This document shows, in pieces, positions 1 to 64,000 of a DNA stretch of 64,000 nt (within the stretch, counting starts at the first letter, position 1; every line of letters starts with the position of its first letter). The DNA is from an uncultured Actinomycetes bacterium (GTDB lineage: Bacteria; Actinomycetota; Thermoleophilia; UBA2241). The notes under the pieces were generated by a model. The model was given only the letters and a program-made list of their open reading frames with translations, searched no databases and was not told the DNA's origin. The stretch spans positions 40,139 through 104,138 of the forward strand of contig CAVVVA010000014.1 of assembly GCA_963751565.1 (NCBI GenBank), in the 5' to 3' direction. Made by a program: the position numbers and the translations under genes.

Positions 1-283
1 GGTACTCACAGCGGCCTCGCCACGCCCTGACGACGGTGATCGACCATCACGGTCAGCATGGTTTCAGATGATACGCGAAGCGGCCGCCGCAGACGAACGG
101 CGGCGGCGGCCTGCCCGCCGCCCAGCCCCGTTGTCAATGCGGACAACGCCGAATCGCCCGACACGGTTCCGGCGGCGGGCGCCGCGCCGTAGGGTTAGCC
201 GGGCGGGCGATACGGCGAGGCAGGACTCCCCACAGACGGAGCGAACTCCTACCTCTGCCGCCCAGCAGTCGAGGAGGAACCAG

Positions 284-532
284 ATGACCGACCAGCAGAC
301 GAGCACCGAGGTGAAGACGATCATCGTGCCCAAGGCGCTCGAGGAGTTCTTCGCCACTCGACTCGAAGCGCGCTACGCCGAACGCGGCGACGTGAAGGTG
401 ATCGTCGACCGTCGCCAGGCCGAGCGTCGCGTGGGCGCCGGCCCGCGGCCCGAGCCCGACCGCCGCACGACCAACCGGCGCGTGCTGGCCGGGTGGTGGT
501 CGCTGCCCGACATGCCGTTCGAAACGTCCTGA
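284..532 (+). CDS. Small hypothetical protein, 82 aa (MTDQQTSTEVKTIIVPKALEEFF...); internal start of ORF 68..532
   Basis: ATG at 284 sits behind a strong GAGGAGGA Shine-Dalgarno at 270-277. Diverse amino-acid composition (K, I, F, W). The upstream part of the ORF is Arg-rich noise. Confidence 0.45.
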   Translation: MTDQQTSTEVKTIIVPKALEEFFATRLEARYAERGDVKVIVDRRQAERRVGAGPRPEPDRRTTNRRVLAGWWSLPDMPFETS

Positions 533-661
533 CGGCTCCGTAGCCACCGACGAACCCGACAAGCAGGGCCGGGGTGCGCGTGCGCACCCCGGCCCTCGCT
601 ACGGTGGCGGCCGGCGACAGGCTCCCCCAGCCGGCCGGCGGCAGACGGCGCTCCTCTGCCT

Positions 662-1249
662 CTAGATCCAGCCGTGCTCGCGGCTCACGATGACCGCCTG
701 AGCGCGGTCGACGACCTCGAGCTTGTGGTAGACGTTGTGAAGGTGATTGCGGATCGTGCTCTGCGACACCTGCAAGGCGTGTGCCACCTGCTTGTAGGTC
801 TTGCCGCTGGCCAGCAGCTTGACGACCTCGCGCTCGCGCTCGGTCAGGGGGCTGGGTACGTCGGTCTTGGGGGCCTCGCTCTCGTGCAGATGAACCTTGA
901 CCCGGGCCAGCAGCTCCTTGATGTGGAACGGCTTGACGATGTAGTCGACGGCTCCGCTCTCGAAGCCGTGCAGGCGGCTGTCGATGTCGCCGGCGGCGGT
1001 CAGGAAGATGATCGGGCACTCGAGCGCCGCCGGCTTCTCGCGCAGCCGCGCGCACACGGTGAAGCCGTCGTAGTCGGGCAGACCGATGTCGAGCAGCACC
1101 AGATCGGGCAGCGACAGGGCGCCGTCGCGCACCGCCGACCGCCCGTCGGGCGACGTCGTCACCTCGTAGCCGGCCGCCGACAAGGCTTCGTCGACGAGCC
1201 GCAGCACGTCGGGGTTGTCGTCGACCACGAGGATCCGCTTGGCGCCCAT
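662..1249 (-). CDS. Response regulator, receiver domain plus LuxR/FixJ-type HTH (NarL family)
   Basis: Receiver motifs are present (ILVVDD, LLDIGLPDYDGF). The C-terminal LuxR HTH is present (LTEREREVVKLLASGKTYKQVAHALQVSQSTIRNHL). Start is placed at MGAKRILVVDD (ATG 1249). The ORF stays open up to 1522, so a longer N-terminus is possible. Confidence 0.85.
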   Translation of the reverse strand: MGAKRILVVDDNPDVLRLVDEALSAAGYEVTTSPDGRSAVRDGALSLPDLVLLDIGLPDYDGFTVCARLREKPAALECPIIFLTAAGDIDSRLHGFESGAVDYIVKPFHIKELLARVKVHLHESEAPKTDVPSPLTEREREVVKLLASGKTYKQVAHALQVSQSTIRNHLHNVYHKLEVVDRAQAVIVSREHGWI

Positions 1250-1482
1250 CAGAGGGCTCCCGACGCCGCCGGACGGCCTTGGCATGCTCGCTGCTGGACC
1301 TTCACGTCGTGCCTCGATTCGCTCCCGCATCGCCACGGCAAAGCCTGCAGACGATGCGTCGTGGTTATCGGCACGGCGAGGGCAAACCTTAGGATCGCGG
1401 GGGCGCCGCGTGAGCGTCGTGGAAGCGGCTCGCGGCCGTCGCGGGGGCGACTCCCGGACGTCGAGGATACGTGCGCGGGGGT

Positions 1483-1662
1483 CTACTGCAGCAGGCTGTC
1501 CCCGTAGGTGAACAGCAGCCACACGGTGAGCGCAGCGACGCAGACGGCGATGCCGACATCGAGGAACTGCCGGCGGCGCAACGCGTCGACGAGCAGCTCC
1601 ACAAAAAAGAACGTCGCGACCGCGAGCCCCACGACCCCGGCTACGATGATGACGACGTTCAC
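1483..1662 (-). CDS. Possible 59 aa two-TM membrane protein (VNVVIIVAGVVGLAVATFFFVELLVDALRRRQFLDVGIAVCVAALTVWLLFTYGDSLLQ)
   Basis: In-frame GTG at 1662 overlaps the stop of the gamma-subunit gene (GTGA arrangement). Hydrophobic composition is atypical for GC-driven spurious ORFs. Confidence 0.35.
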   Translation of the reverse strand: MNVVIIVAGVVGLAVATFFFVELLVDALRRRQFLDVGIAVCVAALTVWLLFTYGDSLLQ

Positions 1663-2297
1663 GCCGAAGCGCGCGATCCGGCCCGGCCGGAAGCGCCGGT
1701 TCGGCGCGCGCGGGGCGCGGCTGCGCCGCGCCCCGCGCGCGCCGCCAGGTCGTGGCCCAGCTTCAACGCCTTCAGGTTGAGATCGACGATCTTCGCCGGC
1801 AGGCGGCGGCGCACGGCGTCGGCCAGCGCGGCGGCGCCGACCACGCCGCTCAGCTCCTGAACGGCGCCGAGCATGACGATGTTGGCGGCGATCGCCTTGC
1901 CCAGCTCGGTCTCCGCCAGGTGAGTGAACGGCAGGCCCACGAGGCGGCGCTCCGCCAGCGGCAGCGCCTCGACGAGCCGCTCGTCGTAGACGACGAGGCC
2001 CCCGGGCACCGTCTGGGCCGCGTAGGCGTCGAAGGCTTCCTGCGAGAGGCACACCGTGATGCCGGGGGCCGTCACCTCGGGATAGTCGATCTCGTCGTCG
2101 GCGATGATCACCTCGGCCTTCGAGGCGCCGCCGCGAGCTTCGGGGCCGTAGCTCTGGGTGGCGATCACCTCGCGGCCGGTCGCCACCGCGGCGTCGGCGA
2201 GCAGGGTCGCCGCCAGGATGATGCCCTGACCGCCCGACCCCGAGAGGCGGATCTCGTGTCGGACCGGTCGCTCAGCGCGTCCGCCGGGCTCAGCCAC
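1659..2297 (-). CDS. 2-oxoacid:ferredoxin oxidoreductase, gamma subunit
   Basis: Conserved IRLSGSGGQGIILA N-terminal motif of POR/KOR/VOR gamma subunits. GTG at 2297 overlaps the beta-subunit stop (GTGGCTGA), consistent with translational coupling. Confidence 0.75.
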   Translation of the reverse strand: MAEPGGRAERPVRHEIRLSGSGGQGIILAATLLADAAVATGREVIATQSYGPEARGGASKAEVIIADDEIDYPEVTAPGITVCLSQEAFDAYAAQTVPGGLVVYDERLVEALPLAERRLVGLPFTHLAETELGKAIAANIVMLGAVQELSGVVGAAALADAVRRRLPAKIVDLNLKALKLGHDLAARAGRGAAAPRARRTGASGRAGSRASA

Positions 2298-3180
2298 GGG
2301 AACGCTCCTGCGCGCGCCGCACGACGCTCGCATAGGCCGCCGTGTACTCCTCGCGCTCGGCGTGATGCAGCACGCCGACCGGGTAGCGGTCGCGCAGACG
2401 CGGCCCGGCGAGGTCGAACTGGTCGACCGGCACCGCCCTCGCCTTTTGCACCTTGAGCATCTCCGCCGGGTCGGCGAGTCCGTTCTGGCGCCCGTAGTAG
2501 GTCGGGCAGGCGACCATCGCCTCGACAAACGAGAACCCCTTGTGGGCGATGCCGCCGGCGATGAGCTGGGCCAGGCGCTGGTAACTGTACGACGTGCCCC
2601 GGGCGACGTAGGTAGCCCCTGCGGCGCGCGCCAGCTCGCAGATGTCGAACGCCTGCTCGACGTTGCCGTAGACGCTGGTCGTGGAGAGGTCGCCCTCGAA
2701 GGTCGTAGGGCTCATCTGGCCGCCCGTCATGCCATAGATCGAGTTGTTGAAGACGATCGCCGTGACGTCGATGTTGCGCCGCGCGGCGTGGATGAGATGG
2801 TTACCGCCGATCGCCACGCAGTCGCCGTCGCCCATCACCACGATCACGTTGAGCCCAGGGTCGGCGGCCTTGGCGCCGGTCGCCACGGCCAGCGCGCGGC
2901 CGTGCGCGGTGTGCACGGTCGACCAGTTCAGGTAGGCGGTGATGCGCCCGGCGCAACCGATGCCGGCGATCACGCAGGTCCTGTCGGGATCGAGCTCGAG
3001 CGCCAGGACGGCGTCGATCAGCGCCCGGGTGACGATGCCGTTGGAGCAGCCCGCGCACCAGAGCGTCTTGGGCGAGCGCAGATGCCGCGTGATCTCGCCC
3101 GTGCGATGTGGCGTGACACGCGGCAGGCTCTCGTCGTGCGGCGCCCGTTCGAGCAGCTCTTCGTCGACCAGGGCGGTCAT
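2290..3180 (-). CDS. 2-oxoacid:ferredoxin oxidoreductase, beta subunit (TPP-binding)
   Basis: TPP/Fe-S motifs are present: WCAGCSNG, GIGCAG, VVMGDGDCVAIGGNHLIHAARRNIDVTAIVFNNSIYGMTGGQ. ATG at 3180 overlaps the alpha stop (ATGA). Confidence 0.9.
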   Translation of the reverse strand: MTALVDEELLERAPHDESLPRVTPHRTGEITRHLRSPKTLWCAGCSNGIVTRALIDAVLALELDPDRTCVIAGIGCAGRITAYLNWSTVHTAHGRALAVATGAKAADPGLNVIVVMGDGDCVAIGGNHLIHAARRNIDVTAIVFNNSIYGMTGGQMSPTTFEGDLSTTSVYGNVEQAFDICELARAAGATYVARGTSYSYQRLAQLIAGGIAHKGFSFVEAMVACPTYYGRQNGLADPAEMLKVQKARAVPVDQFDLAGPRLRDRYPVGVLHHAEREEYTAAYASVVRRAQERSRG

Positions 3181-4346
3181 GTCGTCTCCTCGAAGTGGTG
3201 ATAGTGGAACTCCCGCCGGATGAGGTCCTGGATCTCCTCGGGACGGATGAGCTTGCCGTCGATGCGCCCGTGGTCGACCACCTTGGCCCGTCCGGCCACG
3301 GCGGCCTGGACCTCCCAGGACATCTGCTTCAGGTTCATCTCGGGCACGATGATGGTGCGCACCTGCTCGGCCATGTGGTCGACGGCGGCGGTGGGAAACG
3401 GCCAGAGCGTGATGGGCCGCACGAGGCCGACCTTCACGCCCTGCCGGCGGGCCCATTTCATGGCCGCCCTGGCGGAACGCGCCACCGAGCCGTAGGCGAA
3501 GATGGCGACCTCGGCGTCTTCCATCTCAAGCTCTTCGACCCGGCAGATCGCGTCGCGATGATGGTAGATCTTCTCGCGCAGATAGAGACCGAGCCCCTCG
3601 GCCACCGACGGAGTGCCGGTCGCCGGCACGCCGCCCCGGCGGCGGTCGTAGACCAGGCCGGTGACGTGCACCGCATAGCGCGAGCCCAGCGCCGGCCGCG
3701 GCATGATGTTGTCGACGGTCGACATGACCTCGTCGTAGTCTTCGGGCTCCACGTCGGGCTCGCCGCGCGCGGCGACTCGCAGCTCATCGGCCAGCGGCAG
3801 GGCCACCGCCTCGCGCATGTGGCCGACGGTCGCGTCGGAGAGCAGAATGACCGGCGTGCGGTAGGCCTCGGCCAGATTGAAGGCCTCGACGGTCAGCGAG
3901 AAGCACTCGGCCACGGAGCTCGGCACGAGGGCGATGATCGAGTGCTCGCCGTGCGTGCCCCAGCGGGCCTGCATCACGTCGCCCTGCGAGGGCTCGGTCG
4001 GCAGACCTGTCGACGGTCCGCCGCGCATGACGTCGACGATGACGCACGGCACCTGGGCCATCGCGGCGTAGCCGATGCTCTCCTGCATGAGCGAAAAGCC
4101 GGGGCCCGACGTGGCGGTGAGCGCCTTGGCGCCGGCCAGCGAGGCGCCGATCACCGCGCCGATCGAGGCGATCTCGTCCTCCATCTGCATGAAGTGGCCG
4201 CCCACCTGGGGCAGGCGGCGCGCCAGCACCTCGGCGATCTCGGTCGAGGGCGTGATCGGGTAGCCGGCGAAGAACCGGGCGCCGGCCGCAATCGCGCCTT
4301 CGGCGACCGCTTCGTTGCCTTCGACCAGACGGCGCGGCTCGGGCAT
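3177..4346 (-). CDS. 2-oxoacid:ferredoxin oxidoreductase, alpha subunit
   Basis: Typical KorA/PorA N-terminus (GNEAVAEGAIAAGARFFAGYPITPSTEI) and TSGPGFSLMQE motif. Start MPEPRR at 4346 overlaps the delta stop by 1 nt (TGATG). Confidence 0.9.
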   Translation of the reverse strand: MPEPRRLVEGNEAVAEGAIAAGARFFAGYPITPSTEIAEVLARRLPQVGGHFMQMEDEIASIGAVIGASLAGAKALTATSGPGFSLMQESIGYAAMAQVPCVIVDVMRGGPSTGLPTEPSQGDVMQARWGTHGEHSIIALVPSSVAECFSLTVEAFNLAEAYRTPVILLSDATVGHMREAVALPLADELRVAARGEPDVEPEDYDEVMSTVDNIMPRPALGSRYAVHVTGLVYDRRRGGVPATGTPSVAEGLGLYLREKIYHHRDAICRVEELEMEDAEVAIFAYGSVARSARAAMKWARRQGVKVGLVRPITLWPFPTAAVDHMAEQVRTIIVPEMNLKQMSWEVQAAVAGRAKVVDHGRIDGKLIRPEEIQDLIRREFHYHHFEETT

Positions 4347-4615
4347 CAGGCCTTGCCTGCCGGCCGCACGATGTCGACGGCGAAGTCGGGACAGTGGCGC
4401 TCGCAGAACGCACAGACGGTGCAGTCGGCCAGGCGCGCGACGACCGGCTGACCGAGATCGTCGCGGTCGAAGACGTGCTCCGGACAGAGCTCGATGCAGA
4501 TGCCGCAGGCTTTGCACAGCTCGAGGTCGACGAGGATCGCCTCGGGGGCGCGACTCTTCGCTTTTGCGGGGGCGTCCTTCATCGGTGTCGCCGGCAGGCG
4601 GCCCGCCGTCGCCAA
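4346..4615 (-). CDS. 2-oxoacid:ferredoxin oxidoreductase, delta subunit (2x[4Fe-4S] ferredoxin)
   Basis: Two CxxCxxCxxxCP motifs (CKACGICIELCP; CTVCAFCERHCP). The true start may be the internal MKDAPAK (4582). Confidence 0.8.
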   Translation of the reverse strand: MATAGRLPATPMKDAPAKAKSRAPEAILVDLELCKACGICIELCPEHVFDRDDLGQPVVARLADCTVCAFCERHCPDFAVDIVRPAGKA

Positions 4616-4753
4616 GAAGCGGGGACCGATCCTGTCTGAATACAGTCTATGCGTCCCGGCCGCGCCGCGCCACCGTGCGCGCGCTGCGCCGCGCCGCCGT
4701 GCGGGCCTCGCGCGGCGCCACCGTGCGGGCCTCGCGCGGCGCCCGAGGCGTTC

Positions 4754-7729
4754 TCACGGCAGGAGCCGCTCGGCGAGGAACTCGAGGGGATGCCGCGCGG
4801 GGCGGCCGGCGAGGTCGCCGATCTGCGACCGGCACGACGTGCCGGTCGCCAGCACCGCGTCGCGCCGGCCCGCCGCCCGCACGGCCGGCAGCAGCGCCCG
4901 CTCGGCCACCTGCACGCTCAGCTCGTAGCGCTCCTTGCGGTAGCCGAACACGCCCGACATGCCGCAGCAGCCGGCATCGAGCACGGTGAGCTCGAGGTCG
5001 GGCACGCAGCGCAGCGCCCGAAGCGTGTCGTCCGCGCCGAACACCGCCCGCTCGTGGCAGTGCGGGTGGACCACGGCGCGGCCGCCGGCGGCGAAGCGCA
5101 GCCGGCCCGCGACGGCGGCGTCGGCTACCAGCGCGAGCCCGGAGCGCGCCGCCGCGGCCACCTCGGCGGCGGCGGCGTCGCCGGGCAGCAGCCGCTCCCA
5201 ATCGTCGCAGACCATCGCCTGGCAGCTCGGCTCGATGAAGACGATCGGCAGCCCCGCCCGGGCGGGCGGCGCGAGCGACCTCGCGGTCGCTCGCGCCGCC
5301 CGCCGCGCTTTGTCGATCATGCCCACCGACAGCATCGTGCGCCCGCAGCAGCCGACGCTGGCGACACTCGGCGTGTGGCCGGCCGCGCGCAGCAGTACCA
5401 GCAGCGCCTCGCCTATGTGCGGCTCCTGGTGTTCGCTGAAGCAGTCGGCGAAGACGATCACGCTGGGGACCGGCCCACGAGTCGTGCCGGGACCCGCGCC
5501 GGAGATCGCGCCGGGGGTCGCGCCGGGAGTAGTACCGGTCGCCCCGCCGGCAGACGCGCCGGCAGACGCGCCGCGCGCGGCCGCACGCGCCTGCTCCCGG
5601 CTGGAGAGCGAGCGCCGCGCGATCGCCGGCACGGAGCGGCGGGGGTCGACCCCGACGAGCGGCATGACGGCGCGGGCCGCAGGCCCGCGCCCCAGCGCGT
5701 TGACGAGCGGCGCGACCGGCGCCGCCAGCCTGGTGAGCCGGCGCAGGTCGGCGACGGCGCGCGCCAGCAGCGGCGTCCCCCGGCGGGAGTTGACCTCGGC
5801 GAGCCACTCGGCCTTGAGCGCCGCCATGTCGACCGCCGCCGGGCACTCGGCGCTGCAGGCCTTGCAGGCGAGGCAGGTGCCCAGGACGTCTTCGAACTCA
5901 CCCTCACCGAGCAGCGAGAGCGGCACCGCGCCGGCCACGACCGCCTGTAACAGGTTGGCGCGCGCGCGGGTCGTGTGCCACTCGTTGCGCGAGACCGCCG
6001 CCGGCGGGCACATGGTGCCCACCTGCTTCTTGCACAGGCCGGCGCCGAAGCAGCGCTCGACGGCCAGGTCGAACCCGCCCTCGCGGGCATAGGAGAGCCG
6101 CGGCCGCCACCCTGAGCGGTCGCGGTAGGCCGCGCCGAAGCGCAGGTTCTCGGCTACCTGCGGTCCTTCGACCTTGCGTCCCGGGCTGAGCAGGCGGCGC
6201 GGATCGAACAGGTCCTTGAGCGCCACGAACTCGGCGTAGAGCTCGGGCCCGAACAGCTCCGGGTTGAACCACGAGCGCGAGAAGCCGTCGCCGTGCTCGC
6301 CCGAGAAAGCGCCGTGCCGCTCGGCGACGAGACGCCCGACCTCGCGGGCGATGACCTCGAGCTTGCCGACGCCCACGGCCGTCTTCAGGTCGAGCATCGG
6401 GCGCACGTGCATGCAGCCGGCCGAGGCATGACCGGTAAACGAGGCGCGCACGCCGTGCGCCGCGACGACGCGCTGGAACTCGTCGACGTAGTCGGCGAGG
6501 CGCTCGGGAGGCACGGCGGTGTCCTCGACAAATGAAGCGGGACGATCCACGCCGGGCGCCCCCATGAGCAGGGGCAGCGAGGCGCGACGCAGCTCCCAGG
6601 CCTCATCCACCTCGTCCGGATCGGCGAAGAAGACCGTAGCCGAGGCGCCGAGGTCGGAGGCCACGCCGCGCAGGCGGTCGAGACCGGCCAGACCCTCGTC
6701 GCGCGTGCCCTGATATTCGACGAGCAGCACCGCCGGGTCGCCCCCGTCGAGGATCGCCCCGAGGCGCGTGAAGCGCCGCAGGTTGGGCGAGCGGCGCAGC
6801 GGCACCAGGTCGATGAGCTCGACCGCCGACGGCCCCGTGGGGAGGATGACCAGGTTCGCTTCGAGCGCGGCGCGCAGGCTCGCGAAGGTGAGCGCGGCCA
6901 GCGGCCGCGCCTGCGGCCGCTCGTCGAGCTGCACCTCGAGCTCGGTGAACAGCAGGAGCGTCCCCTCCGAACCGGCGAACAGGCGAGCCAGGTTGGGCTC
7001 GGGCTCGATCAGCTCGGGCAGGTTGTAGCCGGAGACGCGGCGGGCCGTGCGCGGGAAGTCGGCGGCGATGCGGGCGCGCGAGCGCGCCCGCATCGCCGCC
7101 AGGCCATCGGCGAGCGGCCCGCCGCCGGCCCCCGTCACGCCGCTGCGCAGGTCGCCGCCGGCGCACGGTCCGAACGCGGCCGCCTCTCCCCCGGCGAGCA
7201 CGCCCTGCACCCTCAGCAGCTTGTCCTTGGTCTCGCCGTAGACGATCGAGCGCGAGCCCGAGGAGTTGTTGCCGGCCATGCCGCCGATCGTCGCCTGCTC
7301 GACTGTCGAGGTGTCGGGCCCGAACTCGAGGCCGAAGGGCGCCGCGGCGCGGTTGAGAGCGCCCTGCACGACGCCCGGCTCGACTCTCGCGACCCGCCGC
7401 TCGGGGTCGATCTCGACGATGCGGTCGAGGTGAAAGCAGTCGATTGCGATGCCGGCGCCCAGGGTCTGCCCGGCGAGGCTCGTGGCCGCGCCCCGCACGC
7501 ACAGCGGCACGTCGTGGCGGGCCGCGACCTCGGCGGCCACGGCCAGGTCGTCGACCGACCTGGCCACGAGCACCGCGTCGGGCAGCACCCGGTAGATCGA
7601 GGCGTCGGTCGAGTAGAGCCAGCGCGACAGCGGGCTCGTGCGGACCTCGCCGGCCACGTGGCGAGCGAGGTCGGCGGCCGCGGCGAGGCCCCGCTTGCTC
7701 GGGGCTGGAATGCCGGCGTCGGCGCTCAT
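4754..7729 (-). CDS. Fused FAD-linked oxidase (GlcD/D-lactate dehydrogenase-like) plus Fe-S/CCG-domain (GlcF/GlpC-like) oxidoreductase, ~990 aa
   Basis: N-terminal FAD_binding_4-type sequence (RWLYSTDASIYRVLPDAVLVARSVDDL...GAATSLAGQ). Central CxxCxxCxxxCP ferredoxin-like motif (CLACKACSAECP). C-terminal Cys-rich CCG-like repeats. Start MSADAGIP at 7729; the upstream 91 codons of the ORF read through the repeat element. Confidence 0.85.
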   Translation of the reverse strand: MSADAGIPAPSKRGLAAAADLARHVAGEVRTSPLSRWLYSTDASIYRVLPDAVLVARSVDDLAVAAEVAARHDVPLCVRGAATSLAGQTLGAGIAIDCFHLDRIVEIDPERRVARVEPGVVQGALNRAAAPFGLEFGPDTSTVEQATIGGMAGNNSSGSRSIVYGETKDKLLRVQGVLAGGEAAAFGPCAGGDLRSGVTGAGGGPLADGLAAMRARSRARIAADFPRTARRVSGYNLPELIEPEPNLARLFAGSEGTLLLFTELEVQLDERPQARPLAALTFASLRAALEANLVILPTGPSAVELIDLVPLRRSPNLRRFTRLGAILDGGDPAVLLVEYQGTRDEGLAGLDRLRGVASDLGASATVFFADPDEVDEAWELRRASLPLLMGAPGVDRPASFVEDTAVPPERLADYVDEFQRVVAAHGVRASFTGHASAGCMHVRPMLDLKTAVGVGKLEVIAREVGRLVAERHGAFSGEHGDGFSRSWFNPELFGPELYAEFVALKDLFDPRRLLSPGRKVEGPQVAENLRFGAAYRDRSGWRPRLSYAREGGFDLAVERCFGAGLCKKQVGTMCPPAAVSRNEWHTTRARANLLQAVVAGAVPLSLLGEGEFEDVLGTCLACKACSAECPAAVDMAALKAEWLAEVNSRRGTPLLARAVADLRRLTRLAAPVAPLVNALGRGPAARAVMPLVGVDPRRSVPAIARRSLSSREQARAAARGASAGASAGGATGTTPGATPGAISGAGPGTTRGPVPSVIVFADCFSEHQEPHIGEALLVLLRAAGHTPSVASVGCCGRTMLSVGMIDKARRAARATARSLAPPARAGLPIVFIEPSCQAMVCDDWERLLPGDAAAAEVAAAARSGLALVADAAVAGRLRFAAGGRAVVHPHCHERAVFGADDTLRALRCVPDLELTVLDAGCCGMSGVFGYRKERYELSVQVAERALLPAVRAAGRRDAVLATGTSCRSQIGDLAGRPARHPLEFLAERLLP

Positions 7730-7774
7730 CGCGTCCAAGCATAGACGCCCGTGCGAGGGCGGCGCTACCGGGGC

Positions 7775-8060
7775 CGCTCGGGCGGGGGAGGCCTCAGGTC
7801 GGAGCTGCTCGGGAGGCGCTCCGGGCGGGGTGAGGGCCTCAGGTCGGAGCTGACTCGGGAGGCGCTCCGGGCGGGGTGAGGGCCTCAGGTCGGAGCTGTC
7901 TCGGTCAGCTGCGCACCTCACCTTGGGGGGGCTCCACCTCGCAGGCCGACCTTCGACCCTCGCCCCGCACTTCGCTTGGGCCATCCGACCTTCGACCCTC
8001 ACCCCGCCCTTCGCTCCCGTCAGCGGAACCTCGAACCTCGCCCCGCCCTTCGCTCAGGCA
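7775..8060. repeat. Composite repeat element IR-L: three copies of a ~45 bp unit A (GGGAGGCGCTCCGGGCGGGGTGAGGGCCTCAGGTCGGAGCTG), then about three copies of a ~40 bp unit B (CGACCTTCGACCCTCACCCCGCCCTTCGCT...)
   Basis: Tandem periodicity is visible directly. The reverse complement matches 10350-10675 almost base for base over ~230 bp. Confidence 0.8.
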
Positions 8061-8182
8061 GCGCGTGGCGACCTCGCGCCGTTGCTCCGCACCCGGCGAG
8101 GCCGGACGGGCCCGCGGCAAACTTCGCGTGCGAAGACGTGCGCCGCTCACCGGTGCAGCGGCTGTGCTAGAGTGCCGCCGAA

Positions 8183-8603
8183 GTGACGACGCTCGCCCAT
8201 ACGACGGCGCCTGCGACGGACCGCCGCGAACGATTCGCCGCCGGTCGCGCCCGTGAGAGGGCGCAGGCGGCGGGCGGCGTGCGGCTCTGGCCACACGACG
8301 CCGCCCGCGGCGTGGCGCTCTTCTTCGGCCTGTTCTCCTTCCTCAATCTGATCGGCGAGCTGCGCGCGCCGGGCTTCAACGAGAACATCTGGTGGCTCGA
8401 CCTGCGACCGCTGCCGGCAGCCGCGACGGCCATCATCCTGGCGCTCGCGGGGCTCCTGCTGGTGTGGTGGGGGCTGAGGCCGGCGGCGGCGCGGGTGGCG
8501 TCGCGTCGCGACGCCGGTCACGGCCTGCGTTCTCAGCGTCGTTGCGCTGCGCAACGGCGCCGCGTTCTACCGTGCCTGGCAGCTCGGCCAGATCCGGCCG
8601 TGG
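8183..8603 (+). pseudogene. N-terminal TM-helix region (FFGLFSFLNLIGEL...; IILALAGLLLVWWGL), apparently the frameshifted 5' part of the downstream DUF218 gene
   Basis: The frame-2 ORF has a protein-like hydrophobic N-terminus for about 100 codons, then degenerates into Arg-rich noise. Frame 0 upstream of ATG 8604 reads as membrane protein (ACVLSVVALRNGAAFYRAWQLGQIRPW) right after a stop at 8475. Confidence 0.3.
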
Positions 8604-9266
8604 ATGCCGCTGCCGTTGTCGTTCGTGCTGGCGGCTGCGCTGCTGTACGTCGCGTGGGCCGCGGCGCGGCCCGCGCCGCTGCACCGCAGCCGCCGCACGC
8701 CGGTGTTGGTCGCCGCCGTTCTCGTCCTGTGCGGCATCCTCTTTCCGCTGGCGCAGCAGGTCTTCTTCGGCAAGACCGACTACGTCCGACCGGCCCAGGT
8801 GGCGATCGTCTTCGGCGCCCAGGTGCACAGCGACGGACGGGCTTCCGTCGCCCTCGTCGACCGCGTGCGGACGGCTGCGCAGCTGTACGAAGCGGGCCTC
8901 ACCCAGCGCCTGCTCATGTCCGGGGCTCAAGGTCCGGGTGAGCCGGTCAACGAAACGACGGTGATGCGCTCACTGGCGATCGGCTTCGGCGTCCCGGCGT
9001 CGGCGATCGAGGTCGATCCCCACGGCGTCAACACGGACGCGACGGTGCGCGACACGGTGCCGCTCATGCGCGCCGCCGGCTATCGGCAGGTCGCCGTCGT
9101 GAGCGACTTCTTCCACCTGCCGCGCGTCAAGCTCGCCTACCAGCGGCTCGGCTACGACGTCATCACCGTGCCGTCGCGCGCCCGCCGCATACCGCAGACC
9201 ACCAAGCTCGTCCTGCGCGAGATCCCCGCGTTCTGGGTGTACTACCTGCGGGCCGTCCTGGGCTGA
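8604..9266 (+). CDS. DUF218 domain membrane protein (SanA/YdcF/ElyC family)
   Basis: Two N-terminal TM segments, then a DUF218-like core (VAIVFGAQVHSDGRAS...LLMSGAQGPGEPVNETTVMRSLAI...GYRQVAVVSDFFHLPR). Confidence 0.75.
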   Translation: MPLPLSFVLAAALLYVAWAAARPAPLHRSRRTPVLVAAVLVLCGILFPLAQQVFFGKTDYVRPAQVAIVFGAQVHSDGRASVALVDRVRTAAQLYEAGLTQRLLMSGAQGPGEPVNETTVMRSLAIGFGVPASAIEVDPHGVNTDATVRDTVPLMRAAGYRQVAVVSDFFHLPRVKLAYQRLGYDVITVPSRARRIPQTTKLVLREIPAFWVYYLRAVLG

Positions 9267-9399
9267 CGAGAGTACTGACGCGCCCGGTCCGGCAGCAGGT
9301 GAGTGGAACCTCGCCGCTTCTCGCCCTCGTCCTGGCTTGAGCCCGAACCGGCGGGGTCTCTCTTTGGAGAGCCGTGTCGTCGGCTCGTGTCGTTGTGCT

Positions 9400-10116
9400 C
9401 TACAGGTCGAACAGCCGCACCTCGGGCAGGTGTCGCGTCAGCTCGGTCAGCCCGCCGGTGACGAGCAGCAGTCCGCACCCGGCCAGCACGATTCCCGAGA
9501 CGATCCGCACCGTTCGGTAGTGGCGCTTGAGAAAGCCCAGGCGGGCCATCGCCCAGTCGTAGGCGAGCGCGGTGAGCAGGAAGGGGACACCGAGCCCGGC
9601 CGAGTACAGCGCAAGCAGCAGCGCGCCAGCCAGCGCGTCGCCGCCCGAGCCGGCCAGCACGAGGATGCTGCCCAGCACGTAGCCCACGCAGGGCGTCCAG
9701 CCCAGACACACCACGGCCCCCGTGATGAAGGCGCCGATCACGCCCGCCCGCGGCGAGGGCGACCAGCGCAGCCCCGGCAGACGCACCACGTCGGCGACTG
9801 TCAGGCCGGCCACGATCAGGAAGACCCCGCCGACGATGGTCAGCAGGCGGCGCTCGTCGGTGAGCAACGACCCGGCGGCGCCGGCCGCGGCGCCCAGCGC
9901 CACGAAGACGGCCGTGAAGCCGGCCACGAACGCAAGCGCCGTGCCCACGACATTGCGGCGGCGGCGGTCGAGGTCGGCGACGGCGACCCCCGAGACATAC
10001 GACAGGAAGGCCGGCACGAGCGGCAGCACGCAGGGTGAGGCAAACGACACGGCGCCGGCGGCCAGAGCCAGGACGACCGCCGCCGGTGAGAGCGAGTGGA
10101 CGGCGGCGGCGATCAT
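9400..10116 (-). CDS. ccdA: Cytochrome c-type biogenesis / thiol-disulfide transporter CcdA (DsbD TM-domain family)
   Basis: Six-TM protein with the two conserved Cys motifs (FASPCVLPLVPAF and LGWTPCVGYVLGSIL). Start MIAAAVHS at 10116. Confidence 0.85.
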   Translation of the reverse strand: MIAAAVHSLSPAAVVLALAAGAVSFASPCVLPLVPAFLSYVSGVAVADLDRRRRNVVGTALAFVAGFTAVFVALGAAAGAAGSLLTDERRLLTIVGGVFLIVAGLTVADVVRLPGLRWSPSPRAGVIGAFITGAVVCLGWTPCVGYVLGSILVLAGSGGDALAGALLLALYSAGLGVPFLLTALAYDWAMARLGFLKRHYRTVRIVSGIVLAGCGLLLVTGGLTELTRHLPEVRLFDL

Positions 10117-10349
10117 CGTCCGGCGCCCCGCGCGGCATTGCGACCACCCGGCCGGGACACGACAAGGCGTGCCGCCGGCGCAGAGACCGATGGCTGCCCG
10201 CCGATGTCCCGCCACCCGATTCTCACGACCCTCTCCTGGCATCCGGCCGGGCTTGGCCCGGCTCCGCACTCGTCTCGTATCGGCTCGTCGCGCGCCGGAC
10301 TCGACCACGAGAGCCGGCCGGCCGCGGGCGGCAGCGATCGCCGAACACG

Positions 10350-10675
10350 GTGTGAGCGAAGGGCGGGGTGAGGGTCGAGGTTCGGATGGCTTGAGCGAAG
10401 GGCGGGGCGAGGGTCGAGGTTCGCATGGCTGACCGCAGGGAGAGGTGCGGGTCGGGGATCGGATGGCTTGAGCGAAGGGCGGAGCGAGGTTCGAGGTTCC
10501 GCTGACGGGAGCGAAGGGCGGGGTGAGGGTCGAAGGTCGGCCTGCGAGGTGGAGGCCCCGCAAGGTGAGGTGCGCAGCTGACCGAGACAGCTCCGACCTG
10601 AGGCCCTCACCCCGCCCGGAGCGCCTCCCGAGTCAGCTCCGACCTGAGGCCCTCACCCCGCCCGGAGCGCCTCCC
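10350..10675. repeat. Composite repeat element IR-R: about four copies of unit B, then two copies of unit A, in inverted orientation relative to IR-L
   Basis: CGAAGGGCGGGGTGAGGGTCGAGGTTCG... repeated 4x; GCTCCGACCTGAGGCCCTCACCCCGCCCGGAGCGCCTCCCG repeated 2x. Confidence 0.8.
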
Positions 10676-10702
10676 GGTTTGACTTGGCGAGCGCCCGCGT
10701 CA

Positions 10703-10724
10703 TAATACCCTGCAGGGTATTATT
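10703..10724. promoter_or_regulatory. Perfect 22 bp AT-rich palindrome ATAATACCCTGCAGGGTATTAT; candidate operator/promoter ~25 bp upstream of the FmdB-like gene
   Basis: Perfect dyad symmetry. It is locally AT-rich within a 72% GC background and contains CATAAT/TATTAT -10-like hexamers. Confidence 0.5.
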
Positions 10725-10749
10725 CCGGCGAACCAGGGAGTGAAGGCGC

Positions 10750-10953
10750 GTGGCCACCTACGACCTTGTCTGTCTCGAGTGCGGCCACATCTTCGAGCTC
10801 TTCGTCCAGGGGTTTCTGAAGAACGAAGACCGCCAGTGCCCGAGCTGCGGCTCGTTCAAGACCCGGCAGAAGTTCTCGTCCTTCCTCACCAACGCCTCGA
10901 GCGGCTCGTCGTCCGGCGCGTGCGACGCGCCCGCCGGCGGCGGCTTCACCTGA
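10750..10953 (+). CDS. FmdB-family zinc-ribbon protein (putative regulatory, CxxC...CxxC)
   Basis: MATYDLVCLECGHIFE...RQCPSCGS matches the FmdB/zinc-ribbon family signature. The C-terminus is Gly/Ser-rich. Confidence 0.8.
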   Translation: MATYDLVCLECGHIFELFVQGFLKNEDRQCPSCGSFKTRQKFSSFLTNASSGSSSGACDAPAGGGFT

Positions 10954-11028
10954 GGAGCCTGACCGGGCGCGTCGCGCCCGCCCCGACACAGCGTCCCAGC
11001 GCCCCCGCCGACCTGCTACGATGAACCC

Positions 11029-12030
11029 ATGAAGGTCCTCGTCACCGGCGGCGCCGGCTACATCGGCAGCGTGATCGCCGCCCGCCTCGTCGCCGCCGGC
11101 CACGCCGTCACCGTGTACGACGACCTGTCGCGCGGCCATCGTGCGGCAGTGCCTCCCGGCGCGACGCTCGTGAAGGCCGACATCCGCGACGCAGACAGTG
11201 TCGCGGCGGCGCTCACGAGCGGCGGCTGCGAGGCGATCGTGCACATGGCGGCCCTCGCGGAGGTCGCGGAGTCGGTCGCCTTTCCCGCGCGCTACCACGA
11301 CGTCAACGTCGCGGGCACGCAGGCGGTTCTTCAGGCCGCGCTGCGCGCCGGCGTGTCGCGCCTCGTCTTCTCGTCGACGGCGGCGGTCTACGGCGCGCCC
11401 GAGCGCGTTCCCATCGACGAAGACTCTCCGCTCGCGCCGGCCAACCCCTACGGCGAGACCAAGCTCGCCGCCGAGCGCCTGCTGGGCGAGGCGGCCGCCG
11501 CGAGCGGCGGCCGCCTCGCCACCATCGCGCTGCGCTACTTCAACGCGGCCGGCGCCGACGGGCCGCGCGGCGAGGATCACGCTCCCGAAAGCCACCTCGT
11601 CCCCCTGGCGCTCACCGCGGTGCGCGACGGTACGACACTCAGGATCTTCGGCGACGACTACCCCACGCCCGACGGCACCTGCGTGCGCGACTACGTTCAC
11701 GTGAGCGATTTGGCGGCGGCGCACGTGGCCGCGCTCGAGCGCCTGCCACAGGCGGCCGGGGCGTTCAACCTCGGCACCGGCAGCGGCAGCTCCGTGCTCG
11801 AGGTGCTGCGGGCGGTCGCGGCCGCAACCGCCCGCGATCCCGCCGTCGAGCACGCCTCGCGGCGGGCCGGCGACCCACCGGTGCTGGTGGCGTCGAACGA
11901 CCGCGCCCGTCGCGCGCTGGGCTGGCGACCGCGACGGCGGCTCGACGGCATCGTCGCCGACGCCTGGGCGTGGATGTCCGCCCATCCGCGCGGCTACGAC
12001 GACAGAGGTGGCGAGCAGGGAGCGACTTAG
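11029..12030 (+). CDS. galE: UDP-glucose 4-epimerase
   Basis: Rossmann motif MKVLVTGGAGYIGS, catalytic YGETK, and extended-SDR GalE signatures throughout. Confidence 0.9.
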   Translation: MKVLVTGGAGYIGSVIAARLVAAGHAVTVYDDLSRGHRAAVPPGATLVKADIRDADSVAAALTSGGCEAIVHMAALAEVAESVAFPARYHDVNVAGTQAVLQAALRAGVSRLVFSSTAAVYGAPERVPIDEDSPLAPANPYGETKLAAERLLGEAAAASGGRLATIALRYFNAAGADGPRGEDHAPESHLVPLALTAVRDGTTLRIFGDDYPTPDGTCVRDYVHVSDLAAAHVAALERLPQAAGAFNLGTGSGSSVLEVLRAVAAATARDPAVEHASRRAGDPPVLVASNDRARRALGWRPRRRLDGIVADAWAWMSAHPRGYDDRGGEQGAT

Positions 12031-12043
12031 GTCGGCGCTGCTT

Positions 12044-12487
12044 TCAGGCGGACGCCGGCGAGGGCGCCAGGGGCGCCGACGGCGCCGGCGCAAGCTCGGC
12101 CAGCGTGACCTCGGCGAGCACGTCCATCATGCGCTCCTGGGCGAGCACCCAGACTTCGTGCATGCGGCAGTCGGCGCTGCGCCGGCAGTCTTCGGGCCAC
12201 AGGACGCAGCCGTTGAGGGCGATCGGCCCGTCGACCGCCTCGACGACCTCGCGCACCGTGATCTCGGCCGGTGGACGGGCCAGCGAAAAGCCGCCGTGCG
12301 CGCCCCGCTGCGAGACGACGAGGCCGGCGTGCACGAGACTCTGAAAGATCTTGGCGAGGAAGCTTTCGGGGATGTCCTGCTCGGCGCCGACATCGCGCAG
12401 CGAGGAGATCTCCCCCACGGGCCGATGCGCCAGATAGGTCATGGCGCGTATGGCGTATTCGCCGCCGCGTGTCAGTTGCAGTCCCAT
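12044..12487 (-). CDS. Rrf2-family transcriptional regulator (IscR/NsrR-like, probable Fe-S cluster ligands)
   Basis: Start MGLQLTRGGEYAIRAMTYLA (ATG 12487). Winged-helix Rrf2 N-terminus. Three-Cys motif CVLWPEDCRRSADC resembles the IscR/NsrR CX6CX5C cluster-binding site. Confidence 0.85.
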   Translation of the reverse strand: MGLQLTRGGEYAIRAMTYLAHRPVGEISSLRDVGAEQDIPESFLAKIFQSLVHAGLVVSQRGAHGGFSLARPPAEITVREVVEAVDGPIALNGCVLWPEDCRRSADCRMHEVWVLAQERMMDVLAEVTLAELAPAPSAPLAPSPASA

Positions 12488-12743
12488 TTGAAGACCACCG
12501 CGTAGAGGCACCAGCCGGACAGTTTTTGTCCGCGTTCTTCGTACTCTAGACGGCCCGCGGAGCGGCCGTCAAGCGGGCGTCCTCGCCCAGTCGAGCGAGT
12601 CTCCGCCTTTGTTAAGCGGGGGTTAAGGACTGTTACGGGCGGGCCGACACAGTCAAGGGGCCGGAAGGCCCGTCGCATAATGCACTGGAAGGGTTGCGAA
12701 GCACGGGCTCCGGCAGGCCGATTCACGAAAGGAACGCAAGACG

Positions 12744-13370
12744 TTGCGGAAGCACTACGCCGTCGCCGGCATCGTCGTAGCTGTCCTGGTCGCCGTCCTC
12801 ATCGTCGTCGCCGGCTCGAGGTCGTCTGGTGACGGGACGGACTCCACCGCTCACGAGACGAGCGCCACCGCCCTTCCGACCGGTCACCCGTCCGCCGCCG
12901 CCGGCGCCGCATCTCCGACCGACTACGTCGCGATGGTCAAGCTGCTCGAGGCGCGCCACGCCAAAGACCCCTCCAACGTCAAGACCGCCATGGATCTGGC
13001 CAACGCCTACCTCATGACCGAGCAGCCCACCAAGGCCCGGCGGCTCTATGCCAGCGTGCTGGCGAGCGATCCGGGCAACGAGACCGCCAAGGCGCAACTG
13101 GCCATGGCGCTCCACGCCGACGGCCACGACGACCAGGCTCTCAGCCTGCTGAACGGCGTCCTGCAGACCGACCCGCGCAGCCAGCTCGCCCACTACAACC
13201 TGGGGACGCTCTATTTCTCGGAGCAGAAGTCCGACTGGGCGAGGGACGAGTGGAAGAAGGCGGCGGCGATCGACCCCACGTCGGGCATCGGCAAGTCGGC
13301 CCAGAACTTCGTCAACCTGATGGACGACAGTACCGGCAGCCCGCACCCGAGCGACACGAAGAGCGAGTAG
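12744..13370 (+). CDS. Membrane-anchored TPR-repeat protein
   Basis: TTG start with AAAGGA 11 nt upstream. N-terminal TM (AVAGIVVAVLVAVLIVVAG). TPR-like repeats (AMDLANAYLMTEQPTKARRLYASVLASDPGNETAKAQLAMAL...AHYNLGTLYF). Confidence 0.7.
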   Translation: MRKHYAVAGIVVAVLVAVLIVVAGSRSSGDGTDSTAHETSATALPTGHPSAAAGAASPTDYVAMVKLLEARHAKDPSNVKTAMDLANAYLMTEQPTKARRLYASVLASDPGNETAKAQLAMALHADGHDDQALSLLNGVLQTDPRSQLAHYNLGTLYFSEQKSDWARDEWKKAAAIDPTSGIGKSAQNFVNLMDDSTGSPHPSDTKSE

Positions 13371-13389
13371 CCCCCGCGGCCGCTACTCG
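13364..13389. terminator. Candidate bidirectional hairpin between convergent genes (CGAGTAG-12 nt-CTACTCG)
   Basis: A 7 bp stem spans both stop codons of the convergent TPR and pncA-like genes. The loop contains the CCGCGG palindrome. There is no T-tract. Confidence 0.35.
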
Positions 13390-13913
13390 ATCGTCGCCCC
13401 CAGCACGTCGCGCATGTGGGCGAGGGCGAAACGGTTGACCTCGTCGGCCTCGTGGCCCGGCGCCTCGTAGGTCTCGACGAGCGCCCGGCGCACGACCACC
13501 CGGTAGTCCCGGTTGCGCAGGTCGGCGACGGTGTGCAGCACGCAGATGTCGGTGCACACTCCGACCACTTCGACCACGTCGGGGCCGAGATCGGAGAGCA
13601 GGCGCTCGAGGTCGGTCCCGAAGAAGCCCGAGTAGCGCCGCTTGCGCACGATCGGCGCGCCGGCCGCCAGGTCGCGCAGCTCGTCGACGATCTCCTCCTC
13701 ACCCGACCCGGCCACGCAGTGCGGCAGGAACATGGCAAACTCGGCGTCGTCGGGCTCGTGGGTGTCGGCCAGGAAGATCAGCGCCGCGCCGGCGGCGACC
13801 TCGCGCTCGAGGTAGGCGCGGATGCCGGGCACCACCGCACCGAGGCGCTCGCTGGCGAGATTGCCCGCCTTGCAGAAGCCGTTCAGCACATCGACGACGA
13901 TGATCGCTTTCAT
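13383..13913 (-). CDS. pncA: Isochorismatase-family hydrolase, probable nicotinamidase/pyrazinamidase
   Basis: MKAIIVVDVLNGF..., catalytic Cys region VVGVCTDICVLHT. Immediately downstream of the NAPRTase gene. Confidence 0.8.
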   Translation of the reverse strand: MKAIIVVDVLNGFCKAGNLASERLGAVVPGIRAYLEREVAAGAALIFLADTHEPDDAEFAMFLPHCVAGSGEEEIVDELRDLAAGAPIVRKRRYSGFFGTDLERLLSDLGPDVVEVVGVCTDICVLHTVADLRNRDYRVVVRRALVETYEAPGHEADEVNRFALAHMRDVLGATIE

Positions 13914-13992
13914 CTGTCGCACACTCTTTAACGGACGCGTGCTCCCCGGTCGGGTCGCATCGCTCGAGCAAGAGTGTTCCCCCAGCGCCGAC

Positions 13993-15093
13993 CTACTCCA
14001 CCAGCTCGAGCCGCGGGTTGGGTCGCTCGCAGCGTCCCCGCTTGGCGCACGGCCGGCCGTCGACCCGCACGACGTCGGCCGTAAAGTCCACCTTGCCGCG
14101 CAGCAGACTCGAACCGACACCGTAGGCGTCGGCGGGCACGCCGGCGCGCTCGAACTCGCGGATGCGCTGTGCGTCGAAGCCGCCGCTCACCACGATGCGC
14201 ACGTGGTCGAAGCCCTCGGCGTCGAGCGCCCGCCGCACGTTGCGAACCAGCTCAGGGGTGACGCCGGTCGGGCCGAACTGCCCCATGCTCTCCCACAACG
14301 AGCGGTCGACCATGGTCTCCGAGGTGTCGAGGCGCACGCCCCACAGGTGCTCGCCGAGGGCGCGGGCGCAGGCGAGCGAGGTCGCCACGCAGTCGTTGTC
14401 GAAGTCGACCAGGGCGACCACGTTGACGTCGGGACAGAGAATGTCGGCAAACGCCGCCGAGGCGGCCACCGTGTCGCCGCCGTAGGCGGCGATCAGGCCG
14501 TGCGGCACCGTGCCGCCGCCCTTGCCGCCCCACCACGACGCCTGCTCGTCGGTCGACACGCCGATGGCGCCGGCGACGTGCGCCGCCCAGCCGTCGCCGG
14601 CCTGGACCCGGTAGTGGTCGAAGCGCGCCGGAAAGAAGAGGATCGGCTTGTCGCCGGCCGCCTCGACCACGCGTCGTACGTTCGTCGAGATCAGCGTGCG
14701 ACGCGTCAGGACGCCGAGATACACCGTCTCCAGGTGGGCGAACAGCGAGTAGTCGCCCGCGATCGTCATGACGGTCTCCCACGGCTCGATGTCGTCGCCG
14801 TCGTAGAGCGCCCGGACTTCGAGCTCGTCCCAGCCGTCGACCCATCTCCGCCGGCCGCCGTCGTCGACGTGGCGCCCCGAACACTGCCGCAGCGCGGCGA
14901 TGGCTTCGTCCATGCCGCCCAGCACGGCCGTCTCGTACTTCTGGAAGACCTGCATGAGCACGCGCGGATGCTCGTCGCGGGTCTCGAGGACACGCTTGGA
15001 AAAGTTGAAGTAGGCGTCGGTGTAGTAGCCCTCGCGCATGCGCTCGACCGGCAGCGCAAAGACATCGGGCTCGAGGCGGCGGCGCTCGCTCAT
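13993..15093 (-). CDS. pncB: Nicotinate phosphoribosyltransferase (NAPRTase family)
   Basis: The N-terminus YTDAYFNFSKRVL and the C-terminus GVGSSLL are conserved. Overall length and pattern match NAPRTase family proteins. Confidence 0.8.
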   Translation of the reverse strand: MSERRRLEPDVFALPVERMREGYYTDAYFNFSKRVLETRDEHPRVLMQVFQKYETAVLGGMDEAIAALRQCSGRHVDDGGRRRWVDGWDELEVRALYDGDDIEPWETVMTIAGDYSLFAHLETVYLGVLTRRTLISTNVRRVVEAAGDKPILFFPARFDHYRVQAGDGWAAHVAGAIGVSTDEQASWWGGKGGGTVPHGLIAAYGGDTVAASAAFADILCPDVNVVALVDFDNDCVATSLACARALGEHLWGVRLDTSETMVDRSLWESMGQFGPTGVTPELVRNVRRALDAEGFDHVRIVVSGGFDAQRIREFERAGVPADAYGVGSSLLRGKVDFTADVVRVDGRPCAKRGRCERPNPRLELVE

Positions 15094-15159
15094 GGGCCGC
15101 AGTGTACCACCGGAGGAGTCGGCGAACCGGTCGCGGACGGCAGCCGCGGCCGCGGCCCT

Positions 15160-16536
15160 TTACGAGCCGCGTGCCGCGTGCATGGCGGCGATGAACCGTC
15201 CGGCCATGCCCGGTGACGCGGCGAAGCTCGCAAACAGGGTGGTCGCCAGGCAGCGGCCGACGACGAAGCCCTCGGTGCGGCTGGTGCCGTCCGGCATGGC
15301 GATCTGGTAGGCGAACACGTCCTGCTCGAGGACCAGGAACTCGAGGTCGAACAGCTCGTGGAGCGTAACCTCGCCGGCGTCGTAGGGATTGGCCCTCGTC
15401 GCTTCGGCCCGCACGTAGCGGGGACGGTCGTACCATTCGAGGAGCTCGGCCTCGGCCGGCACCAGGCCGAGCAGGTCGTGGCTGCGGCCGCGGCTGTCGG
15501 CCAGGCGCTGGAGCATGAGGAGGGCGCCGCCGCCGAGGGCCAGCACGGGCAGACCCCCGGCGGCGGCGGTCCTCAGATCCTGACGCAGCAGGGCGTTGTC
15601 GGAGAACGCGTCGATGGTCTGCTCGTCGAGCGTGCCGGTAAAGAGCAGGCCGTCGCAGGGCTCGGGCAGCTCGCGGTCGCGCGAGATGTTGAGCGGCACG
15701 AGGTTGACGCCCATCGCCTGCAGCACGTCGACGTTCTCGAGCATGACCGGCTGCAGCGGCGGTCCCCAGGCGACCGCCACCACGAGGTCGGTCGCCGAGG
15801 TCTCGGGCAGCAGCAGGCGGCGCGGCGCCGCCGGCAAAAAGCCGCGCCGCGCCGCCACCGCCGCGATCTCGTCGAGCTGCAGGTACGTACCGGCCTCGCG
15901 GCAGAGCTGCACCAGCGTCGTCTCGGGGGCTCTGGCGCCCAGCGTGCGCACAGAACCGCTCGCCACGGCGTACTGGCGCAGGAACTGCTCCGTGAGCTGC
16001 GGCGGGATGTGGCCCAGCAACGGCAGAGACACATCGCGCCGCAGCGCCTCCTGCAGCTCGCGGCCGACGAGCGAGTCGTCGCCGCCCACCAGCACCACGC
16101 CGCCGATCTCGAGCTCGTTCGCCAGGGCCCGTGTGCCGTAGATGGTGGCCGCCGCGCTGGCCCCTCTGCCGCGCGCGTCGAGCACGAGAATGACCGGGGC
16201 GTCGAGGCGTCGGGCCAGGTCGGCCGGCCGCGAACCGTTCACGCCCTCCCAGCTGTCGAGCAGCGGCCGCACGCCGACGACCAGCGTGAGATCCATGTGC
16301 TCGCTCCACTGATCGAACAACTCGTCGGCCACCGGTGCGGGGTGCAGTGCGGGATCGAGGGCTCGCGGCGCGCGGGCCGACGCGTCGTAGACGAGGCGCC
16401 AGAGGGGCAGGTCGAAGCCCAGCAGGACGGCGCGCGTGGCGCGCTGCTCGCCGAATCCGGCGAGCAGCGCGCCGGCCACGAGGTCGAGCGCGGGGCCGGG
16501 TTCGACCCCGGCCAGGATGAGGCGCGGCACGGACAC
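15160..16536 (-). CDS. CbiA/CobB-like protein (cobyrinic acid a,c-diamide synthase family) with degenerate P-loop and GATase nucleophile
   Basis: Domain order and spacing resemble CbiA (N-terminal CobQ/CbiA ATPase-like, C-terminal GATase_3-like: LPEPCDGLLFTG...LPVLALGGGALLM). The expected GxGKT is replaced by AGVEPGPA. The expected catalytic Cys in xCGG is Gly (LGGG). Confidence 0.55.
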   Translation of the reverse strand: MSVPRLILAGVEPGPALDLVAGALLAGFGEQRATRAVLLGFDLPLWRLVYDASARAPRALDPALHPAPVADELFDQWSEHMDLTLVVGVRPLLDSWEGVNGSRPADLARRLDAPVILVLDARGRGASAAATIYGTRALANELEIGGVVLVGGDDSLVGRELQEALRRDVSLPLLGHIPPQLTEQFLRQYAVASGSVRTLGARAPETTLVQLCREAGTYLQLDEIAAVAARRGFLPAAPRRLLLPETSATDLVVAVAWGPPLQPVMLENVDVLQAMGVNLVPLNISRDRELPEPCDGLLFTGTLDEQTIDAFSDNALLRQDLRTAAAGGLPVLALGGGALLMLQRLADSRGRSHDLLGLVPAEAELLEWYDRPRYVRAEATRANPYDAGEVTLHELFDLEFLVLEQDVFAYQIAMPDGTSRTEGFVVGRCLATTLFASFAASPGMAGRFIAAMHAARGS

Positions 16537-16764
16537 TCTCGCGTACTTCCTCGATTCTCCCCCGACACGCCTGGCCGACGCCTGGCTACCGGGATCGCGC
16601 GTGGGATTCCAGAGCTTCAGCGCGCCGCGGCGCTTTCCTGCCGCGACGTGCGCGACGACGGTCGACCTCTAATCCATCGGCCGCTGGTGTCGACATTAGA
16701 ATACGCGAACCGAACGGGACTGGAGGGACTCGAGACGGGCTCAGGCAAGCAACTCAGAGAGATC

Positions 16765-18582
16765 ATGACGGCGCGGATCATCTTCGGTGTCGCGCTGTTC
16801 GTCGCCGGGATCGCCTTCCACGTGCTCAACGAGAGCTTCGTCTCGTTGGCGCTGTTCGTGGTCGTCGTGCTGTTCGTGGTCGCCAACGTACCGTTCCTCT
16901 ACCTCAGCCGGCGGGGCCACGAGCGGCAGGTGAGCGTCGCCATGGTCGTCGTCGACACAGTGCTGATCACCGCCGCGGTCGTCTTCACCGGCGGCGTGCT
17001 GAGCTCGGTGGCGATCTTCTACCTCTGGCCGATCGTCTCGGCCAGTCTGCTGCTGCCACCCTGGACCGCCTACCTCACGGCGGCCGCGTCGAGCGGCCTC
17101 TACATCGTCATCTGGGTGCTCCAGACCGGCGCGGTCGGTCCGTTCGTGAACAGCTCGACGATCCAGCCGCCGGTCATGCCCCAGAACTGGTCGGTCCAGA
17201 CGGTCGGCATCCGGGTGACGGCCTTCCTGCTGATCGCCCTGCTCACCGGCTTCATCGCCCAGGCGCTGACCAAGAGCAACGCGCAGCTGCGCGTGGCGAA
17301 GCTGCGCGCCGAGGGCCAGCTCGATCGCATGAAGGCCGTCAACGAGCAGCTGCGGGCGATCGAGGAGACGAGCCAGGTGTTCATGGCCCACCACGACGTG
17401 GAGGGCCTCATGCCCGACGCGCTGGCCAAGCTGTGCGGCCTGATGCGCATCGCGAGCAGCTTCGTCCTGGTCCACCACGACGGCACCGCCGACGACCAGC
17501 TCGTGGCCAGCCAGGGACCGGTGACGGTGGAGCTGATCGAGCGGCTCAAGGAAGTCGGTCTCGTCAGGATCTACCCGGCCGGCGCGCCGCACGTGGCGAC
17601 GGTCGACGACGGCACGCAGTCGGCCCACGTGCTCAAGCTCATCGAGAAGGAGGGCTTTCGCGACCTCGTCCTCGTGCCGCTCTCCGCCAAGGACCGGCGC
17701 CTCGGCCTGCTGTGCTTCCTGACCCGTTCGGGCGAGGTCGTGCGCGACACCAAGCTGACGGCGCTGGCTTCGCTCACGAGCCAGCTCGCCGTCGCGCTGC
17801 GCAACATCCAGTACAACGAGGAGCTCACCCGCAAGAACGAGGAGCTCACCCACCTCGACCAGTTGAAGAGCGACTTCATGGCCACGATGAGCCATGAGCT
17901 GCGCACACCGCTGACCTCGGTGATCGGCTACAGCGACATGCTGCTCTCGGGCGTGACCGGCGAGTTGAACGAGCGCCAGAGCAACTTCGTGAGCAGCATC
18001 CTGGCCAACGGCGAGTCGCTGCTGAACCTGATCAACGACGTGCTCGACCTGACCAAGATCGAAGCCGGCCGCCTCGACCTCAACCTCGAGGCGGTCGACC
18101 TGCGCTCGGCGCTGCTCGGCGTGCTGCCCGTCGTGAAGCCGCGCGCGGCCGACAAGCGCATCAAGGTGTCGACCTACCTGCCGACCGACGTGCCGACCAT
18201 CATGGCCGACCCCGCCAAGTTCAACCAGGTGCTGCTGAACCTGCTGACGAACGCCATCAAGTACACCCACGAGAACGGCAACGTGAGCGTCGAGGCGCGC
18301 AGCCAGGACGGGTTCGTCGAGATCTGGGTGACCGACACCGGCATCGGCATCAGTCAGGAGGACATCGACCGCATCTTCCAGCGTTTCACCCAGGTCGACT
18401 CGTCGGCGAGCCGCTCGCAGGGCGGGACGGGCCTCGGCCTGGCGATCACGAAGGAGCTCGTGGAGCTGCACGGCGGCGAGATCCGGGTGCAGAGCAAACT
18501 CGGCAAGGGCTCCAGTTTCATCTTCACGGTGCCGATATCACACGAGCCGGCCGACCACCTGGCGGCCGGCAAGATCAGCTAG
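16765..18582 (+). CDS. Membrane sensor histidine kinase (multi-TM N-terminus, GAF-like domain, HisKA, HATPase_c)
   Basis: About six TM helices. H-box MSHELRTPLTSVIGYSDML. N, G1 and G2 boxes (LLNLLTNAIKYT; DTGIGIS; GGTGLGLAI). The 5' 1.4 kb of the listed ORF is antisense to the CbiA-like gene and was discarded. Confidence 0.9.
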   Translation: MTARIIFGVALFVAGIAFHVLNESFVSLALFVVVVLFVVANVPFLYLSRRGHERQVSVAMVVVDTVLITAAVVFTGGVLSSVAIFYLWPIVSASLLLPPWTAYLTAAASSGLYIVIWVLQTGAVGPFVNSSTIQPPVMPQNWSVQTVGIRVTAFLLIALLTGFIAQALTKSNAQLRVAKLRAEGQLDRMKAVNEQLRAIEETSQVFMAHHDVEGLMPDALAKLCGLMRIASSFVLVHHDGTADDQLVASQGPVTVELIERLKEVGLVRIYPAGAPHVATVDDGTQSAHVLKLIEKEGFRDLVLVPLSAKDRRLGLLCFLTRSGEVVRDTKLTALASLTSQLAVALRNIQYNEELTRKNEELTHLDQLKSDFMATMSHELRTPLTSVIGYSDMLLSGVTGELNERQSNFVSSILANGESLLNLINDVLDLTKIEAGRLDLNLEAVDLRSALLGVLPVVKPRAADKRIKVSTYLPTDVPTIMADPAKFNQVLLNLLTNAIKYTHENGNVSVEARSQDGFVEIWVTDTGIGISQEDIDRIFQRFTQVDSSASRSQGGTGLGLAITKELVELHGGEIRVQSKLGKGSSFIFTVPISHEPADHLAAGKIS

Positions 18583-18598
18583 GACGGTGGGGAGATCC

Positions 18599-18961
18599 AT
18601 GGCCAAATCGATCGTCGTCGCCGATGACGACCCCGACATCCTGAGCATCGTTGCGATGTCCCTCGAAACCCAGGGCTACGACGTGTACAAGGCGCCCAAC
18701 GGCCGCCTGGCCGTCGACCTCGCCCGCGACCACCATCCCGACCTCATCATCCTCGACATGATGATGCCGGTGATGAGCGGCTACGAAGCGATCGCCGAGC
18801 TCAAGGCCGACGACACGACGAGCACCATACCCATCGTCGGCCTCTCGGCCAAGGCGATGGCCACCGACATGGAGCGGGCCACCGACGTCGGCATCGACGG
18901 CTACATCACCAAGCCCTTCCGCATCGCCCAGCTGCTGTCGGTCATCGAGGGCTACCTCTAG
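18599..18961 (+). CDS. Stand-alone CheY-like response regulator receiver
   Basis: MAKSIVVADDDPDIL...LIILDMMMPVMSGYE...KPF. GGTGGGGAG Shine-Dalgarno. Begins 17 nt after the kinase stop. Confidence 0.9.
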   Translation: MAKSIVVADDDPDILSIVAMSLETQGYDVYKAPNGRLAVDLARDHHPDLIILDMMMPVMSGYEAIAELKADDTTSTIPIVGLSAKAMATDMERATDVGIDGYITKPFRIAQLLSVIEGYL

Positions 18962-19144
18962 AGTGACCGCCGCCGTGGGCCGGTTTGCACCGTCGCCCGA
19001 GCACGCGCCATCGACTCATCCTCGCCGGTGAACTGCCGATAAGAACACGGATGACCGGCGGCGCCACTGCAGCCCGAATCCGATAGGCCGCCGGAACCCG
19101 CGAAGGAGACTCCCACGAGCGACCCGAACGAGAGCCGCTCCCGC

Positions 19145-20512
19145 GTGAGCATCGAGGTCAAGACCACCGGCATGATCGTCGTGATCTTCGTGGTGGTGGT
19201 CGCCGTGTTCTCGCGCCAGCTCGGCCGCGACCAGCTCATGCAGCTCGTGGTGGCGCTTTCGGCCGCCTTCGCGCTCGTGGTCGCGGTCCTCGACATCTGG
19301 GTGTACCGGCCGGTCAACTCGCTGATCCGGCGCTCACGGCGGCGGCTCGGCAGCCGCTACGAGAACGAGGACCCGCGACACCGCGACGAGATCGCCGAGC
19401 TCGACTTCCTGATCAACACGATCATCCGCACGTTCACCGAGGTGCAGACCCACGACGTGCGCAGCGAGCGCGCCGAAAGCGATCTCATTCGCCTGCAGGC
19501 CTTCAATCGCCAGCTCGTCGAGGTCGGCGACATCGGCCAGGAGATCAACGCCGCCCTGCCCTACCGCGAGACCGTCGAGCGCACTCTGGCGCGCGCCAAG
19601 GCGTTCCTGCAGGCCGACTTCGTGGCGCTGATCTCGCTCGAGCCCAACACGAGGGCCTTCGATGTGGAGGGGGCGCTCGGCGTGCAGGCTCCGTCGATCG
19701 ACGCCGACTGCTGCCTGTTCACGGCCGACTGTCCGGTGCGCAAGGCCATCGACGACCACAGCGTGGTGCGCTCCACCGACCACACCTGCACGCTGTTTCC
19801 CCAGACCATGAAGAGCCAGCTCATCGTGCCCTTCGAGGTCGACCCCGTGGGCGAGATGGCGCTGCTGGCCACCTCGACGACGAGCGAGCACTTCGACCAG
19901 ATCGCCACCAACGTGCTTTCGACCCTCCAGGGCCACGTGCACGCCGCGCTGTCGAACGCCCGCAAGTACGACAGCATCCGCCGGCAGGTCGTCACCGACC
20001 ATCTGACCCGCCTCTACAACCGGCGCTTCTTCATGAACCGGGTCGAGGAGGAGCTCTCGCGCAGCCTGCGCAACCAGCAGCCGGTATCGCTCGTCATCCT
20101 CGACATCGACCATTTCAAGCACTTCAACGACTCCTACGGCCACGCCACGGGCGACCGGGTGCTGCAGGTCGTGGCGGCGGTCATGCAGCAGCACGTGCGC
20201 AAGTCCGACGTCTGCTCGCGCCACGGCGGCGAGGAGTTCGGCATGCTGCTGCCCAACACGCCCGGCGACAACGCGAGCTTCATGGCCAACCGCCTGCGGC
20301 GCACGCTGGCCGAGACCCGCTACACCGGCCTCGGGCTGCCCAGCGACGTGAACATCACGATCAGCATGGGAGTAGCCACCTGCCCGCGCGACGCGACCAC
20401 CATCGGCGAGCTCTTCGAGCTCGCCGACAAGGCTCTCTACCAGGCCAAGGCAGGCGGGCGCGACCGCGTGATCCAGTACGGCGTCGAGGTCCAGCCGGTC
20501 TTCTACGACTAG
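19145..20512 (+). CDS. Membrane-anchored GAF-like/GGDEF diguanylate cyclase
   Basis: Two N-terminal TM helices. Intact GGEEF (RHGGEEFGMLL) and RxxD I-site context. GTG start; an alternative ATG lies at 19169. Confidence 0.85.
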   Translation: MSIEVKTTGMIVVIFVVVVAVFSRQLGRDQLMQLVVALSAAFALVVAVLDIWVYRPVNSLIRRSRRRLGSRYENEDPRHRDEIAELDFLINTIIRTFTEVQTHDVRSERAESDLIRLQAFNRQLVEVGDIGQEINAALPYRETVERTLARAKAFLQADFVALISLEPNTRAFDVEGALGVQAPSIDADCCLFTADCPVRKAIDDHSVVRSTDHTCTLFPQTMKSQLIVPFEVDPVGEMALLATSTTSEHFDQIATNVLSTLQGHVHAALSNARKYDSIRRQVVTDHLTRLYNRRFFMNRVEEELSRSLRNQQPVSLVILDIDHFKHFNDSYGHATGDRVLQVVAAVMQQHVRKSDVCSRHGGEEFGMLLPNTPGDNASFMANRLRRTLAETRYTGLGLPSDVNITISMGVATCPRDATTIGELFELADKALYQAKAGGRDRVIQYGVEVQPVFYD

Positions 20513-20542
20513 GCGCGCGACGAAGTCACGCCAGCCTGAGCG

Positions 20543-22190
20543 TCAACGACGCAGTCGCTTGACGGACTGATCGAGCCCCATTCCCCGGCGAATCAGCGCC
20601 GGAGTGGTCGCGCCCCACTCGAGCAACTCGTCGTGGAAGACCTTCAGCGACGGGGAGCGCCGCCGGGCGAAGTCGCGGGCCAGCGCGGTGATCTCGCGCT
20701 TGCCGACCAGATAGGCCATCGGGTCGCCGGGCGAGGCGGCATACCAGCGCACCTCGAGCTCGGCCTCGCGCCGGTCCATGTGGGCCTCGCGCGACAGAAA
20801 GTCGACCGCCTCCTGAAAGCTCATCAGACCGAGGTTCAGCTCCATGTCGATCACCACCCGGCAGGCCCGCCAGAGCTGGTCATTCAGGCGCATGAGGCGC
20901 ACCGCCGGTGCGACGAGAAAGCCCTGCGACTCCATCATCTCTTCGCAGTAGAAGGCCCAGCCCTCGATCAGCAAGGTGCCGCCGTCGGGGATGGCGGCGA
21001 CTCGCCGGGCCAGGGTTCGGAGCGCGGTTCGCCCGTCCGATCTGGGTGTGGTGTCCGGGAAAGGCCTCGTGGACGGCCACCGTGGGCATCGAGGCGAAGG
21101 GGTGACCGGCGAGAGCCCGCGCAAGGTGGTCGTCGGGAAGGTCGCCGGAGGGCACGGTCACCCAGTAGTAGCCGCGTTGCAGCCGGTCGTACGGCCCGGC
21201 GCCCTCGTAGGCGGCGAAGGGTAGCGAGCCGCGCAGGGCCGCCGGCGTGGGCTCGATCACGAGCTCCTCGCCGGGTGCGAGCGTGACGAGGTCGTGCTCG
21301 ACGACGAAGCGCCGCGCCGCGGCAAGCGCGTCGCGATAGCTGCCCAGCAGATCGTGTCGCGACGGCCGGTCCGCCTGGATGGCGGCCACGGCGGCCGCCG
21401 CCGACGCGTGGCCCATCGTGGCGGCCAGCTCGGTCATGGCGGCGTGGGCGTCGGCGACGGCGGCGCGACCGACGGCGGCGATCTGCTCGGGCGTCTCGCC
21501 GAGCAGATGTTCGTGCGTGAGAATGTCGACGAGCAGCTCACGGCCGCCTGAGACCCCGGGCGCGGCGTCGGGCAGGTAGCGGCGGCGCAGCTCGTCGCCG
21601 AACCGCGCGACGGCGGCGGCGGCCCGACGAGCCGGCTCGTCGAGCGCGCCGGGCAAGCCGAGCTCGGCGGCGGCGCGCGGCGCCGCCTCGCCGACCAGCT
21701 CGTGAACCCCCGGCACGTCGTCGAGGGCCGCGGCCACGAACGGCAGCGACAGCGGCCCGCGCAGGTTGGCGAGGCCCTCCTCGAGCACACCGGGCAGCGC
21801 CGCCAGGCGGCCGGCCATGGCCTCGACCCGGTCGGCCGGCGTGCCGATCTCCTTGATCATCAGCAGCAGCACTCCGTAGGACGCATCGAGGTACAGGCCG
21901 GGGTTGGCGTTTTGTACGCGGCGCGTCTCGAAGGCGCGCACGACGCGCCGCGCGATCTGCCCGCCGGTGACCGCGTCGATCGCCTCGTCGCCGGTGGCGC
22001 TCGTGGCGGCCCGGTCGAAGCGCTCGATCAGCCGCCTGGCGTCGGCGACGTAGGTCGCGAGGGCCGGCGCCGAGAGGTCGGGCAGCTCGCCGGCGTGGTC
22101 GGCCATGCCGAGCTGCGTGGCCACGACGGGTTCGGCCGCCGCCACACGCTCGACGAGCCGCTGGACGAGGCCTGTCACGCTGGACGGCAT
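20543..22190 (-). CDS. DUF885-family zincin-like protein, interrupted by an apparent frameshift near 21040-21080 (ORFs 20880..22190 and 20543..21124)
   Basis: The N-terminal ORF carries VAVHEAFPGHHTQ (DUF885 HExxPGHH motif), then degenerates. The overlapping ORF continues with a DUF885-like C-terminus (GGTLLIEGWAFYCEEMM...EVRWYAASPGDPMAYLVGKREI). Confidence 0.6.
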
Positions 22191-22241
22191 TGATCGCCTC
22201 CGGGTCTCGCGCGGCCGCCGGCCTCGCGCGGGTGGACCGGC

Positions 22242-22601
22242 CTACTTGCGGTATGAGTCGAGGTAGGCCTGCAGGGGCTCGACGCGGCCACCCATGATCT
22301 TCTCGATCACGTCGTCGAGGATGCCCTTGGCGACGTCGAGGTCGGACACGATGGCGCGATAGATGTAGCCCGAGGGCTCCTTGTCCTGCTCGAGCAGGCC
22401 CTTGACGTGCAGGTTGCGCAGCACGCTCATGACCGTCGTGTAGGCGATGCGACGGCGCAGGCGCAGCTCCTCGTAGACGTCGCGCACCTTCACGTCGCCC
22501 TTGTCCCACACGATGCGCAGGATCTCGGCCTCGAGCCAGCCGAGGCCGGTGAGGTCGCGGCTGCGGCTCTTCTTGGCCCATCTCACGTAGTCGTCACTCA
22601 T
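22242..22601 (-). CDS. BlaI/MecI/CopY-family transcriptional repressor
   Basis: LGWLEAEILRIVWDKGDVKVRDVYEEL...IAYTTVMSVLRNLHVKGLL is a winged-helix penicillinase-repressor family pattern. GGAGGA Shine-Dalgarno before ATG 22601. Confidence 0.85.
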   Translation of the reverse strand: MSDDYVRWAKKSRSRDLTGLGWLEAEILRIVWDKGDVKVRDVYEELRLRRRIAYTTVMSVLRNLHVKGLLEQDKEPSGYIYRAIVSDLDVAKGILDDVIEKIMGGRVEPLQAYLDSYRK

Positions 22602-22835
22602 GAATCCTCCGACGGTCACACTCAGAAGCTGGCGAGCCGACCGGCGGCGGCCGTGGCGACGGCGGAACGTGTCGGACGTCGGGAAACGGCCGAAGCTCCC
22701 GCCCCACGCGATCCTGGGCGACCCGGGCCCTACTCTATCCACAGGCTCGCAGGCCCGCAACCGGGGGGGTGGGGCAGGAGGCCACGACAGCGCCTCGTAC
22801 TTAGAACGGACTCGTGGGATGCCGATACATGTCAA

Positions 22836-24989
22836 GTGCCCAGTAAAGCAAGCTCGTTGACCGATACCACGCCAGAACCGACCAGTGACTACGCCCTCGC
22901 CTGCGAGCTGGGAGCGTCTGTCACGTCTTCCCTGGTGCTCGAGGACGTCCTGGCCACAGTGGCTCGGCGCATCGCCGAAGCGCTCGACGTCTGGGAGTGC
23001 GACCTCTTGGAGTACTACGCCGAGAGCGAGACCATCGTCGCCGCGGCTTGCTGGGCGCGTCAGATGACCCCCGAGGACTACGCCTGGGTGGGGACGCACA
23101 TGAGCTTGAGCGAGCGACCGACCTACCGGCCGCTGTTCCTGGCGCGGGAGTACTCCGAGGCCTACGCCGATGACGCGGTCAAGGACCCCCTCGACGGCAG
23201 ACTCATGGAGGAGTGGGGCGAGCTCGCGACGCTGGGAGTGCCGCTCGTCTTCGAGGACACAGTGATCGGCTGCTTCACGCTTGTCGAAAAGGAACGGCTG
23301 CGCCACTTCAGCGAGGAAGACAAGCGGCGCGCCTCGCTCCTGGCCATCCCGGCCGCCGTGGCCATCCACAACGCCCGCATCTACCGCCAGGAGGAGGAAC
23401 AGAACCGCCATCTCGCGTCACTGATCGACTCGAGCCGGGCGCTGACCTCGGCGGTGGTCCTGGAGAACATCCTCGACATCGTCTGCCGGAAGGCAGCGGA
23501 AGCGCTCGACACCAACGAGTGCGTCATCTACGAGTACGACGCGGCCCACGACGCGATCGTCTGCAAGGCGCTCTACGATTCCGCCGGCGGGGAGGACCAA
23601 AGCGACAGTCTGGGCGTGGTCTACTCACTCGACGAGTACCCGTCCGACCGCGAGATTCTGAGACGCGGCGAGGTGATCGAAGAGTCGCTGTCGGATGAGA
23701 GTCTGCCGGTCGATGTGCGCGATTCGATGGAGCAGTGGGGCGAGATGTCGTGTCTCAACGTGCCCCTCATCTACGACCGCGAACCGGTCGGCATCCTGGT
23801 GCTCTGTGAAACCGCCCGCGAGCGACACTTCACGCCTGAAGAAGCCGAGCTGGCCAAGGGCCTCGGCGAGCAGGCCGCAGCGGCCATCCGCCACGCGCAG
23901 CTCTACCGGCGCCAGGAGCGTGCCAACAAGCGGCTCCTGGCCCTGCTCGAGACCAGCCGCGTCCTGGTTGCCTCACTGGATACAGAGACGGTGCTCGCCG
24001 AGATGCGAGACGAGGTCGCCGGCATGTTCGCGGTGCCGCAGGATGCTGTCGGCATCGTCTTGCGCGACGCCGCCGGAGAGTTCCGGCCGTTCATCCGCGC
24101 CGACAGCGGCGACGCTCCGGGCGGACCCCCCGGTCCCCAACCGATCGAGCTCGACGAGCTGCAACGCCGGGTGGTCGCGAAGCGCGGCCCGGCACAGGAC
24201 CGCGACGGCGACAGCGCTCGTCTGCTGGTGCCTCTGGTGCTCGACGATGTGGCCGAAGGGCTCGTCGAGGTCCGCGCGCCCCGAGTCGACCGCGTGAGCG
24301 ACGAGGAGATCGGCCTGGTGCAGGTCCTCACGACGCAAGCGGCCGCGGCCATGGTCAATGCGCGCCTGTACCAGACGCTCGAGGAGCAGGCGATCACCGA
24401 CGGCCTCACCGGGCTCTGCAACTACCGCCACTTCTACGAGCGCCTCGAGGCCGAGTGCGCCCGCGCCCGCCGCTACGGGCTGCCGCTATCGCTGCTGATG
24501 ATCGACATCGACGACTTCAAGCGATTCAACGACCGCTTCGGCCACCCTGTCGGCGACCTCGTTCTCACCGAGGTGGGGAAGATCCTGAGTTCGCAGCTCC
24601 GGCGCAATGTCGACCTTGCGGCCCGCTACGGCGGCGAGGAGTTCGCGGTGCTCCTTCCCAACACGCCACAGGACGGCGCCCGCGTGGTCGGCGACCGCCT
24701 GCTGCGCGAGATGACCAAGGTCTCCGCCGCCGCCGACCTGCCGCCGGAGCAGGCCGACGGCGCCCGCAAGGTGGGCGAGCGCATCCGCCAGAGCATCGCC
24801 GCCGCCGATCTCGTCGCGGTCCGCGACGGCGGTGGCGACGACGACGACACCCACGTGACCGTGAGTGTGGGCATCGCGGCCTTCCCTGGTTCGGCCGGCA
24901 GTCCGAACGAGCTGGTGAGGGACGCCGACGAGGCTCTGTACCTGGCGAAGCGACTCGGCAAGAACCGTGTCGAGGTGCACGGTGCCTGA
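22836..24989 (+). CDS. Cytoplasmic 3xGAF-GGDEF diguanylate cyclase
   Basis: Three GAF-like repeats, each ending in an ...HNARLY/HAQLY-type helix. C-terminal GGDEF (RYGGEEFAVLL). Start is uncertain: GTG 22836 or TTG 22857. Confidence 0.85.
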   Translation: MPSKASSLTDTTPEPTSDYALACELGASVTSSLVLEDVLATVARRIAEALDVWECDLLEYYAESETIVAAACWARQMTPEDYAWVGTHMSLSERPTYRPLFLAREYSEAYADDAVKDPLDGRLMEEWGELATLGVPLVFEDTVIGCFTLVEKERLRHFSEEDKRRASLLAIPAAVAIHNARIYRQEEEQNRHLASLIDSSRALTSAVVLENILDIVCRKAAEALDTNECVIYEYDAAHDAIVCKALYDSAGGEDQSDSLGVVYSLDEYPSDREILRRGEVIEESLSDESLPVDVRDSMEQWGEMSCLNVPLIYDREPVGILVLCETARERHFTPEEAELAKGLGEQAAAAIRHAQLYRRQERANKRLLALLETSRVLVASLDTETVLAEMRDEVAGMFAVPQDAVGIVLRDAAGEFRPFIRADSGDAPGGPPGPQPIELDELQRRVVAKRGPAQDRDGDSARLLVPLVLDDVAEGLVEVRAPRVDRVSDEEIGLVQVLTTQAAAAMVNARLYQTLEEQAITDGLTGLCNYRHFYERLEAECARARRYGLPLSLLMIDIDDFKRFNDRFGHPVGDLVLTEVGKILSSQLRRNVDLAARYGGEEFAVLLPNTPQDGARVVGDRLLREMTKVSAAADLPPEQADGARKVGERIRQSIAAADLVAVRDGGGDDDDTHVTVSVGIAAFPGSAGSPNELVRDADEALYLAKRLGKNRVEVHGA

Positions 24990-27094
24990 GGTCCGACTCG
25001 ATCCGGTGGCCGCCGGCGCCGATCCCTTCAAGACAGTGCTCGAGGTCAGCGCCACGCTGACCGCCGACCTCGACCTGCCGACCCTCCTCGCGACCGTGGC
25101 GCATCAGATCGGCGAGGCCATGCGCGCCACCTCCTGTGACATCACCGACTACGACGCGGCCGCCGAGACGCTCACCTACGCCGCCGTATGGGCAGTCGAG
25201 ATGACTCCCGAGGACGAAGCGTACGTCGGCACGGTGACGGCGCTCGCCGATCGCCCCGCGCGCCTGCGCGTGGTGCGCGAGCGCGACGTGAGCGGAGTAC
25301 TACCTCGACGACCCCGGTCTCGACCCGACCGAGCGGGAGATCATGGAAAAGTGGGGCGAATCGACGGCGCTGGAGGTCCCGCTCGTGTTCGCCGACGAGG
25401 TCATCGGCATCCTCGGCGTGGTCGACATCGACCCCCGGCGCAGGTACGACGATACAGACAAGGCGCTGCTGCAGGCGCTCGCGGTGCCGGCCGCCATCGG
25501 CATCCACAACGCGCGCGCCTTCGCCGCCTCCCGCGAACGTCGCCGCCAACTCGGCGGCCTGCTCGACGCGAGCCGCGCCGTCACCTCGACGTTCGGGCTC
25601 GATGAGACGCTCGCGGTGGTGGCTCGCGAGGCTGCCGAACTGGTGGCGTGCTCGGAGTGCCTGATCTACCAGTACGACGTCGAGCGCCACGGCATGGTTT
25701 GGCGCGCCCACTACCATCGCGAGGCAGTGTCCCGGCGAAACGACGCGCTCGGCGCCTTCTTCCCGACAAGAGACTGGCGTGCCGACTACGACATCATGAT
25801 GAGCGGCGAACTCAGCATCGACCACGTCGACGACCCGCTCCTCACCGATGCGGAGCGCGCCGACATGCGCGAGCACGGCGAGCTGAGCGCGATGACCGTC
25901 CCGTTGCGCTTCGGCGACACGCCCATCGGCATCCTCTACCTCGCCGAGACGTCGCGGCGGCGCGAGTTCGGCGCCCATGAGATTGAGCTGGCGTCGGCCT
26001 TCGCCGAGCTGGCCAGCGCCGCCATCCACAACGCCCGCCTCATCGACGTTCAGGAGCGGCAGAGCGAACGTCTGCTGGGCCTCTTCGCTGCCGGTCGAGC
26101 CATCACCGGGACGACGGTCATCGACGACCTGGTGCTCGCCACGTGCGACCAGATGGCTCGGGTGCTGGCCGAGGACTCCGCCACAGTGCGCGTGTGGCTG
26201 CGCGACCAGGAGGGCGTGTTCGCGCCGTGGGGTGAAGGTGCCGGATCGAGAGCCGCGCCGGCCCTCCCACCGGCCGCGGAGCAGGCCGTCGCGACCCTGG
26301 CTGCTGCCCAGGAGCCGTGCAGGCCCGGCGCGCGGCTCGTGCTCCCCTTCGCCGCGCGCGGCCACGCCGAGGGGTTCATGGAGATCGTCGACGAGAGCCG
26401 GCGCGCCTTCCGCGAGGATCTGGTGGAGCTGCTGCAGATCATCGCCAACCACGCGGCGGTGGCCGTCGAGAACGCGCGACTGTATGCCCGCGTCAAGGAG
26501 CAGGCGATCACCGATGGCCTCACCGGGCTCTGCAACCACCGCCACTTCTACGAGCGCCTCGAGGCCGAGTGCGCCCGCGCCCGCCGCTACGGGCTGCCGC
26601 TCTCGCTGCTGATGATCGACATCGACGACTTCAAGCGATTCAACGACCGCTTCGGCCACCTGCGCGGGGATCAGGTGCTCCGTGACGTGGCCGAGATTCT
26701 CAGGGCCGACACGCGCCGCAATATCGACCTGCCGGCTCGCTACGGCGGCGAGGAGTTCATGGTGATCCTGCCGCACACCGTGCGCGAGGGCGCCGGCGTT
26801 GTCGGCGACCGTATCCACCGCCGGGTCGCCGGGCTGGGCGGCGAGTCCCCTGAAGACGGCCGAGTCATCCCGCCGCCGGGCCAGGGCGCCGTGGAGGTCG
26901 GTGAGCGCCTGCGCCGCGACATCGAGAAGACGGCGCTCGCGACCCCGGCGGGTGTGTCCAGCATCACGGTGAGCGTCGGTGCGGCCTCCGTCGTTGCCGC
27001 CACGGCGGCGCCGGAGCACATCGTGAGCTGCGCGGACAAAGCGCTCTACCTCGCCAAACGCGCCGGCAAGAACCGCGTCGAGGTCTACGGCTGA
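24967..27094 (+). CDS. Paralogous 3xGAF-GGDEF diguanylate cyclase with an apparent +1 frameshift near 25293
   Basis: ORF 24967..25605 carries GAF-1 until ...RERDVS, then noise. ORF 25343..27094 resumes with ...EYYLDDPGLDPTEREIMEKWGE in the next frame. Comparison with the upstream paralog (EYSEAYADDAVKDPLDGRLMEEWGE) indicates one extra G in agcGgagtac. GGEEF is intact (RYGGEEFMVIL). Confidence 0.7.
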
Positions 27095-27128
27095 GCAAGC
27101 CCGTCCCTGCGGCGCGTGTCCGGCCCGC

Positions 27129-27485
27129 CTACCCCTCGTCGGCGGGCGGAGCGGCGCGCTCCCGTTTGCGCCGCGCGCGGTGCGCCTTGTCGCTCAGGCG
27201 GCGCTCCTTTTCGGCGCGGGGCACGCGGCCGGCGCGCCGCGCCGGCCGCGCCTCGTCCGAGTTGCGGCCGGCCACCTTGTCGCGCAGGCGCTCCAGGCAG
27301 ATCGCCTTGTTGCGGTGCTGGCTGCGCTCCCGTCGGCTGACGACCACGATGCCGCTGGGCCGGTGTCGCAGGCGTACGGCGCTGTCGGTCGTGTTCTGGT
27401 ACTGGCCGCCGGGCCCGCCGGCGCGAAACGTGGTGACGTCGCATTCAGCGAGCAGGTCGACGTCGTCTGCCGGCAGCTCGATCAC
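27129..27485 (-). CDS. arfB: Peptidyl-tRNA hydrolase ArfB (class-I release-factor-like GGQ domain, ribosome rescue)
   Basis: GGQ motif (RAGGPGGQYQNTTDSAVRL) and basic C-terminal tail. Start overlaps the stop of the SGNH gene (ATGA). Confidence 0.8.
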   Translation of the reverse strand: MIELPADDVDLLAECDVTTFRAGGPGGQYQNTTDSAVRLRHRPSGIVVVSRRERSQHRNKAICLERLRDKVAGRNSDEARPARRAGRVPRAEKERRLSDKAHRARRKRERAAPPADEG

Positions 27486-28630
27486 GGTCTCTGGGCCCCT
27501 CCGCCGACGTGGTAGTCACGTTCGATCCTCGCCACGATCGCCCAGCCGAGCCGCGCGGCCCCGGGCAGCGTCATGTGGACGCCGTCGGCCTGGCGCATGA
27601 GCTGCAGGTCACCGTGGGCGTCGCGCAGATAAGGGGAGTAGGCGCCCTTCGGCGTAGCGAACATCGACCAGGTATCGACGTAGACGACCCCGGGCCGCGT
27701 GGCCGCCTCCCGCTGGAAGATCGTGTCGAGCACCTTGACCGTGCGGCTGAACGACTTGGAGCCCATGATCGGCAACCCGACCCAGTACACGCGCGTGGCG
27801 CCGCCCCGCACCAGGGTGTCCATGGCCTGGCCGACCCGCTGAGCGTACAGCGCGTCCCAGGCGGGCGATTCGCTGGCCAGCACGCGGCCGTCCAGGTCGA
27901 CCGGCTGGGCGTCGTTGGCGCCAAAGAACGCCACCGCCACGTCGGGCTGCAGCACCCGCGACACGTAGGCCAGCCGTCGCGGCCAGTCGAAGTAGTCGGG
28001 ACGGCTCAGGCCGGTCGAGATGTGATAGTCGAGGGTCGCCCTCATCACGCCGCTCTCCTGCGCGTACTGCACGACCTGGGCGCCCGAGGTCTGGGCCATC
28101 GAGTCGCCGCCGACCCAGATGCGCAAGGGCCGTTCGGCGGTGGGCGTCGGGAGGGCCGTCGTGGCCGCACTCGGCGCGCCCAGGTCGCGCAGCCCGCTGC
28201 CCGACTCCTCCGCCGGACCGCCGCGTCCCAGGAGCGCCAGGGCGGCTTCGGCGGGGCGGTCCAGGAACACGAAGTGGCTGACTGCCGCCACGGGACGGAT
28301 GGCCGCGACGGCGAGCGTCCGCTGCGCCCCGAAGGGCATCGCTCTGGCGGTGCGCTGGATGCTCGCCGCGTTCAGGAACAGCGCGAGGCCCAACCCCAGG
28401 AGCCCGGCGACCAGCACGCTGCCGGCCGGCACGAGCCGCCGGCCGGCGGCGGTCGCCGCGTGCCGCCGCTGGAGGGCGGGCCCCACCGGCGAAGCGGGTC
28501 CGACCGGCGGAGCGGTCCCAGCCGACGGTGCGGGCCCGACCGACGGAGCGGGCCCGATCGACGGAGCGGCCGGCTCGGCCACCGGATCGAACCAGTTGTC
28601 GCCACCGTCGTCGTGCCCGCGCCCGTCCAT
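27482..28630 (-). CDS. SGNH/GDSL-like hydrolase, DUF459 family (AlgX/AlgJ/PatB-type partner of MBOAT), membrane-anchored
   Basis: Start MDGRGHDD at 28630 overlaps the MBOAT stop (TGATG). Pro-rich GPAPSVGPAPSAG repeats, one TM helix, then a GDS block (IWVGGDSMAQ) and a DUF459-like C-terminus. Confidence 0.7.
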   Translation of the reverse strand: MDGRGHDDGGDNWFDPVAEPAAPSIGPAPSVGPAPSAGTAPPVGPASPVGPALQRRHAATAAGRRLVPAGSVLVAGLLGLGLALFLNAASIQRTARAMPFGAQRTLAVAAIRPVAAVSHFVFLDRPAEAALALLGRGGPAEESGSGLRDLGAPSAATTALPTPTAERPLRIWVGGDSMAQTSGAQVVQYAQESGVMRATLDYHISTGLSRPDYFDWPRRLAYVSRVLQPDVAVAFFGANDAQPVDLDGRVLASESPAWDALYAQRVGQAMDTLVRGGATRVYWVGLPIMGSKSFSRTVKVLDTIFQREAATRPGVVYVDTWSMFATPKGAYSPYLRDAHGDLQLMRQADGVHMTLPGAARLGWAIVARIERDYHVGGGAQRP

Positions 28631-30060
28631 CAGAACCTGAAGTACAGAAAGGCGGCCGGCCCTTGCGGCCCGACCACGTTGAGCACGAAGAACCCGAGCG
28701 CCAGGCCGACACCCTGCAGCACCGGCGACAGGCGCGAAAAGCGCATCTGAGCCAGCCCGGTTGCCCGCGCCGGCACGTACTGGATGGCGATGCCCACGGC
28801 GATGACGAGCACAACCATGAAGGTCACGTTCGAGCCCACGCTGCCCCAGGCCGTGAACAGCCGCGAAAGGACCGCGAAGGGCGACGCAAAGCCGGAGCTG
28901 GTCGGCAGGAAGACCCAGGCGAAGGCCACGAACTGGAACGTGACGAACCGCTGCCGCGCCACCGGCCAGAAGCCGTCGCGCAGGTCGGGCTCGCCGCGCG
29001 CCCGGCGGCGGGCGGCGCGCCAGTGGTCGTGGCAGAGCCCGGCGCCGTGCAGCCCGCCCCAGAAGACGAAGGTCCAGGCGGCGCCGTGCCACAGTCCGGC
29101 CAGGAGCATGGCCGCCATGAGGTTGAGGTACGTGCGACGCGCGCCCTTGCGATTGCCGCCGAAGGGAATGTACAGGTAGTCGCGGATCCAGCTCGACAGC
29201 GTCATGTGCCAGCGCCGCCAGAAGTCGCGCACGTCGCACGCCGTGTAGGGAGCGTTGAAGTTGTCGGGCAGCTCGAACCCGAGCAGCAGCGAGAGTCCGA
29301 TGGCCATGTCGGAGTAGGCGCTGAAATCGCAGTAGATCTGCACGGCGTAGCCGTAGATGCCCAGCAGCGTCTCGAGCGACGTGTAGCGGCCGGGAGTGGT
29401 GAACACGCCGGTGACCAGATGGGTCGCCACGTAGTCGGCGATGAGCATCTTCTTGGCGAGCCCCGCGAAGATCAGAAACCAGGCGCGGCCCGCGTCGATG
29501 CGCCGCGGGTCGCGCGGTGCGCGCAGCTGCGGCAGAAAGTCCGAGGCGCGGGCGATGGGGCCCGCGAGCAGGTAGGGAAAGAAGGCGACGTAGACGGCGA
29601 CGTCGAGCAGCGACGCCGGCTGGAGGGTGCCGCGGTAGACGTCGACCACGTACGAGATGATGCGGAAGGTCAGGAAGGAGATGCCGATCGGCAGGGCGAG
29701 CTCGAGCAGCGGTGGGGTGAACCGCAGCCCGACGACGTGGAAGACGTTGGCCGCCGAGACGACGAAGAAATCGAAGTACTTGAACACGCCGAGCAGCCCG
29801 AGATCGAAGACCAGCGCGACGACGAGGGCCGCCTTGCGCGGCCCCGCGCCCCGTGCCCGCGCGATCGCCAGGGCAAAGGCGAAGTTCGCCAGCGCGACGA
29901 CGGCGAGCAGCGCGACGGCGCGGTAGTCCCACCAGCCGTAGAACACGCCGCCGGCCAGCACGATGAACACCTTCCACGCCCGCGGGCGGGGCATGAGCAG
30001 CCAGTTGGCGATGAACACCGCCACGAAGAAGATGGCGAAGGTGATGGTCGGAAACAGCAC
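28630..30060 (-). CDS. MBOAT-family membrane-bound O-acyltransferase (AlgI/DltB/PatA-like)
   Basis: Multi-TM. The conserved His region ...LLAGLWHGAAWTFVFWGGLHGAGL... and the overall AlgI/DltB pattern are present. Confidence 0.9.
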   Translation of the reverse strand: MLFPTITFAIFFVAVFIANWLLMPRPRAWKVFIVLAGGVFYGWWDYRAVALLAVVALANFAFALAIARARGAGPRKAALVVALVFDLGLLGVFKYFDFFVVSAANVFHVVGLRFTPPLLELALPIGISFLTFRIISYVVDVYRGTLQPASLLDVAVYVAFFPYLLAGPIARASDFLPQLRAPRDPRRIDAGRAWFLIFAGLAKKMLIADYVATHLVTGVFTTPGRYTSLETLLGIYGYAVQIYCDFSAYSDMAIGLSLLLGFELPDNFNAPYTACDVRDFWRRWHMTLSSWIRDYLYIPFGGNRKGARRTYLNLMAAMLLAGLWHGAAWTFVFWGGLHGAGLCHDHWRAARRRARGEPDLRDGFWPVARQRFVTFQFVAFAWVFLPTSSGFASPFAVLSRLFTAWGSVGSNVTFMVVLVIAVGIAIQYVPARATGLAQMRFSRLSPVLQGVGLALGFFVLNVVGPQGPAAFLYFRF

Positions 30061-30142
30061 GGCAGCCCCACCCGATGGTAGATCAAGACCCGCGGCCCAT
30101 CCAAGCGCTTTGTCGCACGCCTCGCAAGGGAGGCCGTCCCGG

Positions 30143-31186
30143 TCAGGCCTCCGGGGCTGCGGTCGGCGCGGGAGCCAGCATCGCCAGGGCCGCGGGCAGG
30201 AGCTCGGCCCGCAGGGGAAGGCGGCCGAGCGGTTCGCCGTCGAGATCGAGGGCGAACCGCTCGGCCGCCGACGAGTCGAGCAGCTCGACCTCGATGCCGC
30301 GGCAGCGCAGCAGCTCCACGCCCGGCACGCTCAAGTGGCGGCCGCGGTAGACCTTGGGGAGGTTGCAAACGACGGTCCACTTGGAGTCGGTGGCGATCGA
30401 GACGACGTCGAGCAGGCCGTCGTCGGGCACGGCCGTCGGCGCCAGGCGCATGCCGCCGCCGAACACCGCGCCGTTGCAGAGTCCCAGGAGGTAGGTCGAC
30501 ACCTCGCGCTCGACGACCTCGCCCGGTTCGTGGCCGGCGAGGCCGGCGAGGCGCAGGCGCAGCCGGGCGCGGGGGCACTGCGCGAGCGCCCACACCGCCG
30601 CCAGGCCGTACGACAGGCGGCCGCCGGCCCGGCGGGGGATCTTCTCGACGTAGCGGTCGACGAGTCCGCCCGGCCCCGCCGACAGGACGTTGACGACGTA
30701 GCGCTCGCACGCTTCGCCGGCATGGTCTGGAAAGCCGACCCGCAGGAGATCGATGGCGCGCGTGCGACCGCCGGCGAGCACGCCGAGGTAGTCGTCGAGG
30801 CGGCCGCCAATGCCGAGGCTGCCGCCGAAATCGCCGCCGGTGCCCAGGCCGATGACACCGACGCGCGGGCTGCCGGCGGTCGGCGCGGGAGAGCCGGGGA
30901 CGGGCGGTGCGGGCGCTCCGGCGCCACCGGCCGCCTGTCGAGCCTGCATGACGCCGTTTACGACCTCGTTCAGCGTGCCGTCCCCGCCCACCGCGACGAT
31001 CGTCTCGCGACCTTCGCCGGCGGCGCGGCGCGCGAGGTCGGTCGCATGGCCGCGGCGCGCCGTGAGCTCGAAATCGACGTCGCCCAGGACCCGCTCGACG
31101 GCCGCCGCGAAGCGCGCCAGCGACCGTCCCCCCGCCATCTTGCCGCTCGAGGGATTGACGATCAGAAGTGGCCGGGCGCCGGTCAT
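30143..31186 (-). CDS. Diacylglycerol kinase catalytic-domain lipid kinase (YegS/BmrU/DagK family)
   Basis: LLIVNPSSGKM...IVAVGGDGTLNEVVNG is the DAGK_cat signature. Start MTGARP at 31186; upstream codons in the ORF are Arg-rich noise. Confidence 0.8.
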   Translation of the reverse strand: MTGARPLLIVNPSSGKMAGGRSLARFAAAVERVLGDVDFELTARRGHATDLARRAAGEGRETIVAVGGDGTLNEVVNGVMQARQAAGGAGAPAPPVPGSPAPTAGSPRVGVIGLGTGGDFGGSLGIGGRLDDYLGVLAGGRTRAIDLLRVGFPDHAGEACERYVVNVLSAGPGGLVDRYVEKIPRRAGGRLSYGLAAVWALAQCPRARLRLRLAGLAGHEPGEVVEREVSTYLLGLCNGAVFGGGMRLAPTAVPDDGLLDVVSIATDSKWTVVCNLPKVYRGRHLSVPGVELLRCRGIEVELLDSSAAERFALDLDGEPLGRLPLRAELLPAALAMLAPAPTAAPEA

Positions 31187-31368
31187 CCGGGCAAGTATAT
31201 GTCGGTGGCGGGCCGGCGCCACGGCAAAGCCCCGGCGCCGGTGTCCGGAGCGGCGGACGCCGGCGCCTCCCGCCGCCGGGCATCGACGCCCGCGGCCAAT
31301 GGGCGCCCGCGGGCAACGGCCGCGGGCGTCGTTTGGTATCCTTGACGTCCACCGCGACAAGGGGTCAC

Positions 31369-32631
31369 GTGGCGCACCACACCGCACGGGCAAGTTACGA
31401 GGAGCTCACCCGCCGTCTCAACAAGTTCCCCGTGGGAGCGCCGCCGACGGAGCTCTTCTACGACATCCTCGCGATGCTCTTCACAGAGCGCGAGGCGCGG
31501 CTCGTCGCGCAGCTCCCGGTCGCCCCCTTCAGGGCCGCCGACGCCGCCCGCGCCTGGGGCACCAGCGCAACGCAGGCCGAGCGCGAGCTCGACCGGCTGG
31601 TCGCCCGTTCGCTGCTCATCGACACGTGCTTCGACGGCGAGCGCCGCTACTTTCTGCCGCCTCCCATGGCCGGCTTCTTCGAGTTCTCGATGATGCGCAC
31701 CGACGGGCACGTCGACAAGCAGACCCTGGCGGAGCTCTTCCACCGCTACATGAACGTCGAGGACGAGTTCGTCCGCGAGCTGTACGAACCGGGCGAGACC
31801 CAGCTCGGCCGGGCGCTCGTGCACGAACCGGCGCTCGCTCCCCTCGACGAGCTGCACGTGCTCGACCACGAACGCGCCAGCGTCATCATCGGCGAGGCCC
31901 ACCACCTGGGCGTCGGGCTGTGCTACTGCCGCCACAAGATGGAGCACCTCGGCAAGGCCTGCGACGCTCCCCTGGAGCTGTGCCTGTCGTTGAACGCCGC
32001 CGCCGAGACCCTGATCCGCCAGGGCATCGTGCGGCCGATCGAGCCGGCCGAGGGACTCGACCTGCTCGCCGCAGCCTACGAGCACGACCTCGTGCAGTTC
32101 GCCGAGAACGTGCGCCTCGGCGTCAACTTCATCTGCAACTGCTGCTCCTGCTGCTGCGAGACGATGATCGCCGCCCGGCGCTTCGCCGTGTTGCGACCCG
32201 TCCACACGACGCGTTTCATGCCGGTGGTCGATGAGCAGGCCTGCGGCGGCTGCGGGCGCTGCGCCGAGATGTGCCCCGTCGAAGCGATGCGCCAGGAGCT
32301 GCCGGGCGCCGCGCCGACGGTCGACCGCTCGGTCTGCATCGGCTGCGGCATCTGCAGCCGGAACTGCGCGCAGCGCGCCATCCTCCTTGCCGTGCGCCCC
32401 GAACGCATCGTCACGCCGCTCGACTCGGCGCACCGCACCGTCGTGATGGCCATCGAGCGGGGCAAGCTCCAGAACCTGATCTTCTCGGAACAGGGGCTCG
32501 CCAGCCACCGGGCGCTGGCCGCCGTGCTGGGCGTCATCCTGCGTCTGCCGCCGGTCAAGCAGGTCATGGCGAGCCGGCAGATCAAGTCGCGTTATCTCGA
32601 AGGGCTGATAGCCCGCCGCCGGTACTGGTGA
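31369..32631 (+). CDS. Uncharacterized Cys-rich Fe-S protein with C-terminal 2x[4Fe-4S] ferredoxin motifs
   Basis: GTG start with AAGGGG 6 nt upstream. Motifs LCYCRHKMEHLGKAC, an unusual CNCCSCCC cluster, and CGGCGRCAEMCP...CIGCGICSRNC. Confidence 0.7.
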   Translation: MAHHTARASYEELTRRLNKFPVGAPPTELFYDILAMLFTEREARLVAQLPVAPFRAADAARAWGTSATQAERELDRLVARSLLIDTCFDGERRYFLPPPMAGFFEFSMMRTDGHVDKQTLAELFHRYMNVEDEFVRELYEPGETQLGRALVHEPALAPLDELHVLDHERASVIIGEAHHLGVGLCYCRHKMEHLGKACDAPLELCLSLNAAAETLIRQGIVRPIEPAEGLDLLAAAYEHDLVQFAENVRLGVNFICNCCSCCCETMIAARRFAVLRPVHTTRFMPVVDEQACGGCGRCAEMCPVEAMRQELPGAAPTVDRSVCIGCGICSRNCAQRAILLAVRPERIVTPLDSAHRTVVMAIERGKLQNLIFSEQGLASHRALAAVLGVILRLPPVKQVMASRQIKSRYLEGLIARRRYW

Positions 32632-32678
32632 GGCGCCCGCGGGAGGGCGCCGCTGGGCGGCGCCCTCCCGCGGGCGCC
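32632..32678. terminator. Perfect 21 bp-stem hairpin immediately after the Fe-S gene stop (GGCGCCCGCGGGAGGGCGCCGC-TGGG-GCGGCGCCCTCCCGCGGGCGCC)
   Basis: Perfect inverted repeat seen in sequence. No T-tract. Confidence 0.55.
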
Positions 32679-32704
32679 CCGGCCACCTGAGGCGGCCAGA
32701 AAGG

Positions 32705-32983
32705 ATGGTTCGCATGGAGGACGAGAGAGGACGGCCGCACGAGCCTACGTCGTCGATGACGATGCTGCGCCGTGGCGCCGTCCCGTTCCTGTGCGGTCTG
32801 GTCGCCCTCGGTCTGCTCGCGTTCATCGTGCAGAACGGCCAGCGCGCCGACGTGCACTGGCTGGCCTGGACCTTCACCGCGCCGCTCTGGATCGACCTCA
32901 TGGTGCCGGCGGTCGGCGCCGTGCTGGTCGCCGGCCTCGCCGCCGTGCTCGTCGTGCGCCGGCGACGCCGCAAGACCCGCTGA
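32705..32983 (+). CDS. Small LapA/DUF1049-family membrane protein
   Basis: LAFIVQNGQRADVHWLAWTFTAPLWIDLMV... followed by a basic tail is the LapA-like pattern. The true start is probably the internal M at about 32756. Confidence 0.6.
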   Translation: MVRMEDERGRPHEPTSSMTMLRRGAVPFLCGLVALGLLAFIVQNGQRADVHWLAWTFTAPLWIDLMVPAVGAVLVAGLAAVLVVRRRRRKTR

Positions 32984-33124
32984 CCGCGACGCCGGGGCGA
33001 TGCGGTCGGCGTGGCGCGGCGCGTCCGGCGTCGGGCTGCGGCTGCTCGCGGCGTGGGGCTGCGGCTGCTCGCGGCGTCGGATAGAATCGATCGCGGATCG
33101 ACACTCGCGCGAAAGGGGGGCGAG

Positions 33125-34111
33125 ATGAAGGTGACGCTGCTGTCCGAGGCCGAGATCCGCGCCTGCGCCGGGTTCGACCGCGAGGCGCTCGAAGCGGTCG
33201 CCCAGGGTTTCTCGCGCCTCGCAGAGGGACGCGCCTTCGCGCCCCCCGTCATCGCCATCGAGATCCCCGAGCACAACGGCGAGGTCGACATCAAGACGGC
33301 CTACATCGAGGGGCTCGACAGCTTCGCCGTCAAGGTCGCCGCGGGCTTCGCCGACAATCCCGCCAGGGGCCTGCCTTACGGCACGGGCATGATGGTCCTG
33401 ATCAGCGCCGAGACAGGCTTTCTGCAGGCGCTGCTCGTCGACAACGGCTACCTCACCGAGCTGCGCACCGGCCTGGCCGGAGCGCTCGCCGCCGACGCGC
33501 TGGCGCGGCGCGAGATCGAGACCGCCGGCGTGATCGGTTCGGGCTCGCAGGCGCGCTACCAGATGCGCGGCCTCAAGATGGTGCGCGACTTCCAACGACT
33601 GTGCGTCTACGGGGTCGTCCCCGAGGAGCTCTCGCGCTACGCCGACGACATGGCGGCCGAGCTCGGCGTCGACGTCGTCGTGGCGAGCACGGCCGAGTCG
33701 GTCGTGCGCGAGAGCGACGTCGTGGTCTGCGCCACGCCGGCGCGCGAACCCTACCTGCGGGCCCAGTGGCTGCACGCCGGCCTGCACATCACCGCGATGG
33801 GCTCCGACATGCCGGGCAAGCAGGAGCTCTACGCCGAGTGCTTCGCCAGGGCCGACCGCGTCGTCTGCGACCGCGTCTCGCAGTGTGTCGCGATCGGCGA
33901 GCTGCACCACGTCGTGGGCGCCGGCCTTCTCGACGAGAGCCGGGTCGACGAGCTCGGCGAGCTCGCCGCGGGCATGAAGCCCGGCCGTCAGGCCGACGAC
34001 GAGATCACGATCTGCGACCTGACGGGCGTCGGCGTCCAGGACACGGCGATCGCCCGGCTCGCCTACCGGCGGGCGCTGGCCGCCGGACTCGGCGTATCGT
34101 TCGGCGACTGA
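33125..34111 (+). CDS. Ornithine cyclodeaminase / mu-crystallin family protein (cyclodeaminase or ketimine reductase)
   Basis: OCD_Mu_crystallin pattern with Rossmann GVIGSGSQARYQ. AAGGGGGG Shine-Dalgarno before ATG 33125. Confidence 0.85.
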   Translation: MKVTLLSEAEIRACAGFDREALEAVAQGFSRLAEGRAFAPPVIAIEIPEHNGEVDIKTAYIEGLDSFAVKVAAGFADNPARGLPYGTGMMVLISAETGFLQALLVDNGYLTELRTGLAGALAADALARREIETAGVIGSGSQARYQMRGLKMVRDFQRLCVYGVVPEELSRYADDMAAELGVDVVVASTAESVVRESDVVVCATPAREPYLRAQWLHAGLHITAMGSDMPGKQELYAECFARADRVVCDRVSQCVAIGELHHVVGAGLLDESRVDELGELAAGMKPGRQADDEITICDLTGVGVQDTAIARLAYRRALAAGLGVSFGD

Positions 34112-34165
34112 CCGGGCGCGACGCGTCACCGGCGGCGGCATCGTCCAGGCACGAAGGAGAACCAC

Positions 34166-35308
34166 ATGGCAGCGACCCGGCCGTTCGTCGAATTCTCACT
34201 CGAGCGCCTGCTGTCGACCTACGAGAACGAGGTCGAGATCAACCTCTCCGAGAGCGGCGTGCACCCGCTGACCATGCGCAGGCTGCTCGAGATGAAGGGC
34301 GGCGACCTCGACGCCGACCTGGCGGCGATCGCCGATAGCGAGCTCAACTACCCCCAGGCCAACGGCGACCTCGAGCTGCGCGAGGCGATCGCCCGCTGGT
34401 ACCCGGGCGCGACCGCCGCCAACGTGCTCGTCACCGTCGGCGCCATCCAGGCGAACTTCACGAGCCTGCTGACCGTGACCGAGCCCGGCGACGCGGTCGC
34501 CGTCATGCAGCCCAACTACCAGCAGTTCTGGGGGCTCGCCCAGAACCTGGGACGGGCCATGAGCTCGTTCTCCCTGAAGCAGCACCGCGACTGGGCGCTC
34601 GACCTCGACGAGCTGCAGGACGCCGTCGCTCCACAAACCAGGTTCGTGGCCGTCGTGAACCCCAACAACCCCACCGGGCGGATCCTGCGCGCCGAAGAGC
34701 GGGCGGCGATCGTCGCGGCGGCGCAGCGCAGTGGCGCCTGGCTGCTGGCCGACGAGGTCTACGCAGGGGCCGAGAGGGTGACCGACGAGTTCACTCCGAC
34801 GTTCTACGGACAGTACGAGAGGGTGCTGGCGATCGGCAGCACCTCCAAGGCCTACGGGCTGCCCGGCCTGCGCATCGGCTGGGTCGTGGGGCCGGCCGAT
34901 ATCGTCGCCCGGATGTGGGCCTGGCAGGACTACATCACGATCTGTACGACCTGCCTGGGCAACAAGCTGGCCGCCGTCGCCCTGTCTCCCGGCGTGCGTC
35001 CGCAGATCCTCGCGCGCACGCGCGGCTACGTGCGGCGCGGCTTCGAGAACGTGGCGCGCTGGGCGGCGGCGCGCGACGACGTCGAGGTGCTGCCGCCCGA
35101 CGCGGCCGCCATCTGCTTCGTCAAGTACGCCCGCAAGATCAACTCGACCGAGTTCGTCATGCGGCTCGTGCGCGAGAAGAGCGCCTTCGTCGCTCCCGGC
35201 GACCTCTTTGGCCTGGATGGCCACCTGCGCGTCAGCTTCGGCCTGCCCGACGAGTACGTGCGCGAGGGGCTCGTGCGGATCGGCGAGCTGCTCGACGACG
35301 TCGGGTGA
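34166..35308 (+). CDS. PLP-dependent aminotransferase, class I/II
   Basis: PLP-Lys region AIGSTSKAYGLPGLRIGW and the class I/II fold pattern. Confidence 0.85.
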   Translation: MAATRPFVEFSLERLLSTYENEVEINLSESGVHPLTMRRLLEMKGGDLDADLAAIADSELNYPQANGDLELREAIARWYPGATAANVLVTVGAIQANFTSLLTVTEPGDAVAVMQPNYQQFWGLAQNLGRAMSSFSLKQHRDWALDLDELQDAVAPQTRFVAVVNPNNPTGRILRAEERAAIVAAAQRSGAWLLADEVYAGAERVTDEFTPTFYGQYERVLAIGSTSKAYGLPGLRIGWVVGPADIVARMWAWQDYITICTTCLGNKLAAVALSPGVRPQILARTRGYVRRGFENVARWAAARDDVEVLPPDAAAICFVKYARKINSTEFVMRLVREKSAFVAPGDLFGLDGHLRVSFGLPDEYVREGLVRIGELLDDVG

Positions 35309-35337
35309 CGGCGGCCCGGGGGCGTCCGGACGTGGCG

Positions 35338-36492
35338 ATGACGGCGAGCACGCAGAACGTCGCGCGACCCGGCGTGATCGAGCTCTCCTTCGGCGAGCCC
35401 GATCCAGCACTCTTCCCCGCCGCCGGACTGGCCGAAGCCTGCCGCGAGGCGCTCGCTGACGGTGGCGGCGAGGCTCTGGCGTACGGGGCCAACGCCGGCC
35501 CGGCGACCCTGCGCCGCCGGCTGGCCGAGCGCCTGACCGGGCTCGAGGGGCGGCCGACCCGCGACGACGAGACACTGATCAGCGGCGGCAACTCGCAAGC
35601 CCTCGACCAGCTCGTCACGCTGTTCTGCCGGCCCGGCGACGTGGTGCTCGTCGAGCGGCCCACGTACAGCCTCGCGCTGGGCATTCTGCGCGATCACCCC
35701 GTCGTTACCGAGGCGCTCGCCTTCGACGACGAAGGCCTCGACGTGGCCGCGCTCGAGCGGCGTCTCGTCGAGGCGCGGGCCACGGGCAGGCAGGTGCGGC
35801 TGCTCTACACGATCCCCACGTTCCACAACCCGACCGGCGTCTCGCTGTCCGCCGACCGGCGGCGGCGACTGGTCGAGGTCGCCGAGGCCTACGGCCTGCT
35901 CGTGGTCGAAGACGACGTCTATCGCGAGCTCTGGTACGAAGAACCGGCGCCGCCCTCGCTATGGAGCCTCGCGGCGCCCGGCAGCGTGCTGCGCCTGGGC
36001 TCCTTTGCCAAGACGATCGCCCCCGGGCTGCGCGTCGGCTGGGTGAACGCCGCTCCCGAGCAGATCGAGCGCATCGCCATGAGTGGCCTGAACGACAGCG
36101 GCGGCTGCCCCAGCCAGTTCGCCGCGGCGGTTGCCGAACGGTTTCTCGCGACCGGGCGCTACGACCCGCACGTCGCCCGGCTGCGCGCCGCCTACGCCGC
36201 CCGCCGCGACGGCCTGGCGGCCGCCCTCGCGGCGCTCCTGCCCAGGGGCTGCAGACTTTCGGCGCCGGCGGGAGGATTCTTCATCTGGGTGTCGCTGCCC
36301 GCAGGGCTGCGGGCCAGCGAACTGCTGCCGGCGGCCGAGGCGGCGGGAGTGTCGTTCGTGCCGGCCGCCCGCAGCCACCTCGACGGCTACGACGGCGGCC
36401 TGCGCCTGGCCTTCACGCTGTACGAGACCGAGCGGCTCACCGAGGCCGCGGCGCGGCTGGGCGAGACGATCGCGGCGGCGCTGCGAACGTGA
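35338..36492 (+). CDS. PLP-dependent aminotransferase, class I/II (2-aminoadipate/LysN-like)
   Basis: PLP-Lys region LGSFAKTIAPGLRVGWV. Start MTASTQ at 35338; the upstream part of the ORF overlaps the previous gene. Confidence 0.85.
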   Translation: MTASTQNVARPGVIELSFGEPDPALFPAAGLAEACREALADGGGEALAYGANAGPATLRRRLAERLTGLEGRPTRDDETLISGGNSQALDQLVTLFCRPGDVVLVERPTYSLALGILRDHPVVTEALAFDDEGLDVAALERRLVEARATGRQVRLLYTIPTFHNPTGVSLSADRRRRLVEVAEAYGLLVVEDDVYRELWYEEPAPPSLWSLAAPGSVLRLGSFAKTIAPGLRVGWVNAAPEQIERIAMSGLNDSGGCPSQFAAAVAERFLATGRYDPHVARLRAAYAARRDGLAAALAALLPRGCRLSAPAGGFFIWVSLPAGLRASELLPAAEAAGVSFVPAARSHLDGYDGGLRLAFTLYETERLTEAAARLGETIAAALRT

Positions 36493-36675
36493 AGCTCGCC
36501 GGGTAGATCAGCAGCCCCACGACGATCCACAGGATGTCGGCCCAGTCCATCCCCCCGGCCGTCTGACGTTTCGTCCCCAGATCGCCTGTTCCGCCACTGC
36601 GATCCTGTGGTACCGTGGCACTCTGCCCGCCGCGCGGGGGTGCGGTCCGTGTCCACGAGCGGGGTCACGCGACCG

Positions 36676-36981
36676 ATGGGGGTTTGGCGCATGTGTTGCC
36701 TGGGCTGTCTCGGCATGTTCGCGCCGCGACTCGTGGTTGTCTTCCTGTGGATCTTCACCAACTCCGTGAACCGTGCCTTCAGCAGCCTCATATGGCCCCT
36801 GATCGGCATCATCTTCCTGCCCTTCACGACGCTCTTCTACGTGCTCGTGTACTCGGTCGCCGACCACGGCCCGACGGCGGCCGGCTGGGTGCTCGTGTTC
36901 ATCGGTTTCCTGCTCGACCTCGGTTCCTACTCGTCGAGCTACCGCGATCGCCGGCGCATGCCGTACTACCCCGGCTCCTGA
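36676..36981 (+). CDS. Small hypothetical membrane protein
   Basis: W/F/I/Y-rich TM segments (LVVVFLWIFTNSVNRAFSSLIWPLIGIIFLPFTTLFYVLVY). Alternative start at 36691. Confidence 0.45.
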   Translation: MGVWRMCCLGCLGMFAPRLVVVFLWIFTNSVNRAFSSLIWPLIGIIFLPFTTLFYVLVYSVADHGPTAAGWVLVFIGFLLDLGSYSSSYRDRRRMPYYPGS

Positions 36982-37199
36982 CCGCCTCCGGACTTGCGAC
37001 ACGGACGCCCGATCTTGGGGGCGGCGGGCGAAAGGCGCCGGTGAGGACGGCGGGCGACCGGAGCCGCCGCCGCGAGATCCCGTGCGCCACCACTTCGAGA
37101 GCGACGACGCGACCGTCCGGGGCAACGAGGGCCGCCTTGCTGGTCGCCAAGCCGATGCCGATGCCCGGGACGAGCTCGGCGCTCGTGCTCGCCCGAGTG

Positions 37200-38420
37200 T
37201 CAGCCGGCGGCGGGCGGGGCGGCCTTCGCGCCGTACCGTCGCCGGTACAGCACGTAGGCCACCCCGCCCGCCGGGATCGGCATCCAGAATGAAACGAGAC
37301 GGTAGGCGAGCGTGCCCAGAGTCGCGTCGGCGACCCCGACGCCGGCCAGCCCGAGCGTGGCGACGAGGCCGACTTCGACGAAGCCGAGCCCGCCGGGCGT
37401 GATCGGCACCATGCCCAGCAGGGCGGCGACGACGTAGGCGACAAGCACGAGGGAGGCGCGCGGCCGCGCGCCCGTGGCGCCCAGCGCCGCGAGCAACGCG
37501 CTGTAGTCGAGCAGCCAGTTGCCGGCGGCGTAGGGCAGCGCCTCCCACCACCGCCGGCCGAGCATGTTCTTGATGAGATCGCGCTCGTCGACCAGCCGGC
37601 CCGACAGGCCGGTCATGGGCTGGCGGCGACGGCGCAGACGGTTGTGCACGCGCTCGACCAGCACGCCTACCGCCCGCAGGGGGCGGTCGAAGAACAGCCC
37701 GACGGCGCCCGCCGCCAGGATGAGGGCAAAGACGATCATGCCGTAGACGAGAGCGTGCACCAGCGTCGTGTCGACCGTCGCGCCGCCGAACAGGATCGCC
37801 GGCAGCGACAGGACCGGCAGGCTGAACAGGACGGCGGTCGACAGCAGCGTGGTCGCGGTGAGACCGGAGACGACGCGTTCGGGCGGCGCTCCGGTAGCGG
37901 TGAACATCTGGTAGCTCGCAGTGCCGCCCGAGGCGGCGCCGCCGGGGATGAGGCGGCTCACCGCGTTGCTCGACAGCTGCGCCGTGGCGATCAGAAACCA
38001 GCTCGGTTCGTTCAGGCTCAGTCGCATGAGCCCCCAGGCGCAGGCGAAGCTGGCCGCCTCGAGCAGACCCATGAGGACGAACCAGAACCACAGGATGCCG
38101 CGCAGTTGCGGCAGTTGCGAGAACAGGTTGACGAGCTGCGGCCAGACGAAGTACAGACCGACGATGGCTATGCCGAACACCAGGATCTGGCGCAGCGGCA
38201 GCCGCTTGAGCAGCGTCCACAACCCGGGGGCGACCTCGTCGGCGGGGGCGCCTGCGCTCCTGCCGCGGCCCGGCGCCGCGCCTCGCGCCGGCGCGGCGGC
38301 GGGCGACCGGTGCGGCGCCGCGTCGGGCTCGCGGGGCCCACCCTGCGGCCTCGGCGGCCGTGGGGGGCGCCGCTGGGGGTCGCCGGGTGCCGTGTCGTTG
38401 CCGGGCATGTCGGGCCCCAT
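37200..38420 (-). CDS. YbhN/UPF0104 flippase-like membrane protein (lysylphosphatidylglycerol-synthase TM-domain family)
   Basis: Pro/Arg-rich disordered N-terminus, then about eight TM helices in the MprF-TM/YbhN pattern. Confidence 0.75.
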   Translation of the reverse strand: MGPDMPGNDTAPGDPQRRPPRPPRPQGGPREPDAAPHRSPAAAPARGAAPGRGRSAGAPADEVAPGLWTLLKRLPLRQILVFGIAIVGLYFVWPQLVNLFSQLPQLRGILWFWFVLMGLLEAASFACAWGLMRLSLNEPSWFLIATAQLSSNAVSRLIPGGAASGGTASYQMFTATGAPPERVVSGLTATTLLSTAVLFSLPVLSLPAILFGGATVDTTLVHALVYGMIVFALILAAGAVGLFFDRPLRAVGVLVERVHNRLRRRRQPMTGLSGRLVDERDLIKNMLGRRWWEALPYAAGNWLLDYSALLAALGATGARPRASLVLVAYVVAALLGMVPITPGGLGFVEVGLVATLGLAGVGVADATLGTLAYRLVSFWMPIPAGGVAYVLYRRRYGAKAAPPAAG

Positions 38421-38585
38421 GCTATCGCTTCACCACGCTCCAGCGGAACACCACCGGCGCCCGCCCTGCCGCGCGCGCGCCCCCTGCCGCGCGCCCGCCC
38501 CCGCGCGACCGCCCGCCGCGCGACCGCCCCTCGCGGCCCGGGCGGCAGACGCGGTAAGCTACCGGGCGTCGGCCAAGGGGGAAGG

Positions 38586-39680
38586 GTGTCGTCAGAAATC
38601 GTCAATGGGTTCGCGGGGACGGCCGCGGCGCCCGGCGCACCGGCGCCCGGCGCGGCGGCGATCGGGCCGGCGTTTCCCAAGATCGAGCTCCACGTGCATC
38701 TCGAGGCCACCGTCCGGCCGGCCACGCTGCTCGCCGTCGCGCACCGCAACGGCTACCGCCTGCCGGCCGACAGCGTCGAAGGTCTGGCCGAGCTCTGCAG
38801 GTTCCGCGACTTCCCGCACTTTCTGTCGGTCTGGATGGCCACGACGCCGGCTCTGCAGACCGCCGCCGACTTTCGCCAGGTCGTCGTCGACTACGCGGCC
38901 GAAGCCGCCCGACTCGGGGCCGTGTACATCGAGGGCATCTTCTCGCCGGCCGAGCCGGCCGCGCGCGGGGTCGCCTGGGAGGAGGTCTTCGAGGGCTACT
39001 GCGACGGCGCCCAGGAGGCCCGCGAGCGCACCGGTGTCGAGATCAACCTCACGCCCGATCTCACCCGCGCGTTCAGCCCGCAGGTAGCCGAGGAGACCGT
39101 CGCCTGGTGCGCCCGCTACCGCGATCGGGGCGTGGTGGCCGTCGGGCTCGGCGGGCCCGAGACCTCACCTCTTCCGTTCGCCACGGCGTTCGGCCTCGCC
39201 CGCTCGCTGGGCCTCGGCTCCGTGCCGCACGCCGGCGAGGCTGCCGGACCGGACTCGATACGCGGCGCGCTCAACGCTCTGCACGCCGACCGCATCCGTC
39301 ACGGCATCCGCGCCGTCGAGGACCCGGCGCTGGTGGTCGAGCTCGCCGAACGCGGCATCGTGCTCGACGTGACTCCCGTCTCCAACCTGCGCACCCGCGT
39401 CGTGGCCTCACTCGACGAGCATCCGCTGCGCGCCCTCGCGGCCGGCGGCGTGCGCTGCTCCGTTTCCACCGACGACCCCGCCCTGTTCGCCACCGACCTG
39501 ACCCTCGACTACGCCATGGCGGCGCACCTTGGCGCGGCGCCGCGCTGGGTCTTCGAGAACGGCGTGGCCGGAGCGCTCTGCGACGGAGCGACGCGGTCGC
39601 GGCTGCGGCGCATCGGCGAGGAGTTCGACTGGTCCGCCGTGGGCCCGCCGCCGGCGGACCTCATCGAGTCGCTGCGCTAG
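38586..39680 (+). CDS. add: Adenosine deaminase family protein
   Basis: Metal-binding HVHLEA near the N-terminus, central ...SVPHAGE..., and SVSTDDPALF near the C-terminus. GTG start with AAGGGGGAAGGG upstream. Confidence 0.85.
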   Translation: MSSEIVNGFAGTAAAPGAPAPGAAAIGPAFPKIELHVHLEATVRPATLLAVAHRNGYRLPADSVEGLAELCRFRDFPHFLSVWMATTPALQTAADFRQVVVDYAAEAARLGAVYIEGIFSPAEPAARGVAWEEVFEGYCDGAQEARERTGVEINLTPDLTRAFSPQVAEETVAWCARYRDRGVVAVGLGGPETSPLPFATAFGLARSLGLGSVPHAGEAAGPDSIRGALNALHADRIRHGIRAVEDPALVVELAERGIVLDVTPVSNLRTRVVASLDEHPLRALAAGGVRCSVSTDDPALFATDLTLDYAMAAHLGAAPRWVFENGVAGALCDGATRSRLRRIGEEFDWSAVGPPPADLIESLR

Positions 39681-39735
39681 ACGGCGACGCCCGGCGTAGC
39701 CTTGACCCGCGCTGGAGAGGAGGTGGACTGACGCC

Positions 39736-41301
39736 ATGGCCGGCCGGTTCGCGGAAACCTACCGCATCGTCGGCGACCTGCCGCCCGGCGATGCCCTCAC
39801 CGCGCAACGGGCGGTCACCGCCGACGACGTCGAGGTGGTCGTCAAAACGGTCCGCCCGGTGGCTCCCGAGATGTTCGTGGCAGCCATCGCACGTGTGGCG
39901 CACGTGGCCGGCCCGCACACCGAGCGCGTGCTGGCCTGGGAGGAGCAGGGTCAGTACGTCTGGTTTGCCACCGAGCCGGTCGAAGGCATCGACCTCGGTC
40001 GCGTGCTGGCCGACGCGGGCGCCCTGTCGCCGCAGGCGGTGGCATCTCTGGGCGCCCAGGCGGCGCTCGGCCTGGCCGGCCTGCACGAGCACGGCGTCGT
40101 GCACGGCGCCGTCAAGCCCCGCTCGCTGATCCAGACGGCCGACGGCAGCCTCATGCTGATCGACGCGGGCCTTTCGCAGGCGCAGGGCGGAGCGGACCTG
40201 AGCGAGCAGGCGCCGCCCCGCGGCGCGGCCTATGTGAGCCCCGAAGAGGCGCTCGGCCGGCCGCTGGCGCCGGCCTCCGACGTCTACAGCCTCGGGGTCG
40301 TCCTGTACGAACTCGCCACGGGACGCCTGCCGTTCGACCGGCGCAGCGCTTTCGCGGTCGCCGAGGACCACGTCGGCGCGCCGGTCGTGCCGCCGCACCG
40401 GCTCAATCCGGAGGTGCCTGCCTGGCTCGAGAGCGTCATCATGCGGTCGCTGGCCAAACCTCCCGAAGACCGCTACGCCTCGGGTCGCGAGCTCTTCCAG
40501 GCGCTCGTGAACGCACTTCAGGCGCAGGTCGCGCCGCCCGTGGCAAGCGCACCGGCCGCCCCGCCCAGGCGCAAGGCATGGCCCTGGATCGTGGCCGGCG
40601 TCGCGGCGCTGGTCATCGTCCTTGCGGTGCTCTGGGCGACCGGGATGTTCGCCCAGAAGCTCACGGTCCCCAACATCGTCGGCTCGACGCCGACAGCCGC
40701 ACAGGCGACCCTCACCAGCGCCGGCTTCAAGCTCGGCACCATCGGCTACCGGCAGGGCGTCGGCAAGCCGCAGGGCACCATCCTCTCGCAGAGCCCGGGC
40801 GCGGGGACGCAGGCCAGGAAGGGCTCGGCCGTGAACCTCGTCGCGGTGGGCGCGACCGCGCAGACGGTGCCCAGCGTCATCGGCATGACCCAGTCGGCGG
40901 CGAGCGCCGCGATCGCCGGCGCCGGCCTGGCGCTGGGCCACGTCACGCAGGTGTACAGCGACACCGGGCCCTCGGGCACAGTCACCGGCCAGGCTCCCAG
41001 CGCGGGTGTCACGGCGCCGGCCGGCTCGCAGGTCGCGATCACCGTCTCACGGGGACCGACGCCCTCGGCCAGCCCCTCGGCGGCGGCCGTGCCCACCGTG
41101 ACCGGCCAGAGCCAGTCACAGGCGGTGGCGACGCTGCAGTCGGCGGGCTTCGCCGTGGTGATCGATCAGGCGCCCAGCGCAACGGTGCCGGCCGGCGCCG
41201 TCCTCACCCAGACGCCCGCCGGCGGCGTGCTCGCCCCGCCGGGCACGACCGTGACGATCGTCGTCTCGAGCGGCGCGCCGTCGACCTCGCCGAGCCCCTG
41301 A
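39736..41301 (+). CDS. Ser/Thr kinase-like protein with degenerate catalytic motifs, TM helix and three PASTA domains (probable pseudokinase)
   Basis: Kinase fold is recognisable, but the catalytic loop reads HGAVKPRS (no Asp in HRD), DFG is DAG, and the Gly-rich loop is degenerate. One TM helix (WPWIVAGVAALVIVLAVLWA). Three PASTA repeats. Strong GGAGAGGAGGTGG Shine-Dalgarno. Confidence 0.8.
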   Translation: MAGRFAETYRIVGDLPPGDALTAQRAVTADDVEVVVKTVRPVAPEMFVAAIARVAHVAGPHTERVLAWEEQGQYVWFATEPVEGIDLGRVLADAGALSPQAVASLGAQAALGLAGLHEHGVVHGAVKPRSLIQTADGSLMLIDAGLSQAQGGADLSEQAPPRGAAYVSPEEALGRPLAPASDVYSLGVVLYELATGRLPFDRRSAFAVAEDHVGAPVVPPHRLNPEVPAWLESVIMRSLAKPPEDRYASGRELFQALVNALQAQVAPPVASAPAAPPRRKAWPWIVAGVAALVIVLAVLWATGMFAQKLTVPNIVGSTPTAAQATLTSAGFKLGTIGYRQGVGKPQGTILSQSPGAGTQARKGSAVNLVAVGATAQTVPSVIGMTQSAASAAIAGAGLALGHVTQVYSDTGPSGTVTGQAPSAGVTAPAGSQVAITVSRGPTPSASPSAAAVPTVTGQSQSQAVATLQSAGFAVVIDQAPSATVPAGAVLTQTPAGGVLAPPGTTVTIVVSSGAPSTSPSP

Positions 41302-41517
41302 GCTCGGCGACACGCTCGACTCGGGCGACGCGACGCTCTTCGTCATGGGCTCGCCTGCGCTCCGGGGAGCGTACCGAGCGCATCCTGTCGGGCGCGCGGC
41401 GGAGGGTGGCGGGCGGGAGCTCGCGTCCGCGGCCCGGGCCGGGGTCGGCGCGGTGGGCGCAGACGACCCTTAGTGGGATAGGATGGCGCCGTTTCTTCGT
41501 CGACGAACTGAGGCGGC

Positions 41518-43005
41518 ATGAGCCTGCTTCCCGTCCTTCTGGCAGACCTGCATCTGGGCCCGTTCGGTTCCATTCCGTTTTGGCTCCTCGTGCCGCTCGT
41601 CGCGTACTGGGCGGTCGTCGTCGTGCTGCTGGTCTACGACAACCGCGAGCCGAGCAGCACCCTGATATGGCTGTTCGTGCTGACGGTGCTGCCCGTTCTC
41701 GGACTCCTTCTGTTCCTGTTCTTCGGCAGAGACTGGAAGGTGATCACGGCCCGCCGGCATTGGGCCGAGGGGTACGTGGCGGCCGTCAGGGCCAAGATGG
41801 GCCCCGTCTACGAGCGCAACGCCGCGGCCCGGGAGCGCTTCACGGCACAGTACGGCGACACCCTTGCCGCCGACATCTCGGCGACGATCCGCAAGGAGAG
41901 CGGCTCCTTCCCGTTGCCGGCCGACAGCGTCGAGATCTTCGCGGCCGGCGCCGAGAAGTTCTCCCGCCTCGAGCAGGACCTGGCCGCGGCCGCTTCGTTC
42001 ATCCACATGGAGTACTTCATCTGGGAGCAGGACGAGCTGACCGCCCGGATCACCCACATCTTGCTCGACCGCCTGGCGGCCGGCGTCGAGGTGCGCATCC
42101 TCTACGACTACGTCGGCAGCATGAGCTTCAAGAAGGACGAGCTCCACAAGCTGGCCGCCGCGGGCGCCCGGGTGAGCGCCGACGTGAAGTACCTCTTCAA
42201 GCTGAACTACCGCAACCATCGCAAGATCGTGGTGATCGACGGCGTGGTCGGCTACACCGGCGGCATGAACCTGGGTCAGGAGTACATCGACGGCGGCAAG
42301 CGCTTTGCGACCTGGCGCGACACCGATCTGCGCATCACCGGACAGGCCGTCGCCGAGCTGCAGAAGCTGTTCGCCACGCGCTGGTTCGAAGACGAGCACG
42401 ACGACCTGCTCGAGGACCGCTACCTGCCGCCGGCTCAGAACGGCGCCACAGACGGGCAGGTCCTGACCCAGCTCGTCGCGCACACCATCGAAGATCCCTG
42501 GGAGACCGGCCGCCGGGCCCACATGATCGCCATCTCGCGGGCTCAGCGCTCGCTGAAGATCCAGTCGCCGTACTTCGTGCCCGATCAGGGCATGTACGAC
42601 GCCATGATCAACGCCGCCCTGTCCGGGGTCGACCTGCGTTTCATGATGACCGGCCTGATCGACAAGAAGCTGCCCTTCTGGGCGGCCCAGACCTACTACG
42701 AGCGGCTGCTGCGCGCCGGGGCCCACATCTACCTCTACGAGGCCGGCTTCTTCCACGCCAAGACGATCGCGGTCGATTCCGCGATCTGCGCCGTCGGCAC
42801 CATGAACATGGACATCCGCAGCCTGCGTCTGCACAAGGAGCTCATGATGTGGCTGTTCGACGCGGAGCTGACGCGGCAGCTCGAGGACATCTTCGAACGC
42901 GATCTGCTGCAGTGCCGCGAGGTGACGCTGGCCGACGTACGCTCGGTCGGGCGCTGGCAGCGGTTTCGCAACTCCTTCGCCAGGCTGTTCTCGGCCGAAA
43001 TCTAG
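41518..43005 (+). CDS. cls: Cardiolipin synthase (PLD family, two HKD motifs)
   Basis: Two N-terminal TM helices. HKD motifs NHRKIVVIDG and FHAKTIAVDS. Confidence 0.9.
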   Translation: MSLLPVLLADLHLGPFGSIPFWLLVPLVAYWAVVVVLLVYDNREPSSTLIWLFVLTVLPVLGLLLFLFFGRDWKVITARRHWAEGYVAAVRAKMGPVYERNAAARERFTAQYGDTLAADISATIRKESGSFPLPADSVEIFAAGAEKFSRLEQDLAAAASFIHMEYFIWEQDELTARITHILLDRLAAGVEVRILYDYVGSMSFKKDELHKLAAAGARVSADVKYLFKLNYRNHRKIVVIDGVVGYTGGMNLGQEYIDGGKRFATWRDTDLRITGQAVAELQKLFATRWFEDEHDDLLEDRYLPPAQNGATDGQVLTQLVAHTIEDPWETGRRAHMIAISRAQRSLKIQSPYFVPDQGMYDAMINAALSGVDLRFMMTGLIDKKLPFWAAQTYYERLLRAGAHIYLYEAGFFHAKTIAVDSAICAVGTMNMDIRSLRLHKELMMWLFDAELTRQLEDIFERDLLQCREVTLADVRSVGRWQRFRNSFARLFSAEI

Positions 43006-43163
43006 CGAGTCCCGGCGCTCGCGAAGGCCGCTAAACGGGACAGGAGCCCGGCTGGTTCTGGTATGTAGTACGAACGCGCGCCCTCGTCGACCAGGCGCGG
43101 CACGTGAGCGGCCGTCGGCAGCGTGTCGGCGGGACACCGGGACCGACCGAAAAGGAAGAAAGC

Positions 43164-44012
43164 ATGGCCGAGACGCAGGAGTCGACAGCAGGCGGCAGGC
43201 CGCCCACCACCGACGACCTCGAGACGCACCGGCGCTCGGTCGCCGCCGTCGCCGAGGCGACCCACACGGCGCATCAGCTGGCCTCGATGCTCGAGTTCCA
43301 CCAGGCCAAATACGAGTATCGCCGGCTGTTCTCCGAGCTGCTGGGCACCTTCATGCTGGTCTTCGTCGCGGTCGGCGGGGGCATCGTCAACGCCAGGTTC
43401 GGGGGCAACGTCATTCCGCAGTTCATCCGGGTGACCGCGCCCGCCCTCATGGTGATGAGCATCATCCTGTTCATGGGCGCCGTCTCGGGCGCGCACCTGA
43501 ACCCCGGGGTCAGTCTGGCCTTTGCCCTGCGCGGCGACTTTCCCTGGCGGCGCGTGCCGCTGTACATCGTCGCCCAGTTCGTCGGCGCCATCCTCGCCAC
43601 GCTGCTGCTGGTCGCCCTGCTGGGCAAGCAGGGCAACGCCGGCCTCACCCTTCCGGGCACGGGCATCAGCGCCACCACCGCCCTGCTCTGGGAGATCGTG
43701 CTCACGACAGGCCTCGTGAGCGTCATCCTCGGCACGGCGTCGGGCGCCCAGGCGGTGGGCTGGGGCGCCGCCATCGGCGTCGCCGGCTTCATCGCCCTGG
43801 CCGGCATGGTGGGCGCCTCGGTGAGCGGCGCCTCGATGAACACGGCACGCTCGCTCGGGCCGGCCATCGCCCTCGGGCACTTCACCGACTGGTGGGTCTA
43901 CCTCATCGGTCCGCCGGTCGGCGCCCTCATCGCCGCAGGGTTTGCCTACATCCTGCGCGGGCCGGGCGGCGACGCCAGTGCCCGCCGGGCCGGCTCGGGA
44001 ACGCTCGGTTGA
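43164..44012 (+). CDS. MIP-family channel (aquaporin/glycerol facilitator)
   Basis: First NPA box HLNPGVS. Second box is NTAR (SMNTARS). Six TM helices. AAAAGGAAG Shine-Dalgarno. Confidence 0.9.
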   Translation: MAETQESTAGGRPPTTDDLETHRRSVAAVAEATHTAHQLASMLEFHQAKYEYRRLFSELLGTFMLVFVAVGGGIVNARFGGNVIPQFIRVTAPALMVMSIILFMGAVSGAHLNPGVSLAFALRGDFPWRRVPLYIVAQFVGAILATLLLVALLGKQGNAGLTLPGTGISATTALLWEIVLTTGLVSVILGTASGAQAVGWGAAIGVAGFIALAGMVGASVSGASMNTARSLGPAIALGHFTDWWVYLIGPPVGALIAAGFAYILRGPGGDASARRAGSGTLG

Positions 44013-44060
44013 GTCTGAGGTAACTCCGCGACGGCGCGGTGGCCGAGCGGCTCGCGTAGA

Positions 44061-44993
44061 TCAACTCCCGTCGCTCGGGCCGGGCGGCGGCGTGGCGACT
44101 TCGGCTTCGAGACTCGCTTTGGCTTCGAGCAGCTCGCGCCGCGCGGCCGCGTCGACGGTCGGGTACTTCGGGTTGATCTCCATCAGGGTGTTGACGATCA
44201 CCGCGGCCGCGGCGGCCCGCGCGAACCACTTGTGGTCGGCGGGAATCACGTGCCACGGCGCCCACTCGGTGCTGGTGGCGGAGAGCATCTCCGAGAAGGC
44301 CTTCTGGTAGGCGTCCCAGTAGCGGCGCTCCCGCGCGTCGGCGGCCGAGAACTTCCAGTTCTTGTCGGGCCGCTCGACGCGCGCCAGAAAGCGCTCGCGC
44401 TGCTCCTCTTTGGAGACGTTGAGGAGCAGCTTGACGACGCGGACCCCGTTGTCGCTGAGGTAGTGCTCCCAGTCGTTGATCTCGCGGTAGCGGCGCTTCC
44501 AGACGTCACGGCGCGTCGCCGCCCGCGGCAGGTGCTGCGCCTCGAGAAGCTCCGGGTGGACCCGCACCACCAGGACCTCTTCGTAGTGGGAGCGGTTGAA
44601 GATGCCGATCTCGCCGCGGCCGGGCAGACGCCTGGCGTACCGCCACAGAAAGTCGTGGTTGAGCTCCTCCGACGAGGGCACCTTGAAGCTCGAGACCGTG
44701 ACTCCCTGCGGATTGACGCCGCTCATGACGTGGCGGATCGTGCCGTCCTTGCCCGCCGCGTCGAGCGCCTGCAGGACGATGAGCACGCCCCACGTGTCCT
44801 GGGCGGCCAGGCGCGCCTGATAGTCGGTGAGCAGCGCCACGCCCTGCTGCAGGAACTCCTCGCCGTCTTTCTTCTTGAGGTAGTGCGCCTTGTAGGCTGG
44901 GTCGAAGTCCTTCGCCAGGCGCACCCGCCTACCGGGGGTGACGCGGAAGGGCGCGATGAACTTCGCGATGTTGCGGAAGGTGGTGTCGGCCAC
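44061..44993 (-). CDS. ppk2: Polyphosphate kinase 2 (PPK2 family)
   Basis: Walker A LIVLQALDAAGKDGTI and PPK2 lid/Walker B regions (FNRSHYEE...). Confidence 0.9.
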   Translation of the reverse strand: MADTTFRNIAKFIAPFRVTPGRRVRLAKDFDPAYKAHYLKKKDGEEFLQQGVALLTDYQARLAAQDTWGVLIVLQALDAAGKDGTIRHVMSGVNPQGVTVSSFKVPSSEELNHDFLWRYARRLPGRGEIGIFNRSHYEEVLVVRVHPELLEAQHLPRAATRRDVWKRRYREINDWEHYLSDNGVRVVKLLLNVSKEEQRERFLARVERPDKNWKFSAADARERRYWDAYQKAFSEMLSATSTEWAPWHVIPADHKWFARAAAAAVIVNTLMEINPKYPTVDAAARRELLEAKASLEAEVATPPPGPSDGS

Positions 44994-45116
44994 GCTGCGC
45001 CTCCTCGCTCGATAGTTCGCCGACGATCATGGCAGCCGGGGGCGGGGCGGGCAACGCCCCGCCCCACCGGCCGAGCTCTGCTCGACATCCACGACCTTGA
45101 ACCGCCCGTCGCGCCG

Positions 45117-45392
45117 TCAGATGCCGCCGCGGCCCGGCGCGCGCCGGGCCACCCGGCGCCGGTGACGCAGCAGCAGCAGTATGATCTGGCCGGCGGCGAG
45201 CGACAGGCCGATCGTCACGACGAGCAGCAGCCACAGCGGCCACGAGAAGCTCCAGAACAGCCACGTCAGCTTGACCGACCTCCGGTTCTGGATGATGAAC
45301 GCCAGCACGGCGAGAGCGATCACGCCGACGATCGCCGGCACTACGAAGCGTGTTGGCGAGACGGGCCGGCCGGGGCCGGCCGGTGGTGTCAT
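45117..45392 (-). CDS. Small LapA/DUF1049-family membrane protein (second copy in window)
   Basis: LAFIIQNRRSVKLTWLFWSFSWPLWLLLVV..., then a basic tail. GGGAGG Shine-Dalgarno. Confidence 0.6.
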   Translation of the reverse strand: MTPPAGPGRPVSPTRFVVPAIVGVIALAVLAFIIQNRRSVKLTWLFWSFSWPLWLLLVVTIGLSLAAGQIILLLLRHRRRVARRAPGRGGI

Positions 45393-45405
45393 CTGACCGA
45401 CCTCC

Positions 45406-46275
45406 CTATGGAGTTTGTCGCGGCGACCAGCCCGCCGGCCGGTGCGACCACGCCGTAAGCCACGCCGGCAGCACGGCCAGCAGCGCGCGCATGATCTCGA
45501 GGCTGCGCCGCTCGAACTCGGCGTAGTCGTCGTAGACCTCGCCGCCGGCCGGATCGACGAGATCGCTGACCGCCCGCAGGATGAGGCACGGCATGCTGTT
45601 GCGCGCGGCGGTCCAGGCGATGGCGCCCGATTCCCAGTCGGCGGCGACCGCGCCGTACTTCTCGCGCAGCCGGCCGATCTGCGACGGCACGATGTCGCTG
45701 TCGGCCGAAACCAGGCGGACGCGGCGCACAGGCGACGGATAGGCTGCTGGAGGCTCCCCCTCCGGGCCGTCCAGCCAGGACAGGTCGATCGTCGTGGCGC
45801 GCTCGGCGATGGCCTCGTCGGCGTCGGTCATCTGCTCGACGATGTCGTAGACGAGCGTCCGCTCGGCGAGCAGCACCTCACCGCGCTCGACCTCGCCGGC
45901 CAGACCGCCGCAGGTGCCGAGATTGACGAGCAGCTGCGGCGCGAAGCGGTCGATCGCGTACTGGGTCGAGGCGGCCGCCGCGATCTTGCCCCAGCCGCCG
46001 TACACGAAGGCGGTGGCCGGGCCGGCCGTGGTTTCGGGCATCGCGAACCAGTCACCGAACGGCGAGCGCCGTCTCGGGGGCTCGGGCAGGAGCTTGTCCA
46101 GCGCCCGCCACTCGCTCGTGGCGCAGACCAGCACGACGACCTGCGGGCCGGCGGCGGGCGGGGCGGCGTGGCGCAGGTCGACCGCTTGCGATGCGAAGTC
46201 GTGCGTTGGACGTCCGGGCACTCGTCTCCTCGTCACCCTGGTGGCCGACGGCAGGTGAGCCTCACCGGGCATCAT
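45406..46275 (-). CDS. MTA/SAH nucleosidase-family (PNP_UDP_1) protein; possibly futalosine hydrolase
   Basis: VVVLVCATSEW...GGWGKIAAAAST...LVNLGTCGG...SADSD...MPCLILRAVSDLV matches MTAN/MqnB-family blocks. Start is uncertain (ATG 46275 or 46272); upstream ORF residues are noise overlapping the ndh start. Confidence 0.7.
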   Translation of the reverse strand: MMPGEAHLPSATRVTRRRVPGRPTHDFASQAVDLRHAAPPAAGPQVVVLVCATSEWRALDKLLPEPPRRRSPFGDWFAMPETTAGPATAFVYGGWGKIAAAASTQYAIDRFAPQLLVNLGTCGGLAGEVERGEVLLAERTLVYDIVEQMTDADEAIAERATTIDLSWLDGPEGEPPAAYPSPVRRVRLVSADSDIVPSQIGRLREKYGAVAADWESGAIAWTAARNSMPCLILRAVSDLVDPAGGEVYDDYAEFERRSLEIMRALLAVLPAWLTAWSHRPAGWSPRQTP

Positions 46276-46363
46276 ATCGCGCGCCGCCCGCTCGCCCTCC
46301 GCGCGCCCTTCGCCGCGCAGCCCGACAAGACCCGGGCGGATCGGCGAACCGTCCCAACGGGGT

Positions 46364-47908
46364 ATGATCCCGGGCGCCATGAACGACGCGATCGACAACA
46401 CGATGGCCGGGACCGACGCGCTCGACAACACGCCGTTCGCGGGCGGCGCGGCCGACGACGCGCCGACCGGACCCGCCTCCCTTTCGCACGACCGCAGCGA
46501 TGTCGCCCGGCGATCCCGACGCGGCGGAGGCCGACGCCACCATGTCGTCGTGGTCGGCGGCGGCTTCGGCGGGATGTACGCCGCCAAGGACCTGGCCGGC
46601 GCGCCGGTCGACGTCACGCTCATCGACCGCGTGAACCATCACCTCTTTCAGCCCCTGCTGTACCAGGTGGCCACCGGCATTCTCGACGAAGGCTCGGTGG
46701 CGCCGGCGCTGCGCGGCGTGCTGCGCGGCCAGGCCAACGTCGAGGTGCTGCTCGCCGAGGTCACCGGCTTCGATCTCGAGGCCCGCACGGTCCGCGCGCT
46801 GGCCCCCGACGAACGGCCTCTGGCGATCGGCTACGACACGCTGGTCGTGGCGACCGGCGTGCAGACCGACTACTTCGGCCACGACGACTGGGCGGAAGCG
46901 GCCCCCGGGCTCAAGTCGCTCGAGGACGCGCGCTGGCTGCGCAGTCACATCCTCGGCGCCTTCGAGATGGCCGAGCTCGCCGACGACCCCGCCGAACGCC
47001 GCGCCTGGCTCACCTTCGTGGTCGTCGGGGCCGGACCGACAGGGGTCGAGCTCACCGGCGAGATCGCCACCCTCGCCCACCGCGTCCTGCCCAGGGACTT
47101 TCGCCACGTCGCCACGCGCGAGGCGCAGGTGATCCTGATGGACGCGGTTCCCACGATCCTGCCGCGGTTTCCCGAGTCGCTGCGCCGCAGGGCGGCCGCC
47201 GATCTGCGAGCGCTCGGTGTCGAGGTGCGGACGAACACGCTCGCTGTCGACATCGACGTCGCCGGCATGACCGTGCGGCGCAGCGACCACACCGGCGCGG
47301 GGACGGAACCCGACGAGCGGCTGGCGGCGCGCACGATCATCTGGGCGGCCGGAGTGCGGGCGGCGCCGGCGGCCGACGCCCTGGCGTCGGCCGCCGGCGC
47401 CGCCCGCGACCGCCTCGGCCGCCTGCTTGTCGAACCGAACCTGAGCCTGCCCGGCCATCCCGAGGTGTTCGCCGTCGGCGACATGATCGCCGTCGGAGAC
47501 CTGCCGGGCATCGCGCCGGTCGCCATGCAGGAGGGCCGGTTCGTCGCGAGCTTGATCGAAGCTCGCGTGACCGGCCGGCCCCTACCGCCGGCGTTTCGCT
47601 ACCACGACAAGGGCACCATGGCCACCGTCGGTCCGCGACGGGCGATCGTCGACGTCTACGGCCTGCGCGTCGGCGGCTTTCCCGGCTCGGTGATGTGGGC
47701 GTTCATCCACCTCTACTACCTGATCGGCTGGGGCAACCGCTGGGTCACCCTGCTGCGCTGGCTGCTGCAGATGACGACCCGCAACCGCAGCAACCGGCTG
47801 GTGGACGTGGAGCACGCGGCGAGCTGGCGCGAGCTGCGCCGCCGCGGCGAGGCGGCCACGCCGGGGCTCTGGGCGAAGATGCGCGGCAAGCGGGCCGACC
47901 CGGGCTGA
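46364..47908 (+). CDS. ndh: Type II NADH dehydrogenase / NADH:quinone oxidoreductase (NDH-2)
   Basis: Two dinucleotide folds (HVVVVGGGFGG; FVVVGAGPTGVE). C-terminal amphipathic region with Trp-rich motif. Confidence 0.85.
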   Translation: MIPGAMNDAIDNTMAGTDALDNTPFAGGAADDAPTGPASLSHDRSDVARRSRRGGGRRHHVVVVGGGFGGMYAAKDLAGAPVDVTLIDRVNHHLFQPLLYQVATGILDEGSVAPALRGVLRGQANVEVLLAEVTGFDLEARTVRALAPDERPLAIGYDTLVVATGVQTDYFGHDDWAEAAPGLKSLEDARWLRSHILGAFEMAELADDPAERRAWLTFVVVGAGPTGVELTGEIATLAHRVLPRDFRHVATREAQVILMDAVPTILPRFPESLRRRAAADLRALGVEVRTNTLAVDIDVAGMTVRRSDHTGAGTEPDERLAARTIIWAAGVRAAPAADALASAAGAARDRLGRLLVEPNLSLPGHPEVFAVGDMIAVGDLPGIAPVAMQEGRFVASLIEARVTGRPLPPAFRYHDKGTMATVGPRRAIVDVYGLRVGGFPGSVMWAFIHLYYLIGWGNRWVTLLRWLLQMTTRNRSNRLVDVEHAASWRELRRRGEAATPGLWAKMRGKRADPG

Positions 47909-47912
47909 ACGG

Positions 47913-48797
47913 TCAGCCAGCGCTGACGCCGCGCTCGCCGCCGCCCGCGCCGCCGCCCGCGCCGCCGCCCGCGGGGCCGCCCTCGCCGCCGCCCGTGTAG
48001 CGCGCCGCCAGCCGGCCGGTCCGGTTGCCGCCGGCGAGCGTCGCCTGCTGAAGCTCGCGGAGCTGATCGAAGATCGCCGGCGCGTCGTCGGACCCCGGCA
48101 CGCACACGACCTCGCCCAGCGCCAGTCCGGCGACGATCGCCCGCGCGCAGTCTGCGGAGCTCATGAGCGGCGGCGCCCCGGGTCGCCCGGCGAGCGGCCC
48201 CGCGCCGTGGAACTCGCTCTCGACCATGCCCGGCAGGCAGACCATCGCCCGCACCCCCGTGCCCTCGAGCTCGGCGGCCAGCGACTGGATGAACACGAGC
48301 TGGAACGATTTGGCCCCCGCATAGGTGGCCCGAGCGGCCATGCCGATCCGCAGCGGCCCGCCGAGCGAGAGCAGCGAGGAGACGTTGACCACCGCGCCGG
48401 CGCTGCGCGCGATCATGCCTGGCAGCGCCGCCCGGATGAGCGTGACCGGTGTGGTGACGTGGATGGCGATGGAGCGCCGCACGACGTCGGGATCGATCTC
48501 GGCGAAGGATCCGTACCCCGCGAAACCGGCGTTGTTGACCAGCAGCGACAGGCGCGGCTCGGCGGCCACGCGATCGGCGAGCCGGGCCACGTCGGCGTTC
48601 TCCGTCAGGTCGGCGACGACGACCTCCACCTGAGCGCCGGTGTCGGAGCCGAGCGCCGCCGCGACCGCCTCGAGGCGCTCGCGGCGGCGCGCGACAACGA
48701 TCAGATCGTGTCCGTCGCGCGCCAGCAGACCCGCCAGCGCGCGGCCGATGCCCGACGAGGCGCCCGTGACCAGGGCGAGTGGACGTGATGTGGGCAT
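47913..48797 (-). CDS. SDR-family oxidoreductase
   Basis: TGASSGIGRA, NNAG, and a YxxxK-equivalent region. Gly-rich C-terminal tail. Confidence 0.9.
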   Translation of the reverse strand: MPTSRPLALVTGASSGIGRALAGLLARDGHDLIVVARRRERLEAVAAALGSDTGAQVEVVVADLTENADVARLADRVAAEPRLSLLVNNAGFAGYGSFAEIDPDVVRRSIAIHVTTPVTLIRAALPGMIARSAGAVVNVSSLLSLGGPLRIGMAARATYAGAKSFQLVFIQSLAAELEGTGVRAMVCLPGMVESEFHGAGPLAGRPGAPPLMSSADCARAIVAGLALGEVVCVPGSDDAPAIFDQLRELQQATLAGGNRTGRLAARYTGGGEGGPAGGGAGGGAGGGERGVSAG

Positions 48798-48861
48798 GAG
48801 GCGCCTCCGAGGTTGGACTTGCGTGGCCTGCGGCCGGCGCGCGGTCGCCGGCGCAGACAGT

Positions 48862-50688
48862 CTACCCGGGAGCGGAGGTGTCGCGCTCCCGTGACTCGTC
48901 CGCTCCGGCCGGCGGAGGGGCCGCGCCCGGCGCCGCGGCCGCGGCCGTCGCAGCCGCGTCGTTCTTCGGCCCGAAGGCGTGCACGGCCTCGTCGACCGTC
49001 AGAAAGACGTGATCGGCGCCGATGTGACGGACCAGTCCGGCACGGGCCGTGTCGCGTGGCGCGTCGCCCGTCGCCCTGGCGACGGCGAAGTCGATGCCGC
49101 GCTGGTGCAGCTCGTGGACGACCTGCAGCAGCATCCGCCCGCCGGTGTAGTCGACGTCTTCTATGCCGGACGAGTCGAGCACGAAGAGGCTCGGCGGCGG
49201 CGCAGCCGCCGCCACGAGCTCGCGCACCCGGTCGCGAAAGTGGGTGGCGTTGGCGAAGTACAGCGGCGCGTCGATCCGGTAGGCCACGACGCCGGGCACG
49301 AGCTCAGCGTCGGGATTCTCGCTACGGGACCACCACACGGTCGTGCCGCGCACCCGGCCGAGCAATGCGTCGCGCGGCCGGGCGCTGCGCCAGGTGCGGT
49401 AGAGGATGGAGAGCATGATGGCCAGCAGGATCCCGGGACCGACCCCGAAGAACACCACGGTGCCCAGGGTGGCCACAGCCACCCCGAACTCGACCTTGTC
49501 GAAGCCGTAGATGGCGTGCAGGTCGTGCACGCGAAAGATGCGCAGGGCGACGTAGATGAGGACCGCGCCCAGCGTGGCATACGGCAGGTCGGTGAGCAGG
49601 CCGGCGGCGGCCACGATGAGCACGACGACGATCGCCGCGGCGGCCAGGCCCGGCACCTGGGAGCGACCGCCCGACGAGGTCACGACCGCGCTGCGCGGCG
49701 GGCTCGCGTTGACCGCGAAGCCGCCGACGAAGGCCGCCAGCGCGCTGCCGGCGCCCACGCCGATGAAGTCGCGGTCGACGTCGGTCTCAAAACCGCCCAG
49801 CTCGGCGAACGAGCGCGTCGTCGCCGAGGTCTGGGTGATCACGATGAGGGCCACCGCCAGGGCGCTGGGCAGCAGGCGCCAGACCAGATGGGCAGACAGC
49901 GGCGGCGCCTGCAGCGCCGGCAGGCCGGCGGGTAGCGCACCCAGCGTGGCGACGCCCCTGGCGGCCAGATCGAACGCCGCCGAGGCGGCCAGCGACAGGA
50001 TCACGGCGATGAGCGCGCCGGGCAGGCGGCGGCTGACGCGCTCGGCGGCGACGATGACGACGAAGACCGCGACGGCGACGGCCAGCGCGTACAGGTTGGT
50101 GTCGCTGAGGTGTCGCCCGACCCCGACGAGCTTCTGCAGCGCGTTGCCCGACGTGGCCGGCAGGCCCAGCACATCGGGCAGCTGACCGACGACGATCGTG
50201 ACCGCGATGCCGGCGAGAAACCCGGTGACGACCGGCACTGAGAGAAAGTCGGCGATCCACCCCATGCGCGCCACGCCGACCACCACGATCAGGGCTCCGA
50301 CGAGCAGCGAGAGCAGCGCCATATCGCCGCCGTACCTGGCGGAGCCCGCGCCGGCGACCGCCGCCACCGCGACCGCGAGCATGGGCGCGATCGTGGAGTC
50401 GGCGCCGACCGACATGGTGCGGTTCGCACCGAGCAAGGCGAACATGACCACGGCCGCCAGAAAGGCGTAGAGGCCGGCGACCACCGGCATGCCGGCGAGG
50501 TGGGCCGTGGCCAGCTGCTCGGGGATGGCGATGGCGACCAGCGTGACGCCCGCCACCAGGTCGAGCGGCAGGTAGGACGACCGGTACCCGGCAAGCCACG
50601 GCAGGGCGGCGGGGCGGCGGGGCCGCCTGGGCGGCCCCGCCGCCCCGCCGCCGTGTTCGGGCTCGCCGTTGTGCACAGGCGCCATCAT
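48862..50688 (-). CDS. SulP-family anion transporter with C-terminal STAS domain
   Basis: SulP TM core pattern and a STAS-like C-terminus (YRIDAPLYFANATHFRDRV...). Confidence 0.9.
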   Translation of the reverse strand: MMAPVHNGEPEHGGGAAGPPRRPRRPAALPWLAGYRSSYLPLDLVAGVTLVAIAIPEQLATAHLAGMPVVAGLYAFLAAVVMFALLGANRTMSVGADSTIAPMLAVAVAAVAGAGSARYGGDMALLSLLVGALIVVVGVARMGWIADFLSVPVVTGFLAGIAVTIVVGQLPDVLGLPATSGNALQKLVGVGRHLSDTNLYALAVAVAVFVVIVAAERVSRRLPGALIAVILSLAASAAFDLAARGVATLGALPAGLPALQAPPLSAHLVWRLLPSALAVALIVITQTSATTRSFAELGGFETDVDRDFIGVGAGSALAAFVGGFAVNASPPRSAVVTSSGGRSQVPGLAAAAIVVVLIVAAAGLLTDLPYATLGAVLIYVALRIFRVHDLHAIYGFDKVEFGVAVATLGTVVFFGVGPGILLAIMLSILYRTWRSARPRDALLGRVRGTTVWWSRSENPDAELVPGVVAYRIDAPLYFANATHFRDRVRELVAAAAPPPSLFVLDSSGIEDVDYTGGRMLLQVVHELHQRGIDFAVARATGDAPRDTARAGLVRHIGADHVFLTVDEAVHAFGPKNDAAATAAAAAPGAAPPPAGADESRERDTSAPG

Positions 50689-50788
50689 GACTATGGCCTT
50701 TCGCCGTTAGCCCCCTGCTACCCTTGGCGCGACGAGACCAGCGGCCGCCGCGCAGTCCCCGACCGCACCGACCAAGGAGGCTCCCCAC

Positions 50789-52195
50789 ATGACCATCGTC
50801 GGGAAGCGCGAGACCGGGACGGTCGCCGCACGCCGGGCCCTCGGCCGCGAGGCGCGCAAGGCGGCGCCGCGGGCCTCGCACGGTTCATGGGCTCCGAGCC
50901 CCGAGCGCCCCGACCCGATCGCTCTGCTGCGCGCCCAGGACGACGACCGCATGGCCGACCTGGTGCCGATCCGCTGGGGCCGCATGTCGGCCTCGCCGTT
51001 TGCCTTCTACCGCGGCTCGGCGGCCCTCATGGCCGCCGATCTGGCGCCCCTGGCGCGCACCGGCCTGTCGGCGCAGCTCTGCGGCGACGCCCACCTGGCG
51101 AACTTCGGCCTGTACGGCTCGCCCGAGCGCGAGCTGCTCTTCGACGTCAACGACTTCGACGAGACCCTGCCGGGACCGTTCGAGTGGGACTTGAAGCGTC
51201 TGGCCGCGAGCTTCGTGCTGGCCAGCCGCAACAACGGCTTCGGCGAGGACGTGGCCCGCGAGACGGCCCTGGCCGCGGTGCGCTCCTACCGCGAGCACAT
51301 GACCGCCTACTCAGAGATGAACGAGCTCGACGTGTGGTACTCGCACATCGTGGCCGACGAGCTGCTTCAGATGGTGCGCTCGAGCCGCGCCGCCGACACG
51401 GCCACGAAGGTGGCGGGCAAGGCCGGCATGAAGCTGGTCGAGAAGACCTTCGCCAAAGCGCGCCGCCGCGACAGCCTGCAGGCGGCCGGCAAGCTCACCG
51501 AAGTGGTCGACGGCTCGCGGCGCATCGTCGACCAGCCGCCGCTGGTCATGCACCTCAATGAGCTCGACGAGAACGAGGCGATCGGCGGCCTCTTTGCCCA
51601 GTACAAGACGACCCTCGAAGACGACCGCCGCGAACTGCTCGAGCGCTTCGCGGCCGTCGATGTGGCCCGCAAAGTGGTCGGCGTGGGCAGCGTGGGCACG
51701 CGCTGCCTCATCGTCTTGCTGCTCGGCCGCGACTCCGACGATCCCCTCTTCTTGCAGGTCAAGGAGGCCGGGCCCTCGGTGCTCGAGCCCTACCTGGGCC
51801 GCAGCCGCTTCGTCCACGCCGGCCACCGCGTCGTGGCCGGCCAGCGCCTCATGCAAACGGCGAGCGACATCTTCCTGGGCTGGATGACCGGCAAGCCGGC
51901 CGGCCGCCAGTTCTACTGGCGTCAGCTGCGCGACATGAAGGGTTCGATCGAAACCGAGGTCCTGAAGGCGCCGGGTCTGGAGATCCTCGCCGCCCTTTGC
52001 GGCTGGACGCTGGCCCGCGGCCACGCCCGCTCCGGTCACCGCATCGCCATCGCCTCGTACCTGGGCGTGAGCGACCGCTTCGACCAGGCCGTGGCCGACT
52101 TCGCCCAGACCTACGCCAACCAGGCCGAGCGCGACCACGCCGCCCTGCTCAAGGCGATCAAGGCCGGCAAGATCGCCGTCGAGACCGGGATCTGA
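50789..52195 (+). CDS. DUF2252-domain protein
   Basis: Blocks are conserved (SPFAFYRGSAALMAADLA; CGDAHLANFGLYGSPERELLFDVNDFDE). Confidence 0.8.
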   Translation: MTIVGKRETGTVAARRALGREARKAAPRASHGSWAPSPERPDPIALLRAQDDDRMADLVPIRWGRMSASPFAFYRGSAALMAADLAPLARTGLSAQLCGDAHLANFGLYGSPERELLFDVNDFDETLPGPFEWDLKRLAASFVLASRNNGFGEDVARETALAAVRSYREHMTAYSEMNELDVWYSHIVADELLQMVRSSRAADTATKVAGKAGMKLVEKTFAKARRRDSLQAAGKLTEVVDGSRRIVDQPPLVMHLNELDENEAIGGLFAQYKTTLEDDRRELLERFAAVDVARKVVGVGSVGTRCLIVLLLGRDSDDPLFLQVKEAGPSVLEPYLGRSRFVHAGHRVVAGQRLMQTASDIFLGWMTGKPAGRQFYWRQLRDMKGSIETEVLKAPGLEILAALCGWTLARGHARSGHRIAIASYLGVSDRFDQAVADFAQTYANQAERDHAALLKAIKAGKIAVETGI

Positions 52196-52228
52196 GCGTC
52201 ACGCCGGGGCGGCGCCCCGGTCTGCCCG

Positions 52229-53179
52229 TCAGACCGGGGCGCCGCCGTCGGGCGGCAGAGGCGCGAGAGCGTGGTGCGACGCCGCGCTCCAGCTTGCGCC
52301 GCCGGCCGCTATCATCACCGCCACGATCGCCGTGACGTCGAGGCCGCTCAGGGTCTGGCCGACGAGCACGAACCCGGTGAGCGCCGCGATCGCCGGCTCG
52401 AGGCTGAGCAGCACGCTGTAGGTGGCGGCGCGCACCAGCCGCAGGGCGACGAGCTCAACGAAGTAGGGCGCCGCCGACGACAGGAGCGCGACGAGCGCGC
52501 CCAGCGCGACCGCCGACGGATGCTGGCCGAGGCGCGGGGCGAACAGCAGGGCGACCGGGGTCAGCAGGATCGCCGAGCCGGTCACCATGAGCGTCGTCAC
52601 GTGCAGCGGTTCGAGCGTGCTGACGGCGCGCCTGCCGAGCACCAGGTAGAGGGCCCAGAACAGACCGGCCGAAAGCGAGAGCGCCAGGCCGCCGGGTCCG
52701 ATCGAGCCGCGCGGTCCGATGAGCGCCGCGATGCCGCCCGCCGCCAGGGCGACCCACACGAAGTCGATCGGCCGCCGCGAGCCGGCCACGGCCACCACCA
52801 GCGGGCCGGCGAACTCGATCGCCACCACGATGCCCAGCGGCGCCACCGAGATGGCGCCGTAGAAGCTCAGGTTCATGCCGAGCAGACTGAGCGCCAGCAG
52901 CGCCACGGTGGCGCGCTGCTCGCGCGGCGGCAGGCGCAGCGAGCGCGGCCGCACGGCGATCAGGATGAGCGCGGCGAGTCCCGTACGCAGCCAGAGCGCG
53001 TCGACGATCCCGACCGATCCGATGACCTTCGTGGCCAGCGCCGAGCCGCTCTGCATCGAGAAGGCGATCGCCACGACGAGCAGCGGCGCCAGCATCGGAC
53101 CACGTGCGCGCGGCGGCGCGGGCGGCGCGGGCCGCGCGGCGGACCCGCGCCCGCGCTCCGATGCCCCACGAGCGCTCAT
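52229..53179 (-). CDS. EamA/DMT-superfamily transporter
   Basis: Ten TM helices with duplicated EamA halves. Confidence 0.8.
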   Translation of the reverse strand: MSARGASERGRGSAARPAPPAPPRARGPMLAPLLVVAIAFSMQSGSALATKVIGSVGIVDALWLRTGLAALILIAVRPRSLRLPPREQRATVALLALSLLGMNLSFYGAISVAPLGIVVAIEFAGPLVVAVAGSRRPIDFVWVALAAGGIAALIGPRGSIGPGGLALSLSAGLFWALYLVLGRRAVSTLEPLHVTTLMVTGSAILLTPVALLFAPRLGQHPSAVALGALVALLSSAAPYFVELVALRLVRAATYSVLLSLEPAIAALTGFVLVGQTLSGLDVTAIVAVMIAAGGASWSAASHHALAPLPPDGGAPV

Positions 53180-53185
53180 CGATCG

Positions 53186-54619
53186 TCAGGCGTGCTCGGT
53201 GCCGGCGAGCGCGAGCCACACCCACAGGGCGCCGCCCAGGCAGAGCGCGGCGGCGGCGGCGAAGAGCACCGGAGCGCCGAGGCGCGCAAAGACGAAGCCG
53301 CCGATCGACGGGCCGACGATCGCGCCGATGCTCCAGCCGAAGGTCTGCGTCACGGCTTGACCGGTCGACAGCAGGCGCCGCGGCACGAGGCGTCCGACGA
53401 TCACCACGACACCGACGTAGCTGAGCGCGAAGGCCACACCGTCGCCGGTGGCCACGAGCGCCAGCGCAAGCGGCGAGTGCAGGAACGACCAGCACAGGAA
53501 CACGAGAGCGTAGGTCAGCGCACCGGCCACGAACATGGACCGCAGGCCGAAGCGCCGGCCCAGGCCGCCGCTCCAGCGCATCACCGGGATCTCGATCAGC
53601 GCGGCAAGGCCGGCGGCCAGGCCGACGAGGAACGGCCCGCCCCCGGTGCCCACGATCCGCAGGCTCACGAAGGCCAGCGCCGCGTAGCCGCCGACGCTCA
53701 CGATCACCATGCCGACCACGAACGAGGCGAGCCCGGGCGACTCCCGGAACACGTCGCCCAGGGCGCCGAAGCGCGACTCGGAACGCACCGGCGCCGGCGC
53801 ACCGGGCGGCAGGCGCAGCGTCCACAGGCCAAAGGCGATCGTGCCGGCGGCGTAGAGCGGCAGGACCGGGGCGAGGCCGACGACCTGGTACAGGGCGCCG
53901 AAGCCGACGACCGCGACACCCCAGCCGAGGCTCGCCCACAGCCTGATGCGGCCGTACTCGCTGATGCGCTCCTCGCCCAGATAGGCGACGGCGAGCGCGT
54001 CCGACAGCGGCGCCCCCGGCGACGAGCACATCGACATGAGCACCGCCACGAGCAGGATCGCCCAGAACGCCGAGCCGCTGACGGCGAGCGCCAGCGCGAA
54101 CAGCGCGGTCGCCGCCGACGACACGACAAGGACCCGGGCCGCGCCCAGCCGGGTGTCGGCCAGGTGGCTCCACAACGGCGCCGTCGAGGCCCCCACAGCG
54201 GCCGTCACGGCGAACACGAGGCCGATGCTCTGCGGCGTCAGGCCGCGGTCGCGCAGGAGCAGCGCGAAGAACGGGATGAACGCCGAGCCGCCGGCGCCGG
54301 CGATCAGAAAGAGCGTCCGCAACGACCACAGGCCGCCGAGGTCGGGCTTGACCCGGCGACGCCGACCGCCGAGGTCGGGCTTGACCCGACGACGCCGACC
54401 GCCACAACGGGGGCGCGCAGCCGGTTCGTCGCTCCCCTGATCGGCCTTGCGGGCTCCGTCGGCTCTGTCGGCCTGGCCGGCCTCACCGGCCTTGGCGGCC
54501 GTGGCGGTCTCGTCGGTCTCGTCGGCCCTACCGGCCTGATCTGCGTTGTCGGCCTTGTCGGCCTCGCCGTGTTGTGCGGCCCGGTCGCCCATAGGCTCGC
54601 ATCCTAGCAGCTGGGTCAC
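53186..54619 (-). CDS. MFS transporter with repetitive N-terminal extension
   Basis: 12-TM MFS core from about LWSLRTLFLIAG onward. The N-terminal ~95 aa are low-complexity (ADKADNADQAGRADETDE...) plus a duplicated RRRRVKPDLGG. Start is uncertain. Confidence 0.8.
   Translation of the reverse strand: MTQLLGCEPMGDRAAQHGEADKADNADQAGRADETDETATAAKAGEAGQADRADGARKADQGSDEPAARPRCGGRRRRVKPDLGGRRRRVKPDLGGLWSLRTLFLIAGAGGSAFIPFFALLLRDRGLTPQSIGLVFAVTAAVGASTAPLWSHLADTRLGAARVLVVSSAATALFALALAVSGSAFWAILLVAVLMSMCSSPGAPLSDALAVAYLGEERISEYGRIRLWASLGWGVAVVGFGALYQVVGLAPVLPLYAAGTIAFGLWTLRLPPGAPAPVRSESRFGALGDVFRESPGLASFVVGMVIVSVGGYAALAFVSLRIVGTGGGPFLVGLAAGLAALIEIPVMRWSGGLGRRFGLRSMFVAGALTYALVFLCWSFLHSPLALALVATGDGVAFALSYVGVVVIVGRLVPRRLLSTGQAVTQTFGWSIGAIVGPSIGGFVFARLGAPVLFAAAAALCLGGALWVWLALAGTEHA
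54331..54400. repeat. Direct ~35 bp tandem duplication (GCCGAGGTCGGGCTTGACCCG(A/G)CGACGCCGACC) inside the MFS 5' region, followed by degenerate 6-9 bp GGCC(T/G)(T/C)GTC-type tandem repeats to about 54600
   Basis: Seen directly in the sequence; encodes RRRRVKPDLGG x2. Confidence 0.6.
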
Positions 54620-54747
54620 GGTCGACGGCGGCTCGCGGCCACAAGCGGCGCGAGGCCTCGCGAGACGGCGGCGGCGAGGCGTTCGAACTCGAACGCCTCG
54701 CCGCCGCCGTCACCGGGCAATGCGCGCGGGTTGTGCGACCGGTCAGT

Positions 54748-55152
54748 CTACCGGCGTGGCCTGGCGCGCCGGTCGCTCACCGCGTAGACCGCACCGGCGT
54801 CGAGCACCGGGATCAGGAATCCGTCGCCGCCGCCGCGCGCGTCGTCGAGGGAGCGGTCGAGCGCGTACCGGAGCGCCGGCGTCGGCTCGACCAGCCACCG
54901 ATAGGTGTTCTCGAGGCCGCTGCCGACCGGCTGCGGCCCATGGACCGTCTCGCACCACGTGTCGCCGTCGTCGAGCAGCAGGTAGCGACGGCGGTGGGCG
55001 TGCGGCTCGGGATCGTCGATCAGCCAGGCCGAACGGGGGATGTCCTCGAAGGCCACCGTGCGATTGGGCGCGAGACCCAGCGAACGCATGGCCGCGAGAT
55101 ACTGGCGCACCAGCCTCTTGAGATGGACTCTCGTCGCACCTTCTCTTGTCAT
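54748..55152 (-). CDS. Hypothetical protein (~135 aa)
   Basis: Diverse composition (W, Y, F, N, H). ATG at 55152 within ORF 54748..55239. Confidence 0.4.
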   Translation of the reverse strand: MTREGATRVHLKRLVRQYLAAMRSLGLAPNRTVAFEDIPRSAWLIDDPEPHAHRRRYLLLDDGDTWCETVHGPQPVGSGLENTYRWLVEPTPALRYALDRSLDDARGGGDGFLIPVLDAGAVYAVSDRRARPRR

Positions 55153-55329
55153 GGCGTCCAAGAGAACTCCTGTCGCGGTCCGACCGTGTCGCAGGACCCG
55201 CCCGTTGGCCGTGAAGTGCGATGCGCGCGCCTGCGCCACCGCGTCTCTCCAATCTCAGTTTACACAAGAGAGCGTCCGGCTAGACACCCCGGTGGACGCG
55301 ACGCCGGCCATTTGCGCGATACTGTCGTC

Positions 55330-55794
55330 ATGCGCACCGGCTCGTCACGCTGGACACGGCTCGTCGTCGTCGCGATCTACGCGGCGGCGATGGCGGTCGC
55401 CGAAGCGATCGTCGTCTCCTACCTGCGCAGACTGTTCGCGCTGCAGTACTCCGCCGTCTTTGCGCCGGGTCGCTTCGTCTTTCCCCACGCCTACCTGCGA
55501 CACGAACAGATCCGCGAAGCCGCCACGATCGTCATGCTTCTGGCCGTGGCCTTCCTGGCCGGCCGCGGCCTGCTGCAGAAGCTCGCCTACTTCCTGCTGG
55601 CGTTCGGCGTATGGGACATCGGCTACTACGTGGCTCTCAAGGTGATGCTCGGCTGGCCGGCGTCGCTGGGCACGCACGACGTGCTGTTCCTCATGCCCCA
55701 TCAGTGGTGGGCGCCCGTCTGGCAGCCGCTGCTGGTCTCGAGCGCGTTCGTCGTCGCGGCGCCGCTGCTCCTGCTCCGGGCGCGACGGCGCTGA
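55330..55794 (+). CDS. Hypothetical membrane protein (~154 aa, 4 TM)
   Basis: Aromatic-rich TM segments (LAYFLLAFGVWDIGYYVALKVMLGWPASLGTHDVLFLMPHQWWAPVW). Confidence 0.55.
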   Translation: MRTGSSRWTRLVVVAIYAAAMAVAEAIVVSYLRRLFALQYSAVFAPGRFVFPHAYLRHEQIREAATIVMLLAVAFLAGRGLLQKLAYFLLAFGVWDIGYYVALKVMLGWPASLGTHDVLFLMPHQWWAPVWQPLLVSSAFVVAAPLLLLRARRR

Positions 55795-56080
55795 CGTTCA
55801 CGGACGGCACGACCCCGGAATCACACCAGTGGGGAGATTCTGAACCGAAACCTCGACCTGTACTCGAGGCCGACAGAAGCGCACGAACCCGCTCAGCGCT
55901 GTCCACGCCGCCGCCCCAGGCGCCGCCGGCCAGTCAGGCGCCACCCGGGCAGGCGCCGATACCCGAGGCGCGGGCCCGACGCGTGACGACGGCGTCTCGG
56001 CTGCGCGGCAGCGCCGCTTCACTTACACTGGTGACCTCGATCCCGCGCACTGCCGGGCTGATCCGGCGCAAGGAGCCGGC

Positions 56081-56560
56081 ATGACGACGACGGCAGCGGC
56101 AGTCACAGCGACCACCAGACGACCGGCGGCGCTCGTCGCACTGATCGTCGTGCAGCTCTTTCAGGCGGTCGGCGCCCTGGGTGGCGGCGCGGCGCTGGTC
56201 GCTTCACCCAGAGGCGGCATCATCAAGGTGCCGCTCCGCGACTTGAACGGCTCGCCGTTCAGCGACTTTCTCATCCCCGGGATTATCCTGTTCGTCGTGC
56301 TCGGGGTCGGCCCCCTGGTGGTCGCCTGGGCGCTGATCCGTCGGCCGCCGTCCGCGACGCTCGAGGCCCTGAATCCGGTCCGTCACGAGTACTGGGGCTG
56401 GACGCTGTCGGGCGTGATCGGCGTGGGGCTCGTCATCTGGATCGCCGTGGAGGTCCTGATCATCCCGTTCACGTTCCTGCAGCCCTTCTACGCCGCCGTC
56501 GGCATCGTCATCGTCCTCCTGACGCTCGCGCCGTCGGTGCGCGCCTTCTACCGCCGGTAG
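56081..56560 (+). CDS. Hypothetical membrane protein (159 aa, 4 TM)
   Basis: Hydrophobic segments with W/F/Y/I. Confidence 0.55.
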   Translation: MTTTAAAVTATTRRPAALVALIVVQLFQAVGALGGGAALVASPRGGIIKVPLRDLNGSPFSDFLIPGIILFVVLGVGPLVVAWALIRRPPSATLEALNPVRHEYWGWTLSGVIGVGLVIWIAVEVLIIPFTFLQPFYAAVGIVIVLLTLAPSVRAFYRR

Positions 56561-56572
56561 CGGCGAATCGCC

Positions 56573-57742
56573 ATGGCCCTGCGGATCTCCCACCGCCGGT
56601 TCTCCCCTGGCCGAACCCGGTCGCTCGAAGCGGCGGGGCTCGTCGCGGCTGCCGTCGTGGCGGTGGCGTTCCTCGTCTGGGGGGCCCACATGGGCCGGGC
56701 CGGCGAACCCGCCGGCGCCACGCTGTGGCCCGCGGGCGACGGCAGCCTCGTCGTGTGGAGGAGCGGCGCCGGGTCTCTCACGGCTCGCCTGACCGACGCC
56801 GCCGGGTTCTCGACCGACAGCGCGCTCGGCGCCGGAAGCGACGCGCGCCTGATCGCCGGCGAGCCGCGTCCCGTCGTCCTTCTGACCGTCCCCGGCGGCG
56901 GCCATCGCCTGGTCCGCTACGCACCCGCCACCGGCGCCTGGACGACGATCGCCGCCTCGCTCGACCCCGCCGACCTGACGACCGCCGCGCTGGCCCGCGG
57001 TCTGGCCTACCTGCCGGTGGGGACGGGGAGGCGGGCGGCGGTGATCGCCGTCGGTCCGGACGGCCGCACCGTCGCCCGCATCCCCCTCCCTGTCCTCGAG
57101 CCCGACCCGCACTCGCTCATGGCCCTGCCGGGCAGTGGAGCCGGCGCCGGCAAGGCGAGCCGCGGCCACGTCGCCGCGCTGCTCGTCGCCGATGGCGACG
57201 TGCTGGCGATCACCTCGACGCCGGCCGCAGCCGCGGTCACCGACCTGCGCACGAAGGCAAGCGTCTCACTGGCGGGCTACACTCAGATCGTGGCGGCGAC
57301 CGTGGGCGGCGACGGCATCGTCTCCATCCTCGCCGGGCGCGCCGACCCGGCCTTCACGCTGCGCTTCCTGCGCGTCGACCCGCGCACGATGCGCGTCCTG
57401 TCGGCCTGGGACACGGGTGTCGCCGCGACCCGGGAGCCCGGCTCGGCGCTGCCCACGCGCTTCGGCGCCGTCTTCTACCTGCCCGGCGTACCCGACTCGC
57501 TCGACGCCTACTCAGGGACGAACATCTGGCTCGTCGACGGCAGCGGCGCTCGCCAGAACTCGGCCGTGTCGTCGGACGTCGGGCTGCGCATGGGACCGGG
57601 CCGCGGCGACAGCGTGCTGTTCTACGGCAAGCCCGCCGGCGGCGTCGTGACGCGCCTCGACACCGACGACGGTGCGCTGAGCCGGGCGGACGCCCGGCTC
57701 AGCGCACCGTCGGGCGCCACCGTCGTGCTGGCCGCCGACTAG
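56573..57742 (+). CDS. Hypothetical N-terminally anchored (likely extracytoplasmic) protein
   Basis: Signal/anchor-like AAVVAVAFLVWGAHM. Begins 13 nt after the previous gene. Ala/Gly-rich, so coding status is only moderately supported. Confidence 0.4.
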   Translation: MALRISHRRFSPGRTRSLEAAGLVAAAVVAVAFLVWGAHMGRAGEPAGATLWPAGDGSLVVWRSGAGSLTARLTDAAGFSTDSALGAGSDARLIAGEPRPVVLLTVPGGGHRLVRYAPATGAWTTIAASLDPADLTTAALARGLAYLPVGTGRRAAVIAVGPDGRTVARIPLPVLEPDPHSLMALPGSGAGAGKASRGHVAALLVADGDVLAITSTPAAAAVTDLRTKASVSLAGYTQIVAATVGGDGIVSILAGRADPAFTLRFLRVDPRTMRVLSAWDTGVAATREPGSALPTRFGAVFYLPGVPDSLDAYSGTNIWLVDGSGARQNSAVSSDVGLRMGPGRGDSVLFYGKPAGGVVTRLDTDDGALSRADARLSAPSGATVVLAAD

Positions 57743-57791
57743 CGTGCCCGCAGACGGGACGACCCGCGCCTGGACCTCTCGGGGAGTCTTC

Positions 57792-60700
57792 TCAGGCGCC
57801 ACGGCCGAGCCGGCGCGCCTCGCGGGCGCGCAGCCGCCAGGCAAAGCCCGCGAGGCGCGCGGCGTCGATGGGGTCGCCGTCGTTGTACACGAAGAGCAGC
57901 GGAAAGTCGGCGCCGCGGCGGAGCTGTGCTTCGCTCACCAGCGCCGGGCCGCAGCCCCGCGGCGAGACTACGACGACGCCGTCGACGGGCTGCGTGTCCC
58001 AGGTCAGCAGTGAGCTGCCGATCGTGGGAATGGACTCACCGAACGGGTAGCCGTCGAACAGCGGCTCGCTGGCTCTCCAGACGTCGCCGACGTCGTGCCA
58101 GAACACCCAGGGTTCGTGGGGCCGCGCGACGCCCAGCAGCCGCTTGACCACGTAGCGCATGAACTTGAGGGTCGCCACGCGCTTCGCGCCGAGCCGGGTC
58201 GTGACGCCGTGGTCGCGGGCGTCGCGCAGGGCGAGCAGCTCGAAGATCTCGCCGAACGGCTCGAAGATGACGCGTAGACCCTCGTCGGCGAGCTTGCGCT
58301 GCAGCTCGTCGTTGCCCCACTCGTCGACGCGCAGGTAGATGTCGCCGCACAGAAAGACGGTGCGCAGATCGTCGCCGGGGCGCCCGCCACCGGAGAGCGC
58401 CGCGAACCCGCGCGCGGCCTCGGCGATGAGCGCCTCGCAGAGCGACAGCAGCGCGCGCGCATCGCTCAGTCCCTTGACCTTGCCGGTCAGCCGGGGCGCC
58501 GCCAGCAGCGCCTCGAGGCGGTCGGCGTAGGCGTGGTAGAGCGCGTCGGAGGCCCCGCGGCGCGGCTCGGTGGCGTAGTGGTAGAAGCGCATCATGTTGA
58601 GCAGGTCGGCGGCCACCGAGCCGACCCACACCACCGAGGTCAGCGACCAGTCCTCGAAGAGCAGCGTGAAGTCGGCCACCTCGACCGCGCCGTCGTAGCC
58701 GAGGCGCTCGAGCTGGATCTGCTGGGCCACCGGGAACAGGTTGGCCCGGCAGGCCTGAAAGCCGCGGCCGATGCTGACGAACACGACGCCGCCCTCGCCG
58801 ATCGTGTCGCCGGCGCGCTCCAGGTAGTCGGCCAAGCGTGCCCCAGATGAGCTGGTAGGGCAGGCACTCCTTGCCCGAACAGCCTTGACGGGCCTTGTCC
58901 AGGGCGGCGGGCGAGGTGAGCCCGACGGAACGGGCGTCGAGGCCGGCGCCGCGCATGGCGGCGGCCGCGAAGCGGCCGCCGCTCCCGCCGATGTTGCCGA
59001 ACAGGAAGGTGCGCTCGCGGTTGTTGCGCAGCGACACGGCGACCGGCCTCTCGCACCGCTCCAGGCGGTGCGGGTCGACGGGGCTGGGGGCGAGCGCTCC
59101 GGAGCCGCCGTCGGGCGCTGACGCGCCGCGAGCGCCGCCGGTCGCGGTCACGCCGGCTTTCGCGGCGGCGCGCGCCTCGCGATACCCCGAAACGGCGTAC
59201 AGGAACGCCTGCACGCGGGTGACGTAGCCGGCGCTGCCGCCGTGGCCGTCGCTTTCGAGCACCGTGTGCGGGTAGTCGGAGAGCAGGTCGTCGAAGAGGT
59301 GCTCGACGAGCGAGTTCGGGCCGCAGCCGTAGGCGCAGAGCAGCAGCGGGAACACGTCGCCGGCCGCGGCGGCCGAGAGCGCGGCGCGCAGGGTCTCGCC
59401 GGCGCCCGCCCAGTGGACGCAGCGCAGCGCCGGCGCCGCCTCGCCGACCGGGAAACAGTCGAGCGGCAGCGGCACGGCGCCGTTGGCGGCGACGAGCTCG
59501 TGGATCCCCGAGTTGATCACCTCGTCGTGGACGACGTGGACCTCGCCCACGACGAGCACGACCGGCACGCCTTGGGCGCGCGCGAACTCGAGCGCCCGCG
59601 CGCCGATCTCGCCCAGGCCGCGCTCGTAGCGCTCCCAGACGGCGCACGCCGCGGTCTGGGCGGCGGCCACGGCCGCCGGCTTGCGGACGCCGAGCATGAG
59701 CGCCGCCTCTTCGAGCTCGCGCAGCGCGTCGGGTCCGGCGAATCCGTCGGCCTTCGTGGCAAAGAAGACCGGCCGCACCACCGGCGGCGCCGACGGGTCC
59801 GAGGCCAGGGCATGGTCGAGCATCTGCGGCGTGCCCTGGGCGATCGGACAGGTGTACGTGCCGGCGGCGCCGTGCGACGGCAGGTTGATGAACGCCGGCG
59901 CGAAGAGCGCATCGAGCGGCGCGGCGTCCGGCGCGGCGTCCGGCAGCTGGGTGAGGCCGTGGGCGATCTTGACCGGCGCGCAGGCGCCGGGCGCCGCGCA
60001 GCGCCGGTCGCCGAGGGCCAGCGTCTCGACCGTCGGTCGCAGCACCTCGACCTCGGCGCCCAGGGCCGCCAGGAAGGCGGCGAAGAAGGGCAGCGTGTCG
60101 ATCAGGTAATGAGCCTGCGGCAGGCCGATGCGGCGGCCGGCCAGCGGGCCGGCCGATGCGGCGGCCCGCGCCGTCCCCCCCAGCAGCCCGGCCAGCAGCT
60201 CGTCGCGCTCGCGGTACGGGTTGGGCGCGTCCTTGGCCAGCTTGGCGCCCACCTCGGAGCGCTCGTCGTACTTGGGGCAGTTGCCGCCGCTCACGATGCG
60301 GCGGCGCTCGCCGGCCACTTCGACGATCGCGGTCTCGAGCCGGCACAGGTTGGCGCAGCGCCGGTCGCCGCAGCGGCCGCTCTTGCGCTCCACGACGCGG
60401 GCCGACGCGAAGACGTCGAGGTCGATCGGTGAGTCACCGACCGCGGCGTCGGGCGCCGGTCTCCCGGCGCGCGCCGCTTCGGTGGCGAGCAGGGCGATCC
60501 CCAGCGCCCCCATGGCGCCCGGGTTCGGCGGCACCACGACCTCGCGCCCGGTGACCGCCGCCAGGGTGCGCGCCAGCGAGGGGTTGCTGGCCGGTTTGCC
60601 CTGGAAGAAGACGCGATCTTGAAAGCGGCGGTCGCCCATCACGCGGCCGATGTAGTTCTTGATCACCGAGTACTGCAGCCCGGCGAAGATGTCGCTGCGG

Positions 60701-62321
60701 CTGAAGCCGTCGGCCAGCGCCTCGGCGGCGACGTCGGAGACGAACACGGTGCAGGTCTGGCCCAGGTCGGGCGGGCTCTGGGAGCGCGCCGCCAGGACGC
60801 CGAACCCGGCGATGTCGTCGAGCCCGTGCGCCAGCGCCTGCTCTTCGAGGAACGAGCCCGTCCCGGCGCTGCAGACGCGGTTCATGTCGGACTCCAGCAC
60901 GCGCCCGTCGCGCACGTTCACGAACTTGGCGTCCTGGCCGCCGATCTCGACGATCGACAGGCTGCGGCCGCCCTCCGAGTCGAAGCGCACGGCCGCCGCG
61001 GCGTGCGCCACGATCTCGTTCAACACCGTCAGACGCGCGGCGAGCCCGGGGTAGGCGGCGCGCATCACCGTCGCCACGGCATCGCGACCCGAGCCGGTCA
61101 GGCCGACCGCGACCACGCGGTCGCGCGGCCGCGCCGCGCGCAGGTCGGAGACGAGGCGCTTGGCCGCCTCGACCGGGTTGCCGTCGGTGCGCCGGTACAC
61201 GTCGGCCAGCACGGCGCCGGAGAGGGGCTCGACCAGCACGCCCTTCGAGCCCGTCGAGCCCAGGTCGAGACCGAGCACGACCGACGCCGCGGCGCGGGAC
61301 TTCGGTTCGGCCGGCGCGCGCCGGCGCGGCGGCGGCGCGAGCCGTCCGCGCCGACGTGGTCGCCGTCGCCGTCGACGGCGAGCTGCACGACCGACCCCGG
61401 TCCGTCGGCCGCCGGCGCCAGCGCCCGCACGCGGCCGCGGCGTTCGACCACCATCGTCTCGGGACGCTCCGGCCACTCGAGCCCGCTCCAGTCGCGAGCG
61501 GCGGCGATCCGCAACGCGCCGAGCGCCTCGAACACGCCGGCCTCGGCCGGCACCTCGACGGGCTCCGACACCAGCGCGCGAAAGGCCTCGACCAGCGGCC
61601 CGATCAGCGCCCCGTGACCGACGAGCACCACCGGACCATCGACCTTGGCGCGGTCGTACAGGGCGTGCACGTTGCGCGCCACGCTTTCGAACAGCCCGCG
61701 AAACAGGCGGCCGTGGTCCTCGCCCTGGTTGGCGAAGTGCGTCAGCTCGCTCTTGGCAAAGACGGCGCAGCGCGACGTGACGCTGATGCCGCGGTCGGCG
61801 GCCGCCGCGAGCGAGACGGCCTCGTCGAGGCCGCAGCCCAGACGTCCGCAGAGCCCCTCGACGGTCTCGCCGGTGCCGGCCGAGCAGCGCTCGTTGGTTT
61901 CGTAGCCGATCCGTCCGGCGGCGTCGCGCGTGAGCACCGAGTAGCCGCTGCCGCCGATGCGCACCACGTTGAGGGCGCCCTCGTCGCCGTAGAGCGTGCG
62001 GACCGCCCACTCCTGGGCGATCTCCTCGGGGATGCCGGCGAGCGCGGGCGTCGTCAGGCGGTCGCCGAAGGCGCCCGCCGCCACGACGCCCGCGACCCGC
62101 GCCGGCCCGAGCGAGCGGTACAGCGAGAAGAACGGCGCCAGCGGTTCGCCGAGGTGGCGCACGGCGCTGGTCCCCTCGACGGTGAGCGACCCGTCGTCGC
62201 CGGTCCGGCCCCACGCCAGCGAGGTCGTGACCTTGCCGGCGTCGACGCCGATCAGACGGCGCGCGCCATCGTCGCCGACGCCGGGGGTGAGTGCGGAAGG
62301 CCCGTGCATGCCGTACAGCAT
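57792..62321 (-). CDS. Large fusion: two BadF/BadG/BcrA/BcrD-type ATPase (CoA-enzyme activase) domains plus a 2-hydroxyacyl-CoA-dehydratase-like (DUF2229/HgdB-like) module; apparently split by two frameshifts
   Basis: ATPase domain 1 (LIGVDAGKVTTS...ERCSAGTGETVEGL) lies in the frame of ORF 61098..62786. ATPase domain 2 (VLGLDLGSTGSKGV...NRVCSAGTGSFLEE) plus the dehydratase-like region lie in ORF 58036..62352. The C-terminus (ADYLERAGDTIGEGG...) lies in ORF 57792..58835. Junctions are at about 61330-61365 and about 58845-58860. Confidence 0.65.
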
Positions 62322-62377
62322 ACGACATGGACATCGGGAGCCGTGGCCGCACGACCGACGCGCCGGCGTTCTCGCTC

Positions 62378-62992
62378 CTACGCCAGCCCGAGGCGCGCCA
62401 GCTCGTCCTCGTTGAAGCCGAAGTAGTGCGCCGTCTCGTGGAGCACGGTGACCCGGATCTGCCGCCTGAGCTCGCGCTCGTCGGCGCTGGCCCGCTCGAT
62501 GTTGCGCGCGAAGAGGTGGATGGTGTCGGGATAGCCCGGGCCGAGGGTCGACTGGCGAGGCATCGACAGGCCGTGAAAGAGCCCCAGGATGCGCGGGTCG
62601 GTGCCGTCGCGCACCATCTCCTCGGAGGGGCGGTCGTCGGCGATCAGCGGCACGTTGCGCAGACGCTCGAGCACCTCGGGCGGCAGCTCGTCGAGGGCGT
62701 CCTGGACGACGCGCGCGAACTCGGCCGCGCCGAGTCCGCGCGCGTCGTCGTCGCCCTCGACGTCGAGCCGCCGCGCCTCGAGCCACTCGGCGACCATGCC
62801 GCCGCGGTCGCCCATGTCCTCGCAGGCCACACCCAGCAGATGATGAAGGTCGGCGCGGTCGTCGAGGTCGGCCACGCCGCGCGCGAGCAGCGGCCGCAGC
62901 AGGCCGGCGACCTTGTCGGCGGCGCCCGCCTCGAGCAGGTCCCAGGCGCGTTCGATGGCTCGATCGATCTCGGCAGGCGATGGCGCAGACAC
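62378..62992 (-). CDS. Zincin-like metallopeptidase-family protein (HExxH)
   Basis: C-terminal VLHETAHYFGFNEDEL motif; N-terminal helical region. Confidence 0.7.
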   Translation of the reverse strand: MSAPSPAEIDRAIERAWDLLEAGAADKVAGLLRPLLARGVADLDDRADLHHLLGVACEDMGDRGGMVAEWLEARRLDVEGDDDARGLGAAEFARVVQDALDELPPEVLERLRNVPLIADDRPSEEMVRDGTDPRILGLFHGLSMPRQSTLGPGYPDTIHLFARNIERASADERELRRQIRVTVLHETAHYFGFNEDELARLGLA

Positions 62993-63243
62993 CGCAGGCA
63001 GGCCCCTAGCGGACGGCCGCGGCGTCCCCGCGCCGCAACGAGCTCGCTCTGTCTGCTCTCATGGCTTGTCTTTCCGTGGTCGCCCGGTTCTCGCGCGTGG
63101 TGTCGCCTCGCACCCATGGGCACGTGGGTTGCCGTCGTGAGGCACGAGCAAACCGTTGCCCGGGGAGTCGGCCGGGTGGCCGGGCCCACCGCTGCCCGGG
63201 CGAGGGCGGCCGCGGGACCGGGCTCCGCGCCGCGCGGCGGGAG

Positions 63244-64000
63244 TCAGGCCGGCGCGGGAGCATCCGCGGACAGGCCGATCACGGCGCTCGTGGCGCGGTC
63301 GAAGAAGTGCATCGTGTCGATCTCGACGGCCAGCCGGTAGAGGTCGCCGGCCCGGCAGGCGCAGTGGTAGTCGACCTGGGCGGTGCAGATCGTCTGGCTG
63401 GCGCCGGCCAGCAGCGGCGCCTGCGTCGCGTCGGCGGCGGCCGACTTGCCCGTGTCGATCACGACCGGCGGCGCGTCGAGCGCGAAGATCAGGTTCTTCT
63501 CGGAGCCGAGCTCCTCGACCACGTCGACCTTCACGTCGATCGTCGGCCGCGACTCGTCGCGACGGAGCGCGGCGTCGGAGAAGTCCGACGGCCGGATGCC
63601 GATCACGATCGTCTGTCCCTCGAAGGCGTGCAGGTCGCGGGCGCGGGGCACCGGCAGCGAGAGACCGGCGAAGGAGACGCGGTCGCCCTCGACCCGCGCC
63701 TCGATCAGGTTCATCGAGGGTGAGCCCATGAAGGCCGCCACGAACAGGTTGACGGGGTGATGGTAGAGGTTCTGCGGTCTGTCGAGCTGCTGGATGACGC
63801 CATTGTTCATGACCGCCACGCGGTTGCCCAGCGTCATCGCTTCGACCTGGTCGTGGGTGACGTAGACGGTCGTCGTCTCGAGCCGGTCGCGCAGGTGGGC
63901 GAGCTCGGCGCGCATCTGCACGCGCAGCTTGGCGTCCAAGTTGGAGAGCGGCTCGTCCATGAGGAACGCCTGGGGTTCGCGGACCATCGCCCGGCCCATG
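63244..64000 (-). CDS. ABC transporter ATP-binding protein (MalK/UgpC-type with TOBE domain), 5' end beyond the window
   Basis: Signature-distal motifs (LSNLDAKLR, Walker B/D-loop MDEPLSNLD, H-loop VTHDQ) and a C-terminal TOBE-like domain. The ORF runs off the window edge. Confidence 0.85.
   Translation of the reverse strand, partial: MGRAMVREPQAFLMDEPLSNLDAKLRVQMRAELAHLRDRLETTTVYVTHDQVEAMTLGNRVAVMNNGVIQQLDRPQNLYHHPVNLFVAAFMGSPSMNLIEARVEGDRVSFAGLSLPVPRARDLHAFEGQTIVIGIRPSDFSDAALRRDESRPTIDVKVDVVEELGSEKNLIFALDAPPVVIDTGKSAAADATQAPLLAGASQTICTAQVDYHCACRAGDLYRLAVEIDTMHFFDRATSAVIGLSADAPAPA

Follow-up and report, generated by a model that had tools for sequence, protein, structure and literature searches.

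Two nearly identical arms in inverted orientation (7775–8062 and 10353–10676) bracket the 2.3-kb DUF218-ccdA segment of the window (the whole 64-kb stretch of DNA that was analysed), which raises the question of whether they delimit a unit that inverts or moves, or whether they are members of a dispersed intergenic repeat family that happen to lie close to each other here. The preliminary description had put these three readings side by side. The features of the locus, with coordinates referring to the window, were the following:

4754–7730, minus strand: FAD/Fe-S oxidase gene, outside the element (PF01565, PF02913, Fer4_8, CCG)
7775–8062, sense strand minus: left arm, composite hairpin repeat (repeat analysis; covariance-model match at 7845–7988, minus strand, 147.7 bits)
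7775–7807 (degenerate), 7808–7853 and 7854–7899, minus strand: left A units, 46 bp (period 46, 2.9 copies, 94% matches)
7900–7945, minus strand: left central spacer, loop and inner stem of the core hairpin (alignment; inner helix invariant)
7946–7984, 7985–8023 and 8024–8062, minus strand: left B units, 39 bp (period 39, 2.8 copies)
8183–9266, plus strand: DUF218 (SanA/YdcF-like) gene (PF02698), as two overlapping ORFs, 8183–8941 and 8604–9266
9400–10116, minus strand: CcdA/DsbD_TM gene, 238 aa (PF02683)
10353–10676, sense strand plus: right arm, composite hairpin repeat (covariance-model match at 10498–10641, plus strand, 161.2 bits)
10353–10540, plus strand: right B' units, 39 bp, starting at 10353, 10392, 10430 (degenerate), 10469 and 10508 (period 39, 4.8 copies, 77% matches)
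10541–10581, plus strand: right central spacer (alignment and pairing analysis)
10582–10627 and 10628–10673, plus 3 nt, plus strand: right A' units, 46 bp (period 46, 2.1 copies, 97% matches)
10679–10723, plus strand: fmdB promoter (10679–10706; TTGACT, 16 nt, CATAAT) and palindrome, outside the element

The arms were shown to be inverted copies of each other, 88% complementary over 251 nt in a single ungapped register (7810–8060 against 10426–10676), including sub-blocks of 75 nt at 97% and about 50 nt at 98%. The longest perfect block between them was 116 nt (7810–7925 against 10561–10676) and the next 57 nt, so the earlier view of the flanks as near-identical reverse complements was borne out. 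The same was true of their placement at gene boundaries: the left arm begins at a distance of 45 bp upstream of the oxidase start codon (ATG at 7730), and the last base of the right arm, 10676, precedes the -35 hexamer of the fmdB promoter by 2 nt and a perfect 22-nt palindrome (ATAATACCCTGCAGGGTATTAT; 10702–10723) by 25 nt. A related form of this palindrome is conserved in relatives. The CCCTCACCCCGCCC core, allowing up to 2 mismatches, occurred 10 times in the 64-kb window, every time within the two arms (mean 2.7 and maximum 8 in shuffles), and blastn-short of both arms against the window gave no match longer than 16 nt outside them. The window holds two copies of the element, both at the DUF218-ccdA locus, and the arms were also present in two further independent assemblies of the same species (L001 and L016).

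As described previously, the enclosed segment was found to carry the DUF218 gene and the DsbD_TM/CcdA gene only, and no recombinase. The genes called at 1011–22031 of the window included neither a recombinase nor a transposase, and the same held for 30 tested ORFs from 22 to 62 kb. The DUF218 gene of the window is broken by one extra C at approximately 8492, a base absent from L001 and L016, in which the gene is intact (called as 328 aa and 360 aa, respectively). An exact-sequence look-up of the FmdB protein of the window returned no record.

The A unit measures 46 bp and the B unit 39 bp, and both contain a common motif of approximately 26 nt in opposite orientations, a point that had not been made in the earlier account. 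Because A and B carry the same motif in opposite orientation, each arm is self-complementary and forms a composite hairpin. The basic element is an imperfect hairpin of approximately 120 nt composed of one B' unit (GAGCGAAGGGCGGGGTGAGGGTCGAAGGTCGG), a conserved spacer of approximately 55 nt and one A' unit (CCGACCTGAGGCCCTCACCCCGCCCGGAGCG) bearing an inverted copy of the B' motif. Either half (39-bp B or 46-bp A) can be amplified in tandem, giving composite arms of 250–330 bp; minimal copies measure 120–150 bp, composite copies reach approximately 330 bp, and the imperfect inverted ends are approximately 25–30 nt long. On the plus strand the left arm consists of A units with the core GGGCGGGGTGAGGG (period-46 tandem call at 7775–7904, ×2.9), the spacer, and B units with the core CCCTCRCCCCGCCC (period-39 call at 7945–8055, ×2.8), and the right arm reads as B' units, spacer and A' units. 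The unit counts given earlier were right for A (three left, two right) and for B on the left (about three), and fell short for B on the right, where there are about five units rather than about four, one of them degenerate. ORF calling of the window gave no credible ORF in the element. A relic B-like stretch at approximately 9300 (GGAACCTCGCC...) was dropped as not significant in BLAST.

The core hairpin was predicted to fold with -83.8 kcal/mol (z = -6.1; opposite strand, z = -5.5), and the whole left and right arms as nested hairpins with -85.2 kcal/mol (z = -2.9) and -87.4 kcal/mol (z = -3.2), respectively. Neither the A nor the B unit is palindromic by itself (z between -1.0 and +0.5; DNA folding, both strands); a hairpin requires the pairing of a B' unit with an A' unit. 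For 39 pairs over 11 distinct copies, 95.3% of the cells were paired, compared with 30–44% when the partners were slid; six pairs were changed on both sides, and none of 500 shuffles reached the observed values. The inner stem (helix 5) was identical in all 11 distinct copies, the most diverged ones included. A search of Rfam with 7000–11500 (E ≤ 1) gave only two chance matches to microRNAs, at approximately 23 bits against a gathering score of 100.

Further copies were found by an exact-pattern scan of GTDB genomes, with a pattern that detects about half of the known copies. Matches were found on three contigs (L012, L002, and L005) of one relative's MAG, MFD03323.bin.1.10, where five exact-pattern matches represented three elements and a fourth was found beside one of these, giving about four copies. 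The L012 copy occupies the syntenic site between ccdA and fmdB, the L002 copy lies between ETF-alpha and transketolase genes, and L005 carries two copies (L005a and L005b) between a small ORF and an AFOR gene. These two form a second inverted pair around a 440-bp segment, the sole plausible ORF of which (93 aa) had no Pfam match and no HUH-like features. In addition, minimal copies were found in JGI metagenome contigs, adjoining an amidohydrolase gene (L013) and a pterin dehydratase gene (L014/L015). The covariance model R1 recovered all copies from the scan and the metagenomes at 104–161 bits. These numbers point to roughly 10 copies per genome, by extrapolation, as opposed to hundreds. A motif scan of viral contigs gave no match, and a covariance-model search of 92 kb around DUF218 homologues of more distant Thermoleophilia (L017, L018, and L021–L025) detected no copy. 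Other GTDB matches (in Rhodobacter, Bifidobacteriaceae, Austwickia, Streptomyces, Brachybacterium, Solirubrobacterales and an alphaproteobacterium) were rejected as chance, as only the motif of approximately 28 nt matched and the arm did not. Weak model matches in the window (62683–62767, 37196 and 11461) were likewise attributed to chance, having low scores, on both strands, inside coding sequence. Thus, the third reading of the preliminary description, an intergenic repeat family represented here by an inverted pair, was essentially right, as the same element occurs at unrelated housekeeping loci; its abundance, however, is low rather than in the hundreds.

Unit number was shown to vary among strains that are 99.2% identical outside the unit changes, which supported the suspected instability. 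The window has three left A units and three left B units, L001 two and four, respectively; right A' units number two in the window, two in L001 and one in L016, the last owing to a 46-bp deletion at 10588–10633. A cluster of approximately 16 differences from L001 and/or L016 was found at 10363–10435 of the window. Between loci, unit numbers range from 1 to approximately 5; L019 and L020 have the same unit number in the left arm. Besides, the copies were more alike within a genome than at the same position between genomes: core identity was 94% between the right and left arms of the window and 95% each for L012 compared with L002 and with L005a, against 88% for the right arm of the window compared with L012. 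The unit-number differences together with the likeness within genomes point to slippage plus gene conversion.

The reading that we consider best, at a probability of about 0.72, is that each arm is an individual member of a small dispersed family of intergenic repeats, non-coding and hairpin-forming, and that this family is confined to one narrow clade of uncultured Thermoleophilia from soil and peat. Its spread may have been that of a non-autonomous element, selfish or neutral, which perhaps moved as a single-stranded hairpin under the action of an enzyme encoded elsewhere. Its arrays would grow and shrink by replication slippage or unequal exchange, and gene conversion would keep the two arms of the window nearly identical. 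Both arms lie at positions conserved across species, so that any spread is old. Inverted pairs with the B ends facing inward were found at 2 of approximately 7 independent loci (the window and L005), which is unlikely by chance for a low-copy family and is unexplained by this best reading.

Among the alternatives, the best placed, although unlikely, is that the hairpin or the repeated GGGCGGGGTGAGGG motif is a functional cis-element, that is, a selected binding array or structural signal rather than a selfish repeat; candidate roles are a terminator or insulator lacking a U-tract, a stabiliser of mRNA 3' ends, or a site for a nucleoid protein or regulator. The invariance of the inner stem in the 11 distinct copies fits at least as well with a sequence-specific role, for instance as a site bound by protein, as with a purely selfish element. 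The element was also better conserved than the neighbouring non-repeat intergenic DNA in the comparison of the window with L012, and both arms are held at the same positions across species. The A' end lies 1–5 nt from the stop codon of a convergent gene in L005a, L005b, and L013; in L002, L012, L019, L026 and the window it immediately precedes a promoter or gene start that points the same way. However, the element shows no uniform orientation with respect to transcription, its unit number differs freely from strain to strain and it matches no Rfam family. No terminator is needed at either arm of the window, because both lie between divergent gene starts. Moreover, the relatives L027 and L028, in which the covariance model detected no copy, have fmdB/galE or oxidase genes without the hairpin.

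Also unlikely, and next in order, is the reading of the repeats as a non-autonomous mobile hairpin element of Thermoleophilia that would be new to the literature. An enzyme encoded elsewhere, e.g., an HUH or other single-strand-DNA transposase, would recognize the invariant inner stem as its site; the element would grow by tandem duplication of half-units; and nearby inverted copies would undergo gene conversion and recombination and thereby promote gene turnover in the stretch from the oxidase block to the fmdB block. On this view, both the inward-facing pairs in the window and L005 and the variable gene content of this locus among relatives would be accounted for. The search for signs of mobility, which the best reading would also involve, gave neither an empty site nor a target-site duplication, and neither a parent insertion sequence nor a transposase. 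No direct repeat was shared at the ends of the copies in the window, L002, L005, L012, L014, and L026, the exact ends being uncertain with no empty site to compare, and no parent insertion sequence was present in the fetched loci or matched in plasmid, phage and viral collections.

The comparison of gene order in relatives bears on the remaining readings. L019 and L020 (DUF218 79% identical) were shown to have the oxidase gene, the left arm, the DUF218 gene and fmdB, with neither ccdA nor the right arm. L012 has an ArsR-family gene, ccdA, the right arm and fmdB, with neither DUF218 nor the left arm; the right arm is kept between ccdA and fmdB both there and in L026, a relative at 90% GalE identity. 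Each arm is therefore kept without the other, and the gene content between oxidase and fmdB differs among relatives. The DUF218-ccdA segment would then be simply what lies between two neighbouring intergenic copies, and not a cassette, judging from the gene orders compared.

An invertible segment, in which homologous recombination between the arms flips the 2.3-kb DUF218-ccdA segment between two genomic states, is improbable. The perfect inverted homology of 116 nt and 57 nt exceeds the need of RecA-type recombination, and the near-identity of the arms suggests exchange between them, but this similarity is explained by gene conversion without crossover. The segment was found in the same orientation in all four assemblies concerned (the window, L001, L016, and L026), so that this first reading of the preliminary description gained no direct support, and the nearest 10 kb or so on either side contained no site-specific recombinase among the called genes. 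Since each of the two genes has its upstream region within the segment, and the fmdB promoter is external to it, an inversion would leave every promoter-gene connection unchanged.

Very improbable is a transposase-less mobile cassette, in which the arms would be terminal inverted repeats moving DUF218 and ccdA as one unit. The position of the inverted arms exactly at gene boundaries, the second inverted pair around 440 bp in L005 and the varying content between oxidase and fmdB would suit it, but it is contradicted by the separation of arms and genes in L019/L020 (left arm and DUF218 only) and L012 (ccdA and right arm only). Homologues of DUF218 were also found in many contexts that lack the repeat, the outer ends show no visible target-site duplication, the genes checked across the 64 kb included no transposase, and a distant blastn search of plasmid and phage collections with the right arm gave no match.

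An assembly artefact (collapsed repeats or chimeric joins in a metagenome contig) can practically be dismissed: in its favour are the metagenomic origin of the assembly, the break of the short-read contig L016 at 57 nt inside the inner edge of the left arm and the 1-bp insertion in DUF218 that is private to the window, but the same architecture was found in three independent assemblies (ENA and JGI samples) and at the same positions in other species, and the assemblies differ by whole units, as real tandem-repeat variation would. Integron attC, retron, CRISPR and ωRNA readings were rejected, since the associated genes were not found among those checked in the window and the repeat geometry is wrong.

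The family would add a documented interspersed hairpin repeat to Thermoleophilia, an abundant and almost uncultured soil class for which a literature search gave no reports of REP or REPIN/RAYT; current understanding of bacterial interspersed repeats is not overturned. Its arrays are VNTR markers at the level of strains, and they break short-read assemblies, L016 and L013 both ending at copies. Rearrangement and misassembly could both arise from the perfect inverted homology of 116 nt. Whether such repeats have a function in high-GC Actinomycetota could be approached through the invariant inner stem and the recurrent sites next to stop codons or directly upstream of promoters.

Compared with known systems, the closest likeness in form was to REP dimers, BOX elements and MITEs. 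REP dimers consist of two inverted motifs and a conserved, structured spacer in one large stem-loop (PMC3733652), and the two inverted motif copies and spacer of the present element are predicted to fold into one hairpin, as in REPINs. Shared with both are the extragenic, non-coding nature, the inverted GC-rich motifs of approximately 25 nt around a 20–100-bp structured spacer, the position of some copies a few nucleotides from stop codons, and the clusters with tandem reiteration. In contrast to REPs, whose units of 20–40 bp are each an imperfect palindrome, single units here are not palindromic, and the GTAG or CGTC tetranucleotide conserved at one end of REPs (PMC3733652) was absent from the unit ends in an alignment of 10 copies. 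Copy number is low by extrapolation, whereas REP abundance is usually above 100 copies per genome (PMC2817692). Tandem arrays in head-to-tail order predominate here and are absent or rare in most REP families (PMC3733652). No gene for a RAYT, the IS200/IS605-like tyrosine/HUH transposase associated with REPs and REPINs, was found among the genes at 1011–22031, the 30 further window ORFs or the tested neighbours of other copies. The BIMEs of E. coli are likewise intergenic composite mosaics of a repeated motif with defined spacers, but they alternate motif orientation at every unit (PMC2817692), whereas here the units of each side are arranged head-to-tail and the orientation switches once, at the centre.

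BOX elements of Streptococcus pneumoniae have the organization boxA-boxB(n)-boxC (PMC3049150). The present elements showed the same modular size of approximately 100–300 bp, ends that pair into a stem-loop, a tandem module of approximately 40–45 bp whose number varies between loci and strains, and no transposase of their own, a likeness in architecture only. They differ from BOX in that both halves, A and B, can be amplified and not only a middle module, in that A and B are inverted versions of one motif, and in phylum, base composition and a much lower copy number. With MIRU-type VNTRs they share actinobacterial intergenic tandem units of 40–100 bp, strain polymorphism and occurrence at several loci. 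MIRUs, however, lie within operons in the direction of transcription, with short ORFs that are coupled to the genes on either side, whereas the arrays here lie between divergent or convergent genes and the orientation switch in each array makes a hairpin. As in MITEs (Correia/CREE, ERIC, RUP), the copies are below 500 bp, non-coding, hairpin-forming, bounded by imperfect terminal inverted repeats and present at several unrelated intergenic sites. Target-site duplications, a parent insertion sequence with matching ends and empty-site polymorphism, which would be expected of MITEs, were not found at the copies and loci compared, and the inner stem is most conserved rather than the termini. On the best reading, this low-copy interspersed hairpin-repeat family would be new, with REP dimers, BOX elements and MITEs as its counterparts in form.

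A repeat search aligned the two arms of the locus, 7810-8060 in the oxidase-DUF218 spacer and 10426-10676 in the ccdA-fmdB spacer, over 251 nt in a single ungapped register with 88% complementarity, including sub-blocks of 75 nt (97%) and ~50 nt (98%). The longest perfect inverted identity was 116 nt (7810-7925 vs. 10561-10676) and the second 57 nt. Tandem Repeats Finder (TRF) showed the arms to consist of 46-bp units (A, or A' on the sense strand of the right arm) and 39-bp units (B, B'):

7775-7904, left arm, 46-bp array, 2.9 copies
7945-8055, left arm, 39-bp array, 2.8 copies
10353-10540, right arm, 39-bp array, 4.8 copies
10582-10676, right arm, 46-bp array, 2.1 copies

The inverted, near-identical flanks with tandem sub-repeats reported in the preliminary description were thus confirmed, as were the start of the left arm 45 bp upstream of the oxidase ATG (7730) and the cargo between the arms, a DUF218 gene and a DsbD_TM/CcdA gene. 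The right arm was found to end 2 nt ahead of the -35 hexamer of the sole promoter-like site of the region (10679-10706). All 10 occurrences of the 14-nt core (≤2 mismatches) in the 64 kb were located inside the arms, whereas shuffled sequence contained 2.7 on average and never more than 8, and a sensitive BLAST search with both arms as queries detected no further arm-like sequence in the 64-kb window.

Several other features were observed at these gene boundaries. A perfect 22-nt palindrome, ATAATACCCTGCAGGGTATTAT (10702-10723), overlaps the -10 of the fmdB-galE promoter, and a related palindrome (TAnTACCC-N4-6-GGGTAT) is kept at the same place in four contigs of relatives (L012, L019, L026, and L028); it is probably the operator of a putative regulator. 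An Rrf2-family gene is located just downstream of galE. TATGCT followed by 8 nt and the oxidase ATG was found in the window (7731-7760), L001, L019, and L028, which points to a transcript with no leader or a very short one. The hexamer TTCACC found 17 nt ahead of the oxidase -10 in L019 (9680-9700) comes from the last A' unit. The DUF218 gene contains one extra C at 8491-8492 compared to two other strains of the species (L001 and L016), which splits it into two overlapping ORFs (8183-8941 and 8604-9266); this reflects a frameshift private to the window (a pseudogene) or else an error in the sequencing behind this assembly.

A and B units were shown to carry one ~26-nt motif (TCCGACCT-N4-CCCTCACCCCGCCC) in opposite orientations, which had been overlooked previously; each arm is therefore self-complementary. 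Single A or B units are not palindromic. Folding showed whole arms to form nested hairpins through the pairing of consecutive B' units with consecutive A' units. In the basic element, ~120 nt long, a single B' unit is joined to a single A' unit by a ~55-nt spacer, as in the smallest copies (L005b, L014, and L026). The core element of the window folded at -83.8 kcal/mol (z = -6.1; opposite strand, z = -5.5). Among 11 distinct copies, standard pairs were present in 95.3% of cells compared with 30-44% for slid partners, and six pairs showed two-sided changes, values reached by none of 500 shuffles, in an alignment that was model-guided and hence biased toward the structure. The same helices were obtained from an independent MAFFT/RNAalifold run. 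The inner stem (AGGTCGG-CCTGCG-GGT / ACC-CAG-CCGACCT) is invariant throughout, the most diverged copies included, and is thus constrained at the level of sequence; a 25-nt stretch of the element (TCGAAGGTCGGCCTGCGAGGTG) is invariant, and the outer 16-bp stem varies among copies.

An exact-pattern scan over 185,579 species-representative genomes matched three contigs of MAG MFD03323.bin.1.10 (L002, L005, and L012), and a scan of JGI metagenomes for the invariant centre matched three further contigs (L013-L015). BLAST and a covariance model (R1; 10 copies as input) showed full elements at the following sites:

L012, syntenic ccdA-fmdB spacer
L002, ETF-alpha/transketolase intergenic site
L005, an inverted pair of copies spaced by 440 bp, with a small ORF on one side and an aldehyde:ferredoxin oxidoreductase gene on the other
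L013, adjoining an amidohydrolase gene
L014 (same locus as L015), adjoining a pterin-4a-carbinolamine dehydratase gene
L019/L020 (relative), oxidase-DUF218 spacer
L026 (relative), ccdA-fmdB spacer

Neither 92 kb of sequence from less closely related Thermoleophilia nor the relatives' contigs L027 and L028 yielded a copy, and the repeat had no match in viral, plasmid, and phage collections or in Rfam. On these matches and searches, the family is dispersed, low-copy, and restricted to a narrow clade. Since the exact genome-scan pattern catches about half of the copies known now, the number per genome is estimated to be of the order of ten. The earlier suggestion of a REP/MIRU-like intergenic family is essentially right, with copies at unrelated loci, though probably not in the hundreds. 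Within this low-copy family, inward-facing pairs recur, at the window locus and in L005.

Core identity was 94% between the right and left arms of the window and 95% between L012 and both L002 and L005a, compared with 88% between the right arm and L012, positional counterparts from two genomes. Similarity is thus higher among copies of one genome than among positional orthologues. Gene conversion between copies is the simplest cause of this, and recent replacement of copies an alternative.

By the source names of its homologues, the window, a metagenome contig, comes from an uncultured Thermoleophilia bacterium. The independent ENA contig L001 showed 99.2% identity to the window over 21 kb, and 96 of the 211 differing alignment columns fell in the left arm. 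Differences between strains in the arms, including the JGI contig L016 as a third strain, were whole-unit changes:

Left A units: window 3, L001 2
Left B units: window 3, L001 4
Right A' units: window 2, L001 2, L016 1 (exact 46-bp deletion)

A cluster of ~16 differences from L001 and/or L016 was located in the right B' units (10363-10435). Unit number is therefore unstable, as had been proposed. Elsewhere, a 24-bp tandem repeat of 3.5 copies, unrelated in sequence to the arms, lies between the oxidase stop and the downstream ferredoxin gene (4661-4743); it is about one unit shorter in L001 and therefore represents a second VNTR of the oxidase operon region. TRF also detected an 18-bp array (5.2 copies; 28476-28569) and a 9-bp array (13.8 copies; 54441-54564), the latter at the 5' end of an MFS transporter ORF (53186-54619). 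Two adjacent GAF-GGDEF diguanylate cyclase genes (22407-27094) and a further GGDEF gene with a PilS-like histidine kinase at 15-20 kb make this neighbourhood rich in c-di-GMP signalling genes.

We consider the repeat to be a selfish or neutral interspersed hairpin repeat, the pair described here being two members of the family (probability about 0.72). The anatomy, dispersal, synteny, and variation were observed, and the mode of spread is inferred. Arrays would gain and lose units by slippage or unequal exchange, while gene conversion would keep the arms alike. A much less probable alternative is a cis-element under selection (a terminator, an insulator, or a protein-binding array, for example). 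In its favour, the inner stem is invariant, copies are located 1-5 nt from stop codons in L005a, L005b, and L013, and others lie directly upstream of promoters in the window, L019, L012, L026, and L002. Against it, orientation is mixed, the arms lie between divergent starts in the window, and unit number varies freely. That the enclosed segment is inverted by homologous recombination between the arms, as also proposed previously, is feasible but unlikely, as the segment has the same orientation in the window, L001, and L016, inversion was observed in none of four assemblies, and it would switch nothing.

Synteny contradicts the earlier suggestion of a mobile insertion cassette, which we regard as very improbable. 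L019/L020 showed the order POR operon, oxidase, left arm, DUF218 (79% identical to that of the window), fmdB, galE, and Rrf2, with a DUF218-fmdB gap of just 107 bp and neither ccdA nor a right arm. L012 and L026 retain ccdA, the right arm, and fmdB, and in L012 the left neighbour of ccdA is an ArsR-family regulator gene instead of DUF218. In L028, the oxidase is followed by ThrE, two small genes, and fmdB, without a hairpin. These three arrangements show that each arm has a separate history at its intergenic site and that the genes between them change independently; the DUF218-ccdA segment with its arms is not one unit. DUF218 homologues were also found in several other contexts where the repeat is absent. 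An assembly artefact is the least credible explanation, with hardly any probability left to it.

Upstream of the oxidase promoter, L028 contains a lone degenerate A'-like stretch (7340-7400, minus strand; CCCTTGCCCCAGCCGGAGCGCCCTC), which may be what remains of a lost copy or, alternatively, a promoter-proximal motif of ancestral origin. Between POR-oxidase and fmdB-galE-Rrf2 (window 7731-10749), gene content varied among the window, L012, L019, L026, L027, and L028 (DUF218 and ccdA; DUF218 alone; ThrE and two small genes; ArsR and ccdA; peptidase S26), which makes the interval a local turnover hot spot that in some genomes has the repeat at its borders. L019 also contains a 590-bp galE-Rrf2 spacer (12590-13090), absent from the window. 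Besides a long palindrome at about 12840-12970, this spacer holds a different repeat of ~40 nt (...CTTCCGGTTTCGCGGAGCGCGTCCCGAGCCCCCGG...) in at least three copies, which has the look of a further small repeat family, here in a relative.

In form, the repeat resembles a REP dimer/REPIN, a BOX, or a MITE element. Unlike REPs, its units are not palindromic and it has no GTAG or CGTC tag; its abundance is probably low, and no RAYT gene was present among the genes called at 1011-22031 and 30 ORFs at 22-62 kb. By its units and the lack of a tag it is distinct from REPs, and since its units do not alternate in orientation, it is no BIME either. As for MITEs, no target-site duplication was seen at the ends of the window, L002, L005, L012, L014, and L026 copies, and no parent insertion sequence in the loci compared. 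The modular tandem architecture is shared with BOX (PMC3049150) and the VNTR behaviour with MIRUs, except that here both halves amplify. We file the repeat with the bacterial interspersed non-coding hairpin repeats, a known kind, within which its layout is unusual: head-to-tail arrays, an arrangement rare among REP families (PMC3733652), lie on either side of one orientation switch.

Follow-up and report, generated by a model that had tools for sequence, protein, structure and literature searches.

Within the window, i.e., the whole 64,000-nucleotide stretch of DNA that was analysed, a region of 5.1 kb encodes a cysteine-rich Fe-S protein, a small membrane protein, an enzyme of the ornithine cyclodeaminase (OCD)/mu-crystallin family and two class-I aminotransferases (AT1 and AT2). 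The region and its subdivisions are as follows:

31187-31368, no strand: intergenic region separating the Fe-S gene from a divergent YegS-like lipid kinase gene, which starts at 31186 on the minus strand; it contains an inverted repeat and a promoter-like box
31369-32631, plus strand: gene of the putative multi-cluster Fe-S protein, 420 aa, recognised as an open reading frame and by its family relatives
31450-31656, plus strand: winged-helix domain, residues ~28-96 (AlphaFold, Foldseek, and Pfam in divergent relatives)
31864-32214, plus strand: Cys-rich alpha/beta domain, residues ~166-282, with ten conserved cysteines
32215-32403, plus strand: 2x[4Fe-4S] ferredoxin domain, residues ~283-345 (Pfam Fer4, E=1.7e-10)
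32404-32631, plus strand: conserved basic C-terminal helical region, residues 346-420, net charge +9 (AlphaFold model)
32632-32678, plus strand: perfect hairpin directly 3' of the Fe-S stop codon, with 22-nt arms (32632-32653 and 32657-32678) that are 100% complementary and a 3-nt loop
32705-32983, plus strand: small two-helix membrane protein, weakly LapA-like (Pfam match below threshold)
33026-33124, plus strand: region 5' of the OCD gene, with a direct repeat, a -10-like box and a ribosome-binding site
33125-34111, plus strand: OCD/mu-crystallin-family enzyme, 328 aa (Pfam OCD_Mu_crystall, E = 5e-63)
34166-35308, plus strand: class-I aminotransferase AT1, 380 aa, PRK07324/GntC/VioD-like (Pfam E = 1e-47)
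35338-36492, plus strand: class-I aminotransferase AT2, 384 aa, ARO8/LysN/KAT/MppQ-like (Pfam E = 2e-34)

The Fe-S protein consists of a winged helix, a ten-cysteine alpha/beta domain, a 2x[4Fe-4S] ferredoxin domain and basic C-terminal helices, and this domain order is fixed across the members of its family. AlphaFold modelled the whole protein with a pLDDT of 92.7. The ten cysteines of the Cys-rich domain (C185xC187, C198, C205 and C256xC258C259xC261C262C263) follow the pattern CxC...C...C...CxCCxCCC. All cysteine signatures named in the original prediction were found in the sequence: an LCYCRHK...KAC motif, which comprises C185, C187 and C198; a CNCCSCCC run at residues 256-263 (nt 32134-32157); and two ferredoxin motifs, C292xxC295xxC298xxxC302P and C323xxC326xxC329xxxC333.

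The protein had earlier been described as belonging to no named family, and our searches agree with this view. Profiles from Pfam, NCBIfam and the PDB matched the window's protein in the ferredoxin domain only, the PDB matches (FwdF, HdrA, MvhB, RnfB) being limited to this stretch, and none of the NCBIfam equivalogs came near its cutoff (e.g., PorD with 36.6 bits versus 60). The two CxxCxxCxxxC motifs of FwdF, MvhB, the C-terminal domain of HdrA, RnfB and PorD align with residues 283-345, whereas ~280 N-terminal and ~75 C-terminal residues of the Fe-S protein have no counterpart in these proteins. Cysteine-dense cluster sites are known from the CCG domain of HdrB, which holds a non-cubane [4Fe-4S] cluster, and from the CxC motifs of ferredoxin:thioredoxin reductase. 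The Cys-rich domain shares with them an alpha/beta fold, cysteines at strand ends and CxC pairs, and its family consensus reads CNCCGCCC. This likeness is an analogy only; the domain returned no match in Pfam, with PF02754 (CCG) and FeThRed_B absent even at E<=10, and none among PDB sequences at E<=10.

We found more than 8000 close database relatives of the Fe-S protein, forming 760 clusters (50% identity) at E<1e-30. They derive from at least 537 species, a lower bound, and more than 10 phyla, and members from different phyla are about 50-60% identical (58-60% for the more than 8000 close relatives; 58% over 420 aa). Every cysteine listed above is invariant or at least 90% conserved in both sets compared, 30 close relatives and 50 with 26-54% identity. 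Many polar residues other than cysteine are likewise invariant (R148, E105, N247, H189, H193 and H279), and R148, G102 and N247 are conserved like the ten extra cysteines, down to 26% identity. The family is real, very widespread, strongly conserved and so far uncharacterised. Judging from conservation alone, we infer that the ten cysteines bind metal clusters; they could alternatively serve as Zn or Cu ligands or form disulfides. Most likely, the protein is a multi-cluster redox enzyme or sensor. Through its ferredoxin domain, electrons would reach one or two additional metal clusters on the ten cysteines, where a small substrate would be reduced or a redox signal read.

The N-terminus had been predicted to resemble a winged helix, and AlphaFold, Foldseek and the Pfam matches of divergent relatives all back this assignment. 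Foldseek returned MarR-type matches (MarR/ST1710/ST1889) with a probability of ~0.9, and TrmB matched the winged helix in 9 of 50 divergent relatives, with IclR or MarR matches also seen. Winged helices are joined to Fe-S modules in archaeal TFE-beta/RPC6 and in FeoC. The protein might thus be an Fe-S-based transcription factor that senses redox state, O2 or NO, in which DNA binding by the winged helix, e.g., at a palindrome in its own promoter, would be switched according to the state of the Cys-rich-domain and ferredoxin-domain clusters. This reading draws on the structural matches to MarR, ST1710 and IclR, on TrmB, MarR, IclR or Fe_dep_repress matches in at least 9 of the 50 divergent relatives, and on the solitary position of the gene, which stands without conserved neighbours like the genes of global regulators.

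A candidate site does lie upstream of the Fe-S gene. An inverted repeat at 31284-31331, with outer arms CCAATGG...CCGTTTGG at 31296-31336, adjoins a conserved extended -10-like box, TGGTATCCT, at 31334-31342. The box and the outer half-sites (CCAAYGG...CCGTYTGG) are kept in relatives of 82-92% identity, but the spacing of the half-sites varies and the arms act like a hairpin; the long stem seen in the window is not conserved in these relatives. Moreover, in a protein that is elsewhere 60% conserved, conservation is lowest in the putative recognition helix and wing, and the winged helix is net negative (-1.2 for the recognition helix, -1.4 to -1.8 for the whole domain). Such an acidic domain with a poorly conserved recognition helix suits an enzyme more than a DNA-binding protein, and 58% identity across phyla combined with many invariant polar residues is also more enzyme-like. 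The Fe-S protein shares its N-terminal fold with MarR, TrmB and IclR regulators, yet it is much longer, carries 18 conserved cysteines and is far more conserved, and its DNA binding is putative. We therefore regard a transcription factor as possible, though rather unlikely.

Directly 3' of the Fe-S gene, the hairpin was confirmed as present and perfect, with the correction that its stem measures 22 nt and not 21. Its folding energy of -69.3 kcal/mol (z = -6.3) was equalled by 0 of 200 shuffled sequences. A hairpin of varying sequence occupies the same position at three related loci (L001, L093 and L096); at the locus of the closest relative (L092) it is absent. The structure is probably a terminator or an mRNA-end structure. 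Given the lack of a U-tract and the absence of the hairpin from the closest relative, the membrane-peptide gene is likely to be reached by read-through, and transcription may continue beyond it. This gene exists as predicted, but its product is only weakly LapA-like, with a Pfam score of 23.7 bits (cutoff 28). Its position 3' of the Fe-S gene is confined to the window's own lineage.

According to the original prediction, the Fe-S protein heads a single cassette; in such an arrangement it would serve the OCD/aminotransferase pathway as an electron donor or regulator. All genes indeed lie adjacent and on one strand in the window and its closest relatives, and the closest of these lacks the hairpin. 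A comparison of gene neighbourhoods, proposed as a check, revealed no conserved linkage: among 80 species-level Fe-S loci, only one, from the window's own lineage, had OCD or AT1 within 6 kb. The 135 immediate neighbours of Fe-S genes fell into 161 Pfam families, none of them present in more than 5 loci, with random strands, and no conserved neighbour emerged among the loci examined. Distant members (Pelobacter, Cetobacterium and others) are flanked by unrelated genes. Conversely, the Fe-S gene is absent from most loci with OCD-AT pairs. Within the window's lineage, the Fe-S and OCD genes lie 1-5 kb apart, including in a relative whose Fe-S protein is 60% identical, which amounts to weak synteny. 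Between the two genes, close relatives carry insertions: a 174-aa ORF (L001), a PMT_2 gene and, on the opposite strand, an MFS gene (L002), or an ABC transporter together with an amine oxidase encoded on the opposite strand (L099). Furthermore, the strong hairpin and a separate, conserved -10-like box part the Fe-S gene from the OCD gene, and OCD-family enzymes run on NAD(P)H and do not require ferredoxin (PMC4141209). The comparative data thus largely refute the single cassette, which we consider highly improbable.

We instead favour, with some reserve, two independent transcription units. The first would comprise the Fe-S gene, followed in this lineage by the small membrane peptide; the Fe-S protein would be a stand-alone redox enzyme or sensor whose housekeeping role has no connection with the adjacent genes. 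The second, an amino-acid unit, would contain the OCD-like, AT1 and AT2 genes, transcribed from their own promoter. These three genes probably form an ordinary amino-acid-metabolism operon of their own. Three elements lie upstream of it. A 23-nt tandem direct repeat occupies 33026-33071, a conserved -10-like box (GATAGAAT) has TAGAAT at 33082-33087, and a Shine-Dalgarno sequence (GAAAGGGGGG/GAAAGGGG) forms the ribosome-binding site. The window and the six close relatives in the alignment all keep box and Shine-Dalgarno, no matter which gene precedes them. As its start codon, the OCD gene uses the ATG at 33125, which is preceded by the Shine-Dalgarno, and not the long-ORF start at 33011.

The Pfam matches listed above uphold the predicted OCD/mu-crystallin enzyme and two aminotransferases. 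The best PDB matches of the OCD-like enzyme are AfAlaDH (1OMO, E=2.6e-54), Pyr2C reductase and BhcD. It passes the NF006141 'cyclodeaminase' profile (415.8 bits versus a cutoff of 408) and falls below the NCBIfam cutoffs for EutC, AlaDH, BhcD, LhpI and OCD. By sequence, the enzyme groups nearest the branch of AlaDH, Pyr2C reductase, BhcD and EutC, whose solved or named members include the Archaeoglobus AlaDH, the Thermococcus Pyr2C reductase TlLhpI (6T3E), the iminosuccinate reductase BhcD (6RQA) and EutC; true ornithine and lysine cyclodeaminases are more remote. It keeps the K70-R114-D306 triad, the GSGSQA Rossmann motif and D228. In contrast to these relatives, it has Asp55 and Lys57, both invariant in the lineage, and Val42 where the family tetrad has its first basic residue. 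Because this basic residue is missing, its chemistry may differ from that of the characterised enzymes.

The enzyme might act as an alanine (or other 2-oxo acid) dehydrogenase, which together with the two transaminases would move amino groups to or from ammonia via pyruvate and alanine. The Archaeoglobus enzyme is its best solved relative and shares D228 and the GxDxPGKQEL region with it; TlLhpI, another relative, has AlaDH activity (PMC4141209). However, the archaeal AlaDH equivalog scores the enzyme at 229.7, far under the cutoff of 409, and Lys41 and Arg52 of AfAlaDH are replaced by Val42 and Asp55. The latter shares its acidic character with Glu56 of true OCD, the residue that contacts the distal amine in the P. 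putida structure. Distant OCD relatives also adjoin EutB-like dehydratases and polar amino-acid ABC transporters, neighbours that point to a specific catabolic substrate. A dehydrogenase of this kind hence appears improbable.

The OCD-like gene and AT1 are co-conserved beyond the window: of 67 loci, 42 carry AT1 directly 3' of the OCD-like gene and 6 more carry it on the 5' side, and the two form a conserved pair without the Fe-S gene. This co-conservation makes a transaminase plus imine-reductase route reasonable, and from sequence it is plausible. AT1 would most likely convert an amino acid into a 2-oxo acid; with a diamino substrate, the product would close spontaneously to a cyclic imine, to be reduced by the NAD(P)H-dependent OCD-family enzyme, unless this catalyses the reverse reaction. 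Aminotransferases and OCD-family reductases cooperate in pipecolate formation, as in plant ALD1/SARD4 and in the bacterial route from lysine via P2C to pipecolate. The conserved adjacency of a class-I aminotransferase and an OCD-family enzyme resembles this route; in contrast, the partner genes of distant OCD relatives are EutB-like dehydratases and ABC transporters, and neither a pipecolate oxidase nor a P6C dehydrogenase gene was found near the OCD/AT genes.

The PLP cyclases GntC and VioD and the enduracididine aminotransferase MppQ are among the best NCBIfam/PDB matches of AT1 and AT2, with scores far below the cutoffs: 254 (GntC) and 234 bits (VioD) for AT1 versus 415 and 391, and 303 bits (MppQ) for AT2 versus 540. 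No arginine hydroxylase or oxidase gene lies near AT1 and AT2. AT2 is equally near archaeal KAT and LysN, and it joins the OCD-AT1 pair only in the window's actinobacterial lineage. The predicted gaps of 54 nt (34111 to 34166) and 29 nt (35308 to 35338) between the three genes proved exact.

The DNA of the window has a G+C content of about 72%, and its closest public relatives are uncultured Actinomycetes or Thermoleophilia-type metagenome bins. Around the gene of the cysteine-rich Fe-S protein, the layout is as follows:

28630-30060, minus strand: DltB-like MBOAT
30143-31186, minus strand: YegS-like lipid kinase
31369-32631, plus strand: Fe-S protein (420 aa)
32705-32983, plus strand: 92-aa membrane peptide
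33125-34111, plus strand: OCD/mu-crystallin homolog (OCD gene)
34166-35308, plus strand: class-I aminotransferase AT1
35338-36492, plus strand: class-I aminotransferase AT2
37200-38420, minus strand: flippase-like LPG_synthase_TM protein

The original prediction had read the Fe-S protein as heading one cassette with the OCD gene and the two aminotransferases. Its gaps of 54 nt and 29 nt within the run of OCD, AT1 and AT2 are correct, and the start of the OCD gene has to be corrected to the ATG at 33125, which is preceded by a strong ribosome-binding site. The peptide encoded at 32705-32983 is indeed a two-helix membrane peptide, conserved downstream of the Fe-S gene in the window's lineage only; its likeness to LapA is weak, the LapA domain (PF06305) scoring 23.7 bits, below the gathering cutoff of 28.

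Gene neighbourhoods in public genomes and metagenomes speak against a common cassette. Searching with the window proteins by tblastn, we found the OCD gene or AT1 within 6 kb of the Fe-S gene in one of 80 species loci, which belongs to the window's own lineage. Starting from the OCD gene, a nearby Fe-S gene was seen in 7 of 84 loci, again all from this lineage. Unbiased clustering of the neighbours within 4 kb of Fe-S genes yielded at most 8 of 83 loci for any one family and thus no steady neighbour. Likewise, the 135 genes directly flanking Fe-S genes match 161 Pfam families, the commonest of which occurs in only 5 loci, with random strands, and distant loci inspected singly show unrelated contexts. 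The one-cassette reading is therefore not supported: the Fe-S gene is unlinked to the OCD/AT genes.

Several relatives carry further genes between the two units. In locus L002, the Fe-S/peptide pair is separated from the OCD gene by a PMT_2 gene together with an MFS gene on the opposite strand; in L099, the Fe-S and OCD genes have between them an ABC transporter and, on the opposite strand, an amine oxidase. L001 carries an extra ORF of 174 aa without a Pfam match (9652-10176), placed after the membrane peptide and before the OCD gene; an extra ORF at this position is seen also in L092, and the window has none. The flanks (27482-31186 and 37200-38420) consist of cell-envelope lipid genes, namely MBOAT/DltB-like, DUF459/GDSL, YegS-like lipid kinase and flippase-like LPG_synthase_TM, and this synteny block is kept within the window's lineage. 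Because the surrounding block is conserved, the Fe-S and OCD genes stay close to each other without a functional link. For annotation, the lesson is that the neighbours of the Fe-S gene in this window tell nothing of its function.

The perfect hairpin predicted after the Fe-S gene is present and 100% complementary, with arms of 22 nt rather than 21, a 3-nt loop and a folding energy of -69.3 kcal/mol (0 of 200 shuffles as stable). A sigma-70 consensus scan returned no promoter in this 72% GC DNA, and promoter-like boxes were inferred from conservation. The stretch directly before the OCD gene (33080-33124) carries a -10-like box, GATAGAAT, and a ribosome-binding site, GAAAGGGG; both are kept in the window and in 6 of 6 close relatives that were aligned, no matter which gene precedes them. 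Another conserved box, TGGTATCCT, stands upstream of the Fe-S gene. Taken together, the separate boxes of both units, the intervening genes and the hairpin indicate that the Fe-S gene and the OCD/AT genes are probably transcribed separately.

Repeats were also observed in this region, which has no match in Rfam. Upstream of the Fe-S gene, an inverted repeat (31284-31342 region) has 23-nt arms that are 83% complementary. Relatives at 82-92% identity keep its outer half-sites (CCAAYGG...CCGTYTGG) and the TGGTATCCT box next to it; its inner stem varies among relatives in sequence and length. The repeat may serve as an operator or as a structural element of the divergent promoter region that the Fe-S gene shares with the lipid kinase gene. 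The long palindrome at 31284-31331 was discarded as an operator, as conservation is confined to the outer half-sites and does not extend to the long stem. Between the membrane-peptide and OCD genes, a 23-nt tandem direct repeat, CGGCGT[CG]GGGCTGCGGCTGCTCG, occupies 33026-33071 in two copies that are 96% identical; the closest relatives show a single copy of the GGCTGCGGC repeat, and relatives at 86-88% identity show none.

The main interest lies in the Fe-S protein itself. All cysteine motifs of the original prediction were located in the 420-aa sequence, whose extra cysteines stand at C185xC187, C198, C205 and C256xC258C259xC261C262C263, followed downstream of the Cys-rich run by the two ferredoxin motifs C292/295/298/302 and C323/326/329/333. 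In an alignment of 50 sequences with identities down to 26%, C185, C198, C205, C256, C258, C259, C261 and C263 are invariant, as are G102 and R148, and C187 and C262 are at least 90% conserved. Seven of the eight ferredoxin cysteines are invariant in this alignment, and C295 is at least 90% conserved. The same diverse alignment gave an AlphaFold model with a pLDDT of 92.7 and a pTM of 0.89, as compared with a poor pLDDT of 58.9 from 30 close relatives. The model is ordered into a winged helix (28-96), linker helices, a Cys-rich domain (residues about 166-282), the ferredoxin domain and four C-terminal helices. The Cys-rich domain has a beta-alpha-beta-alpha-alpha-beta-beta-alpha topology with its ten cysteines at strand ends. 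The C-terminal helical region (residues 346-420; 32404-32631) is strongly basic, with a charge of +9 here and a family mean of +7.4. It is well conserved among full-length members, some of the shorter distant relatives (about 360 aa) lack it, and it could bind a membrane, nucleic acid or a partner.

The original prediction could not place the protein in a named family, and our searches bear this out. Membership in the 2x[4Fe-4S] ferredoxin domains is clear (Pfam Fer4, 40.7 bits against a cutoff of 21.1), and this domain, at residues about 283-345, is the sole part seen by Pfam, NCBIfam and PDB sequence searches. Among the NCBIfam equivalogs for named ferredoxin enzymes (PorD/KorD, RnfB, HgcB, HdrA, FrhG and others), none reaches its cutoff; the best, PorD_KorD, scores 36.6 bits against 60, and all such matches are confined to residues 255-376. 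A profile of the whole protein meets PDB chains at positions 269-373 only. A Foldseek search of the PDB with the model found no whole-chain relative (best E = 2e-3, TM <= 0.18), only pieces matching ferredoxin domains and MarR/ST1710/IclR winged helices.

For the Cys-rich domain, the profile gave no PDB match at E<=10 and no Pfam family. Queried alone against the protein database, it retrieved same-family fragments and no other architectures. An identity with the CCG domain (PF02754) of the HdrB/GlpC/LutA type was considered and rejected, since PF02754 is absent from the Pfam matches (E<=10) of all 38 Cys-rich domain sequences and the profile has no PDB match at that threshold. Longer family members contain no informative domain fusions, and a literature search on the Cys motif or on winged-helix/4Fe-4S/TrmB combinations returned nothing relevant.

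The family is large. More than 8000 close database relatives, all about 420-430 aa long, were found, and a HMMER search of 1.8 billion cluster representatives gave 760 clusters with E<1e-30. Identity is about 58-60% to members from Chloroflexota, Desulfuromonadales, Coriobacteriia, Ignavibacteria and other groups. Scanning one genome per species with the closer alignment, we found relatives in at least 537 species; carriers among the matches listed include Sulfurospirillum arcachonense, Anaeromyxobacter oryzae, Herpetosiphon, Acidobacteriota, Bacteroidota, Spirochaetes and Clostridia. Cetobacterium also carries a member, and the range extends from Actinomycetota to Bacteroidota, Desulfobacterota, Campylobacterota and Fusobacteriota. 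PGAP labels members '4Fe-4S dicluster-binding protein' and nothing else; homologues from a plasmid search are generically named and stand in unrelated contexts. The Pfam, NCBIfam, PDB and Foldseek results and the conservation therefore define a real, large and strongly constrained family that is undescribed in the libraries searched. It is an uncharacterised, widespread family of multi-cluster Fe-S proteins with an unclassified Cys-rich domain.

With respect to function, we favour a free-standing multi-cluster redox protein. Its 2x[4Fe-4S] domain would hand electrons on to a cluster site made up of the ten cysteines, and that site would either process a small substrate or sense a redox signal. 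A new metal-cluster-binding fold formed by the ten-Cys domain (CxC-x10-C-x6-C ... CxCCxCCC), in which the adjacent 2x[4Fe-4S] domain would feed one or two non-standard clusters (Fe-S or mixed-metal), is a speculative reading that we consider less likely than not. If true, it would define an unrecognised class of free-standing redox enzyme or sensor in more than 500 species.

The winged-helix-like N-terminus was recovered in the AlphaFold model (helices 28-37, 56-63 and 67-79 and a hairpin at 84-95), matches ST1710/MarR in Foldseek with a probability of about 0.9, and is accompanied by TrmB Pfam matches in 9 of 50 relatives. The protein may accordingly be a sensor or regulator, a role to which the stand-alone gene and the conserved palindrome at the promoter would also be suited. 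However, the putative recognition helix is acidic (net charge -1.2 to -1.3) and the least conserved segment of the protein, while many polar residues are very highly conserved. Judged from these sequence features, we lean towards an enzyme. With 18 conserved cysteines, roughly 60% identity across phyla and two thirds of its length without a Pfam, NCBIfam or PDB match, the family is among the better-defined uncharacterised ones of Fe-S biochemistry; knowing which cofactors it binds and which reaction or signal it serves could bring to light a novel cluster-binding motif as well as a housekeeping redox function so far missed. The value lies in the family and not in this locus, whose OCD/AT operon is ordinary.

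The OCD/mu-crystallin assignment is firm: the homolog matches PF02423 with 213 bits (cutoff 24). This superfamily is characterised by a GxGxxA Rossmann motif and an [R/K]-K-R-D tetrad (PMC4141209). In the homolog, the Rossmann motif G138-S-G-S-Q-A143 and K70, R114 and D306 are invariant, and D228 is kept; the first tetrad position deviates, being Val42 where AfAlaDH and TlLhpI have Lys or Arg. The homolog passes NF006141 'cyclodeaminase' (PRK08291; 415.8 bits against 408), an annotation family of putative function. It falls below the cutoffs for EutC (TIGR02992; 368.5 against 471.7), archaeal AlaDH (TIGR02371; 229.7 against 409.2), BhcD (NF045643; 206.2 against 500), the Pyr2C/Pip2C reductases (LhpI; 142.3 against 322) and ornithine cyclodeaminase (NF005762; 124.6 against 350). 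Among solved structures, AfAlaDH, TlLhpI and BhcD are the closest to it (E = 1e-54 to 1e-42), whereas true ornithine/lysine cyclodeaminases and CRYM reach only about 1e-22. Lys57 is invariant and also present in BhcD. Asp55 stands where AfAlaDH has Arg52 and TlLhpI has Leu52; this acidic residue, which has a counterpart in true OCD, may point to a substrate that carries a distal positive group.

Both downstream genes encode class-I aminotransferases as predicted, matching PF00155 with 163 bits (AT1) and 119.5 bits (AT2) and carrying the PLP-lysine motif (SxSK...G..G.R.G) as GSTSKAYGLPGLRIGW and GSFAKTIAPGLRVGW, respectively. Nearest to AT1 are PRK07324, GntC and VioD, and nearest to AT2 are KAT, LysN and MppQ. 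The matches to GntC, VioD and MppQ prompted us to consider a link to enduracididine or capreomycidine pathways, which we rejected because the equivalog scores are far under their cutoffs (253.8 against 415, 234.3 against 390.9 and 302.9 against 540) and because KAT and LysN are just as near to AT2.

The pairing of OCD and aminotransferase is conserved elsewhere. For OCD relatives at 52-93% identity, 67 metagenomic or genomic loci reach far enough downstream; an AT1-like gene directly follows the OCD gene in 42 of these loci and directly precedes it in 6 more. AT2 joins the pair in the window's clade only. Next to the more distant pairs there are often polar amino-acid ABC transporter genes, and in some cases MttB-like methyltransferase, GcvPA-like or class-III aminotransferase genes. 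Twenty of the more distant loci (L097-L171, e.g. L133 3898-7161) have a EutB-like Ser/Thr dehydratase upstream of the pair, reminiscent of the EutB/EutC and BhcB/BhcD dehydratase-reductase couples. These contexts suggest catabolism of an osmolyte-like or hydroxylated amino compound. We favour the module as a transaminase coupled to an NAD(P)H imine reductase or amino-acid dehydrogenase, of which the originally predicted cyclic-imine route would be one plausible instance and an alanine-dehydrogenase shuttle another. As a two-gene module the pair is conserved, of ordinary interest and common in sediment and soil metagenomes, and it is a candidate for an imine-reductase route acting on a basic or cyclic amino acid.

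In L002 and L012 (L002 12989-15829), a lineage whose Fe-S protein is 82% identical, the matches to OCD, AT1 and AT2 are short and fragmented, reflecting either decaying pseudogenes or long-read frameshift errors. Finally, a flavin amine oxidase (Amino_oxidase/DAO) is encoded on the opposite strand upstream of the OCD-AT1 pair in L010 (3443-5020) and L099 (2344-3885, minus strand); this enzyme may work together with the pair by producing the imine.
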